Positions 1 to 64,000 of a stretch of DNA of 64,000 nt are shown piece by piece. A program made the position numbers and the translations under genes. Below the pieces are notes generated by a model. It saw only the letters and a list, made by a program, of their open reading frames with translations, was not told the DNA's origin and did no database searches. The stretch comes from Alphaproteobacteria bacterium (GTDB lineage Bacteria; Pseudomonadota; Alphaproteobacteria; RF32; CAG-239), in contig JAGBDC010000024.1 of assembly GCA_017937705.1 (NCBI GenBank), forward strand, positions 11,079 to 75,078. Reading direction: 5' to 3'. Numbering within the stretch: position 1 is the first letter of the stretch; every line of letters begins with the position of its first letter.

Positions 1-23
1 AGTTTTTTTATAGGAGCCCGAAG

Positions 24-806
24 TTGAAAATTATCTATTGCGGAGATGTCGTCGGAAGAGCAGGAAGAGATGCCGTACTAAACAATTTGAAAAACATGCG
101 TCAAAAATACAATGCTGATGTAATTATCGTTAACATCGAAAACGCTGCTCATGGTTTTGGAGTTACACCGGGAATCGCAAAAGAATTTTTAGAATCCGGC
201 ACAGATATTTTAACCACCGGAAATCATGTATGGCAGCAGCGAGATATTCTTCCTTTTTTAGATGAAAATAAAAGAATAATTCGTCCGCTTAATTATCCGG
301 AAACCTGTTGCGGACGAGGATATACCGAATTTGAGCTTTCCAATGGTAAAAAAATATTGGTAACTCAAGTATTAGGACGAGTATTTATGGATAGCGTTGA
401 CAATCCTGCATTGACATTAGATAAATTATTGAAATCGTATTCTTTGGGCAAGAATGTTGATGCGATTTTTGTTGATATACATGCCGAATGCACTTCCGAA
501 AAATTATCTCTCGGCTATTATATGGACGGCAGGGTGTCGGTTGTTGCAGGAACACATACGCACGTGCCGACTGCAGATGCTAAGGTTTTACCTAACGGAA
601 CAGCTTATATTACCGATGTAGGAATGTGCGGAAATTATGACTCTGTTTTAGGTTTTGACAAACAGGCTCCAATTGACCGGTTGTGTCAAAAATATAATGG
701 AAATCGTTTAGAAGTATGCAGAACTAACGGTACTGTTTGGGGCATTTTTGTTGAAACCGACGATGCAACGGGTTTGGCAAAATCAATTGAACAATTTAGT
801 ATATAG
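24..806 (+). CDS. YmdB-family metallophosphoesterase
   Basis: 260-aa ORF with a TTG start. The motifs MKIIYCGDVVGRAGR, VNIENAAHGFG, TTGNHVW, VDIHAE and AGTHTHV form the calcineurin-like metal-binding signature in the arrangement typical of YmdB/TIGR00282 proteins. Confidence 0.8.
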   Translation: MKIIYCGDVVGRAGRDAVLNNLKNMRQKYNADVIIVNIENAAHGFGVTPGIAKEFLESGTDILTTGNHVWQQRDILPFLDENKRIIRPLNYPETCCGRGYTEFELSNGKKILVTQVLGRVFMDSVDNPALTLDKLLKSYSLGKNVDAIFVDIHAECTSEKLSLGYYMDGRVSVVAGTHTHVPTADAKVLPNGTAYITDVGMCGNYDSVLGFDKQAPIDRLCQKYNGNRLEVCRTNGTVWGIFVETDDATGLAKSIEQFSI

Positions 807-816
807 GAACAGAAAA

Positions 817-1251
817 ATGGCTGAAAAAGAATATATTCCATACGAGGAAATTGTCGAAGAATGTAAAAATTTGGCAAAATGCTTAAAAAATAACAAATTC
901 AATAAAATTATAGCGATTACTCGTGGCGGAATGGTTCCTGCTTGCCTTTTGGCACAGTTTTTAGATATTCGCACAATTGACAGTATAGCTTTAGTCAGTT
1001 ACGGAAATGATGACAAACAAACAGAATTGAAATGTTTATTAGCTCCTAATGTTGAGATTGATGAACACACTTTGTTTGTAGATGATTTATACGATTCGGG
1101 AAACACCTATAAATATATAAAACAACAATATCCTAAAGCAAAATGTGCTGTCGTATATACAAAATATTCTGATGCGGAATTAGACTTTCCGGCAACATTA
1201 AAAACTAAAGATAAATGGTTGGTATTTCCTTGGGAATTTGATGCAATTTAA
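817..1251 (+). CDS. gpt: xanthine-guanine phosphoribosyltransferase
   Basis: Same frame as track ORF 748..1251. The first ATG, preceded by AGGAA, is at 817 (MAEKEYIPYEE...). IIAITRGGMVPACLLA, the PRPP loop LFVDDLYDSGNT and the C-terminal WLVFPWE parallel E. coli Gpt in both order and length. Confidence 0.75.
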   Translation: MAEKEYIPYEEIVEECKNLAKCLKNNKFNKIIAITRGGMVPACLLAQFLDIRTIDSIALVSYGNDDKQTELKCLLAPNVEIDEHTLFVDDLYDSGNTYKYIKQQYPKAKCAVVYTKYSDAELDFPATLKTKDKWLVFPWEFDAI

Positions 1252-1258
1252 CAAAAAA

Positions 1259-1284
1259 ACTCGGAGTTAATCTCCGAGTTTTTT
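1259..1284. terminator. bidirectional rho-independent terminator
   Basis: The stem actcggag/ctccgagt has a ttaat loop. It is flanked by an A-run upstream and a T-run downstream, between gpt and the convergent tRNA. Confidence 0.6.
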
Positions 1285-1287
1285 AAT

Positions 1288-1363
1288 TGGTGGGTGTGGC
1301 TGGGATCGAACCAGCGACCCCTACGATGTCAACGTAGTGCTCATACCACTGAGCTACACACCC
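1288..1363 (-). tRNA. tRNA-Val (anticodon GAC)
   Basis: The reverse complement reads gggtgtgtagctcagtggtatgagcactacgttgacatcgtaggggtcgctggttcgatcccagccacacccacca. It folds as a cloverleaf with anticodon stem ctacg/cgtag and loop ttGACat. GGTTCGATC forms the T-loop and CCA is encoded. Confidence 0.9.
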
Positions 1364-1473
1364 GAAACAGATATGCTTTTACCCCAATTGTTTTTATTTG
1401 GCAAGATTTTTATTATTAAAAATTTAATCTTTATTTGATAGGATGTTACTGTTGCAACAACAGGGGTATTGGT

Positions 1474-2358
1474 ATGAGTGAAAAACACATAAAATTTCAA
1501 GTTGATTATTCAAAGCTGAAAGTTGTAAATGAATACAACACAAAAAATCAACGCTATCCTTTGGTATTGTCAGTTCCTCATAGCGGTACATTTTTTCCGA
1601 CAGAATTTTTGGAAAATATTGCCGTAAATGAAAATGAACTTCGTTCTAATGAAGACCCTTTTGTTGATGAATTGGTTGCTGAAGCTTCCGATTTAGGTAT
1701 TCCGATGATAAGCCTTAATGTCGGACGAGCTTTTATTGATGTAAACAGAGATGCTATCGAAATAGACCCTGCAATGTTTTTTAATTATCCCGATACAGAC
1801 ATTACACCAAACAACAAAAGGTGCCGTGTCGGGCTCGGATTATTTCATAGAATTACAGCCGAAAGAAAAAATATCTATGACGGGTTACTTGACTATGATG
1901 AAGCGCAAGAAAGAATTAAAAACGTTTACAATGTATATCACAAAAGCTTGCAAAAAATGATAGATAAAACCATTAAAAATTTTGGTTTCTGCCTAGTGCT
2001 TGACTGCCATTCCATGCCTTCAAAAATATGTAATATCATGCAAGACAATCGGCAAATTGAATTTTGTTTGGGAACATTGTTTGAACAGAGTTGCCCGACC
2101 GAAATAGTAGAATTTATGACACATTTTCTTGAACAAAAATATAATGTAAGTATTGATTGCCCATATTCCGGAGCTTATATAAGCTTTAATTATTGTCAGC
2201 CGCGAAAAAATGTTTATACCCTACAAATGGAAATAAACAGGAGCATTTATGAAGATGAAACTGTGTATAAAAAAACATCTAACTTCCAATATGTTAGCAC
2301 AGATATCTGCAATGCAATAACCGGACTTGCCAATTTTTTACTGGATTTTAAAAAATAA
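1474..2358 (+). CDS. N-formylglutamate amidohydrolase family protein
   Basis: Same frame as track ORF 1435..2358. The first ATG is at 1474 (MSEKHIKF...). LVLSVPHSGTFFP, RAFIDVNRD and LVLDCHSMPS match the zinc-ligand and active-site pattern of the FGase family (PF05013). Confidence 0.75.
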   Translation: MSEKHIKFQVDYSKLKVVNEYNTKNQRYPLVLSVPHSGTFFPTEFLENIAVNENELRSNEDPFVDELVAEASDLGIPMISLNVGRAFIDVNRDAIEIDPAMFFNYPDTDITPNNKRCRVGLGLFHRITAERKNIYDGLLDYDEAQERIKNVYNVYHKSLQKMIDKTIKNFGFCLVLDCHSMPSKICNIMQDNRQIEFCLGTLFEQSCPTEIVEFMTHFLEQKYNVSIDCPYSGAYISFNYCQPRKNVYTLQMEINRSIYEDETVYKKTSNFQYVSTDICNAITGLANFLLDFKK

Positions 2359-2542
2359 TTATGTTATAAACCTCTTTGTTTTGTTAATTTGTGGCTATGG
2401 AATAGCCGTTTATTTTGATAACCTGCCCTCGGATTTTTTGTTATGCCGATAAGCAGATTGAAACCGCAAAAGCGGGGGATGTTTGTGGCACTCCGAGGAA
2501 ACAGAGGGATACTTTAATTAGGTAAAAGTATCAAAAATTTTA

Positions 2543-3208
2543 ATGATTTTTCTCATATTGCTGATGTTATTTCAGCCTCTGCCGGTGGACGCACAGGATA
2601 CTGTGATTATCGAAGAGGATTTTGTTTGTTTGAATGCAACCTTGCAAGCAGAAGAAGAATATCAGATACAAAAACATTTACTTACTTCTATTTCCAGTAT
2701 TGAATCAGGTCGTTGGCATAATGGACAGCAAGAAAAAGCTGCTTGGCCGTGGACCGTTAATGTAAAAGGAAAAGGGTATTTTTATAAAACAAAAGCGGAA
2801 GCGATTGCTGCCGTAAAAAAATGGCAAGCAAGAGGATATACCAGTATTGATGTCGGTTGTATGCAAGTTAATTTGCGTTTTCATGGCAAAAAATTTGCTA
2901 ATTTAGAAGATGCTTTTGATCCTAAAAAGAATGTTGAAGTTGCTGCACAATTTTTGAAAAAACGCTATGAAAAAAGAGGCGATTGGATGCGCGCAGCTAC
3001 CGATTATCACTCAAAAAAGCCCAGTAAAGCCCGTGCATATAAGAAAAAACTTTTGACCGCACTAAACAACGCAAAAGAAACAAGTGAACGATTTTTAGCT
3101 CAACAAGCATCAAATTACTTAATAATAAAAGACAATCGTAGCTGGTTATCCAGATGGTTTGACAGAGATGAGACTATTAAAGAACTCAAGCTGTCTTTAA
3201 GAGGGTAA
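2543..3208 (+). CDS. secreted specialised lytic transglycosylase (SLT domain, VirB1/IagB/R64 PilT-like)
   Basis: A signal peptide (MIFLILLMLFQPLPVDAQD) is followed by ISSIESGRW, which holds the catalytic Glu, then WPWTVN and SIDVGCMQVN. This is the SLT (PF01464) motif order. Confidence 0.7.
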   Translation: MIFLILLMLFQPLPVDAQDTVIIEEDFVCLNATLQAEEEYQIQKHLLTSISSIESGRWHNGQQEKAAWPWTVNVKGKGYFYKTKAEAIAAVKKWQARGYTSIDVGCMQVNLRFHGKKFANLEDAFDPKKNVEVAAQFLKKRYEKRGDWMRAATDYHSKKPSKARAYKKKLLTALNNAKETSERFLAQQASNYLIIKDNRSWLSRWFDRDETIKELKLSLRG

Positions 3209-3209
3209 C

Positions 3210-3944
3210 ATGAATAATGCGGGATATTTTTCAAGAGAATATGCAATAAAAAGTTACGAATGTGATTGTAACAGGAAGTTGCGTATCATAACATTGATGA
3301 ATATTTTTCAAGATGTAGCAGATTCTCATGCAAGCAAAATTGGTGTAGGTATAGAGCACTGTTTGGCTAACGGTCTGGCATGGGTTGGTTCAAATTATCA
3401 CATAAAAATATTCAGAATGCCCGAATGGCATGAAAAAATCATTGTAAAAACTTGGCCTTCAGGTAAAAGCAAACTTATTGCAACTCGTGATTTTAAAGTG
3501 GAAGATGAAAGCGGTAACACAATTATTGTTGCTTCCAGTCAATGGGTACTGATTGATTTTGCGAAAAAAAGACCGGTAGCTCTTGAAAACAACCTTCCGG
3601 AATATCCGCTTATCGAAGAACGTTCATTAGATACGGATTTTCCGAAATATAATGCACCGGAAAGAGATGATTTTATACAATCTGTTAAAGTCAGATATGA
3701 TGATATAGATGTAAACAAACACGTTAATAATTCTATTTATCCGCTATGGGCAACGGAATGCGTTGATAGCAATTTTCGTGCGGAGTATCAACCGATGGAG
3801 CTTGAAATATCCTTTAAAAAAGAGTGTTGCTATGGTGAATTGGTTGAGGTTAGAACTCAAGTTGAAGAAAAAACAACTCTACATAGCATTACTGTTCCTG
3901 CCGATAATAAAGAAGTTGCAAGACTTCGCATATTATGGAAATAA
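3210..3944 (+). CDS. acyl-ACP thioesterase
   Basis: 244 aa. It has the double hot-dog layout with YECDCNRKLRI, GLAWVGSNYHIKI, WVLIDFAKKRP and VRYDDIDVNKHVNNSIY, typical of FatA/FatB-type Acyl-ACP_TE (PF01643). The start lies 1 nt after the upstream stop. Confidence 0.75.
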   Translation: MNNAGYFSREYAIKSYECDCNRKLRIITLMNIFQDVADSHASKIGVGIEHCLANGLAWVGSNYHIKIFRMPEWHEKIIVKTWPSGKSKLIATRDFKVEDESGNTIIVASSQWVLIDFAKKRPVALENNLPEYPLIEERSLDTDFPKYNAPERDDFIQSVKVRYDDIDVNKHVNNSIYPLWATECVDSNFRAEYQPMELEISFKKECCYGELVEVRTQVEEKTTLHSITVPADNKEVARLRILWK

Positions 3945-3972
3945 AAAAGGCGGAGGTTTATCTCCGCTTTTA
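3945..3972. terminator. bidirectional rho-independent terminator
   Basis: The sequence is aaaaaaggcggag-gttta-tctccgctttt. The gcggag/ctccgc stem sits between an A-run and a T-run, between convergent genes. Confidence 0.6.
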
Positions 3973-3975
3973 ATC

Positions 3976-5736
3976 TTATCTGATAATAAATTCTTTTAAG
4001 CCGATTGCATGATGATACGGGTTAGATGTTGTTGAATTTCTGTTAAAATTAACAGATATATACTTGTCTTCGTTTTCAAAGCATATTTCTCTCTCAAAAG
4101 GGGCTTTTTCCGTCAAAGGTATTTCCCATTTTCCGATTTTTTTATCATTTACATTCAACTCTATAATCGGCATTTTATTACTAGGGTTGATTAAAATAAA
4201 TTTAGTTTTCAAACAATATTGTTTTTTATCATTTTTCATTATTTCAATATTGAGAGTATCTGTCCAAATAGTGTTATGATCAGCAATAAATGCTTGTACT
4301 TGCCCTTCTTCCACAACACTCCCCACATAATCGATAATTTCTTTTTCTTTGATAAGAGTATTTATTACATATTTTTTATATAATGTTTTTTCCTTTTCGG
4401 TTTTATTAAATTTTTTATAGAAATCAGAAATTTTATTAAATTCCATATCAAGTTTCATCCCATATTTTTCATATAATGTTGCATCTTTCTGCCACAGAGA
4501 ACGACCTAAACCAAAACCGGTATTTTCAAACCCAATGGCTTCCATAATCGTCGGAGCTATATCTAAGGTTGTCCATTTGTGTTTTTGAGGCTCTAAACCA
4601 TCAACAGGATTAATTATCACATTAAAAATTTGCCTATTTTCTTTTTTGGGGTAAATATCATTCCTGCCAATAACTATATGGTCACCCAAAACTACAATGG
4701 TCGTATTTTTATAAAAATCTTGTTTTTGAACCCACTTTATAAAGTCAGAGGCCATTTTATCGGCACAAAGAATAACATCCCGATTGTCGCCATATTTTTT
4801 ATCACACTTCGGGTCTAAAAAAGTAGTCGGCTCATGGGTATCAATTGTTGCTATTGTTATAAAGAAAGGATTGTTTTTATTTGCCAAATCAATAATTCGT
4901 TCTTTTGTTATTTCGTACAAAGTACTGTCTTTGACACCCCAATCGTTTCCTTTATTATTTTGTAAAATATCAGGATTATCATTAATACCTTCGATTTTTT
5001 GAAAAGAATGTTGTTTGATAAAATTTCTTGTTCCGCTAAAAGATAAAGAAGAACCCTGTATAAAAAATGTATTATATTCTTCTTTTTTCAAAATATCCGG
5101 ATAACAAATTGCATTACTCAGAGTATTATTTTGAATATTTCTTAAATTAGTTATTGATAGTTCTGTTTTATGAGGAATACCGCACATACCGGCAACTTGT
5201 CCGGATATGGTTGCATTAGCATATAAAAGTTGGTAAAAATCGTTAAAATAAAAATTTTCTTCGGCAATTTTACTGAGATTAGGAAGAAGATTTGTTCCTT
5301 TTCCGTCATAATTTTTATATCCGCTTTCCATGGATTCTAAATATAAAACGATGAGATTTCTCTTTTGTTTTGGAGAAGATACGGATGGAATAATATATTC
5401 ATCTTCATAAATTGTTGTTTGACTAACATTTCCGACAATAAAATCATATATTTGAAAAGTGTAAAAAAAGAAACTTAACGACAGAAAAATTAAAAATATT
5501 TTCCATTTTTTTCCGGAAAAAAATGTAATAAAGGCGTAAGCAGAAGCAAATAACAAAACAACAATCAAAGATATATTTCGAATAAAGCTACCTGCAGAGA
5601 TTGCGGTGGTTATATATAAAAAAAGACTCTCCAAAGTGGTTCTGCCCCAAAAAAACATTACAACCAACGAAGTAGCTAACAGGATACCGAGCAGAAAAAA
5701 TATCAGTAAACAAAAAGTCTTTTTCAGTAAATTCAT
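3976..5736 (-). CDS. membrane-anchored sulfatase-family transferase (LTA synthase / phosphoglycerol transferase-like)
   Basis: 586 aa. About five N-terminal TM helices are followed by an alkaline-phosphatase-superfamily domain (LYLESMES, IATIDTHEP, VVLGDH). Confidence 0.7.
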   Translation of the reverse strand: MNLLKKTFCLLIFFLLGILLATSLVVMFFWGRTTLESLFLYITTAISAGSFIRNISLIVVLLFASAYAFITFFSGKKWKIFLIFLSLSFFFYTFQIYDFIVGNVSQTTIYEDEYIIPSVSSPKQKRNLIVLYLESMESGYKNYDGKGTNLLPNLSKIAEENFYFNDFYQLLYANATISGQVAGMCGIPHKTELSITNLRNIQNNTLSNAICYPDILKKEEYNTFFIQGSSLSFSGTRNFIKQHSFQKIEGINDNPDILQNNKGNDWGVKDSTLYEITKERIIDLANKNNPFFITIATIDTHEPTTFLDPKCDKKYGDNRDVILCADKMASDFIKWVQKQDFYKNTTIVVLGDHIVIGRNDIYPKKENRQIFNVIINPVDGLEPQKHKWTTLDIAPTIMEAIGFENTGFGLGRSLWQKDATLYEKYGMKLDMEFNKISDFYKKFNKTEKEKTLYKKYVINTLIKEKEIIDYVGSVVEEGQVQAFIADHNTIWTDTLNIEIMKNDKKQYCLKTKFILINPSNKMPIIELNVNDKKIGKWEIPLTEKAPFEREICFENEDKYISVNFNRNSTTSNPYHHAIGLKEFIIR

Positions 5737-5766
5737 TTTTATCTTTCAATTTTTTATATCAATAAG

Positions 5767-7521
5767 TTAAGCATAATTTCCCATAAATCCGTCAACTTGC
5801 ATTTTGTATAACTTTGCATAAAGTCCATTTTTTTGTAAGAGTTCTTCATGGTTTCCGTTTTCGACAATTTTTCCCTTATCGAAAACTAAAATTCTATCCA
5901 TTTCTCGCAAAGTTGAAAGGCGGTGAGCAATAGCTAAAACGGTCTTGCCTTTCATCAGATTTTTTAATGACTGTTGAATATGTGTTTCGCTTTGACTGTC
6001 AAGAGCTGAAGTTGCTTCGTCAAATATCAAAATCGGGGCATTTTTCAAAATTGCACGAGCAATAGCAATTCGTTGTCTTTCTCCGCCTGATAAAATTATA
6101 CCTCTATCGCCTACTTTTGTTTTATATCCGTCTTTAAATTTTTTAATAAAAATATCGGCAAAAGCTTTTTTAGCAGCAACTTCAACTTGTTTATCGCTTG
6201 CATCAACATTACCGTAACGAATATTTTCAAGCAGGGTTCGGTTAAACAAGCAAACGTCTTGCGGAATAGTTGCTATATGTTTATGCAATGATTCTTGAGT
6301 AATATCTCTTATATCAATGCCGTTTATCATAATACTTCCGGAATCTATGTCATAATAACGGCTAATGAGTTTTACAAACGAAGATTTTCCTGAACCGGAA
6401 AGACCGACAAGTCCGACTTTTTCTCCTGCCTTAATGTCAATATTTAAGCATTTAAACAATTTATTGCGATTTTGATATCCGAAAGTAACATCTTTCAAAC
6501 GAATATTCGCTTTTTTCGTTTTTAGAATTTTGGCATCTTTTTTATCAACAATTTCCGGATCAACAGCCAAAGTATCAAGCGCCGACACAACGTTTCCGTA
6601 CATTTTGGAAATATTATTATATATCCACGACATTTGAAAAGCCAGATATGAAGAATTTAAAAATACCGTATTTACATAAATAAATTGTGTTGTATCTGTT
6701 TTTCCTATTTTCAGCATAAAGATAGAAAAGAAAACAAATGCAACAAGTGATAAAATAGAAACAAGTTGCTGAGCAATTCTTATCCAGCCCATAATTTTCT
6801 TTTCTCTGGTTTCTGCTCTTCTTAATTGTCGCAGAGATTTAAGAAGATTGATTTTTTCAAACTTAAAATTGGCAAAGCTCTTTATTTCGCTGTAATTAGA
6901 TATGGAATCAACAATAACCGCATTTGCCGCACTACTCATTTTTCCTGATTCACGAGAACAATTTCTTCTGATTTCGCCTAATTTGCAACTAACCAAAACT
7001 ACTATGGCAATCCATATAACAACAAACAATGTATAATACAAACTAACCCATGTTAACACGGCTATTGTTGCCAAAACACGAGTCACCATATGTAAAACTT
7101 CAAAACAAGCATTTAAGAAATCGGTTGTATTGTTGGCTAACAAACCTACTTTGTGTGAAATATTACCGGTCATTTCGTTGGTGAAGAATGAAATGGATTG
7201 TTTGTTTACATCTTCAAAAACATCTTTTATAACAATGGTTTTAATTTTGGGAACAAAGCGAGCAACAATAAACATTGATGCTTCAGATATTAAAGTTGCC
7301 GAAAGAGTGATTATTGCCATAATTCCGGCATAAAATATAACTTCATTCCAATAGCTGTCGCTTCCTTGTTTTTCGATAACGGTATTATATATTTTTGCTA
7401 AAAAATATGGTTCAATGGTATTTGCAACCTGTCGTACAATAACGCAGGCAGTCAACATTAATAAGGCCCATTTGAATATCTTTACATAATGCCATATAAA
7501 ACGATTTGCTGATTTTTCCAT
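5767..7521 (-). CDS. ABC exporter, fused permease/ATPase (MsbA-like)
   Basis: 584 aa with six predicted TM helices. It carries Walker A GLSGSGKSS, the signature LSGGERQRIAIARA, Walker B ILIFDEATSALD and the H-loop AIAHRLST. Confidence 0.85.
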   Translation of the reverse strand: MEKSANRFIWHYVKIFKWALLMLTACVIVRQVANTIEPYFLAKIYNTVIEKQGSDSYWNEVIFYAGIMAIITLSATLISEASMFIVARFVPKIKTIVIKDVFEDVNKQSISFFTNEMTGNISHKVGLLANNTTDFLNACFEVLHMVTRVLATIAVLTWVSLYYTLFVVIWIAIVVLVSCKLGEIRRNCSRESGKMSSAANAVIVDSISNYSEIKSFANFKFEKINLLKSLRQLRRAETREKKIMGWIRIAQQLVSILSLVAFVFFSIFMLKIGKTDTTQFIYVNTVFLNSSYLAFQMSWIYNNISKMYGNVVSALDTLAVDPEIVDKKDAKILKTKKANIRLKDVTFGYQNRNKLFKCLNIDIKAGEKVGLVGLSGSGKSSFVKLISRYYDIDSGSIMINGIDIRDITQESLHKHIATIPQDVCLFNRTLLENIRYGNVDASDKQVEVAAKKAFADIFIKKFKDGYKTKVGDRGIILSGGERQRIAIARAILKNAPILIFDEATSALDSQSETHIQQSLKNLMKGKTVLAIAHRLSTLREMDRILVFDKGKIVENGNHEELLQKNGLYAKLYKMQVDGFMGNYA

Positions 7522-7603
7522 TTTTCTAAACTCAAAATTGACACTTGAGTCTTATTGTATTATCATAACGCTTAAAATAAGTTTAACCCAAAGGATTTTG
7601 AAA

Positions 7604-8029
7604 ATGGAAACACAATATTATACCGTTGTAGAAAAACAGGATTTTTTTGAAATTATCGAGAATAAATATGGCGAATTAGCTATTTTTATCGATGCTCGTG
7701 ACGGAACTCCGGCTAATCCGGTTTTAGAATTTGACGGAAAGAAAACCGCATTACTAAAAAGAGATGGTCGCTTAGCGGTTAAACTCGATAATATTGATGA
7801 TGAAACTAAGGGCCCTTTAGCAGAAGCGGAGTTTGTAATGATTGTTGAGCTTCAGGGCAAAATGGTAGAACGTGTATATGCCGTTCCGGTTGATAATGTA
7901 GAAGAAATTGTCTTCAAAGGTCGTCAAACCCGTGCTGATGAGCTCATTCTTGCCCGTAGCAAAGAAGATGTTATTAAAAGTTTTGGAGCCATCCATAGTT
8001 GGGTAGGTGGTAGTACGGAAGCAAAGTAG
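7604..8029 (+). CDS. hypothetical protein, paralogue of 53583..53897
   Basis: Same frame as track ORF 7538..8029. The first ATG is at 7604 (METQYYTVVEK...). It aligns by eye with the 104-aa ORF at 53583: ANPVLEFDGKKTALLKR against ENPRLVYDGGDQALLYR, and FVMIVELQGKMVERVYAVPV against VLMVEIENDDVAREYKVPV. Confidence 0.5.
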   Translation: METQYYTVVEKQDFFEIIENKYGELAIFIDARDGTPANPVLEFDGKKTALLKRDGRLAVKLDNIDDETKGPLAEAEFVMIVELQGKMVERVYAVPVDNVEEIVFKGRQTRADELILARSKEDVIKSFGAIHSWVGGSTEAK

Positions 8030-8039
8030 GACTATCTAA

Positions 8040-8438
8040 ATGTTAGGGATAATTTTAGTAACACACGGCAATTTAGCCAAAGAGTTTGTCGCTGCAATGC
8101 AACATGTGGTAGGGCCGCAAGAACAGATAGATACTGTTTGTATCGGTCCTGAAGACAATATGGAAGCTCGCAGAGAAGAGATTTTACAAAAAGTAGAAAA
8201 TGTAGATACCGGCGACGGCACTATTGTTTTGACAGATTTATTCGGAGGTACACCTTCAAATTTGGCAATATCTATCATGGACAAGGCAAAAGTTGAAGTT
8301 TTGGCCGGAGTTAATTTACCGATGTTAATAAAAATCGCTACGTTGCGCAAAGATAAAAGTTTGAAAGAAACCGCTATCGGAGCACAAGAAGCCGGTAAAA
8401 AATATATCAATATTGCATCACAGTTGTTAGGCGGTTAA
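8040..8438 (+). CDS. PTS EIIA component, mannose/fructose family
   Basis: 132 aa. MLGIILVTHGNLAKEF holds the His phosphorylation site, followed by LTDLFGGTPSN. It sits immediately upstream of HPr, as in the alphaproteobacterial regulatory PTS. Confidence 0.8.
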   Translation: MLGIILVTHGNLAKEFVAAMQHVVGPQEQIDTVCIGPEDNMEARREEILQKVENVDTGDGTIVLTDLFGGTPSNLAISIMDKAKVEVLAGVNLPMLIKIATLRKDKSLKETAIGAQEAGKKYINIASQLLGG

Positions 8439-8439
8439 A

Positions 8440-8709
8440 GTGTCTGTTTCTAAAAATTTAGTTATAAAAAATCGCAAAGGATTACATGCGCGTGCTGCTG
8501 CCGCTTTTGTTAAGATTGCCGAAAAATATGATGCGTGTATAGAAGTTGAGAAATCCGGTCAAAAAGTTAGCGGTTGCTCAATTATGGGATTAATGCTTTT
8601 AGCTGCGGCAATGGGTACAACAATAACCATATATGCTGATGGACCTGATGAAGAAAATGCCATAAACGAGTTGTGTAAACTTGTAGATGATAAATTCGGA
8701 GAAGATTAG
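8440..8709 (+). CDS. ptsH: HPr-family phosphocarrier protein
   Basis: 89 aa with a GTG start. NRKGLHARAAAAFV has the His15 context and GCSIMGLMLL the Ser46 context. Confidence 0.85.
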   Translation: MSVSKNLVIKNRKGLHARAAAAFVKIAEKYDACIEVEKSGQKVSGCSIMGLMLLAAAMGTTITIYADGPDEENAINELCKLVDDKFGED

Positions 8710-8745
8710 ATATATAGGCTATCTCCTATTGTAAAAATAAAAAAC

Positions 8746-8784
8746 GAACCTAAATCATATAAAGACTTTAGGTTCATTTTTTTT
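8746..8784 (+). terminator. rho-independent terminator after ptsH
   Basis: A 9-bp stem gaacctaaa/tttaggttc with a 12-nt loop is followed by T8. Confidence 0.7.
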
Positions 8785-8796
8785 AAGGAGTTTATC

Positions 8797-8871
8797 ATGA
8801 AAGAGAATAAAGAAACAAAAAAATCATCTGAAAAAGAACCATCAAAAGGTGGCTGTGGCTGCGGTAAATAA
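8797..8871 (+). CDS. candidate 24-aa micro-ORF (MKENKETKKSSEKEPSKGGCGCGK)
   Basis: It is below the ORF-track size cutoff. The ATG at 8797 lies 6 nt after a perfect AAGGAG, and the TAA is at 8869. The ORF is flanked by two hairpin terminators. No homology support is available. Confidence 0.35.
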   Translation: MKENKETKKSSEKEPSKGGCGCGK

Positions 8872-8897
8872 AGCTTGATAGATTATATCAAAAATAA

Positions 8898-8925
8898 AAG
8901 GCGAGGGTATTCTTCGCCTTTTTTA
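8898..8925 (+). terminator. rho-independent terminator
   Basis: The stem aaggcga/tcgcctt is followed by a T-run, directly downstream of the micro-ORF. Confidence 0.55.
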
Positions 8926-8966
8926 TTGTTATATGTCGTCGTGTAACTGTTTAGGACTTCTATATC

Positions 8967-9675
8967 GTCATTACGAGGAGCAGTGGTAACGAGCAATCTG
9001 TACTCTGTATTGTCATTGCGAGGAGCGGTAGTAACGAGCAATCCATAGTCCGTGCTGTCATTGCGAGGAGCGATAGCGACGTGGCAGTCCATAGTCCGTG
9101 CTGTCATTGCGAGGAGCGATAGCGACGCGGCAATCCATAGTCCGTGCTGTCATTGCGAGGAGCGGTAGCGACGCGGCAATCCATAGGATTTATAAGGCAT
9201 AACATTTCTGGATTGCTTCGCAAGGACTGACGTCCGCTCGCAATGACGACTCTTTTTGTCATTGCGAGGAGCGATAGCGACGTGGCAATCCATAGGATTT
9301 ATAAGGTATATAATTTCTGGATTGCTTCGCAAGGACTGACGTCCGCTCGCAATGACGAGAGAGAAGCTCGGACTTCTTTTTCAAAATCCGCTCGCAATGA
9401 CAAATGTGACATATTCTTATTTCCCTAAGTTTGCTCACAAAGTTAAAAATGTCATTGCGAGGAGCTGTGGTAACGAGCAATCCATAGTCCGTGCTGTCAT
9501 TGCGAGGAGCGATAGCGACGCGGCAATCCAGAGGTTTTATAAGGCATAATATTTCTGGATTGCTACGCAAGGACTGACGTCCGCTCGCAATGACGAGTGG
9601 GAGTATTTCGCAATGTTGGGTAGCTCGCAATGACGAGTGAGAGTATTTAGCAATATTTGGTAGCTAGTAATGACA
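8967..9675. repeat. composite cluster of tandem and palindromic repeats
   Basis: Six head-to-tail copies of a 45-46 bp unit (GTCATTGCGAGGAGCGATAGCGACGYGGCAATCCATAGTCCGTGCT) start at 8967, 9012, 9057, 9103, 9149 and 9451. Three 99-bp imperfect palindromes lie at 9149..9247, 9258..9356 and 9496..9594; their ends gtcattgcgag / ctcgcaatgac and ggcaatcca / tggattgc are reverse complements. About 2.3 copies of a ~39-bp unit (cgcaatgacgagtgRgagtatttMgcaatRttKggtagct) lie at about 9587..9670. Confidence 0.9.
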
Positions 9676-9727
9676 AAGGGGAGGGGATTCAACAATGTTT
9701 AGACATTCGTAATGGCGTGTTGCGTAT

Positions 9728-9756
9728 AAAAAAAAGAGGGAGTGGAACTCCCTCTT
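9728..9756 (-). terminator. rho-independent terminator of the pilin gene
   Basis: The stem aagagggag/ctccctctt has a 5-nt loop. The A-run on the plus strand reads as a T-run on the minus strand, 27 nt downstream of the pilin stop. Confidence 0.7.
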
Positions 9757-9782
9757 GAATTTTTCGGTTCAAACCGCTGTAA

Positions 9783-10394
9783 TTAGTAGTATGTCCATTG
9801 AACAGCGTTTGTATCACCTTCACCGCTACAACCGGCAGCAGCTTTTGCCAAAGCCAAAGGCAATGTAGCATCAGCTGTTGTACCTGTAGAATTAGCACCA
9901 GCTGTGAAAGCAGTACCTGTACCAGCACCGGTACCGGCAGCAACAGATACCAAACCAGAACCGGAACCAGAACCCCAGTCAGCTGTTGACAAAGCAACGC
10001 AAGCTTCTTTACCTAAACCGGTAAAGGTTACGGTAAAGCCCATGTTTGCAACAGAGTTTACGGCTGTAGCAGCTACGTCAACTTGACCATTGAAAGCGTT
10101 GTATGCTTTAGAAGCAGAAGTAGTAGACTTACCGCTCAACATTTCGGCACCGATAGCACCCATTTGAATAGCGATTGTTGTTGTCAAACCGGAATAGTTA
10201 GGTTGACCTGAGTACAAAGTACGAACGTTAGTAACAACGTTTGATACTTGGTCCATAGCTTTAGAAAGTTTGAACTTAGCCATAGCTTTTGAATAGCCTG
10301 CGATACCACCCACTGACAAAACGCCGATAATAGCTAACACACCGAGCATTTCAACCATTGAACGACCAGACTGTTCAGATCTAAATTTATTCAT
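9783..10394 (-). CDS. type IV pilin (major subunit of the type IVb-like pilus)
   Basis: 203 aa. MNKFRSEQSG|RSMVEMLGVLAIIGVLSVGG has a class III signal: Gly at -1, Glu at +5 and a hydrophobic alpha1-N helix. The globular part has two Cys (KEAC...AAAGCSG) that would form a D-region-type loop, plus a Gly/Ser/Thr-rich tract. GAGGAG precedes the ATG. Confidence 0.8.
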   Translation of the reverse strand: MNKFRSEQSGRSMVEMLGVLAIIGVLSVGGIAGYSKAMAKFKLSKAMDQVSNVVTNVRTLYSGQPNYSGLTTTIAIQMGAIGAEMLSGKSTTSASKAYNAFNGQVDVAATAVNSVANMGFTVTFTGLGKEACVALSTADWGSGSGSGLVSVAAGTGAGTGTAFTAGANSTGTTADATLPLALAKAAAGCSGEGDTNAVQWTYY

Positions 10395-10495
10395 AATATT
10401 CTCCTCAATAAAATATCACATTCCACTCAACAGGATGTTACATTTTTGTAACTTTGTCAAGTATATTTATGTATATAAGCTTTTTTGTGTATATA

Positions 10496-11050
10496 CTATT
10501 CAAAAGTCCATATAACTTTTGCTTTGTTTCCGCAAAAAAGTTTTGCCTCGGGCCGACTTATCGGTAAGGCATAGTCTGTTGCACTCCATTCAAAAATCCG
10601 ACTTTTTTCCGGTCCGATAATTGTAATTTGCAAAAGACCTAAAGTTTCTTGCTGTTCAAACTGATAAGACGAGGCATAAACACATTCTGCAAACGTCAAA
10701 TCGGTATAAACAACATCAAAGCTCTTTTCGCCGGGCATAACGACATCTCCGTTTTCGCCTTTTCCGATGAGAATAGGCTTGCCCAAAGCATTTATCAGCT
10801 GATTATTTTTGTAACGATATTTGGTTAAAATATCATTACTTTTTAAGCTTTCGGTGTTTAGCATCCAATAGCTTGCTTTTTGAGCATACAATTTTTGTAT
10901 GTCTTTAGCAATTGTCGCTACTTCTGCAGCAGCAACAGAAGCCTTATTCGGACGACTGTACCACCATAAGCAAACCATAACCGTCAGTAACAAACCGATG
11001 ATTATGGTAACTGTTTTTGTATTAATAACTTTTTTTAGCAAGTTTGCCAT
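10496..11050 (-). CDS. membrane-anchored pilin-fold protein (possible minor pilin or pilin-like accessory)
   Basis: 184 aa with an N-terminal TM helix (VTIIIGLLLTVMVCLWW) but no G|xxxxE prepilin site. The region after the helix mirrors the pilin: DIQKLYAQKASYWML against NVRTLYSGQPNYSGL, and VVYTDLTFAECVYASS against TVTFTGLGKEACVALS. Confidence 0.45.
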   Translation of the reverse strand: MANLLKKVINTKTVTIIIGLLLTVMVCLWWYSRPNKASVAAAEVATIAKDIQKLYAQKASYWMLNTESLKSNDILTKYRYKNNQLINALGKPILIGKGENGDVVMPGEKSFDVVYTDLTFAECVYASSYQFEQQETLGLLQITIIGPEKSRIFEWSATDYALPISRPEAKLFCGNKAKVIWTFE

Positions 11051-11053
11051 TTT

Positions 11054-12181
11054 TTACATACCCATTGCCGTGGTAATTTGGTCTTGCATCACGAAGGTAC
11101 CCATAACTGACCAAGCAATAATGCCGGACACGCAGAGCAATGCCACCATGTTTAATACCGCCGCTTTTTGTTCAATGAGAAACGCAGATTCATCCAGCCA
11201 GTCATTGGCCATTTTTTCTAGTGCTTCTTCAAAGTTATCCATTTCTGAATAAATTTTTAGGTCGGCGATAATTTCAGGGTCAGGAAAGTTTAATCCGGTC
11301 TTTGATAATGCTTGTCCTAAGTTGTCACCGTTATTGATAAAAACTAAAGTTTTATCGATTCTTTCCTTTAAATAACGAGTTGAGTCCTTTCTTAGTGCGC
11401 GCAAAGCATTAGAAACAGGGGTTCCGCCCTTTACCAAAGCAGACAAAGCCAACAACCACGTAATACCAACGAACACTTTATACAAAGACCAAGGCGGACA
11501 GTTATCAATTACGGCTCTGATACTTCCGGTCCAAATTCCGATAGTGCTGTAAATTATGATACCTAATACCGGCACAATAGAGAAGGCAATCGGCCAATAA
11601 ACAATAATCCATGCAGATAAGTCGGCCAAGCTTTTTGCCAAACCTGTCCATTGAGCATTAGGCGCAGCTTCTAACATCGGTGGCACCATGTAGGCACCGA
11701 TACCATAAATAATAACCGTAACCATCATTAACAAGAATGCCGGATAGCTGATGGCGCTCTTAATCGGACGAATCATCTTGGTTGTACCTTCGGTTACTCG
11801 GATAAGGTTGCGAATCGCACTTTCCAAGTCCGAAACGTCACCCACGGAAAGCATCAATCTTTCTCTATCCGGTGCCCACCCTTTCAAAGCTTCAGAAAAA
11901 GGTTTACCGTTTTGTAGGGCGTTTGCCCAAGTAGCAATCGCTATAGCCATCGGTTCACTGGGGTTCTTTCCGTCATTGGTAATTGTTGCGTGCAACATAT
12001 CCAACGCATTCATCAAAGAAAATCGGTTGGACATCAAAGATGCAATTTTACGATATAGTTTTAAGCGCACACCACCCGACATATTGCAAATCATCTTTGC
12101 ATAATAAACTTCTATTGAGTTAAGTTTTTGCATAGCACGGGCAAGATTTTGTGCCGATTCTCTTTTTCTGTTTTCGTCCAT
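11054..12181 (-). CDS. type IV pilus platform protein (GspF/PilC family; R64 PilR / BfpE position)
   Basis: 375 aa. It has the duplicated GspF-type architecture (T2SSF, PF00482) with three hydrophobic segments and lies immediately downstream of the ATPase. Confidence 0.85.
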   Translation of the reverse strand: MDENRKRESAQNLARAMQKLNSIEVYYAKMICNMSGGVRLKLYRKIASLMSNRFSLMNALDMLHATITNDGKNPSEPMAIAIATWANALQNGKPFSEALKGWAPDRERLMLSVGDVSDLESAIRNLIRVTEGTTKMIRPIKSAISYPAFLLMMVTVIIYGIGAYMVPPMLEAAPNAQWTGLAKSLADLSAWIIVYWPIAFSIVPVLGIIIYSTIGIWTGSIRAVIDNCPPWSLYKVFVGITWLLALSALVKGGTPVSNALRALRKDSTRYLKERIDKTLVFINNGDNLGQALSKTGLNFPDPEIIADLKIYSEMDNFEEALEKMANDWLDESAFLIEQKAAVLNMVALLCVSGIIAWSVMGTFVMQDQITTAMGM

Positions 12182-12199
12182 CTTTATCTCCGCTTTTTA

Positions 12200-13846
12200 C
12201 TAATATACCGGACGTTGGTCTAACAATCCGCACCAACGTTCAACTTCGTCAATACCAATTAAACCTTTTAACATTCTTTCCAATGCAACGTCTTTCATTG
12301 GACGTCCGTTCAAATCACTGGTCCAATAGTCAATAGCTTTACGAGTTTCACCATTAATCATTAATTGTAAGAAAGTTGCATCAGGCAAAATCATTTCTTG
12401 AATACCTAAACGGCCTTTAATACCACGACCCCCACAGAATTTGCACCCCGGTCCTCTCAAAAATGCATTTTCTAAACCAAAGTCACCTAAAGCGATTCGC
12501 AATCTCTTTACCGAAGGGTCATCCAAACAATCTTTGGCAGGTGTTCTGCAATAAGGGCATAATCTTTGGAACAAACGTTGAGAAACAAGCCCTTTTAACA
12601 ATTCCGGGTCACCTAACATATAATATTGTACGCCCATATCACGCAAACGAGTAACAATAGCCGGAGCCGAGTTTGCGTGCAATGTCGTCCAAACCAAGTG
12701 TCCGGACAAAGCGCCCTTAAACACGAGGTTTGCCGCTGATAAAGAACGTGTTTCACCTACCATCAATACGTCCGGGTCAGAACGTAAGGCCGCATTCAAT
12801 GCCAAACCGAACTGTTGAGCTTTTTCTTCTTCGGTGTTCGCATTGGTAACCGGCATTTGTCTCGCGCCGGGAATCGGATATTCAGGAGGGTCTTCCACTG
12901 TCAAAAGATTAACTTCATTACGTTTTTCTTTAATCAGTTTAATCATATTACGTTGTAATAATGTCGATTTGCCCGAACCGGTAGGTCCTGCCACAACGTT
13001 CAACCCCACAGGAGCCGAGCGTAAACGGAAGAACAAGTCTTGTTCATAATCGCCACAACCTAAAGCAGACAAGTCATCACTACCGTCAGGGTTATCATCG
13101 GCATACAAAACACGCATAACTAAATATTGTGAACCGAAAGCAATCGGATTAAATTGTAAACGAATCGCCAAAACATTATGCGGTAACATTAATTTACCTT
13201 TTGAACCGCGTAATGGTGTAGAACCTAATTTTTGCGCGCCTTGGAATTCGTTTTGAGCGTAGTTAGAGTCGGAAATATCAGAAGAAGCAAAGGCTGCACG
13301 AACAAACAATTCTCCCCAATCTTTGCTATATTCCATTTCTTTTACCATCACACCATTGGTGCGGAATACAACTTCTGAACAGTTATCAGACACAATAACG
13401 TGAATATCCGACACTTTCATAGAAGATGCTCGTCTTACAATATTTACGAAGTCTTGTTGCATTTGCAAACGTTCCAAATCGACATCATCACCTGATATCG
13501 TTTTGTTACGTTCTGCCATTGCATAGATGGTATTTAATTCATTTTGCGAAACATATTGTACAGGTTGCATTTGCAACCCTTTTTTCATCGCAATGGTTTG
13601 AAAGTTTAATACAGGTCCGTCAAATTTATGTTCGGCCGATACCAAAAACTGGCCGTCCGAAAATAGAGCCAAACGGCGACGAGTTTCATCGTTTACATTT
13701 AAAGTGCTACCATCCGGAAGCTTTGCTCCCGGCAAGGTGCATAAATAATTTCCGTTTGCGAATAAGGCTTCGATAAAAGCTTTCGAATCTCTTTTCTTTT
13801 CTTCGGGCTTTTCCGAAGCCTCTTCCTTTTTCTCTTCTTCTGCCAT
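12200..13846 (-). CDS. type IV pilus assembly ATPase (GspE/PilB family; R64 PilQ / BfpD position)
   Basis: 548 aa. It carries Walker A VVAGPTGSGKST, LLTVEDPPEY, LMVGETRS, the His box HLVWTTLHANSA and the tetracysteine motif CPYC...CKFCGG typical of T2SSE (PF00437). Confidence 0.9.
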   Translation of the reverse strand: MAEEEKKEEASEKPEEKKRDSKAFIEALFANGNYLCTLPGAKLPDGSTLNVNDETRRRLALFSDGQFLVSAEHKFDGPVLNFQTIAMKKGLQMQPVQYVSQNELNTIYAMAERNKTISGDDVDLERLQMQQDFVNIVRRASSMKVSDIHVIVSDNCSEVVFRTNGVMVKEMEYSKDWGELFVRAAFASSDISDSNYAQNEFQGAQKLGSTPLRGSKGKLMLPHNVLAIRLQFNPIAFGSQYLVMRVLYADDNPDGSDDLSALGCGDYEQDLFFRLRSAPVGLNVVAGPTGSGKSTLLQRNMIKLIKEKRNEVNLLTVEDPPEYPIPGARQMPVTNANTEEEKAQQFGLALNAALRSDPDVLMVGETRSLSAANLVFKGALSGHLVWTTLHANSAPAIVTRLRDMGVQYYMLGDPELLKGLVSQRLFQRLCPYCRTPAKDCLDDPSVKRLRIALGDFGLENAFLRGPGCKFCGGRGIKGRLGIQEMILPDATFLQLMINGETRKAIDYWTSDLNGRPMKDVALERMLKGLIGIDEVERWCGLLDQRPVY

Positions 13847-13859
13847 TTTCTATGACTTA

Positions 13860-15299
13860 CTATTTAATAATCATGCCTCTGCCCAAACTTGGGATTCCTG
13901 AAGTTTTTGACAGAGATCCCCTACCGCCAGAAGAGCTATTTCCGCCTTTTTTGCTGTCAGCACTTTCTTTGATGGTAACAGCCGGTGGTAATGGTTCTCT
14001 ATCTAATACACCGCCTGCCGAAAAGTACAGATAATCCTTGTCATTATCTTTTACGGCGCCTAAGAAAGTTTGTGTGATTTCATCAATAGTGTAGCCGTTA
14101 CGCAAAGTTGTTCCTACTTTAGCCATAAACACATCCCCATCTTCGTTGATGAGTTTAGCGGTTAAATCTTCACCTTGTCCGCTAATTTCCATAATCGCAT
14201 ATTCTCTACTTAATTTTACTTTTTCGGGGGCTACTGCACCTGATGTTGCTCCACCGCTGGCAAAAGGATTTTTCTTTGCAGTTCTGCTGATTTTAGCTTT
14301 CTTAGCTTTTTCTATTTCTGCCTCAAGTCTGGTTTTCAAAATAGAAATTTGACTTTCAAGGTTAGCAACTTTCTTGTCATGGTTAATTCTTGCTGCTTCG
14401 GCTTTTGTTCTGGTCTCTTCAGCTTTTTGTTGAATTACCGAAAGCTTGTTTTTTTGATCAGCAATCAAATCTTTTATTTCTTTGTCTTTCTTGGCCATTT
14501 CAGCATAGATTTCGGAATTTTTCTTAATCCATTTTTGCGTAGATGCCAACATTGTTTCTTTATAGGCCTTAACAATCTTTTCTTGGCGAAGCTTTTCCAT
14601 AGCGATTTCAACTTCTTTAAGCTTTCTTTGTTCTTCTACCATTAAACGATCTTGTTCGTTCTGCCATTCGATTCGTTCACGCTCTTTTTGCTCTTTCTTA
14701 GCGTCTTCTTCTTCTTGTGCTTTTTGTCTTTGAGCTTTAACTGCCGCAATTTCATTTGCTACACGCTCTTTTTTCAGCTCAAGATTAAGCAATGTTGTTT
14801 GTTTTTCCAAATCAGACATTCTGGTAAACAACTCATTATTAACAACTGCTGCAACATTAGGATCTGTTACACCTGATGGTACAGGAGCTCCTAATAATCC
14901 ACCGCTAGGAAGTGGTGCCGGTTGTTGGGCAACAGGAATATCTGCCGGAGTAGCTTCTATTTGCATATCAAGACTACTACCTGAATTATCGAAATCCATA
15001 GATATTTCACCACCGGTATTTTCTACTTCCATAGGAATAACATCCGATTGTGCACTTACTGTTGTCGGTTCATTAGGTGTTATCAAACCGCCTTCACCAG
15101 GAATTGATACATCCAGTGAAATATCGGCAGAAACAGGAATACCTGCATCCGGAGCCAAAGATATTTCATCTTCTTCATCAGCCAACAAAGTAACTGTTCC
15201 TTGAGCATTAGCTGTTTCTGCTAACAATCCTGCAGCAACCAAAACCGCCAAACTACATAATGTATTTCTAAAACTATAATGCATAGATAGCTCCTTCAT
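13860..15299 (-). CDS. PilP-like pilus biogenesis protein with a long coiled-coil insert
   Basis: 479 aa. A signal peptide is apparent if the start is at 15284 (MHYSFRNTLCSLAVLVAAGLLAETANAQ). An acidic region and ~170 aa of Lys/Glu coiled coil follow. The C-terminal beta-domain AIMEISGQGEDLTAKLINEDGDVFMAKVGTTLRNGYTIDEI looks like PilP/GspC HR-type secretin-binding domains. Confidence 0.55.
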   Translation of the reverse strand: MKELSMHYSFRNTLCSLAVLVAAGLLAETANAQGTVTLLADEEDEISLAPDAGIPVSADISLDVSIPGEGGLITPNEPTTVSAQSDVIPMEVENTGGEISMDFDNSGSSLDMQIEATPADIPVAQQPAPLPSGGLLGAPVPSGVTDPNVAAVVNNELFTRMSDLEKQTTLLNLELKKERVANEIAAVKAQRQKAQEEEDAKKEQKERERIEWQNEQDRLMVEEQRKLKEVEIAMEKLRQEKIVKAYKETMLASTQKWIKKNSEIYAEMAKKDKEIKDLIADQKNKLSVIQQKAEETRTKAEAARINHDKKVANLESQISILKTRLEAEIEKAKKAKISRTAKKNPFASGGATSGAVAPEKVKLSREYAIMEISGQGEDLTAKLINEDGDVFMAKVGTTLRNGYTIDEITQTFLGAVKDNDKDYLYFSAGGVLDREPLPPAVTIKESADSKKGGNSSSGGRGSLSKTSGIPSLGRGMIIK

Positions 15300-16548
15300 A
15301 ATCCCAAACCCCTGTTTCCGGGTTGTATTTTATTGAATTCATCTCAAGTCCTGAGAATTTTGTTAATAAACCGCTCCAAATTCTCGGATTATAACCGGAT
15401 GAGAACTTGAATTTAACAGAATTATATACATTCTGCTGCGGTGATGTATATGTGTAATCTGTCAAAGTTACGCTTTGACCGATTGATTGGAAAAAGTCAT
15501 TCAAATTATTTTTCAAATCAACCAAATTTTTAGTCGGTTCAGACGCTTCCGTATCAATAGAACCCAGAGAAATTGCTGCCATAGCTGTATTACCGTCGCC
15601 GGAAATGGATCTTGCCGAAAAACTAATTCCGGAAGCTGTTAACGCCTGATCAATAATCGAAATTCTGCCGATTTCTCTTGTCCATGATGTCGCTGTTCCT
15701 CCAAGGTTACAGTCTATACCACCGATTTTCCAACCTGGAGGCATAATCCTCATCAAATCTAACGTATTAGTATAGCAACGTTGCATGAAAACAGCCTGAA
15801 TTGGCAAGCTTTCCCATGGTTTTGGCTCTGGCGGAATTTCCTGCTGTTTTACCATCTTCGGCTGAATAGGTACAACCACCGGTGCCGGAGGCGAATCGAA
15901 AAGCATCATAAACAATTTGTAGACGACAAACAAAGCAACAAAAGCAACCGCACCGGCAATCATGTAAAAAGTCTTACCTTTTGTATTAATCTTTTGTAAC
16001 TTTACTCTATTACCTCTTTGCATAAGGTCTGCAATATCAGGATATAAAGTATCGTCAATTCCCCATTCCGGAGGTGCTATTTTCAGACGCCAATCCGGAA
16101 CCATCAACATGCTCATAAATTGCTTCTTAGCATCTTCTTCTGAAAGATACAGCATGTCGCCGTTAGCTAAAATTACATCATCACGTACACAAACATACCA
16201 CCACCCATTGTTAACTTTGAATACAGCCACAAATGATGGTTGATCCGCCAGTGCTGTAGCCACGGTAACCGCACCTACTTGCTCGCCTTGCTTATACCCA
16301 TCTGTAGATACACAAATACCGAACTGAGGCGTTTTTCCTTTCTTTATACAAAATAGGTCGGCTCCTTCCAAAACGCCTTGTGACGATTCGATAACTTCCG
16401 GTTGAGGATTTTCTTGATTTTGTAATGATTGCCAGAATAGGCTGGTAGCATATTCAATACCATCCACATAGATACTTGATCCCCAAGTTCTATTGGTGTC
16501 AATCACGCCATTTGATGTATTTACGTCTTCTACCATTGTTTTCCTCAA
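15274..16548 (-). CDS. bitopic pilus assembly protein (R64 PilO-like position and topology)
   Basis: 424 aa. A ~190-aa cytoplasmic domain, a single TM helix (FYMIAGAVAFVALFVVYKLFMMLF), a Pro-rich linker and a periplasmic domain follow one another. It sits between the secretin and the PilP-like gene, as in pilN-pilO-pilP of R64. The assignment rests on position and topology only. Confidence 0.5.
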   Translation of the reverse strand: MRKTMVEDVNTSNGVIDTNRTWGSSIYVDGIEYATSLFWQSLQNQENPQPEVIESSQGVLEGADLFCIKKGKTPQFGICVSTDGYKQGEQVGAVTVATALADQPSFVAVFKVNNGWWYVCVRDDVILANGDMLYLSEEDAKKQFMSMLMVPDWRLKIAPPEWGIDDTLYPDIADLMQRGNRVKLQKINTKGKTFYMIAGAVAFVALFVVYKLFMMLFDSPPAPVVVPIQPKMVKQQEIPPEPKPWESLPIQAVFMQRCYTNTLDLMRIMPPGWKIGGIDCNLGGTATSWTREIGRISIIDQALTASGISFSARSISGDGNTAMAAISLGSIDTEASEPTKNLVDLKNNLNDFFQSIGQSVTLTDYTYTSPQQNVYNSVKFKFSSGYNPRIWSGLLTKFSGLEMNSIKYNPETGVWDYEGAIYAL

Positions 16549-16553
16549 TAATC

Positions 16554-18155
16554 TTAGTTATGTACACGAGTCTCCGGATTTAATGGAGATTCCAAAACTA
16601 CCGGTGTTAAGATGATAACCAAAATACTTCTGCTTTTATCTGCAATCGCAGAGCCGCCTAACAAAGAATTATCAGCAGAACCCAATCCTGTTTTCAATGC
16701 TTCATTTTCAGCTCTTTCATAACCGGTAAGTACCAATGATTCACCAGACTTTAACACAACTTCTTGTGAGAAACCGCGAGATTCTATATGTGGGTTTTGA
16801 ATATATTGCCCGCCTTCATCTCCGATATCAACTCTTTGTAATTCTAATAAATCTGACAAAGTGAGGTTAAACATTACCATTAAACGCCCATGTTCCAATA
16901 TTCTTGGTAAAACACTCATAGTAAAGCCTGTTTCAACTTCTTCTGTCTCTACAGAGATATCATAGTTTTCACCTTCCCCACCGCTATTAGTCTTAGTGAT
17001 TTCTGAAATATAGTTTTGTTTTTTTACTACTTGAATAGGAGCAGGTTTGTTGTTCATAGTCGTAACCGTACCGCTGGTAATCATATTAACGGTATTTTTC
17101 TTTGATAAAGCTTGAATACCAGCTGTGACATTCCAAGTACCGGGCATTACTGTCATTGCTAAATTTTGAGTTATATCATCAGCAATTCCTGTTGAAGGAC
17201 TGACTATGTCAACTAACTCTCCTGCATCGTTACCCCAAGTTCCTCTCAAATCTAAGCCAAAAGTATCATTATCAGTAATATTAACTTGTAAAACCTTAAC
17301 ACTGATTGCAACTTGACGAGACAAACGAGCATTTTGCTCATTTATATACTTGGCAACTTTTCTAATATCAGTAGGTGTTGCGGTCAAAGAAATAATTCCA
17401 TTGCCTGAGTCGATAGATATTTTTGCATCTTCAGCTACCATCGACTTAATAGAATCTTCGATGCTTTTCCATAATTCCATCTCTGCTTTTGAATCTAAAG
17501 TCAAAGCTGATGTACCTCCACCGCCGGAATCTGTGGATGAACCGCCGATATTATTAGATAGGCTTTGTTGTGTCGGTAAGCTGTACAAAACAAAAGTCTT
17601 GGTGATGTACTTATAGAATTGAATTTCATTCTTTTCATATCTCCACCAAATTCCGAAACGAGAAGATATCTCGTCTAACAAGCCACTTAAAGGACCACGA
17701 TAAGAAACCAACATTTTTCCCGGAGCAGCCCAGTGAGCATTCATACTTTCGGGAGTCGGTTCATTTTCTTCAGCTGCCTTTTTAATATCTTCTTCCATAC
17801 TTGGAGCATAACGAACATTTAAAGAGGTGATTTTGCTAATCATGTCCCCAATTTCAAACAAAGTAATAGGTCTATTACTGATGAGAGTAACCCCTTCTTT
17901 TGTTTCAAAATTAGCCGGTAAAGGAGCTCCGTCATATTCTACAACGCTCTTATCGCCAAGCCAAATTTCATCCTTAACGCGAACTACATCGTTAGGAGCT
18001 ATCTCTGTAGGCATTTTGGCTTTTTCTTTTAATTCTGTTGTAGCCTCTACTTCTCTCTCTAGGGTAGCATCCATGCTTGTTGAAATGCTGCAAGCTCCGA
18101 TAATTGCGACTACACCGAAACTTAATCCGTATTTAATCCATTTATTCATATGCAT
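16554..18155 (-). CDS. outer-membrane secretin lipoprotein (R64 PilN / BfpB-type)
   Basis: The track ORF runs to 18176. GGAGGA favours an ATG at 18155 or 18149 (MHMNKWIKYGLSFGVVAIIGAC, lipobox IIGAC). The C-terminal secretin domain (PF00263 pattern) reads GFTMSVLPRI...VVLKSGESLVLTGYE...SILVIILTPVVL. The start overlaps the upstream stop. Confidence 0.85.
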   Translation of the reverse strand: MHMNKWIKYGLSFGVVAIIGACSISTSMDATLEREVEATTELKEKAKMPTEIAPNDVVRVKDEIWLGDKSVVEYDGAPLPANFETKEGVTLISNRPITLFEIGDMISKITSLNVRYAPSMEEDIKKAAEENEPTPESMNAHWAAPGKMLVSYRGPLSGLLDEISSRFGIWWRYEKNEIQFYKYITKTFVLYSLPTQQSLSNNIGGSSTDSGGGGTSALTLDSKAEMELWKSIEDSIKSMVAEDAKISIDSGNGIISLTATPTDIRKVAKYINEQNARLSRQVAISVKVLQVNITDNDTFGLDLRGTWGNDAGELVDIVSPSTGIADDITQNLAMTVMPGTWNVTAGIQALSKKNTVNMITSGTVTTMNNKPAPIQVVKKQNYISEITKTNSGGEGENYDISVETEEVETGFTMSVLPRILEHGRLMVMFNLTLSDLLELQRVDIGDEGGQYIQNPHIESRGFSQEVVLKSGESLVLTGYERAENEALKTGLGSADNSLLGGSAIADKSRSILVIILTPVVLESPLNPETRVHN

Positions 18156-25915: not shown

Positions 25916-27475
25916 ATGATAAAGATTAAGTCTATTAGTTTGGGTTTTGCGTGTTCGTTATTGGTTTCAACATCTGCATTTGCAGGATTACCGACAGTTG
26001 ACTTTGGTAATATTGCGGGTACTGTTGGTATTGTTACGCAAGGTTCAACAAGTATTCAGCAAGGTATCAGTGTTATCACAAATGGAGCAGATTTAAATTC
26101 CATAATCGGAGATTCGGCCGGTTCTCTGGGAAAGTTTCTTAAGGGAGCTATGGATGCTATGGGGGGCGATGGTGAAGGAGGGTTATCTTTTCAGGATGCT
26201 CTCAAGCGTATAAATGATGGTGTTAGCTCCTTTAATAAGGCTAAAGAGGAAGTAAAAAAGAAAAAAGAAGAATATCAAGCTCTGATGGATACGGTCAGCA
26301 CAAAAAGAGGAACGTCTGAAGAGGCTTACGATGATGGCGAAACAGCCGGAGCGGAATATGGAGCTGAGGAGTATTATGGTAACTATCCTGAAGCAGACTA
26401 TGACGTTAACAATATTTCCACCCAACAAATTGTTAACAAAGGAGCGATGTTAGCTGAAGACGGAGCCTTTGAGCCTTTAGCTCCGATGATGCAGGCTCCT
26501 GTTGCTCTTGAAAAAGAGCCTTCGGGAGGAAAGATGCTTGCTGAACCTCAAATGGATGTCCAAAAAAAGAAACTTAACGGTCAAGAAGCAGCGATTGCCC
26601 CTATGGCTGTGGCAACTGAAGGTATGGCAGCAGAGGAAGTTGCTGAAGTTAAAGCCGAAAATAAAACGATATTGCCAACTAATAGTCTAAAAAGACGAGC
26701 TTTTGAAAAAGCGGCTCCTATAGGAGAAGGTGCTGCTGTTCAAGCTGTCAAACCGGCAATAGAAAAACCGGAGCTTAAAAAAACGTTGCCGACAAAAGCT
26801 GAGTTAACAGATGCAGTGGTTGCAAATACACCGGCTGTTGCTCCTAAAGTTGAAGCTCCTGCTGTTGTTCAGCCTGCTGTTCAGGGAAAGTTCAGGGTTT
26901 CTCCAAAAGCTTCATCGTTGAAAATGGATAAGCTCTCAAATAATACAAAAAAATTCTCTACTCGTTTGATGTTTGCTGCTAAGAAGAACAGCAATACAAA
27001 AGGAGCTAATACAGATGCGTATGGTAATTTTATTAGCGCACTACCTAAGAGATGTGGAGTTAGTATTGATGATTTGAGTGATGAAAAAAAATTAAAAGAA
27101 TGTCTTGATAAGGTAATAACCGAAAATAATGCTTCAAACCAATTTGATGCAGCTCTTAGTCGTAAGCAATGTCGAAGAATGGTTTATGATACCGTTGTTG
27201 CACTTATGGCAGAAGCATCTTTGGCAAAACTGGAAGCTTCTTCATATGTGGATACCTTAGAAGATCAGGAGAAAAAGATCGGTAATAGTAATAACACCAG
27301 AGACGATTCTGCTGCATTGGCGATGAGTAATGAGCAGATGCAAAAGTTGATTAATAAAATATCATTACTTACATCCTCTCAAATATTGTTGGATACAGTT
27401 ACTCAGTTGTGCTCAATGCAAGATGATGTTGTTGAAGATAATTCGGATAGTGGCGATAACGATGGAGAAGAATAA
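25916..27475 (+). CDS. secreted T4SS-associated protein, no TM segments; VirB5/TrbJ-like N-terminal motif (tentative)
   Basis: 519 aa. The signal peptide is followed by AGLPTVDFGNIAGTVGIVTQGSTSIQQGI, which is reminiscent of the IPVxD...Q start of mature TrbJ/VirB5. An acidic, Ala/Pro-rich middle and a helical C-terminus follow. Confidence 0.4.
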   Translation: MIKIKSISLGFACSLLVSTSAFAGLPTVDFGNIAGTVGIVTQGSTSIQQGISVITNGADLNSIIGDSAGSLGKFLKGAMDAMGGDGEGGLSFQDALKRINDGVSSFNKAKEEVKKKKEEYQALMDTVSTKRGTSEEAYDDGETAGAEYGAEEYYGNYPEADYDVNNISTQQIVNKGAMLAEDGAFEPLAPMMQAPVALEKEPSGGKMLAEPQMDVQKKKLNGQEAAIAPMAVATEGMAAEEVAEVKAENKTILPTNSLKRRAFEKAAPIGEGAAVQAVKPAIEKPELKKTLPTKAELTDAVVANTPAVAPKVEAPAVVQPAVQGKFRVSPKASSLKMDKLSNNTKKFSTRLMFAAKKNSNTKGANTDAYGNFISALPKRCGVSIDDLSDEKKLKECLDKVITENNASNQFDAALSRKQCRRMVYDTVVALMAEASLAKLEASSYVDTLEDQEKKIGNSNNTRDDSAALAMSNEQMQKLINKISLLTSSQILLDTVTQLCSMQDDVVEDNSDSGDNDGEE

Positions 27476-28119
27476 TGAAAAAAACATTGTTAATTTTTGT
27501 CGTGTGTCTAGGAGTGCTGTTTGCTAAGCTTTCCTACGCCGATTTTGAGGCTGTTGAAACTACTCTTACGGTATTAGAGAAAGGTCAAAAGAAGGCTGAG
27601 GTTATTCAAGAAAAGACTAAGATGATAGAGTCTGCTTATAATTCTCTCCGTCAAGGGGATTTAGGGCCATTAGCTGATTTGGCAAATGAATATAAGATAG
27701 AAAAAGTCAATGTTTTGCAGTTTAACAAATTAGCCGGAATAACAAAGCTAGGAGATATGCAAAGTGCTATTGAGACCGAAACTATTCCTAATTATACTAA
27801 CAAAAACCAAATAGAAACCTATAACGAAGCACAAGAAATTAACGATGCTATTTTAAGAGAGGATTTGGCAAGATTGTATGCCTTTGCCTTTACTCTTCGA
27901 ACAGATATGGCGAGGGAAAACAAGGAAAGGGATGATGAAGCTAAGCAAACAGATAATGCCAGAGAAATGCTTCAGTTGGCTAATGAAGAGGCAACGGAGA
28001 GTTCTAAAAGAATAAATCGTATTGTAGATATGATAAGTTCAAGGTACGAGATAAATTTAAGAATAGTATTAAAAACATTGAGTATTGATGTTGAAGATGA
28101 AGAAGGAGATGCGGAATGA
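27475..28119 (+). CDS. secreted helical protein of VirB5-like size (tentative)
   Basis: 214 aa with a signal peptide (LFAKLSYA|D) and a predicted all-helical body. The start overlaps the upstream stop (TAATG). Confidence 0.35.
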   Translation: MKKTLLIFVVCLGVLFAKLSYADFEAVETTLTVLEKGQKKAEVIQEKTKMIESAYNSLRQGDLGPLADLANEYKIEKVNVLQFNKLAGITKLGDMQSAIETETIPNYTNKNQIETYNEAQEINDAILREDLARLYAFAFTLRTDMARENKERDDEAKQTDNAREMLQLANEEATESSKRINRIVDMISSRYEINLRIVLKTLSIDVEDEEGDAE

Positions 28120-29324
28120 AAAAGTACACGTTAGGAATAATCACTGCATCTGTTATAGCGTCAGCTATGCCTGTTGAAGCTCAAGCTTTTATATTACCTC
28201 CTTTTAAAATTGATTTTAGCACAATTGCTAACAAGGTGTTGTCAACAACAAACACAATTTCTGAAAAGGTCAATGGAGTACAAGAGCAATCAACGGCGAT
28301 TCAAACAATAATTCAATATGGGGAAGGTGCAAAGGAATTATGGGATTTTAATAATTTATTGGATAAGTTGCCAATAAAGCAAACCGCTAGCGCTAAAGAT
28401 TTAAAAGAACTTGAAAAGCAACAAACAGAGGCTAAGGATAAAGAGGCACAAGATGTAGCAAATGCTACTCGTGAAGCCAATGAAAAGATTGCTGGAATAG
28501 ATGAAAATATTAATGAACTTGAACAAGACAGTCTTGAAAATCCCCAAAATGCAAAAGAAAATGTTAAAAAAGCTGAAGAATTAAGAAAAGAGAAGAAAGA
28601 GATAAAAAAAGGCCTAAAGGAAAGAAGAAAAGCAATTAAAAGTGCTACAAAGGAAATAGCAAAGGGATTTAAAGAAAGTAAACAAGCTATAATGAAAGAG
28701 CTAAAGTCCTTAAAGAATTTTATAAAAACCGGAAAAGATTATGACTCTACCGAAGATTTGAAAGGTACTGTTGAAACTCTGTCTCCAAAAGAGGGAACGG
28801 AAATAAATGCTAATATCATTCATGCTTATAGAGAGCTGTATAATATTATGTATTGGAATGATTTTAATACCGTTGTTCTTCGTGGTAACGATATTCGTAC
28901 CGCATTGCAACACGATAATGAAGAAACTGAAGATGTTAAGAAAAAGTCAGTAGAAATGGAAGGGGCAAGTGCATCAAGAGCTGCGTCGACAATTGATTTG
29001 AAAAAAAGAAATATGCAAGCTTTGTTAAATTATACCGAAATGATTCTCCAGCAAATAAAATTGAGTATAGCATACGATTTGGCAAGTAATAAATTTAATC
29101 AAATCAATGCTAATACAGCTATAGGAACATTTAATTTTGATAATTACAAATTCAATCCGGAAGAAGAAAATATAGAAGTAGAGAAAACGGAAGGCAGTGA
29201 GTATGGCGAACATATTGAAATAGCAAAAGATCTTGCCACTCCGTCTGCTGAGGCTATTGCTGATAGTATGGAAAATATTAAACAGTCTGCAGAACAAACA
29301 AATGATGAAGGAGAAAACAAATGA
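28116..29324 (+). CDS. secreted coiled-coil T4SS-associated protein
   Basis: 402 aa. The signal peptide is followed by AFILPPFKIDFSTIANKVLSTTNTISEKVNGVQEQSTAIQ, the same motif class as 25916. The body is a Lys/Glu coiled coil. It has ATGA overlaps on both sides. Confidence 0.4.
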   Translation: MKKYTLGIITASVIASAMPVEAQAFILPPFKIDFSTIANKVLSTTNTISEKVNGVQEQSTAIQTIIQYGEGAKELWDFNNLLDKLPIKQTASAKDLKELEKQQTEAKDKEAQDVANATREANEKIAGIDENINELEQDSLENPQNAKENVKKAEELRKEKKEIKKGLKERRKAIKSATKEIAKGFKESKQAIMKELKSLKNFIKTGKDYDSTEDLKGTVETLSPKEGTEINANIIHAYRELYNIMYWNDFNTVVLRGNDIRTALQHDNEETEDVKKKSVEMEGASASRAASTIDLKKRNMQALLNYTEMILQQIKLSIAYDLASNKFNQINANTAIGTFNFDNYKFNPEEENIEVEKTEGSEYGEHIEIAKDLATPSAEAIADSMENIKQSAEQTNDEGENK

Positions 29325-32300
29325 TGAAGCTGATTAGATTTTTTTCTTTAAGTTTGCTTGTAACCTGTTTGATATGTTCATCAGCAAATGCGCAGTTGAT
29401 TTTTGGTATGTCTCTTGATTTTCCCGGAGAGGCAGGGGGAGCAATTCAAAATGTTCAACAAACTTTGACAACGATTCAAGAAGAGGTTGTTGCTAAAGTA
29501 AAAAAGAATGTTACAAAAATTAAGGCAGGGCTGGAAAAGTATGCCGGTAAAATAAATAAGTTGCTGGGAAAAATTCCAGGCGTTAAAGAATCAGAAAATA
29601 CTGGTTCAGTTGATATTTATGATGCAGAAGCTGTGCAAGCTGCATTTACAGAGTTATTTTTACAATATCCCAGTACCGACCCACGTATAAATACTGCTTA
29701 TGAAAAGAAAGGAGTGAACCTTTACTATGATACTCTGGTTGAAGTAAGAACAGCCATTACCGGCCTAGAGGATCAACTCGCATCTTTACGTTCAGAGGTT
29801 GAACAATTTGGTGAACAGGCTATAAATCCTGATGCCGGAGGAGATGCTGCCGATTCTGAAGATGAAAGTGCCGTTTATTATAATGCATATTTAGCAAATC
29901 GTAAATTTAATGATATTTTGAAAATAACTGAAGAAGTTGTTGCAATGCAAAATCAATACTTTGCAGTTCGCAATCTTCGTCAACCGAGAACGGTTGTTCC
30001 TGCTAGAGCTCCTGAAAATAGTGCGCCTCCTAAAAAAACATCTTCTTCGACAATATCTGTTCATAATCGTTTTGCTTTTGCGCAACAGTTTAAGATGAAA
30101 AATGTTGCTTCAAAGCTCATATCTAAAGCAAAGGATACAAAAGGCGTAAAGGCCACCGCTAAAAAAGCGTTACCGGTTGCAATTACAAACACAAATGCTC
30201 CAAAAGATGATGGTATGTTTGTTACTCATGTAGCTCCTTCTCCTAAATCATTGTTGAGCGGTAGCGAAGAAGAACTTGCATCACTGAATAAAATATCGGA
30301 TATTCAAAAAACTTTAACCGAAGCCATGAATATTCATAATGCTATTCAACACATGCCGTCGTACAGAGATTTGTATAAACAATATGATTTATATAAAAGA
30401 TTGCATGTGAGAGCTGTTGAAGCCGTAGATGCAGCTGATAAATGTGTTTTGCAATACCTCGGGCGCCGATATGAAGAACCGAATACAGTATGGTACGGAC
30501 AAAAGAATGCACCTAAAGATACTTGTGATTATGATAATCGAAAAGGATTATCCGGTTGGACTATTAGCTTATTCCAAGTTACAAATGCTGCTCTAAGTAG
30601 CGGACTGGATGTAGATGCGTTTGGTGAAATGGATATAGATACATCTCAAGCGCCGGCAAGTGCATCGAGTACGGAAATTAATTTGGAAGAAAAAGAAGCA
30701 AATAATGATTCTTCAACATCATCATTTGCTTTTGCTAGTCCGAGTAAAGAAAAAGAATTCTCAGATTCTACACGGCAAATAGAGTTGTTGAATTGGGAAA
30801 TTGGGCGCAAAGCAGCTCAACTATTGGCAGCGGATCAATATTCTGAAAAACCGATTTACGGAAAAGCAAAAAATCCTTATCCGTTATGGAATGATCAAAA
30901 GGCATATTATGACCAATATATTGAAGGTAAGTATGAAAATATAAAAACCTATATCAAATATATAGATGTAAATTCAGTAGCTATTGGTCTTGTTGAACTT
31001 CTAAATAATGGACTCGAAGAAGGCAAAGAAAAACAAAGAAATTCGGAAGCTATCGGTATAATGGAGAAATATATTTCTTCAAATTCCACTACCAATAGTA
31101 AAGCGATGGCTTTGTTATCTCAAAAAACAAAAGAATTATCGAGTATGCAAAGAAAGCACGCCGAAGCTTTGGCTCCTGCGGAAAACAGATTAGTCGATTT
31201 ACAGCAACAGCTTGATGCTTGGACAACATTGATAAATAGTACTAATGAAGAAATTAATATTGTCGATGAAGATACTTTGCAAAACAAAACAAAAATGAAT
31301 TCCTCTTATAATCAAATGGAAATAATGCACCAAAAAAATATGACCACCGGTTCAACTTATGCTTTGGCTAAGCATACAATGGAAGAGGCCGGTAAAGCAT
31401 ATTCTGCAGGCATTGAAAAGTTAGGAAAACTTCGTGTAAATGTTAAGAGATTTGAAAATGCTCGCAATAAAGTCCAAGAGCAAATAAATTTGTTGCAAGA
31501 AGAAATTGATGAGCAAAAACAAGCTCAGCAAGATGAGGTTGCTGAATTTGAACTTGAGTATGAAAATAGATTTGCAGAGTTGCAGAATAGCCTAGGTGAG
31601 GTAGAAGAACTATCTGATTTTTATAAAAAGTTGAAAGCCAAATATAGAAAAGCAGGGCTAAAAAGTTTGGTTAATAAGGTTGATTCCCTTGTAGAAGGAG
31701 CTCGAGATTGTGCTGTTAAAGAGGTGGACGAACATTACCAATCATTAAAAGCTATGTCAGCGGACAATTCTTTATATATGACATATAAAAATCCTGCTGT
31801 TGTACAAAAGCATGTAGCACTTATAAATGATTTGAAAAAATTACCGAAGGATTGTTTGCGTCAAAAAGCTTCTTCTGCAGTTGGGATATTAAATGTTAAT
31901 ACTGAAGATGTAATATCAATAGCAAGATCATTATTCAAATCGGCAATAATGAAATCTATTTGTTCAAATTATGATTGTGAAAAAGCTGATACACAATATT
32001 TTGTCGGTGTTCCGGCAAAACCAAATGATTTTACTGCCCCAAAAGCACCGTTGACCGCAAACTATCCTCCGGTTAGAGATATTGTTCACCTTGATACTAC
32101 TGACTTTAAGAAAATAGAAATGGGTGAAAAAAATAAAGATGAAGAACCAATTTTTGAAAAATTAAGTAAGAAATATGGAAGAATAGGTAGAAGTGCTTTC
32201 TTGAATTATGGTGTCGAAATGCCCTATGTATGGCAATTAATGCTTTCTGATAAGGCTTATGTTGAAAAAGGCATGAATTTATCAGCAGCACTAGAACGAG

Positions 32301-33247
32301 GAGGGGAGGATAAAGCTTTCATGAGAGGAACAATGCTTCCTTGTCGTATAGGACAATACATGGTAGACGTAAAACTGCAAAATGGTAAAAACGTTAAATA
32401 TAGTGTTGTTAATACAAAGAAAGAAGATTCTTCTGAAAACGTTAGGATGTTAAATTCACTTCCTTATTGTAGTGATTTAAGGATGGCAAACACTACTCTG
32501 CTCAGAATAGAAGATATAGACGTTGATAAAAAAATAGACGGAGCATCTGCTGACAGAATAAGTTCTCCTAACCCGAGTGAGTTAGGAATGTTCTTACGTT
32601 ATGTACGTAATAAGTATTTTGAAGGACTATATATAAATTCTCGTCCTATGTATGGGTACTCTATGTTGATAAAGAAAGAGAAAAAAGCTGAAAAAACAGG
32701 TAAATACAAACTTACAGCAGAAGATAATATCTATAATCGTGCTATGTTCACTACTAACCAAATCGGGGAGTTCTTAACTTTCGTTGACAAAGAAACTAAT
32801 ATAAGAAAGAATGTCGATGAAATTGAAGCCGGTATAGAGGAAGTAAAAGAAGAACTCAAAACTCTTTTCGAAGAAATGGGCTTTGATTTGAAAGATAATT
32901 TTAATTTGGCTTTAGATAGCGATTATAATTATATTATCAATAAGCTAAAAGAACGCAAAAATACTTTGATTTCTCAAGCTTCAGAAAAACTGGGAACAGT
33001 TTCCAGGGCAAATCCGACGGTTGTTGAACGCTTTAATAAAGTTGATAATACCAACAAAGCTTTGAAGCAAGATTCCACAGCTTTGATTAGTCTTACTTTC
33101 CGTACAAAATCAGGCAGTACGTTAACTGAAAGCATAAAGAGTGAGAAAGCAAATCAAAAAGTAATTGAAAAATCCAGAAATGAGGGTTATTCTGCTATTG
33201 AGAAAGAAATTAAAAATTACAAGCAGCCAGTCTGCATGTCTTATTAG
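29321..33247 (+). CDS. giant secreted T4SS-associated protein (1308 aa), function unknown
   Basis: The signal peptide (CSSANA|Q) is followed by LIFGMSLDFPGEAGGAIQNVQQTLTTIQEEV, then long coiled-coil stretches. I found no hydrophobic TM segment after the signal peptide. Confidence 0.4.
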   Translation: MMKLIRFFSLSLLVTCLICSSANAQLIFGMSLDFPGEAGGAIQNVQQTLTTIQEEVVAKVKKNVTKIKAGLEKYAGKINKLLGKIPGVKESENTGSVDIYDAEAVQAAFTELFLQYPSTDPRINTAYEKKGVNLYYDTLVEVRTAITGLEDQLASLRSEVEQFGEQAINPDAGGDAADSEDESAVYYNAYLANRKFNDILKITEEVVAMQNQYFAVRNLRQPRTVVPARAPENSAPPKKTSSSTISVHNRFAFAQQFKMKNVASKLISKAKDTKGVKATAKKALPVAITNTNAPKDDGMFVTHVAPSPKSLLSGSEEELASLNKISDIQKTLTEAMNIHNAIQHMPSYRDLYKQYDLYKRLHVRAVEAVDAADKCVLQYLGRRYEEPNTVWYGQKNAPKDTCDYDNRKGLSGWTISLFQVTNAALSSGLDVDAFGEMDIDTSQAPASASSTEINLEEKEANNDSSTSSFAFASPSKEKEFSDSTRQIELLNWEIGRKAAQLLAADQYSEKPIYGKAKNPYPLWNDQKAYYDQYIEGKYENIKTYIKYIDVNSVAIGLVELLNNGLEEGKEKQRNSEAIGIMEKYISSNSTTNSKAMALLSQKTKELSSMQRKHAEALAPAENRLVDLQQQLDAWTTLINSTNEEINIVDEDTLQNKTKMNSSYNQMEIMHQKNMTTGSTYALAKHTMEEAGKAYSAGIEKLGKLRVNVKRFENARNKVQEQINLLQEEIDEQKQAQQDEVAEFELEYENRFAELQNSLGEVEELSDFYKKLKAKYRKAGLKSLVNKVDSLVEGARDCAVKEVDEHYQSLKAMSADNSLYMTYKNPAVVQKHVALINDLKKLPKDCLRQKASSAVGILNVNTEDVISIARSLFKSAIMKSICSNYDCEKADTQYFVGVPAKPNDFTAPKAPLTANYPPVRDIVHLDTTDFKKIEMGEKNKDEEPIFEKLSKKYGRIGRSAFLNYGVEMPYVWQLMLSDKAYVEKGMNLSAALERGGEDKAFMRGTMLPCRIGQYMVDVKLQNGKNVKYSVVNTKKEDSSENVRMLNSLPYCSDLRMANTTLLRIEDIDVDKKIDGASADRISSPNPSELGMFLRYVRNKYFEGLYINSRPMYGYSMLIKKEKKAEKTGKYKLTAEDNIYNRAMFTTNQIGEFLTFVDKETNIRKNVDEIEAGIEEVKEELKTLFEEMGFDLKDNFNLALDSDYNYIINKLKERKNTLISQASEKLGTVSRANPTVVERFNKVDNTNKALKQDSTALISLTFRTKSGSTLTESIKSEKANQKVIEKSRNEGYSAIEKEIKNYKQPVCMSY

Positions 33248-33260
33248 AGAATAACAGGGA

Positions 33261-34019
33261 ATGAGTAAATTAGGAAATATTCTGGAATCTTCAAAAGTTT
33301 TAGCTTTGACCGATAAAAGTGGTAGAACCTACCACTTTTTGGGGCAAGCAGAAAGAGAAAAATATAGTGCAAAGATGTATTACTATATGTGGTTGTCACG
33401 TTTGTTTATTTTTGTGGCAACATTATCTCTTCTTTTGTTTTTGTTTTCATCTTTAGCTCTATTCAAATTAGCTCCGCAAGTTTCGGTAGAGCCGTTTCTT
33501 ATTGTGAATCAAAATTCTACTGAAGAGATGGTAAGATATGAACCGATAGCTATAGATATGGCTTCCAAAGAGCAATTAATGGAAGTTTTTGTTCGTCAAT
33601 ATGTCATATATAGAAACACTATAATAAATGACAGAATAGAGATGATGACACGTTGGTACCCCGGAGGAATGGTGAACTTCTTGTCATCAGATGAAATTTA
33701 TAATGAATTTTACAAATATCAGCAAAAAGTATCAAAATATAACGAAGACAATCAAATAAGTCAGGAAGTTGAGATTATTTCAATCGGAAAAATAGGCGGT
33801 AAAAAGAGTGGTGTATGGAAGGTGGACTTTAAAACATACGAAGTTTCTCAAAGAAACAGAAGTGGGGAAAACGGCTCTTTAATACTTAATGTCAGATACT
33901 GGACAGCCTCTGTTACTCCATATTTTATTCCAAATCGCATGTTTACCGGTCGAAGATTAATAAATCCTTTAGGATTTACTGTTATAAGATATAATCAGAG
34001 TGAGGTGCAATTTAAATAA
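33261..34019 (+). CDS. virB8: T4SS protein VirB8, paralogue a
   Basis: 252 aa and bitopic (TM LFIFVATLSLLLFLFSSLALF). The periplasmic domain has EVFVRQYVIYRNT and the NTF2-like VirB8 pattern (PF04335). Confidence 0.8.
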   Translation: MSKLGNILESSKVLALTDKSGRTYHFLGQAEREKYSAKMYYYMWLSRLFIFVATLSLLLFLFSSLALFKLAPQVSVEPFLIVNQNSTEEMVRYEPIAIDMASKEQLMEVFVRQYVIYRNTIINDRIEMMTRWYPGGMVNFLSSDEIYNEFYKYQQKVSKYNEDNQISQEVEIISIGKIGGKKSGVWKVDFKTYEVSQRNRSGENGSLILNVRYWTASVTPYFIPNRMFTGRRLINPLGFTVIRYNQSEVQFK

Positions 34020-34118
34020 AATTCACCAAAATTCGGTTATGTTAAGAAATATGTTAGACTTTTTTAAAAAAAGAGTTTAGATTCGAAACTAACCACAGTT
34101 AATAAAAGGAATATTCTT

Positions 34119-34307
34119 ATGACTAAAAAGTTGATAATAGTTCTCGTAATAATGTTGCTAACCGGTTGCGGTCTTTTTGGCTCGCTCTATGAGCCGGAGC
34201 CGGTGGAAATAGGTAAAGCTACGGATGAGTTGAAACTTTCACCGTGTGCTTGTTTGCAGGTTGAGTTGCCGAAAACATTACCTGATTGGTTTGTTGAAAC
34301 TATTTAA
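34119..34307 (+). CDS. small lipoprotein in the VirB7 position
   Basis: 62 aa with lipobox LLTGC. It lies between the two virB8 genes and upstream of virB9, as rvhB7 does in Rickettsiales. The assignment rests on position and lipoprotein nature only. Confidence 0.55.
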   Translation: MTKKLIIVLVIMLLTGCGLFGSLYEPEPVEIGKATDELKLSPCACLQVELPKTLPDWFVETI

Positions 34308-34318
34308 GGACTTGAACA

Positions 34319-35047
34319 ATGGCTACTCCTGTCGGAACAAATCGCACAAATCAGCGCTTGTTAGCCGGAAACGGTATGACTGCAAAGTCAAACATGTCTT
34401 CTAAAAATACATTTGTGGCAAATGTTGCCGAAAAGCGCTATTTGTGGACGGCACGTGCGTTTGCAATCATTACAGCAATCAGTTTTTGCTGTAATATTGT
34501 TTTGCTTTTAGCGATTACACAGGTGATTCCGTTGTATCGTGTTGAGCCGTTTTTGTTGACATTTCAAGATAAAGAAGAACAGGTTTATAATATCAAACCG
34601 GTGAATAGGAATTTGGCGGAAGAAAAAGCCATTACCGAAGTTTTTGTTCGTCAATATGTTTTAATGCGCAGCTCTTTTAATCGAGATACCGCAGAGGTAG
34701 AAGCTCGTTGGATGCCCGGTGGTGCAATTCAGGAAATGTCTTCTCCTACAGTGTATGAAGATTTCTTAAAGGGTACGGCAAATAAGGCTTTAGAACTTAT
34801 TCGTACTCGCAGAATGATTCGTGATGTTCGTATTATGACCGTAAATGAGTTGGGGTCCGGCTTATGGCAAGTTGAATATGAAACACGTGATATGTATCCA
34901 GATTCCAGAACTCCGGAAGTAAATTATTGGACGGCTTCATTAAAAATTGCATATCGTTATAAAAGCGTAAAATTCAAAGAACGTTTGAAAAATCCCGTTG
35001 GCTTTACGGTTATAAACTATTCTTTGAGTTATAATAGAGTAAAATAA
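34319..35047 (+). CDS. virB8: T4SS protein VirB8, paralogue b
   Basis: 242 aa. It has a TM helix (AFAIITAISFCCNIVLLLAI) and the motifs EVFVRQYVLMRSSF and WTASLKIAYRY, which parallel paralogue a. Confidence 0.8.
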   Translation: MATPVGTNRTNQRLLAGNGMTAKSNMSSKNTFVANVAEKRYLWTARAFAIITAISFCCNIVLLLAITQVIPLYRVEPFLLTFQDKEEQVYNIKPVNRNLAEEKAITEVFVRQYVLMRSSFNRDTAEVEARWMPGGAIQEMSSPTVYEDFLKGTANKALELIRTRRMIRDVRIMTVNELGSGLWQVEYETRDMYPDSRTPEVNYWTASLKIAYRYKSVKFKERLKNPVGFTVINYSLSYNRVK

Positions 35048-35048
35048 G

Positions 35049-36719
35049 GTGGATAAAGCTATGCTATCAAAATCTATAAAATTAAGTATCTTAAGCTTGT
35101 TAGGGGTTATTTTTGCTGAACAAGCCTTTGCTCAAGCAACCATTAACAGCATGGATCAAAATGCTGATCAGTCACAAGGACAATATCAGCCTATGGATAT
35201 GAGTTATGCCGGATTTAATTCTTTAGGTATGATGCAAAGTGCATGGCTTGATCCCTTGCAAAACTTAGGAGAAGGACAATCTAAGCCGGCATATTCGAAA
35301 TATTATTGGTCACCGGATTTGGTTCTCCCTCTTCGTTTGAGAGAAGGTATGATTACTCTCATCAATTTTCCTGAATGGGAAATGGTAGAAGATATATATA
35401 TCGGTGATAACTCTACCTTTGACGGACAGATTTCAGGTCCTAGTACTCTGTTGCTATATCCTCGCAAAGGTGCAAATGTCGGTGTAGATACCAATATTAT
35501 CGTATTTGGACGTTCCGGTAATCGTTATGTCTTTTATGTTCGCAGTGAAGGCGTAAACACCGAGCGCTTAACAAACTCAATAGTTGATATTGATGTAATA
35601 GGTGATGAAAACGGAGGATCCGGCTTGGGAAAGGCTGGAGCCGGTAACAGTGGTGGTCGTGTTAATGCCAGTAAATTTTATGGAGCCGGCGGAAAATCTG
35701 TAGATTCAACTTTTACTAAGAGAAATCAAAAAAATAATTGGGTAGAGAGTGTTCCGCTCGATCCTACAAAATTTCGTTTTGACATAGAAGTTTATGTTCC
35801 AAACCCTGACGATGTTGTGATTGCTCCGGAACGTGTATGGCGAGACGATATTTTCACCTATATAGATTTAGGTGCAAAGTCGCTTAATATGACACAACGC
35901 CCGATAGTTACTCTCATTGTTGAAAGAATGGAAGTTCCTGTCGGTTTCAGAACTAAAGGGCCTAATAATCGTTTAATTATTGTTGAAGCCATCGGTGATA
36001 TGGTGCTCAGAAACGGAAAAAGAATTGTCTGCTTAAAATTACGTCGTTCGGATGATGCAGGTATTGAAGACAGTATTACTTATGCTGATGACATTACTGA
36101 CAACGAATGGGACAGAGGTGCAAAAATCCCCGAAGGAATAAAAGCCAGAGCAGGCGGTGCAAGCTATCCTGATTTAAGCATGGGAGGAGCTGGTGTTGCA
36201 GCTAATTATCCGATGGTTGATACAAGAGGCGGTGGTCAATTTGCATCTCCTGAATATGGTAATAGCGGAGCTAACGGTTTTGGCATGATGCCAAATCAAG
36301 GAGGTGTTCAAGGTCAATACGGTGCAGAATATGATGCAGGAAATGGCGGATTCGATTATTCTAAAATGCATCGTATTCAAAATACACAACAATTTGATCC
36401 TGCGGCCAGTAACTTAGCAAGCCAATATCGTTTTGGTTCTGGTTTCAGTGATGGTGCCGGTTCTAATATCTCAATAGAATTAGGAACTGATGCTAATGTA
36501 GAAAACTTAGAAAATTTATGGGATAATTTATCCGGTAAATATTCTAAAATATTAAGAAGTTATGATCCGTTTTTCTCAGTTGATGCTCCGGCAGACGGAC
36601 AAGGAAAAGAGCTTTTCCATCTTCGTATCGGACCGGTAAAAACGCTCGACGAAGGTGATAGTGTTTGCAGTAAATTGGGTAGAAATGGTGTATTTTGTAG
36701 TGTGGTCAGGACCCAATGA
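35049..36719 (+). CDS. virB9: T4SS protein VirB9 with C-terminal SPOR-like domain
   Basis: 556 aa from a GTG at 35049. An ATG at 35061 after AAGGTGG is an equally good start. A signal peptide is followed by a VirB9/CagX N-domain (LPLRLREGMITLINFP...IIVFGRSGNRYVFYV) and C-domain (PERVWRDDIFTYIDLG...). A Gly-rich linker leads to ISIELGTD...FHLRIGPVKTLDEGDSVCSKLGRNGVFCSVV, which fits the SPOR (PF05036) pattern. Confidence 0.8.
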   Translation: MDKAMLSKSIKLSILSLLGVIFAEQAFAQATINSMDQNADQSQGQYQPMDMSYAGFNSLGMMQSAWLDPLQNLGEGQSKPAYSKYYWSPDLVLPLRLREGMITLINFPEWEMVEDIYIGDNSTFDGQISGPSTLLLYPRKGANVGVDTNIIVFGRSGNRYVFYVRSEGVNTERLTNSIVDIDVIGDENGGSGLGKAGAGNSGGRVNASKFYGAGGKSVDSTFTKRNQKNNWVESVPLDPTKFRFDIEVYVPNPDDVVIAPERVWRDDIFTYIDLGAKSLNMTQRPIVTLIVERMEVPVGFRTKGPNNRLIIVEAIGDMVLRNGKRIVCLKLRRSDDAGIEDSITYADDITDNEWDRGAKIPEGIKARAGGASYPDLSMGGAGVAANYPMVDTRGGGQFASPEYGNSGANGFGMMPNQGGVQGQYGAEYDAGNGGFDYSKMHRIQNTQQFDPAASNLASQYRFGSGFSDGAGSNISIELGTDANVENLENLWDNLSGKYSKILRSYDPFFSVDAPADGQGKELFHLRIGPVKTLDEGDSVCSKLGRNGVFCSVVRTQ

Positions 36720-39700
36720 GTAAAGAAGTGAGTAAAGAAGTTTTAACACATTCGGAAAGTTATATCAAAAAAACCAACCGCATAATTCTTGCGGTTGGTA
36801 TAACTTCTTTCGTGATTTTCCTTTTAGGTATGTATTTGCTCATGTCAAGTGATGAGCAAATAGAACAATATAGCGAACCTGTTTTCAGTCAAAACGATGA
36901 TGCTTTTAGTGTTATCAATTCTGCTCCGGTAGAGGATAGCATAGAATTTAGTGTTGTGGATGATGGAGTTGTTCCTATTACAACAACTCCTAATCCTATT
37001 GCATTGGGTCAAGTTGTTATCGGCGCAGATGCAAAAAATGTGCTGACAATAGGTACAAACGGAAAAGCTGCGGTAACGGTTATTTCCGTACAATTGGCAG
37101 AAGCTCCGTTTGATGGTTTTGAATATAACGACCAATGCTCCGGAAAAATTCTGCGAGGTAAAGAAACTTGCGATGTTACGATGAACTGGGTTCCTGTAGT
37201 TTCAGGAAATGTTCAAAATAATTTTATTATTTCTTGGCACGAAAGTAATGTCGGACAATCTAACGCAAAATCTGAAAAAGTTCCCGTTTTCGGAAACGCC
37301 GTAACTAAAGAAGATTGTAATTTTTGTGATACTAATGTGATAGGCGGGGGAGCTACCCTTGGAGGAAAGGATGGAGAAAAATCGGTTACTCAATCTCGAG
37401 CTATTGTAGGTCCGGATGGTTCGGTTATAGGATTTGCCGATGAAGACGGATATGTATATGATTCAAGCAATCAAGTTATAGGTCGTGTTAATGAAAACGG
37501 ACTGGTTGTTGATGGCGAAGGAAATATTATAGGTGTCGCTAACAACAGAAAGCTTGTTTATGATGAAAACGGAAACGTAATCGGTTATGTAAATCCTGAC
37601 GGCACGGTTGTTGATTTAAATGGTAACGTTATAGGTAGAATGTTACCCGATGGAACGGTAGTTGATTCTAATGGTAATGTAATCGGTCACGCTGTTGATA
37701 TGGGTTATGTTTATGATGAAAACGGTAATATCATCGGACGAGTGATGCCTGACGGAACCGTTGTTGATTTAGATGGTAATGTTATCGGACGTCTTAATGA
37801 AAAAGGCGAAGTAGTAGATGAAAGCGGAAATGTAATCGGTTATGTAACGAAAACCGGACGCGTTGCGGTTGATGAAAATGGTAACATTATTGGTGTCGTG
37901 ATGCCGGATGGCAGTGTGGTTGATGCCAATGGTGATGTTGTCGGCAGAGTAGATAAAGATGGAAATGTAATAGCAGACAAAAGTTTAACTGCTCAAAAAG
38001 TAAGTCGTCGCTTAGTTCATAACAAAGATGGGCAGGTTGTAGGCTTTGTAGATACAGATGGAACGGTTCGTGACTTTAATAATAACGTAATAGGTCGTAC
38101 ACGTCCTGATGGTACGGTTGTTGATACCAATGGTAATGTTTTGACTGAAGCGGGTTCCTTATTGGCTTATGATAATGATGGTAAGGTTATCGGCTATGTT
38201 GATAAGGAAGGTAATGTTATCGGCGAAGGTGGTAAAAAACTCGGAATTATGGCTGCTAACGGGATGATTGTCGATGGAGCGGGAAATATAATCGGTCGCT
38301 CTGCTCCCGAAAGCGATAAAAGCGCAACAATAAGCAAACTCGCTTATGATAAAAGCGGTAATCTTATGGGCTATGTTGACGGTGAAGGCAAAGTTCGAGA
38401 TTTTAAGGGAGATGTAATAGGAACTGTTGACAGTAAGGGGGAAGTTGTTGATAAAAACGGTAATATCATAGGAAAAGCCCCCGGACAGAAACTTGCTTAT
38501 GATAAAGATGGTAATGTTATCGGGTATATTGATGAAAATGGTAATGTTTACGATTTTGAAGGTAATCTTATCGGCAAAATGCAAGAAGATGGCACGATTG
38601 TTGATAAAGACGGCAATATAATAGGAACAGCCAGAGATGCCGAAAGTAATCTTCGTCTCGCTTATGATAATAGCGGAAGTGTTATGGGCTACGTTGACTC
38701 CAAGGGTAATGTATTCGGAGACAGCGGTAAAAAAATCGGAACTCTTAAGGAAGACGGAGAGATTATCGATGCGTTTGGTAATGTTATCGGCAAAATCAGT
38801 AGCGGAAAAAGTCGTCGATTAGCTTATGATAAAGACGGAAACGTCATCGGTTACGTTGACGAAAACGGTAATGTTTATGACTTTGAAGGAAATGTTATCG
38901 GTAAAATGCTTGAAGATGGCACAATTATCGATGAAAATGGAAATGTTATCGGACAGGCCGGTTTGATGTCGCGCCAATTAGCTTATGATAATAGCGGAAA
39001 CGTTATGGGCTATGTTGATGAAAACGGAAACGTTGTTAATTTTAACGGTGATGCAATCGGAAAAATGGTTTCTTCCGGAAAAATAGTTGATTCCGCTGGA
39101 AAAGAGATAGGATCTGTTGGTGGATTTGCAAATATTTTGTTGGATAAAAACAGTAAAATTATAGGTTATGTCGGAAGCGATGGAGAAGTTTTTGATACAG
39201 AAGGTAATGTAATCGGTTATGTAGATGAAAAAGGTGAGATAATAAATAATACCCAGACTGTTTTGGGTAAGCTAATTCAAGATCAAATGATTCCGGTAAC
39301 TCCTAAAGGCGAAGTTTTAGGTATTGTTCGTAATAACGGAGATATCGAAAATGATGAAAAACAAATTGTCGGACGAGTTCAATCAAACGGATTGGTAAAA
39401 AGCCCCAGCGGTTCACGCATTATTGCTCGCATGGTAAAAGGCGGTTTAGTCGTCGGTCGCGGATGTAAAAATATCGGATATTTGGAAAAAGACGGAATTG
39501 TACGCAAAGCAAATACCGAAACCGGATACAAGGTAAATTTCGATGGAGTGGTTGTTGATGACAGTGGTCAATATATCGGTGAAGTTGTTGTTCCCGGACC
39601 TGTGTTTGATGATACCTGTACTAAAATCGGAGATGTCGGTACAGACGGAATTGTTCGTCAAAACGGCAGCTATGTAGGATGTGTTAATCCGGATGGCACC

Positions 39701-41128
39701 GTATTAAACGAAAAAGGGGATATTATCGGAGGTGTTTCAAGATCCGGAATTGCGGTTAGTTACAATGGAAACTTATTAGGAAAAATATCTGAAAACGGTT
39801 TGGTATTTTCTCCGCAAGGTCAAGCTGTCGGTTGCGTAGGTACATACGGAGATGTGTTTGATAAAAAAGGAGCATATTTAGGAAAAGCATTAGAGCATAC
39901 GTATGCTTATGATTTAGATGGAAACTTCCTAAATATGGTGAACTCAAGTGCCCGTGTTCCGATTAGGGGGCAATCTTCAGGAAAATTATTGGCTCACAAC
40001 GTGATTATTGATGAAAACAGCAAAGTCATAGGTGTCGCCGTAAAAGCCAAAACAACCATGATTGATAAGCAAGGAAAAGTTATCGGTCACTTATTCCCTG
40101 ACGGGCATGTCTATGACGGAAAAGGCGTATCTGCCGGTAAGATGTATGGAGACGGTTTCAGTTTCTATAATCATCAGTTAGGCCGCCCTGTAGCATCGGG
40201 TCAGGTTGCTGATTTCGGAGGAAAAGTGGTAGGTATTGCCGGATATAATGGTGAAGTTGTTACTCGATTTGGCGAAAAACTAGGTCGTTTAGATGCTAAA
40301 GGATTTTTCTTTGACAATAAAGGTGATTTGAAAGGTGGTATCGTAAAACGCGGTGCAGCTATCGGTTATGATGGTGCTTTTTTAGGATATAGCTTATCAG
40401 ACGGAAGAATTATCGATTTGGAAGGTAAAAATGTAGGAAGAAGCACACCTGACGGAAAAGTATTAAATAATAAATCGGTTGTCGTTGGAGAAATTATATC
40501 GGAAGATATTGTGGTTGATGTTTGGGGAACATATAAGGGACACATAAACTCTTTAGGCGATGTAATCGACTTGAACGGAAAGAATATCACGGCAATTCTT
40601 CCGGGAGGTTCTACCGATAAAAACTTAAGTCTGCTACGTCGTGGTGCGGTTATTGATTTTAGCGGTAAAGTTATAGGTTCAGTAATGCCTAACGGAACGG
40701 TTATAGATGTTCTAAATATTGTTATCGGTCGCTCTTTATCTGACGGAAACGTTCTGAACAATTCCGGAAAACTTATCGGAGAAATTGTTGACGGTGATTT
40801 AGTTATCAATGGCGAAGATAAAGTAATAGGATATGTGAGTATAGACGGTTCGGTTATAGATAAAAACGGAGCGGTTATAGGAAGAACTCTTTCTACGGAT
40901 TTAGCTGTAGACAGTAATGATGAAATCTTAGGACGCATATATAAAATCGGAGCTACCGTTTTAGGCAACACCGGAAGGTATATCGGACGATTGTCGTCTA
41001 ACGGGTCTGTAATAGATACCGAAAATAAAATTATCGGCTACCTAAAGAGTAACGGCTCATTTATCAATCTTGATAAACGTGTTGCCGGATATGCTCTTCA
41101 GGAAGTGGCTAAAAATCGGAGGAACTGA
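36716..41128 (+). CDS. membrane-anchored giant repeat protein (1470 aa; ~17-residue DGxVVDxxGNVIG repeats)
   Basis: The ATGA overlaps the virB9 stop. An N-terminal TM helix (ILAVGITSFVIFLLGMYLLM) is followed by a ~110-aa Ig-like module. From about aa 225 to the C-terminus the sequence is an uninterrupted array of repeats, for example PDGTVVDLNGNVIGRML / PDGTVVDSNGNVIGHAVDM / GYVYDENGNIIGRVM. Confidence 0.85.
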   Translation: MSKEVSKEVLTHSESYIKKTNRIILAVGITSFVIFLLGMYLLMSSDEQIEQYSEPVFSQNDDAFSVINSAPVEDSIEFSVVDDGVVPITTTPNPIALGQVVIGADAKNVLTIGTNGKAAVTVISVQLAEAPFDGFEYNDQCSGKILRGKETCDVTMNWVPVVSGNVQNNFIISWHESNVGQSNAKSEKVPVFGNAVTKEDCNFCDTNVIGGGATLGGKDGEKSVTQSRAIVGPDGSVIGFADEDGYVYDSSNQVIGRVNENGLVVDGEGNIIGVANNRKLVYDENGNVIGYVNPDGTVVDLNGNVIGRMLPDGTVVDSNGNVIGHAVDMGYVYDENGNIIGRVMPDGTVVDLDGNVIGRLNEKGEVVDESGNVIGYVTKTGRVAVDENGNIIGVVMPDGSVVDANGDVVGRVDKDGNVIADKSLTAQKVSRRLVHNKDGQVVGFVDTDGTVRDFNNNVIGRTRPDGTVVDTNGNVLTEAGSLLAYDNDGKVIGYVDKEGNVIGEGGKKLGIMAANGMIVDGAGNIIGRSAPESDKSATISKLAYDKSGNLMGYVDGEGKVRDFKGDVIGTVDSKGEVVDKNGNIIGKAPGQKLAYDKDGNVIGYIDENGNVYDFEGNLIGKMQEDGTIVDKDGNIIGTARDAESNLRLAYDNSGSVMGYVDSKGNVFGDSGKKIGTLKEDGEIIDAFGNVIGKISSGKSRRLAYDKDGNVIGYVDENGNVYDFEGNVIGKMLEDGTIIDENGNVIGQAGLMSRQLAYDNSGNVMGYVDENGNVVNFNGDAIGKMVSSGKIVDSAGKEIGSVGGFANILLDKNSKIIGYVGSDGEVFDTEGNVIGYVDEKGEIINNTQTVLGKLIQDQMIPVTPKGEVLGIVRNNGDIENDEKQIVGRVQSNGLVKSPSGSRIIARMVKGGLVVGRGCKNIGYLEKDGIVRKANTETGYKVNFDGVVVDDSGQYIGEVVVPGPVFDDTCTKIGDVGTDGIVRQNGSYVGCVNPDGTVLNEKGDIIGGVSRSGIAVSYNGNLLGKISENGLVFSPQGQAVGCVGTYGDVFDKKGAYLGKALEHTYAYDLDGNFLNMVNSSARVPIRGQSSGKLLAHNVIIDENSKVIGVAVKAKTTMIDKQGKVIGHLFPDGHVYDGKGVSAGKMYGDGFSFYNHQLGRPVASGQVADFGGKVVGIAGYNGEVVTRFGEKLGRLDAKGFFFDNKGDLKGGIVKRGAAIGYDGAFLGYSLSDGRIIDLEGKNVGRSTPDGKVLNNKSVVVGEIISEDIVVDVWGTYKGHINSLGDVIDLNGKNITAILPGGSTDKNLSLLRRGAVIDFSGKVIGSVMPNGTVIDVLNIVIGRSLSDGNVLNNSGKLIGEIVDGDLVINGEDKVIGYVSIDGSVIDKNGAVIGRTLSTDLAVDSNDEILGRIYKIGATVLGNTGRYIGRLSSNGSVIDTENKIIGYLKSNGSFINLDKRVAGYALQEVAKNRRN
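38159..39290 (+). repeat. higher-order tandem repeat inside the giant gene (~7 copies of a ~51-55-codon unit)
   Basis: The units begin LLAYDNDGKVIGYVD, KLAYDKSGNLMGYVD, KLAYDKDGNVIGYID, RLAYDNSGSVMGYVD, RLAYDKDGNVIGYVD, QLAYDNSGNVMGYVD and LLDKNSKIIGYVG. Units 3 and 5 look roughly 80% identical at DNA level by eye. Confidence 0.6.
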
Positions 41129-41130
41129 CA

Positions 41131-44100
41131 TTGATATTAAAGTTAAATAGCAAAATCTGCAAATTTTTCCAAACAATTGGTCTGGCAGTTTTTATGCTGT
41201 GTTCCGGAAATGCGGTAGCACAGGAAATTACGGCTATTGACTTTAATGGAGATTTAATCGGTAAAGTGATTCCGGATGGTAAGGTTGTAAGTTTCGATAA
41301 TCAGCTTATCGGAAACATAACAGCGGACAGTTTGATTGTTGATTTTAATGGTAAACTTATCGGTGGTGTAATTCCTAGAGGTATTGCTATAGGTAATGAT
41401 AATCGTATGCTCGGAAAAGTAAGCAATGACGGTACCGTGCGTTTATCCACCGGAAAGATTATAGGTAAAGTATTACCTAACGGTTTGGTGGTTGATGATA
41501 AGTTTGATATTTTGGGTTCGGTTTTGTTCCCCGGTCTTATATATTCCGATGAAGGTCAAACTATGGGACGCCTAACCGGTGACGGTATGTATGCCAATTT
41601 ACAAGGTCAGACAATCGGTTTCGTATCTCCGGACGGATATGCATATCGCAAAATAGGTAATGATTATATTCTGGATGGTCGCCTGATTTCTTCGAAAATG
41701 GTTATAGATTCCACAGGACAATTTATAGGTAGTATTGCTCCAGGTGGAAAAATTACTAACTTTGACGGTAAAAATATCGGTTTTATAAAAGCAAATGGTT
41801 TTGCATATAATGAAGATAATAAAGTTATCGGTAGTATTGTTCGTTCAGGATATGCATTTGATATTGCCGGAAAATATTTGGGATTAGTTACCTATAACGG
41901 CGAAGTTATTAATGGTGAAAAACTGGTAGGATATTTACAGGTTGACGGCAGTATTGCCAATACCGGTGGTGAAATTATCGGTTTTATGGTTGATATAGCC
42001 GCAACTGCCGCTGATAATACCGGCAAATATCTTGGTCGCATTATGCCTGAAGGTAAAATAGCCAGAGGTAGAAATATTATCGGACAAATAGGACCGTGGA
42101 ATGTTATTTATGATAGAGAAGGTAATCAAATAGGTAAAGAAATCATATCCGGACCTATTTTCGATTATAGAGGCGGTTTGAGAGCTCATGCACTTAAAAA
42201 TGGTCGCGTAATTTTACTCGGGGGTACTCCGCTCGGAACAATGAAAGGTGATTTAGCTATTGATTCTACAGGACAAGTTATTGGTTCTGTTTTACGCAAT
42301 CAAGTTGTGTTTAATGCTAACAATCAACCGATGGGAATTACCGGCATAAATTCAACAATTACCAACAGTGATGATACAAGGATAGTATCTCCTTTCGGAT
42401 ATGTATACAATCCGGAGGGAGGGATAGACGGAAGTACAGTTCCTTTAGGTGGTGTATTCGGTCTCGGTGGTTCTCCTTTGGCAATGATTTCTCCTAACGG
42501 AGAGCTGATAAACAAAGGAGCCGTTCAACAAGGAAAATTAACTCAATTCGGTTTTGATATCAGCGAGCGTAATGCTGTTCTGGGCGGTAATATAAATGTT
42601 GATTATGCTGTTGATTTTAAGGGTGCAAGCTTGGGTGCTTTAGCTGACGGTAACCAAATACTTAATAAAAATTTAGATGTTTTCGCAAAAATTTTGCCGG
42701 ATATGAGTGTTATTTCGGGAGTAGACAAATCAACATATATGCCGGTTGAAGGAAAAGCTTCTTCCGCAACATTGGCATTAGCATACGATGGTACATTACT
42801 GGGGTTTGTCGACAACCAAGGGCTGGTAAAAGATGCTGCTTCTACAATTGTCGGAAAAGTCAGTTCTAAAGGTATGGTTTTTGATAATACCGGTATAAGC
42901 ATTGGTGAAGTCATAAATTATAGTCCTGTAATAAATAATAAATGTGAGTTTATAGGTGTTGTTTCTCCATCGGGAGAAGTCAAAAATTATCGAGAAGTGT
43001 CTATGGGTAAGGCACTTGCTAACGGAAATGTTGTTGCCGATGGAGGCAGTATGATAGGCTTTGCCATTCCGAAAGGTACGATAGTTGATTTTGGCGGACA
43101 AGTTATCGGTACAACAACATCAAACGGAAAAGTGCTTAATTATTCCGGAGAGAATTTAGGTTGTATCGACAGACAGCATCGTTTATACAATAAACAAAAT
43201 GCGCTAATCGGAAAGTTGGCAATTATTGCTCCGGTTATGGATTTGAATAATAAAATTATCGGTCGTAGTATGATTGACGGAAGTGTCGTTAATGATAGCA
43301 GTCAAAATATCGGATATATTTTACCTGATGATTCGGTTAATTCTAAAACCGGAGAAAAAATGGGTATGTTATTCAAATATCGTTATGCTTTTGATAAGAA
43401 CAACAAGCTGGCCGGTATAGTTAACGACAAAGCCGAAGTTATAAACTCTAAAGGTCAAAAAACAGGTAATGTTGATATAGACGGAAATGCTACTATAAAC
43501 GGTGACTCTAAAGGTTATGCTTTATATGATATGTATGTGTATGGTGATAACAATACCGTTATCGGTTATATTGCTCCGGACGGAAATATCATATCCTTTA
43601 CAAATCAAAAATTAGGCAAATTGGTCAGAGGTTTTGCTGTCGATAATAAAGGTAAAATGTTTGCTCGAGGAAATCGTGATTTTTATATAGCTAACAAAAA
43701 TGGTGACACAATCGGTGAACTTAGATTTGACGGAAATGTTGTTAATAACAACGGAGAAGTTATCGGTTCTTTGGGTGTTGCCGGAGATATTGAGGCTACT
43801 GACGGCGAAGTTATAGCAACAGCAAAACCGTTACAATATTATGAAGCAGAAAAGAAAAAACCGGTATATGATCAAAACGGCAATGTTATCGGTTATGTCG
43901 GCGAAGACAATAAAATTGTTGATGCAAAAGGCAATCTTATCGGCCAATTGGCGAAAGATGGTTCGGCAATCAGTGTTGATGGTGATGTTATCGGAAATAC
44001 TAAACTTGATTGGTATGAACGCCCGACGGTTCGTGATCAAAATTTGCCCGAGGTTGGAAGTATAGAAGTTAAAGAAAGTGATTATAAAAAATCGGTTAAT

Positions 44101-53358: not shown

Positions 53359-53434
53359 TGGTGAGCCTGGCGGGATTCGAACCCACGACCCTTTGATTAA
53401 AAGTCAAATGCTCTACCGACTGAGCTACAGGCCC
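53359..53434 (-). tRNA. tRNA-Lys (anticodon UUU)
   Basis: The reverse complement reads gggcctgtagctcagtcggtagagcatttgacttttaatcaaagggtcgtgggttcgaatcccgccaggctcacca. The anticodon stem is tttga/tcaaa with loop ctTTTaa, and CCA is encoded. Confidence 0.9.
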
Positions 53435-53582
53435 TCACACAATGAGCCATTGTATAATGCATAAAAAAAAATTCGTCAACAAAAAAAATCAAAAAATGTA
53501 AAAAATAGTTTATTTGTTAATAATTGTATGTTATCATCCGAACAAAATTGAAAGTTAAACCTGGAATTATGAGGTTACAGAT

Positions 53583-53897
53583 ATGTCAGATAATACAAAT
53601 TCGCAACAAGGCGGACGTTATGATATGCTACAAAATGCAGCAGGTGAGATTCTTATCATCATAGAATATCGTGAGGGAGGCCCTGAAAATCCTCGCTTGG
53701 TTTATGATGGTGGAGATCAAGCGCTGTTGTATCGCAGTAGAGAAAGTGCTTTTATGCTTAACTCTATAGCTAATGAAGCTCGTATGCCGTTAAAATCGGT
53801 TAATGAAGTTTTGATGGTAGAAATTGAAAACGATGATGTTGCTCGTGAATATAAAGTTCCGGTACGAGTCGTTCGCAGCCTTAAAGCTTTAGGATAG
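53583..53897 (+). CDS. hypothetical protein, paralogue of 7604..8029
   Basis: 104 aa. See the alignment noted for 7604..8029. It lies directly upstream of the nuoL-like gene. Confidence 0.5.
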   Translation: MSDNTNSQQGGRYDMLQNAAGEILIIIEYREGGPENPRLVYDGGDQALLYRSRESAFMLNSIANEARMPLKSVNEVLMVEIENDDVAREYKVPVRVVRSLKALG

Positions 53898-53983
53898 TTG
53901 ATTATCTGGTATGTTGTTATAAATTGAAGATAGGGGCTGTTTAATGCCCTTATTTTTCGTTAAAATAAGGATAGGTTGATATT

Positions 53984-55636
53984 TTGCCGCATTATCTTGT
54001 TATTTTATTACTTGTAGGTGTTGTTTCGGTTTTTATTCCTAAAAATCGAATGGTCTATTGGTGGACATCCGCTATATTTTTTGCTCTTATGTATAGTGCT
54101 CTTTTCCTTATGGGGTGCTTGGGCTCTGTATCTTTAACATATAATTGGCAAGCAATTCCTAATATTCCAATAGCAATCAGTTTTGTTCCTGAATATTTTG
54201 GTCGCTGTGCTTGTTTAGGTGTTTTGCTTTTATCTTTTTTTGCAATTTACTACAATATAATCCTAAAAAAGGAAGAGCGTCCTAACGCCATAAACGGATT
54301 GGTTTTGCTTAATTGTGTTTTTGTGATTTCTGCGCTGCTTTCTCCTAACTATATACAACTTTTGGCAGCAGTAGGTATGAGTGATGTTATAGTTTTTAGT
54401 GCAATTAACCAATTAGATGCTAAAAAACAATATATTTACGGCAATTTTTTTGCTGATTTTATTTTATTAAACACTTTTGCTTTGATATTTGTTCAATCCG
54501 ACAGTATTATTATTTCCGACTTTGGTAGTGCTTCAAAGCAGTGGTCACATAGGGATTTTATTGCGATAATGCTTTTGTTATGCATTTTTATCAAATCAGG
54601 AATTGTAATGTTTCATACAGCCTATCAAAAAATGTCATCGCTTAATTATAATCGTTTGAATTTCATTTTATATGCAACAACTCCGCTTATGGGAGCGATT
54701 ATTTTTGAAAATATCAAAGATATTTTTATCATCTCTGCCTATTCATATCCTTTATTAAAGATTTTTTCGGTTTTAACCGTTTTGTCGGCACTGGTAGGAG
54801 CCTTGTGTGTTGATAACATAAAAAGGAAAACAGTTTATTTGTCAATGATGTTTTGGGGCTTGATTTTTATAGGATACGCATGGCAAATATCAACTTTCAA
54901 TCCTAAATTTTATGTACTTTTGTTATCGGCATTTTTGTTTAATAATTCTCTTATGTTGGTGTACAAGGCCGCATCTGACGAAGTTTTGGTTTCTCGCATG
55001 GGTGGCTTTTTGAAATCATTAAAGTTTACTTTTTTCATTAATGTTATTTCGGTTATATTATATGCGGTTACATGGTGGATGTATGCGCAAAAGTCGATTC
55101 CGTATGCTGTTATTGGTTTATTGGTTATATCCGTTGTGTCTGCACATATATTTTCAGAAGTTTATTTGTCGCAAAGCAAGGCTGATGAATGGGTTTTGGC
55201 AAGATTAAAAAATCCGTTATTTTTGTTATGGCTACCGATAATACTAATTGTTTCAATCATTTTATATGTAAAATCAAATGACTGGCAATATATATACGGA
55301 TTTGCAGTATTTTGGATGTTACTTTTTATCTTTCACCCGTTTAGAAAGCTATCGGTTTTGTACCAGTATGATTCGTTACAAAAATTAGATAAAGTAACTT
55401 GGATATACAACTTTTTTATATTGGCTCCGTTAAGATTTTTTGGAAGAGTGCTGCGTTTAATTGTTGATTTTGTATTTATTGAGCGAACTCTTATTGCTTC
55501 AATAAAAAATGCGATTCGTTTTGCAATTTTTATTTTTAAAAAATTGCATGGTAAAAATATATGGGGACATTTGATATTTGTTATAATGGGAGTAGCAATA
55601 GTTGTTATCGCCTACTATAAGGGAGTAATGCAATGA
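53984..55636 (+). CDS. highly divergent NuoL-like antiporter-type membrane protein
   Basis: 550 aa with a TTG start and about 14-16 TM helices. IKSGIVMFHTAY sits where family members have GKSAQxPLHxWLPDAM. The assignment leans on its position ahead of the nuoM- and nuoN-like genes. Confidence 0.55.
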   Translation: MPHYLVILLLVGVVSVFIPKNRMVYWWTSAIFFALMYSALFLMGCLGSVSLTYNWQAIPNIPIAISFVPEYFGRCACLGVLLLSFFAIYYNIILKKEERPNAINGLVLLNCVFVISALLSPNYIQLLAAVGMSDVIVFSAINQLDAKKQYIYGNFFADFILLNTFALIFVQSDSIIISDFGSASKQWSHRDFIAIMLLLCIFIKSGIVMFHTAYQKMSSLNYNRLNFILYATTPLMGAIIFENIKDIFIISAYSYPLLKIFSVLTVLSALVGALCVDNIKRKTVYLSMMFWGLIFIGYAWQISTFNPKFYVLLLSAFLFNNSLMLVYKAASDEVLVSRMGGFLKSLKFTFFINVISVILYAVTWWMYAQKSIPYAVIGLLVISVVSAHIFSEVYLSQSKADEWVLARLKNPLFLLWLPIILIVSIILYVKSNDWQYIYGFAVFWMLLFIFHPFRKLSVLYQYDSLQKLDKVTWIYNFFILAPLRFFGRVLRLIVDFVFIERTLIASIKNAIRFAIFIFKKLHGKNIWGHLIFVIMGVAIVVIAYYKGVMQ

Positions 55637-57072
55637 TAGAAAACACCGGCATATTACTCTCGATCGTAATGGCTATACCTATGTTAGGGGTTATGTTCGC
55701 CTCTCTTGCTAAAGATGGACAAGGACAAACAATGAAAGGTCGTAATGCCTTATCTGTAGGTATTTTTACCGTCTTGTCCAATTTAATTGTGTTATGGATT
55801 ACTGCACGTAAAATAAATGTTAACGGAACAAATTTACAGCTTATTGAAAAATTTAAATGGCTGGAAACACCTAATATTGAGCTTATTTTCGGAATAGATT
55901 TTTTCTCTTTATTGTTGATTGCTGCAATTCACCTTGCGGTATTATTGGGCATGATTGGAGTGAGAAATAATCCCTATCGTCAAAAAACGTTAATCATATC
56001 ATCACTATTATTTTTGAGTATGATTACCGGATATTTGTTAGCTGCTGACATATTTTCATTTTATATCTTTTTTGAGGCTACACTATTGCCGTTATTTATG
56101 CTGGTCGGCATTTTTGGAGATGTGAAAAAGCAAGATATTTTATATCGTTTCTTTTTGTATAATTTACTGGGTGCAATGTTATTGTTTACGGCGCTTTGCA
56201 TTTTGTTTGATTCTGAAAATGTTTCAATTAGTGAAATCAGCAGAGTGTCCTTAAATCGACATATTGAAATTTTCGTATGGGGAGCAATTTTTGTGGCTTT
56301 CTTATCTCGCATTCCGATTTGGCCGTTTCATTATTGGATTTCATCGGTAAATGTCAATATTTCAAATCCTTTGGTGTTTATTATAGCTAACATAATGCCT
56401 CTTACCGGTGTTTACGGATTAATACGTTTCTTTCCGTTAACTGCTCCGGATATATTAGAGCCGTATCTTCTGGCTTTGAAAATAATAAGTATTACGACCA
56501 TGGTGGTAATTTCGTTAATAGGTTTTAGTAATCGGGATATTAGATATAAACTTTTCTCATATATGACAGTATATTATATTTTATACTTATTGGGAGCTTT
56601 GCTTCCGACAGATGCCTTGTTGGGAAATATAGGCTTTTCGTTATTTGCATATTTGATTGTTATATCTGCGATAGAAATTATGGTATCTCATTTGGAGAAA
56701 GAAAAACAATGTGCAAAAGTCGGAGATTGCGGAATATTGTGCAATATCAGGCGCAGTTCTTTTGTATTATCATTTTTTATTCTGGCTGCTGTAGGGTTAC
56801 CGCTATCTTCATTGTTCTTGAATAATATGCTCATTTTTGCGGGTCTCTTGAGCTATAATATAAAAATGGCAGCATTTATATTGGTGGCAATTATTTTAAG
56901 CTCAATAAGTTTATTGCATCACCTTTTTTATTTGAAATATCCGCAAGATGAAACAATAGAAAATAAAGATATTTGTGTAAACGATATTTCAATGCCGGTT
57001 TTTTGTGTTTTTATTTTATTTATGCTGATTTTGATAGCATCATTTATTAACCCTTTGTGGTTTATGGAGTAA
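55633..57072 (+). CDS. divergent NuoM-like antiporter-type membrane protein
   Basis: 479 aa. FYIFFEATLLPLFMLVGIFG, YRFFLYNLLGAMLLF and IPIWPFHYWI...GVYGLIRF follow the Proton_antipo_M (PF00361) pattern, but several signature charged residues are replaced. Confidence 0.7.
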   Translation: MIENTGILLSIVMAIPMLGVMFASLAKDGQGQTMKGRNALSVGIFTVLSNLIVLWITARKINVNGTNLQLIEKFKWLETPNIELIFGIDFFSLLLIAAIHLAVLLGMIGVRNNPYRQKTLIISSLLFLSMITGYLLAADIFSFYIFFEATLLPLFMLVGIFGDVKKQDILYRFFLYNLLGAMLLFTALCILFDSENVSISEISRVSLNRHIEIFVWGAIFVAFLSRIPIWPFHYWISSVNVNISNPLVFIIANIMPLTGVYGLIRFFPLTAPDILEPYLLALKIISITTMVVISLIGFSNRDIRYKLFSYMTVYYILYLLGALLPTDALLGNIGFSLFAYLIVISAIEIMVSHLEKEKQCAKVGDCGILCNIRRSSFVLSFFILAAVGLPLSSLFLNNMLIFAGLLSYNIKMAAFILVAIILSSISLLHHLFYLKYPQDETIENKDICVNDISMPVFCVFILFMLILIASFINPLWFME

Positions 57073-57075
57073 AAA

Positions 57076-58497
57076 ATGTTAAATAATTATATTGCATTAC
57101 TTCCCGAATTGATTTTATTTTTAGGACTTATTTGTATGAGTTTGATAAAGCTCGTGCGTAAAAACAATACTCCTAAAACATTTTATACAATAAGTCGCTT
57201 GTTTTTATTTTTCGGTGCAATAATGACGGCAATATTTTATAATCAAAATGTTGACGATTATTTGTATAATAACCTATTTACGACACTATTTAAAATGTTA
57301 ATTTATATGTTTACTTTTATATGGGGATACCTATCCTTAAAGAGATTCACCAGCAAAAATATGCCAAGCTTTGCATTTTATAATGCCGTTTTGTTTAATA
57401 CATTATGTTTTTCCTTTGCTATATCAACACATAATTTATTGATTTTATTTTTGGGGCTTTCTTTAGGTTTTTGGACAAGTATTAATATGATAAAAATGGA
57501 GAAAGAACCGTATGAACTAAGCGGAAATGGTGTTTATTCCGCATTTTCGTTCTTATTTATTTTGGCCTTTGCTTGCGGTGTCGGAATTTTTTATTATTAT
57601 ACAAAAAGTTTTGATTATGATGTAATAGAAAAAGCATTATCAATTAAGAGCCTTTTAATATGGCAATACTATTTGGCCTTTTCTTTGATTATGTGTGGTA
57701 TTCTGTATATGATGAGTGTTGCACCGTTTCATTTTTGGTTTGCTAATGCTGTTGGCAATTCTATACTTCCTGTTGCCGGATATATAACCATAATACCGAT
57801 ATTTGCATATTTTTCATGCATGGTAAATGTTCTTGTAAATGCATTTTATCCGGTTTTGGGGTGGTTCAATATTTCGTTTATGTGCTTCGGTATTTTTTCT
57901 ATTTTTATCGGAGCTATCGGGGCAAATAGCGAAAGCAATTTAAGAAAAATATTTGCATATAGCGGACTTTATTATATTGGTGTTACTATATTGGCTCTTT
58001 TCCCGATTAATGACAATAACTTAGTTTCGGCATTCATATACTTGCTGGTATATATAGTTGCTTTTTGTGGAATATATACTATATTTTACGGATACAGAAG
58101 CAGAGGTGATTATTTTATTGAACTGGACGATATAAAAGGAGTTTCGACTCAGCGTCCTTTCTTGTCTGTTGCTCTGTTAATATTTATGATTTCACTCATC
58201 GGAACTCCTCCGCTTTTAGGTTTTTTGGGAAAATTATCGGTTATTAACAGTATGATAGTCGGAAAAGAATTTGTTCTGGTCGGTGCGATTCTTTTGGCAA
58301 TGCTTATATTGGTATATGCATATTTGAAAATTGTTACTGTTGTATATTTTGAGGCCAGAAACAAAAGTTTCGATGAGGTTGATAAAGGTGTTTATATTTG
58401 TATGTTTATCAATATTATATTGATTTTAATCGCTATTATAAATCCAAAATATATAATGCATGATGTTGAAATGATGTTACTGGCAGTATTTAAATGA
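57076..58497 (+). CDS. divergent NuoN-like antiporter-type membrane protein
   Basis: 473 aa. VAPFHFWFANAV sits where the consensus has APFHxWxPDVYEG. The conserved alphaproteobacterial order nuoN-birA-rnj supports the call. Confidence 0.7.
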   Translation: MLNNYIALLPELILFLGLICMSLIKLVRKNNTPKTFYTISRLFLFFGAIMTAIFYNQNVDDYLYNNLFTTLFKMLIYMFTFIWGYLSLKRFTSKNMPSFAFYNAVLFNTLCFSFAISTHNLLILFLGLSLGFWTSINMIKMEKEPYELSGNGVYSAFSFLFILAFACGVGIFYYYTKSFDYDVIEKALSIKSLLIWQYYLAFSLIMCGILYMMSVAPFHFWFANAVGNSILPVAGYITIIPIFAYFSCMVNVLVNAFYPVLGWFNISFMCFGIFSIFIGAIGANSESNLRKIFAYSGLYYIGVTILALFPINDNNLVSAFIYLLVYIVAFCGIYTIFYGYRSRGDYFIELDDIKGVSTQRPFLSVALLIFMISLIGTPPLLGFLGKLSVINSMIVGKEFVLVGAILLAMLILVYAYLKIVTVVYFEARNKSFDEVDKGVYICMFINIILILIAIINPKYIMHDVEMMLLAVFK

Positions 58498-59222
58498 CAC
58501 AAATTACAAAAATAAATTCATGGAGATGGATTGATTATCAGGAACTTGATAGCACAAATGATGAGGCCCTTCGTTTAAGTCAAAGCGAAAATAAATTGAT
58601 TGTTACAAGTCAGATACAAACAAAAGGAAAAGGACGTTTAGGAAGAAAGTGGGAAAGTTTTGAAGGCAACCTTTTTATGTCGATGTTAATGTCTTGGCCT
58701 TTGAGTGAAAATAATGCTTTGGTTTTTATAATCAGTCTCGCATTACGACAAACCATAAAAAAAATGCTTCCTCAAGCTGATGTAAAAATAAAATGGCCAA
58801 ATGATGTATTGGTAAATGATAAAAAAATATCCGGCATTTTGCTGGAAACCGGAGAACAAGAAAAAATAGTTGTAGGGATTGGAGTAAATATAAAAAAACA
58901 TCCGGAAAATATTATCTACCCGACAACCTCTTTACTCAAAGAAGGCAAGATTACGGATAGGGTTGACTTCATAAAAATGTTTATTGGTTATTTTGATGAA
59001 GTTAAAGGCATTTATAACAATAAAGGAATGGATGAAATTGTAAAAATATGGCAATCTCAAGCTAAAGGTATTGGTGAAAAAATAAAAATCACGATACTAA
59101 ACAAAGAAGAAACAGGTGTTTTTGACGGTATTGATAATGACGGCAGATTAATTTTGAATATTGATGGAAATATTAAGATATATAATGCCGGAGATGTATT
59201 TTTTATTGGAAAGAAAAATTAA
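58494..59222 (+). CDS. birA: biotin-[acetyl-CoA-carboxylase] ligase
   Basis: 242 aa. QTKGKGRLGRKWES is the GRGRxGRxW-type biotin-binding motif, and KWPNDVLVNDKKISGILLE follows. There is no N-terminal HTH, so this is a class I ligase. Confidence 0.85.
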   Translation: MTQITKINSWRWIDYQELDSTNDEALRLSQSENKLIVTSQIQTKGKGRLGRKWESFEGNLFMSMLMSWPLSENNALVFIISLALRQTIKKMLPQADVKIKWPNDVLVNDKKISGILLETGEQEKIVVGIGVNIKKHPENIIYPTTSLLKEGKITDRVDFIKMFIGYFDEVKGIYNNKGMDEIVKIWQSQAKGIGEKIKITILNKEETGVFDGIDNDGRLILNIDGNIKIYNAGDVFFIGKKN

Positions 59223-59224
59223 AT

Positions 59225-60955
59225 ATGAGTAATTTTAAAAAGGATGGAATTTATTTTGTTGCGTTAGGCGGTGCTGATGAAATCGGTATGAATATATATG
59301 TATATGCCTGCAATGGAAAATTTATAATGGTAGATACCGGCTATGGCTTTTTGAATGATAATTATCCCGGTATGGATTTGTGCTTTGCCGATGCCTCTTT
59401 TTTTGCTGAGTATAGCAATGATTTTGAGGGGATTTTTATAACCCATGGTCATGAAGATCATTTTGGAGCAATCGCACATATTTGGCCTCTGCTGAAATGT
59501 CCTGTTTATGCCTCGGATTTTGCCATTGGATTAATGAAAAATCGCTTAAAAGAATATAATCTTGAACAACAGGTTGAGTTGTTTTCGATAAATGATAATC
59601 CGAAAGTGAAACTTTCTGAATTTGAAGTTGAGTTTATATCTGTTGTTCATTCGGTACCTGAAACATCTGCCTTAGCCATTACCACCCAATCAGGAACAGT
59701 TATTCATGCAACAGACTGGCGTTTTGATAATGGCAAGATAGACATATTAACCACAAATTATGAACGGTTGAAAGAATTTGGAGATAAAGGTGTTGATATG
59801 TTGGTTTGTGATTCTACCAACATATTGATAGATAATCCTCAACCGAGCGAATCAGAGGTCAGAGATTGTTTGTTAGAGCTTATTCCCAGTTTGCCGAACA
59901 CGATTGTTACAACTTGTTTTGCTTCTAATTTAACCCGATTGGAAAGTTTAGTGTTAGCGGCTCATCAAGCCGGTCGTACTCCGATATTATTAGGAAGAAG
60001 TTTGTTGTATAATGTAAAAATTGCTAAAGAACTGGGATATTTCAATAATATGCCACCTGTTTATGACATAAAAGATGCTGCAGCTATTCCTTATGACAAA
60101 GCACTGTATATATGTACCGGTTCACAAGCAAACTATCGAAGTGCTCTATCGTCGATTGTTAATGGTCAAAGCAAAGATATAAAATTAACTAAAGGCGATA
60201 CGGTTATTTTTTCTTCCAAAATTATTCCCGGAAATGAAGAAAAAATAAATGATATGCAAGAAAAACTTATTGCACAAGGGATTAACGTAATTACCGATAA
60301 AGACACGTTGGTTCATACTTCTGGACATTGTAGTAAAGCAGAAATTAAGCAAATGTACGAAATTTTGCGCCCAAAAATTGTTTTGCCGGTTCACGGAGAT
60401 AGAAAATATATTCGCGAACATAAATATTTTGCCGAAACTTGCGGAGTTTCCGATGTAATCAGCGTTGAAAACGGAGATGTTTTACTTATAAATCAAAACG
60501 GGATAAAAAAACAATCGTCAGTGCCTACCGACATTTTGGCGGTTGACCGAAAAGAAATTGTTTCTTTAGGTTCTGAAGTTGTAAAACGTCGTAAACAAAT
60601 TGCATATAACGGTAGTGTATTTATAAGCGTCATATTTAGTGAAAATTGGGATTTGTTGGCTTTGCGTGTATCCTCAAAAGACATCTGGGAGCCGGAAGCC
60701 TTCGCTGAGTTGCGAGATAATATCGTTTCCGAAGTTTCGGAACTATTACCGAAAGCAGTTGTCAATTTGAAATATAAAGAAACTTCTATTCTAGATTTTG
60801 TTAGAACACAAATAAGACGGCGTATAGAAAAAGCTACCGATATGAAGCCGGTAACTTTTATCCACTTTTATAAACTTCCGTTGTATGAAATTAATCAAAG
60901 TGATGATACCGAAACAGGACAACCTGTCATTATATATCCATCGCCTGAAATATAG
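59225..60955 (+). CDS. rnj: ribonuclease J (metallo-beta-lactamase/beta-CASP family)
   Basis: 576 aa. ALGGADEIGMN, THGHEDHFGA, DSTN and HTSGH match the RNase J motif series. Confidence 0.85.
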   Translation: MSNFKKDGIYFVALGGADEIGMNIYVYACNGKFIMVDTGYGFLNDNYPGMDLCFADASFFAEYSNDFEGIFITHGHEDHFGAIAHIWPLLKCPVYASDFAIGLMKNRLKEYNLEQQVELFSINDNPKVKLSEFEVEFISVVHSVPETSALAITTQSGTVIHATDWRFDNGKIDILTTNYERLKEFGDKGVDMLVCDSTNILIDNPQPSESEVRDCLLELIPSLPNTIVTTCFASNLTRLESLVLAAHQAGRTPILLGRSLLYNVKIAKELGYFNNMPPVYDIKDAAAIPYDKALYICTGSQANYRSALSSIVNGQSKDIKLTKGDTVIFSSKIIPGNEEKINDMQEKLIAQGINVITDKDTLVHTSGHCSKAEIKQMYEILRPKIVLPVHGDRKYIREHKYFAETCGVSDVISVENGDVLLINQNGIKKQSSVPTDILAVDRKEIVSLGSEVVKRRKQIAYNGSVFISVIFSENWDLLALRVSSKDIWEPEAFAELRDNIVSEVSELLPKAVVNLKYKETSILDFVRTQIRRRIEKATDMKPVTFIHFYKLPLYEINQSDDTETGQPVIIYPSPEI

Positions 60956-60957
60956 GA

Positions 60958-62397
60958 TTAAAGCTGTTCTATCGGAATAAAGATAGTAAAGGTTGTACCT
61001 TCTTCTTTGTTTGATGCTACTCGCATATTTCCTTTGTGTCTGATAAGTATATGCTTAGCGATAGCCAAACCCAAGCCTGTTCCTCTGATGTTTTTATCTT
61101 TGTGTGCCTGAACTCGATAAAATCTTTCGGTGAGGCGACCTAATTCTTCGTTTCCGATAGGCATTCCTTGGTTGTTAATACTTATTGCAACAGCATTACC
61201 TTCACCGACTTGATAATTTTTTGAATGAGGAACCTTATTGCTCAAGGTGACATTTATTTTTATAGCGGTATCTTCATCGCCATATTTAATGGCATTATCA
61301 CAAAGGTTTTGCAACAACTGACGTATTTGAGATTGATCAGCCGTAATCTCCGGTACACTATCGTCAATATAAATTTCAAAAGTCATTTTTTTATTTTGTG
61401 CTTTCAGTGTTAAAGCATCAACAGCATCTTCAATTATCGGATTAATTACAATTTTCTCTTCCGGCGGATTGTCCTGATTTAGTTCAATTCGAGATAAAGA
61501 AAGAAGATTTTCAATTAATATGGACATATAGTTAGCTTGCTCAGCCATAATTTTTAAGAAATGTTTTTGAGCTTCCGGATCGTCTTTCGCAGATGTTTGC
61601 AATGTCTCGATAAAACCGGATATAATTGATAGCGGAGTTCGTAATTCATGACTTGCATTGGCCACAAAATCAGATTGCATTTTTTCAACTTTCATCGCTT
61701 TTGTCATATCATAAATAGATATAACTGCCACGGCTCGTCCTTTTGAAATCCACGGTAAACGTTTTATATGTGCATATAATTTTTTTTGCTTATCTTGTTT
61801 TTTGCTTTCATTGCCGACATAAAAAATTAAATTCTCTGCGTCGCTGTCTTGATGTAAAACTTTGGCAACAGCATTAATAAAGTTGTTTGAATTGAAAATT
61901 TCTTCAACATTTTTTTCGGTAATGTTTTCTCCCAACAATTTATGGGCTGAACCGTTTGCTCCTAATATATTTCCTTCTTTATCAATCATTAAAATAGGAT
62001 CAGGAAGGGTATCTAATACGGCTGTGTCCGAGATAGTTTGAGCTTCTAAAGTTTCTGCTTTGTTAGACCAAAAACGATGCATTTCATTAATTGCATTGGC
62101 AATATCTAAAGTTTCGCTTTCGGTAATGTCTAAATCTTCTAATTTTTCTTGATTTTCTTGCGACAGATTAATGATGTATTTTTTTAATTGTTGTAGTTCA
62201 AATGTTAGGGGAAATAACCAAACGATATTAAAAAGCACAATTGATGAATAGGCCATAACCGCAATGTTGGCCGGTAACAATCGTAAAGCCACCAACATAA
62301 TAAAAACCAGAGAAGAAGGAAGAGACAAAATCAGAATACGACTGGCAAAATTGGAGTCTTTTTCTATTTTAAAAAGTTTGCTTTCTCGCTTAATCAT
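60958..62397 (-). CDS. sensor histidine kinase (2 TM, PAS, HisKA, HATPase_c; PhoR-like architecture)
   Basis: 479 aa. It has the H-box ANASHELRTPL, the N-box QLLQNLCDNAIKY and the G-boxes GTGLGLAIAK and GTTFTIFIP. Confidence 0.85.
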   Translation of the reverse strand: MIKRESKLFKIEKDSNFASRILILSLPSSLVFIMLVALRLLPANIAVMAYSSIVLFNIVWLFPLTFELQQLKKYIINLSQENQEKLEDLDITESETLDIANAINEMHRFWSNKAETLEAQTISDTAVLDTLPDPILMIDKEGNILGANGSAHKLLGENITEKNVEEIFNSNNFINAVAKVLHQDSDAENLIFYVGNESKKQDKQKKLYAHIKRLPWISKGRAVAVISIYDMTKAMKVEKMQSDFVANASHELRTPLSIISGFIETLQTSAKDDPEAQKHFLKIMAEQANYMSILIENLLSLSRIELNQDNPPEEKIVINPIIEDAVDALTLKAQNKKMTFEIYIDDSVPEITADQSQIRQLLQNLCDNAIKYGDEDTAIKINVTLSNKVPHSKNYQVGEGNAVAISINNQGMPIGNEELGRLTERFYRVQAHKDKNIRGTGLGLAIAKHILIRHKGNMRVASNKEEGTTFTIFIPIEQL

Positions 62398-62482
62398 TGT
62401 ATAAAACCTCTAAAATCGTGGACTAGACGGAATTGTACTATATAATAAGTTTAAATTTTATAAATTATAACAAGATAAAAAA

Positions 62483-64000
62483 ATGGCAGAAGATAAAACA
62501 ACCGGTTTAACGCCAATGTTGGCGCAATATTTTGAAACAAAAAAGAACTATGCGGAATATTTGTTATTCTACCGCATGGGTGATTTTTATGAAATGTTTT
62601 TTGACGATGCGGTTATTGCATCTAAAGCACTAGATATAACACTAACCAAAAGAGGGCAGTATAACGGCGAAGATATTCCAATGTGCGGGGTGCCGTTTCA
62701 TGCCTATGAAAATTATTTGGCACGTCTGATAAAACAAGGTTATAAAGTTGCAATTTGTGAACAACTTGAAGATCCCAAAGAAGCTAAAAAACGTGGTTAT
62801 AAAGCGGTGGTAAAAAGAGATGTTATCAGATTGGTAACGGCCGGCACTTTAACCGAAGACAATTTACTCGATTCCAGAAAAAACAACTTTCTGCTTTGTT
62901 TGGTAAAAATGAACGATTCGTTAGGGGCTTCGTGGCTCGATTTATCTACCGGAGATTTTTATACGGAAAATATTGCGATTGTAGGAAAAAGTGAAAGAGT
63001 TCAAATAAGTGCATTGCTTTCTCGTCTTAATCCGGTGGAGATTCTGATTTCTGATGCTTACCAACAGAATCCGCAAATGTTTGAGGTGTTTAATGATTAT
63101 CGTCGTCAACTTTCTGTTTTGCCTCAAGCACGTTTCAATAGCGAAAATGCCAAAAGAAACCTGTTGAATTTGTTTAAGGTTGAGAGTTTGGAAGTATATG
63201 GCAACTTCTCTCGTGCTGAAGTAACGGCTGCCGGAATTCTTATTGACTACATTGAAACCACCCAAAAAGGGCAGATTCCCAGAATTGAAAGACCTATAAA
63301 AGTATATGAACATCAGGTTATGGAGATAGATGGGGCAACACGTCGCAGTTTAGAGTTGGTGGAATCTGCTTCGACAGTTCGTAACAGTTCTTTATTAAGT
63401 GTTGTTGACAGAACGGTGACGGGAACAGGGGCTCGTATGTTATCATCAAGAATATCGAGCCCGCTCGTTGCTGTTGATGAAATTAATAAACGTCTGGATG
63501 TGGTTGAATTTTTTATAAATGAAGAATTTATCCGCCAAGATATAAGGACATTGTTAAAAGGTTGTCCTGATATGGAAAGGGCTATTTCTCGTCTAAGTTT
63601 GGGAAGGGGCGGACCGAGAGATTTAGCCGCAATTAAAACTACATTATCAGCATTACCAAAATTAAAAAATCTTTTAGCCGGTGTTCGCCATAATATTGTA
63701 AAAGAACTACCTGCATCATTATCCGAAATCGTTAATAAATTCGGAAATCACGAAAATTTGGTAGATGAAATAGAGCGAGCACTTGCGGAAGAATTACCAT
63801 TGTTGGCTCGTGACGGCGGATTCATAAAAGAGGAATATTATCCTCCTTTAGATGAAATTCGTAACTTAAAACACAATAGTCAGCAAATTATTTTGCAAAT
63901 GCAAGATAAATATATAAATGAAACGGGAATATCAAATCTTAAAATAAAATATAATAATGTAATCGGGTATTTTGTTGAAGTTCCTGCTAAATTTGCAACA
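62483..64000 (+). CDS. mutS: DNA mismatch repair protein MutS (5' part; continues beyond the window)
   Basis: An open frame runs from the ATG at 62483 to the window end (506 codons). It begins [43 protein letters not shown], the canonical MutS domain I including the GDFYE mismatch-binding motif. It is absent from the ORF track because no stop falls in the window. Confidence 0.95.

Follow-up and report, generated by a model that had tools for sequence, protein, structure and literature searches.

A four-gene module for putatively exported proteins with VirB5-like features in the VirB4-VirB8 interval of a chromosomal type IV secretion operon from an uncultured alphaproteobacterium of the gut

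INTRODUCTION

The VirB5 family of type IV secretion system (T4SS) proteins includes TraC of pKM101, TrwJ of R388, and VirB5 of Agrobacterium and is represented in Pfam by PF07996 ("T4SS"). Canonical members are ~220 to 270 amino acids (aa) long, are encoded by a gene lying by virB4 and followed by virB6, and form a pentamer on the VirB6 platform, at the tip of the pilus. TraC (PDB 1R8I) is a three-helix bundle with a globular appendage, and in R388 the VirB5 pentamer nucleates VirB2 polymerization. In Helicobacter pylori, a VirB5-like protein and further exported, pilus-associated proteins (CagL, CagI, and CagH) are encoded together, in a system that also has the giant CagY; the general context of the Cag system has been described elsewhere (PMC3266215). 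Two further systems serve for comparison: the Trw system of Bartonella, which carries amplified variants of TrwL (VirB2) and TrwJ (VirB5) and has no coupling protein (PMC2610397), and the Ptl system of Bordetella, whose substrate, pertussis toxin, has been proposed to mimic VirB5 (PMC12857230).

Here, we describe a VirB-type T4SS operon from the chromosome of an uncultured alphaproteobacterium of the gut, in which a module of four genes lies between VirB4 and VirB8. The window referred to below is the whole stretch of DNA that was analyzed (64,000 nucleotides [nt]).

RESULTS

Locus and operon context. The genes are ordered VirB4, module, VirB8, VirB7-like lipoprotein, VirB8, VirB9, VirB10, and VirB11, and the operon ends at a terminator after VirB11. 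The neighbors of the module are as follows.

20852-22991, + strand: two VirB2 pilins and a 454-aa VirB2-like protein (Pfam TrbC)
20852-21190 and 21274-21612, + strand: the VirB2 pilins (TrbC scores of 33.3 and 30.9 bits, each passing the threshold)
21627-22991, + strand: the 454-aa VirB2-like protein, whose C-terminal extension is long (TrbC, 12.9 bits, below the cutoff of 27.9)
23405-25837, + strand: VirB4 ATPase (Pfam CagE_TrbE_VirB, E 2.5e-11), the upstream neighbor that defines the VirB5 slot
25905-25910, + strand: AGGAGG, the Shine-Dalgarno sequence of p519, read from the sequence and lying 5 nt ahead of the start codon
33261-34019, + strand: VirB8 paralogue a (Pfam VirB8, E 6.8e-18), the downstream boundary of the module
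34119-34307, + strand: VirB7-like lipoprotein of 62 aa (lipobox LLTGC and motif LKLSPCACLQ, from the translation)

The first-pass annotation had counted three VirB2 paralogues, of which two pass the TrbC threshold and the third falls short of it. The machine is otherwise expanded, with a SPOR domain on VirB9, a VirB10 of 1,440 aa, and a 1,470-aa protein preceding VirB10, the last two both bearing beta-flower repeats. Neither a VirD4 coupling protein nor a relaxase is encoded in the operon, and neither the locus itself nor any of 62 related modules contains a VirB6-like polytopic protein. A type IVb pilus is encoded adjacent to the T4SS.

Gene structure and export signals of the module. The four genes, named here p519, p214, p402, and p1308, are coupled into a single unit that follows immediately on VirB4, where VirB5 canonically lies.

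25916-27475, + strand: p519; signal peptide 1-23, VirB5-like head 24 to ~133, linker ~134-375, C-module ~376-512
27475-28119, + strand: p214; signal peptide 1-22, without a P-x-x-D head, C-module ~88-209
28116-29324, + strand: p402; signal peptide 1-24, head 25 to ~71, coiled-coil insert, C-module ~204-354
29321-33247, + strand: p1308; signal peptide 1-24, candidate VirB5-like N-domain 25 to ~240, helical domain ~316-560
31091-31591, + strand: antiparallel helical hairpin of p1308 (residues 591-757, AlphaFold)
33227-33244, + strand: invariant C-terminal motif ...P-x-x-C-x-x-Y of p1308

Starts and stops overlap as TAATG, ATGA, and ATGATGA, the junctions reading gaaTAATGaaa, gcggaATGAaaa, and acaaATGATGAag; a GGAG-type Shine-Dalgarno sequence precedes each of the four starts, and no strong + strand terminator lies inside 25838-33260. 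At each N terminus, a basic n-region is followed by a hydrophobic core and then by a site of the A-x-A type (AFA|G, SYA|D, AQA|F, and ANA|Q, respectively), and none of the four proteins has a further hydrophobic 19-mer beyond the signal peptide. The signal-peptide call is heuristic; the alanine at -1 is kept in at least 80% of orthologues. The open reading frames, sizes, and overlaps of the first-pass annotation proved exact, the N-terminal motifs that it quoted are likewise correct, and its four signal peptides agree with the heuristic call; its "escalating" sizes are not, since the series is not monotonic (519 > 214 < 402 < 1308 aa). A VirB6/TrbL identity was rejected for all four proteins, on the grounds that none has a hydrophobic segment past the signal peptide and none matches TrbL (PF04610, VirB6/TrbL).

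Protein architectures. In p519, the AlphaFold model (pLDDT 41) places helices at 30-133 and 376-500, and the conserved residues are D29, G65, C380, and C396, the C-module being helical and cysteine containing; the Ala/Pro/Glu/Lys-rich linker is poorly conserved and was modeled without regular structure at very low confidence, not as coiled coil. The C-module of p214 is common to p519 and the p1308 N-domain. The head of p402 reads FILPPFKIDF..., with D33, G69, and G71 conserved. The model of p1308 (pLDDT 68) is confident from ~330 to 1200 and falls below 50 in the N-domain, where the low-confidence helix order (38-74, 121-168, and 182-220) is compatible with the VirB5 three-helix-bundle fold. 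Farther along p1308, the conservation map marks residues ~316-560 as a conserved helical domain, and residues ~860-1308 form a cysteine-containing alpha/beta C-terminal region that is beta-rich at ~1008-1105 (AlphaFold). Altogether, p1308 has ~1,070 residues beyond the shared parts, mostly conserved and partly globular rather than stalk, with no match to a known fold (Foldseek). The conserved cysteines of the module proteins suggest an extracytoplasmic location. As for the earlier description of the proteins as coiled-coil rich, it holds for the p402 insert and fails for the apparently unstructured middle of p519 and the beta-rich part of p1308. The picture of "heads on increasingly long stalks" oversimplifies proteins that all have the C-module, one of them (p519) with a probably unstructured insert and another (p1308) largely non-stalk.

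Searches of family, sequence, and fold libraries. With the cutoff set at E <= 1, neither Pfam nor NCBIfam gave a match for p519, p214, p402, or p1308, so that the first-pass comparison with VirB5/TrbJ finds no backing at the level of HMM libraries; the PF07996 positive controls scored 97 bits (TraC) and 30.3 bits (an Erythrobacter 251-aa protein; cutoff, 24.7). For 59 p519-family N termini, the 25 most frequently matched families likewise did not include PF07996. A HMMER search of 1.84 billion representatives with the p519-head profile returned 173 clusters; the 150 listed, mostly long proteins, all align at the N terminus, and canonical VirB5 is not evident among them as read without a Pfam scan. 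PHROGs gave no matches for the four proteins, and the PDB-sequence profile search gave coiled-coil noise only (best, gp26 coiled coil, 22 bits). BFVD Foldseek matches (TM-scores, 0.06 to 0.16; root mean square deviation, 40 to 60 Å) reflect long helices only, and no VirB5 structure was recovered by sequence search or Foldseek; AlphaFold confidence was below 50 in the N-terminal regions of p519 and p1308. A phage tail, tape-measure, or flagellar identity was thus rejected, PHROGs, BFVD Foldseek, and the PDB sequences having yielded no confident match of this kind; such a match is what the first-pass annotation had named as counting against its proposal. The p1308 hairpin gave weak, nonsignificant Foldseek matches to ClyA-type pore-forming toxins such as AhlB, SmhB, and MakA (E, 0.2 to 0.6), and no enzymatic or toxin domain was found in the module proteins with Pfam, NCBIfam, or PHROGs.

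Profile comparison with VirB5 and among the four proteins. A 208-sequence profile of p519-family N termini was compared in HHalign with a profile of nine VirB5 proteins, seven of which match PF07996. The level usually demanded of HHalign is 95%, and helical, compositionally biased sequences may inflate profile-profile scores. With signal peptides kept, the p519 head aligned with VirB5 at 95.2% (E 2.5e-8), and a further setup gave 90%. With signal peptides removed, the alignment began at mature residue 1 and reached 83% (E 8.6e-6), while its reversed control scored 3%, and every link obtained in this way was below 95%. The p519 head aligned in register with that of p402 (87.8 to 89%) and more weakly with the p1308 N terminus (46%) but did not align with the p214 N terminus. 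Against VirB5, the p214 N terminus reached only 1.5 to 10%, and the p1308 N-domain reached 57% over 181 collinear columns with the Erythrobacter VirB5 and only 2.8 to 30% with the VirB5 profile. The mature start hydrophobic-P-V/T-x-D is present in p519 (AFA|GLPTVDF; IPVTD, WPTLD, and IPAID in orthologues), is looser in p402 (PPFKID) and p1308 (GMSLD; IPTID in loci L012 and L013), and is absent from p214. Its aspartate is conserved in >90% of p519 and at least 80% of p402 sequences, with a conserved, position-specific glycine ~36 to 40 residues further on.

The C-terminal helical module is common to all four proteins (links of 67 to 88%), the p519 C-module matching p214 at 87.5% (E 3.6e-6, 123 columns) and p214 matching p1308 at 77%, with a third link at 67%; since all four have this module, p214 belongs to the family too. 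Residues ~232-320 of p402 aligned with the C-terminal half of VirB5 at 65% (E 6e-5; reversed control, 0.6%), and merging the C-module profiles did not improve the VirB5 link (3.6%). Forward scores exceeded reversed-profile scores in 10 of 10 family pairs, the alignments being collinear, and internal coiled-coil control segments stayed below 8% against the heads and below 3% against VirB5. The likeness originally noted among three N termini and to VirB5 is therefore seen at the profile level for the same three proteins, p519, p402, and p1308; it does not extend to the p214 N terminus or to an HMM match, and the kinship of all four lies in their C-modules.

Plasmid relatives. The VirB4 of the window shares 38% identity with its counterpart in a T4SS carried on a Microvirga plasmid (L081). 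This locus and similarly organized plasmid loci of Erythrobacter (L085) and Sphingosinicella (L086) each encode a short VirB5-like protein, that of Erythrobacter passing PF07996 (30.3 bits versus a cutoff of 24.7), and the ...SPCAC(I/L)Q motif of the 62-aa lipoprotein recurs in small lipoproteins of the Microvirga and Erythrobacter systems. A second exported protein, annotated as hypothetical (402 to 468 aa after trimming), has a signal peptide and occupies the corresponding slot, flanked by VirB5 on one side and by the VirB7-like lipoprotein on the other; its first ~200 residues match VirB5 at 87.8% over 171 columns, a C-terminal extension follows, and its motif "ADPGKIAGTVAEI" resembles "DPGNIAGTV" of p519-family orthologues. 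No VirB6 is seen in these loci either. They differ from the module in being plasmid borne, with relaxase and VirD4, and in having two such proteins only, and direct profile links of the second protein to the window families are weak (13 to 46%).

Conservation and evolution. A genome scan gave 258 VirB4 relatives, of which 80 were kept (identity, 77 to 99%). The relatives carry the module: it is syntenic in 62 of 62 related gut-alphaproteobacterial loci with a readable VirB4-VirB8 interval, with 4 to 7 genes each, and 97% of the 332 module open reading frames have a signal-peptide-like N terminus, none being polytopic. In comparison of the window with two close relatives, dN/dS was 0.07 to 0.17 for module genes versus 0.01 for VirB4 (7 to 17 times faster); these are therefore real coding sequences under purifying selection, and the high ratio relative to VirB4 is what exposed components would be expected to show. 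By BLAST, the proteins of the module do not group with one another, and the largest paralogue has 1,654 aa. Given this lack of clustering and their differing architectures, the paralogues are of ancient origin rather than recent tandem copies.

DISCUSSION

The module fills the VirB5-VirB6 slot of a T4SS that is chromosomally fixed in a clade of uncultured gut Alphaproteobacteria. The reading that we favor, at an even chance of being right, is that its genes encode a lineage-specific, fast-evolving, Sec-exported, mostly alpha-helical, VirB5-derived variable stalk or pilus-tip set. A VirB5 identity of the four proteins is partly supported by the sequence comparisons. Like VirB5, they have signal peptides, a place directly after virB4, a helical C-terminal half, and, except in p214, a start of the hydrophobic-P-V/T-x-D kind leading into a helix that is long, as in Erythrobacter GIPVIDPTAIARI next to GLPTVDFGNIAGT of p519, with profile links of 83 to 95% for the head and 65% for the C-terminal half. 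They differ from VirB5 in giving no HMM match, in their large insertions or extensions (402 to 1308 aa in p519, p402, and p1308, with p214 alone VirB5 sized but without the head motif), in the 4 to 7 paralogues per locus, and in that the adjacency to virB4 holds while the VirB6 partner is missing from the locus. We counted this last point against the VirB5 reading, as canonical VirB5 sits on VirB6.

Under the VirB5-derived reading, the paralogues would be built from two modules: (i) a ~50-residue head, with the mature hydrophobic-Pro-x-hydrophobic-Asp start and an amphipathic helix, in p519, p402, and p1308, and (ii) a ~120-residue C-terminal helical module in all four, with additions that would differ between a ~240-aa linker (p519), a coiled coil (p402), and ~1,070 extra residues (p1308). 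After Sec export, the heads may assemble on a periplasmic stalk as VirB5 does in R388 and be carried outward on a pilus or stalk, so that the variable parts, with the p1308 hairpin and C-terminal domain, would be displayed to a target cell. The analysis shows the genes' structure, their export signals and synteny, their conservation and rates of evolution, and similarity at the level of profiles; homology to VirB5 over the whole fold we infer, as we do the assembly, location, and function of the set, a pilus-tip or adhesin role included.

We think it doubtful that the proteins are instead accessory subunits, periplasmic or outer, that are specific to an "expanded", Cag- or Dot/Icm-like T4SS, are nonhomologous to VirB5, and form an enlarged stalk or cylinder or stand in for the missing VirB6 platform, the N-terminal likeness being convergent or a shared docking peptide. 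The expansion of VirB9, VirB10, and the 1,470-aa neighbor with their SPOR domain and beta-flower repeats, the absence of a VirB6-like polytopic protein from the locus and the 62 modules, the mostly conserved, partly globular p1308 without a known fold, and the failure of HMM libraries to recognize VirB5 would all suit such proteins. However, the VirB5 similarities are in register at the N terminus, collinear beyond it, and above reversed controls; the corresponding slot of the plasmid relatives holds a clear VirB5 together with a protein that extends a VirB5 domain; and buried scaffold subunits do not usually show a dN/dS so far above that of the core. A bolder form of the VirB5-derived reading, which we consider unlikely, is a clade-wide T4SS without VirB6 in which the paralogues form both a periplasmic platform or stalk and a modular, fast-diversifying tip, the set including a ~1,300-aa giant with a hairpin of ~80 residues per arm and the invariant C-terminal C-x-x-Y as a "plug". 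If a VirB6-less tip of this kind were real, gut Alphaproteobacteria of this clade, which are abundant, uncultured, and commensal, would use it, in concert with the neighboring type IVb pilus, to make contact with cells of the host or of bacteria.

A principal alternative, though one that we regard as quite unlikely, is a Ptl-like two-step cargo, i.e., a Sec-exported helical toxin or adhesin complex assembled in the periplasm and pushed through the outer membrane by the T4SS, with the VirB5-like head as its dock onto the pilus or stalk. Signal peptides on all four proteins, an operon that ends at a terminator after VirB11 without the VirD4 and relaxase that the plasmid relatives both have, and the precedent of Ptl, with pertussis toxin as a VirB5 mimic (PMC12857230), point that way, as does the weak resemblance of the p1308 hairpin to ClyA-type toxins. 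Yet those Foldseek matches are nonsignificant and reflect long helices only, no enzymatic or toxin domain was found, VirD4 could be elsewhere in the genome, and in every relative the genes lie amid structural genes at the VirB5/VirB6 position. Ptl itself shares with this locus Sec-exported proteins, a VirD4-less T4SS, and proposed docking in the place of VirB5 (PMC12857230). It differs in keeping VirB6 and in having the genes for pertussis toxin ahead of ptl, not in the B5/B6 slot; AB5-toxin domains are absent here. Finally, that these are unrelated coiled-coil exported proteins, whose motif is signal-peptidase context plus an amphipathic helix and whose similarity is compositional, appears very unlikely. 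The links are subthreshold by convention, coiled-coil noise dominates the HMM searches, and the p519 model is of low confidence, but the reversed-profile controls were lower in all 10 family pairs, the coiled-coil controls scored poorly against both heads and VirB5, the conserved Asp and the Gly ~36 to 40 residues later are position specific, and the module is syntenic with the true VirB5 of the nearest plasmid systems.

Bartonella Trw is a chromosomal system of a host-associated alphaproteobacterium whose single locus encodes multiple surface components of the VirB2 and VirB5-like kinds, lacks VirD4, and has a proposed variable-adhesion role (PMC2610397); its copies, however, are recent, tandem, and canonical in size, with VirB6/VirB7 kept, whereas those described here are ancient and up to 1,654 aa long, with VirB6 absent. 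Trw-type amplification was accordingly rejected: the operon does have two to three VirB2-like genes and lacks VirD4, yet the module proteins fail to cluster by BLAST and differ in architecture. With Cag, a host-interaction T4SS, the locus has in common a VirB5-like protein plus further exported proteins and a repeat-expanded VirB10 homologue; the C-terminal hexapeptide of Cag is absent here, and the repeats are beta-flower. Outside the module, the 454-aa VirB2-like protein is itself fast evolving (dN/dS, 0.13).

Organization and export of the four-gene unit

The observation of a coupled four-gene unit in the first-pass annotation is confirmed: open reading frames with the claimed overlaps occupy exactly the claimed positions, and they lie within a VirB-type type IV secretion system (T4SS) operon, between the genes for VirB4 and VirB8.

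25905-25910, + strand: Shine-Dalgarno sequence AGGAGG, 5' of the first gene
25916-27475, + strand: p519, ORF of 519 aa
27475-28119, + strand: p214, ORF of 214 aa
28116-29324, + strand: p402, ORF of 402 aa
29321-33247, + strand: p1308, ORF of 1308 aa

The junctions, read from the sequence, are TAATG, ATGA and ATGATGA; each start is preceded by a GGAG-type ribosome-binding site within the preceding gene, and no convincing + strand terminator was found inside the unit. The sizes (519, 214, 402 and 1308 aa) are not monotonic and do not escalate as had been described. The signal peptides claimed for all four proteins were recovered, each with a basic n-region, a hydrophobic core and an A-x-A-type cleavage site, and no further hydrophobic 19-mer follows the signal peptide in any of them. 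The description of the proteins as rich in coiled coil fails for the middle of p519, which is poorly conserved, visibly Ala/Pro/Glu/Lys-rich and unstructured, at very low confidence, in the AlphaFold model. Conservation of the acidic C-terminal tails in p519, p214 and p402 is moderate at most, with 14 to 48% of orthologues at a net charge of -4 or below.

The operon runs in the order VirB2, VirB2, a 454-aa VirB2-like protein, a terminator-like hairpin, VirB3, VirB4, the four module genes, VirB8, a 62-aa lipoprotein, a second VirB8, VirB9 with a SPOR domain, a 1,470-aa beta-flower protein, VirB10 and VirB11, and it ends in a hairpin followed by a T-run immediately upstream of tgt. It contains neither VirD4 nor a relaxase.

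21627-22991: third VirB2-like protein, 454 aa; signal peptide; VirB2-like hydrophobic hairpin at residues 114-163; Pfam TrbC at only 12.9 bits
23005-23034: strong terminator-like hairpin between the pilin genes and virB3; 13 bp stem, then T-run
34119-34307: 62-aa lipoprotein between the two VirB8 paralogues; lipobox LLTGC, motif LKLSPCACLQ
35049-36719: VirB9 homologue; CagX domain, Gly-rich middle, C-terminal SPOR peptidoglycan-binding domain
36716-41128: 1,470-aa protein; one N-terminal transmembrane segment, almost all the rest beta-flower repeats (Pfam Bflower_2, E 1e-103)
41131-45453: VirB10, 1,440 aa; beta-flower repeats, as in the 1,470-aa protein, ahead of the TrbI domain

Two of the three VirB2 paralogues proposed earlier pass the Pfam threshold and the third falls below it. 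The C-terminal extension of this third protein (about 290 aa) is Gly/Ser/Ala/Asn-rich, and with a dN/dS of 0.13 the protein evolves as fast as the four module proteins. The hairpin at 23005-23034 could be an attenuator setting a high pilin-to-machinery ratio, and the 62-aa lipoprotein probably represents VirB7 in this T4SS clade. The giant repeat-bearing VirB10 recalls CagY.

Conservation and evolutionary rate

A VirB4 scan of a species-representative genome collection returned 258 relatives. The best 80 of these 258 are 77 to 99% identical, and nearly all belong to uncultured Alphaproteobacteria from the gut of humans, ruminants, poultry and mice, with names that include "uncultured Azospirillum" and Candidatus Scatocola. 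The question of whether relatives carry the same module has a clear answer, since a set of exported proteins fills the VirB4-VirB8 interval in all 62 related loci with VirB8 in reach, with four genes in 35 of them and five to seven in the remainder. BLAST clustering, by which the module families were defined, keeps the p519, p214, p402 and p1308 families separate and adds a few extra families.

Across the same loci VirB4 is about 78% identical, the module proteins only 12 to 22%.

dN/dS relative to the two nearest relatives (VirB4 identity 98-99%)
VirB3, VirB4, VirB8: 0.00-0.05
p519: 0.17
p214: 0.12-0.17
p402: 0.07
p1308: 0.11

The module genes thus outpace VirB4 by 7 to 17 times at non-synonymous sites, and the core by about ten times; dN/dS values of 0.07 to 0.17 nevertheless mark them as real genes under purifying selection.

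Profile similarity to VirB5

The N-terminal heads, VirB5-like mature N-termini of about 50 residues, were compared with a profile built from nine VirB5 proteins; seven of the nine match PF07996.

HHalign comparisons of the N-terminal heads
p519 head and VirB5, signal peptides included: 95.2%, E 2.5e-8; 70 columns, ~17 within the signal peptide
p519 head and VirB5, two signal-peptide residues kept: 90.5%
p519 head (208 sequences) and VirB5, mature only: 83%, E 8.6e-6; both from mature residue 1; reversed control 3%
p519 head and p402 head: 87.8%, in register
p519 head and p1308 head: 46%
p519 head and p214: no HHalign link

The earlier proposal that three of the four proteins begin alike is therefore borne out for p519, p402 and, at the lowest of these values, p1308.

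Full-length profile comparisons revealed a C-terminal helical module of about 120 residues (C-module) common to all four proteins. Residues 386-512 of p519 match residues 88-209 of p214 (87.5%, E 3.6e-6, 123 columns), p214 matches residues ~98-154 of p1308 (77%), and residues ~204-281 of p402 match residues ~94-170 of p1308 (67%). Links to VirB5 come from residues ~232-320 of p402, which match its C-terminal half (65%), and from the N-terminal ~230 residues of p1308, which are collinear with almost the whole of the Erythrobacter VirB5 (57%, 181 columns). In all ten family pairs the forward score exceeded both reversed-profile controls, and the forward alignments were long and collinear. Since no single link here reaches the usual 95%, and since merging the four C-modules into one profile was no help, lowering the VirB5 signal to 3.6%, we rate the homology of the module proteins to VirB5, as judged from sequence profiles, as probable rather than proven. 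The parts of these proteins are modular, because some six-gene loci have a BLAST-linked p519-family protein with its own signal peptide in second place, and because in one related locus (L028) a separate gene matches the p519 C-module.

Relatives on plasmids

The VirB4 of the window is 22 to 26% identical to classical plasmid VirB4s and 38% identical to that of a Microvirga plasmid, its closest plasmid match. Plasmids of Microvirga, Erythrobacter and Sphingosinicella carry T4SSs of similar organization, and the Microvirga layout is the same as that of the window. After VirB4, the Microvirga plasmid encodes a 273-aa exported protein starting AQVPVLDSN, whose 251-aa Erythrobacter relative, starting GIPVIDPTAIARI, passes Pfam PF07996 (VirB5 family). 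The gene 3' of VirB5 in the plasmid systems encodes a second exported protein (402 to 468 aa after trimming), the first ~200 residues of which match VirB5 at 87.8% over 171 columns, so that a VirB5 domain with an extension is the ancestral architecture in this T4SS clade. A small lipoprotein with ...SPCAC(I/L)Q is common to the window and the Microvirga and Erythrobacter plasmid systems.

Genes for a MobA/MobL relaxase, for a DnaB-like helicase and for VirD4 also lie in the Microvirga and Erythrobacter stretches; according to MOB-suite, two of the three plasmids are non-mobilizable. In the plasmid records VirB4 is "hypothetical" in two of three, as is the VirB5-like protein in two of three, and so is the second VirB5-like protein. 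When all plasmids were searched by tblastn with the plasmid VirB5-like proteins, each recovered just one or two relatives.

Extensions of p1308

The conservation map and the AlphaFold model place a conserved helical domain at residues ~316-560 of p1308. The model continues with an antiparallel hairpin of two ~80-residue helices (591-671 and 678-757), and beyond it with more helices and a Cys-containing alpha/beta region, its strands at 1008-1105. The C-terminus P-x-(Y/F)-C-x-x-Y-COOH (33227-33244) is present in all orthologues listed, despite ~22% overall identity, and C1305 and Y1308 are each kept in at least 80% of 69 p1308 orthologues. This motif recalls the C-terminal "plug" reported in PilC/PilY1, the tip adhesin of type IV pili (bioRxiv 10.64898/2026.09.18.752573). 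The conserved cysteines of p519 (C380 and C396) and of p1308 suggest an extracytoplasmic location.

Interpretation of the module

The VirB5-like reading proposed earlier is partly supported: the head and C-module links speak for it, but direct searches did not recover VirB5. Pfam, NCBIfam and PHROGs gave no match to the four proteins, Pfam on 59 orthologue N-termini returned coiled-coil families only, and profiles of the p519-family N-terminus and of the p1308 family, searched against PDB sequences, gave coiled-coil noise only. Module family profiles were not significant against single canonical VirB5, TraC or TrbJ sequences, and the names and domains of 130 homologues from a large protein collection were uninformative. 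Run against 1.84 billion representatives, a HMMER profile of the p519 head stayed within the lineage, with no canonical VirB5 evident among the matches listed. The AlphaFold model of full-length p519 (29 homologues; pLDDT 41) gave no meaningful Foldseek match; that of p1308 residues 1-1200 (pLDDT 68, confident only from about residue 330) gave no significant or geometrically sensible match against PDB and BFVD, and its likenesses to ClyA-type pore-forming toxins and to tape-measure proteins were rejected as long-helix artefacts. A VirB5 likeness arising as compositional coincidence would fit the coiled-coil matches; we consider it very improbable, as internal coiled-coil control segments stayed under 8% when compared with the heads and under 3% when compared with VirB5.

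Two further rival readings were weighed. VirB6 has been described as conserved in all T4SSs, and together with VirB5 it is regarded as making up the central stalk where the pilus nucleates (PMC12857230). No polytopic VirB6/TrbL-like protein was found in the operon (20852-46436), in any of the 62 modules of the relatives, or in the plasmid stretches examined from Erythrobacter and Sphingosinicella, of which the Sphingosinicella one ends at VirB10; the only candidate in the Microvirga locus is a 228-aa protein with four transmembrane segments. The four proteins might accordingly be accessory subunits of an expanded machine, possibly substituting for VirB6 and not homologous to VirB5, which seems unlikely beside the VirB5 matches of p519, p402 and p1308. 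A signal-peptide-like N-terminus occurs in 97% of 332 module ORFs of at least 150 aa, only two of which have an internal hydrophobic segment. Ptl-like Sec-dependent cargo would agree with the signal peptides of the four proteins; we regard that reading as quite improbable.

Best supported, at about an even chance, is the reading in which the four are stalk or pilus-tip proteins derived from VirB5. If they behave as in R388 (PMC12857230), the heads would assemble at the place of VirB5 and would then be carried outward on the VirB2 polymer, with their variable parts exposed. The closest functional analogy is the Bartonella Trw system, which lacks a coupling protein and in which variants of VirB2 and VirB5 have been amplified (PMC2610397); unlike those of Trw, the paralogues of the window are ancient, varied in architecture and very large. 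The locus probably holds a diverged, expanded VirB5-like module in a T4SS whose operon lacks VirB6. With no VirB6 in the operon, four to seven exported, fast-evolving VirB5-like paralogues and a giant repeat-bearing VirB10, it offers a natural test of the VirB5-VirB6 stalk model. A further implication is that a lineage widespread in the gut of humans, ruminants and poultry has a contact apparatus not yet described, in principle of the kind of Cag or Trw; a narrow full-text literature search turned up no paper on secretion systems of the RF32 lineage.

Genomic surroundings

Housekeeping genes flank the locus on both sides, which shows it to be chromosomal. Upstream of the T4SS, and divergent from it, lies a pilus operon.

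9783-20520, - strand: type IVb pilus operon

It encodes two PilS/bundlin-type pilins, T2SSF, T2SSE, PilO, a secretin, TcpQ and a 530-aa acidic protein without a family match. The proximal genes (530-aa protein, TcpQ and secretin) adjoin the T4SS in about 46 to 48 of 60 relatives; PilO was found in 39. Between virB11 and tgt, two overlapping ORFs in different frames (46542-46968, - strand) together resemble a type IV pilin, with the N-terminus ...QSGRSMVEMLGVLAI, and may represent a frameshifted pilin gene. Farther along, two Proton_antipo_M (NuoM/NuoN- or Mrp-like) genes, birA and the gene for RNase J are directly preceded by the gene for a 550-aa protein (53984-55636), which has ~14 predicted transmembrane segments and no Pfam match.
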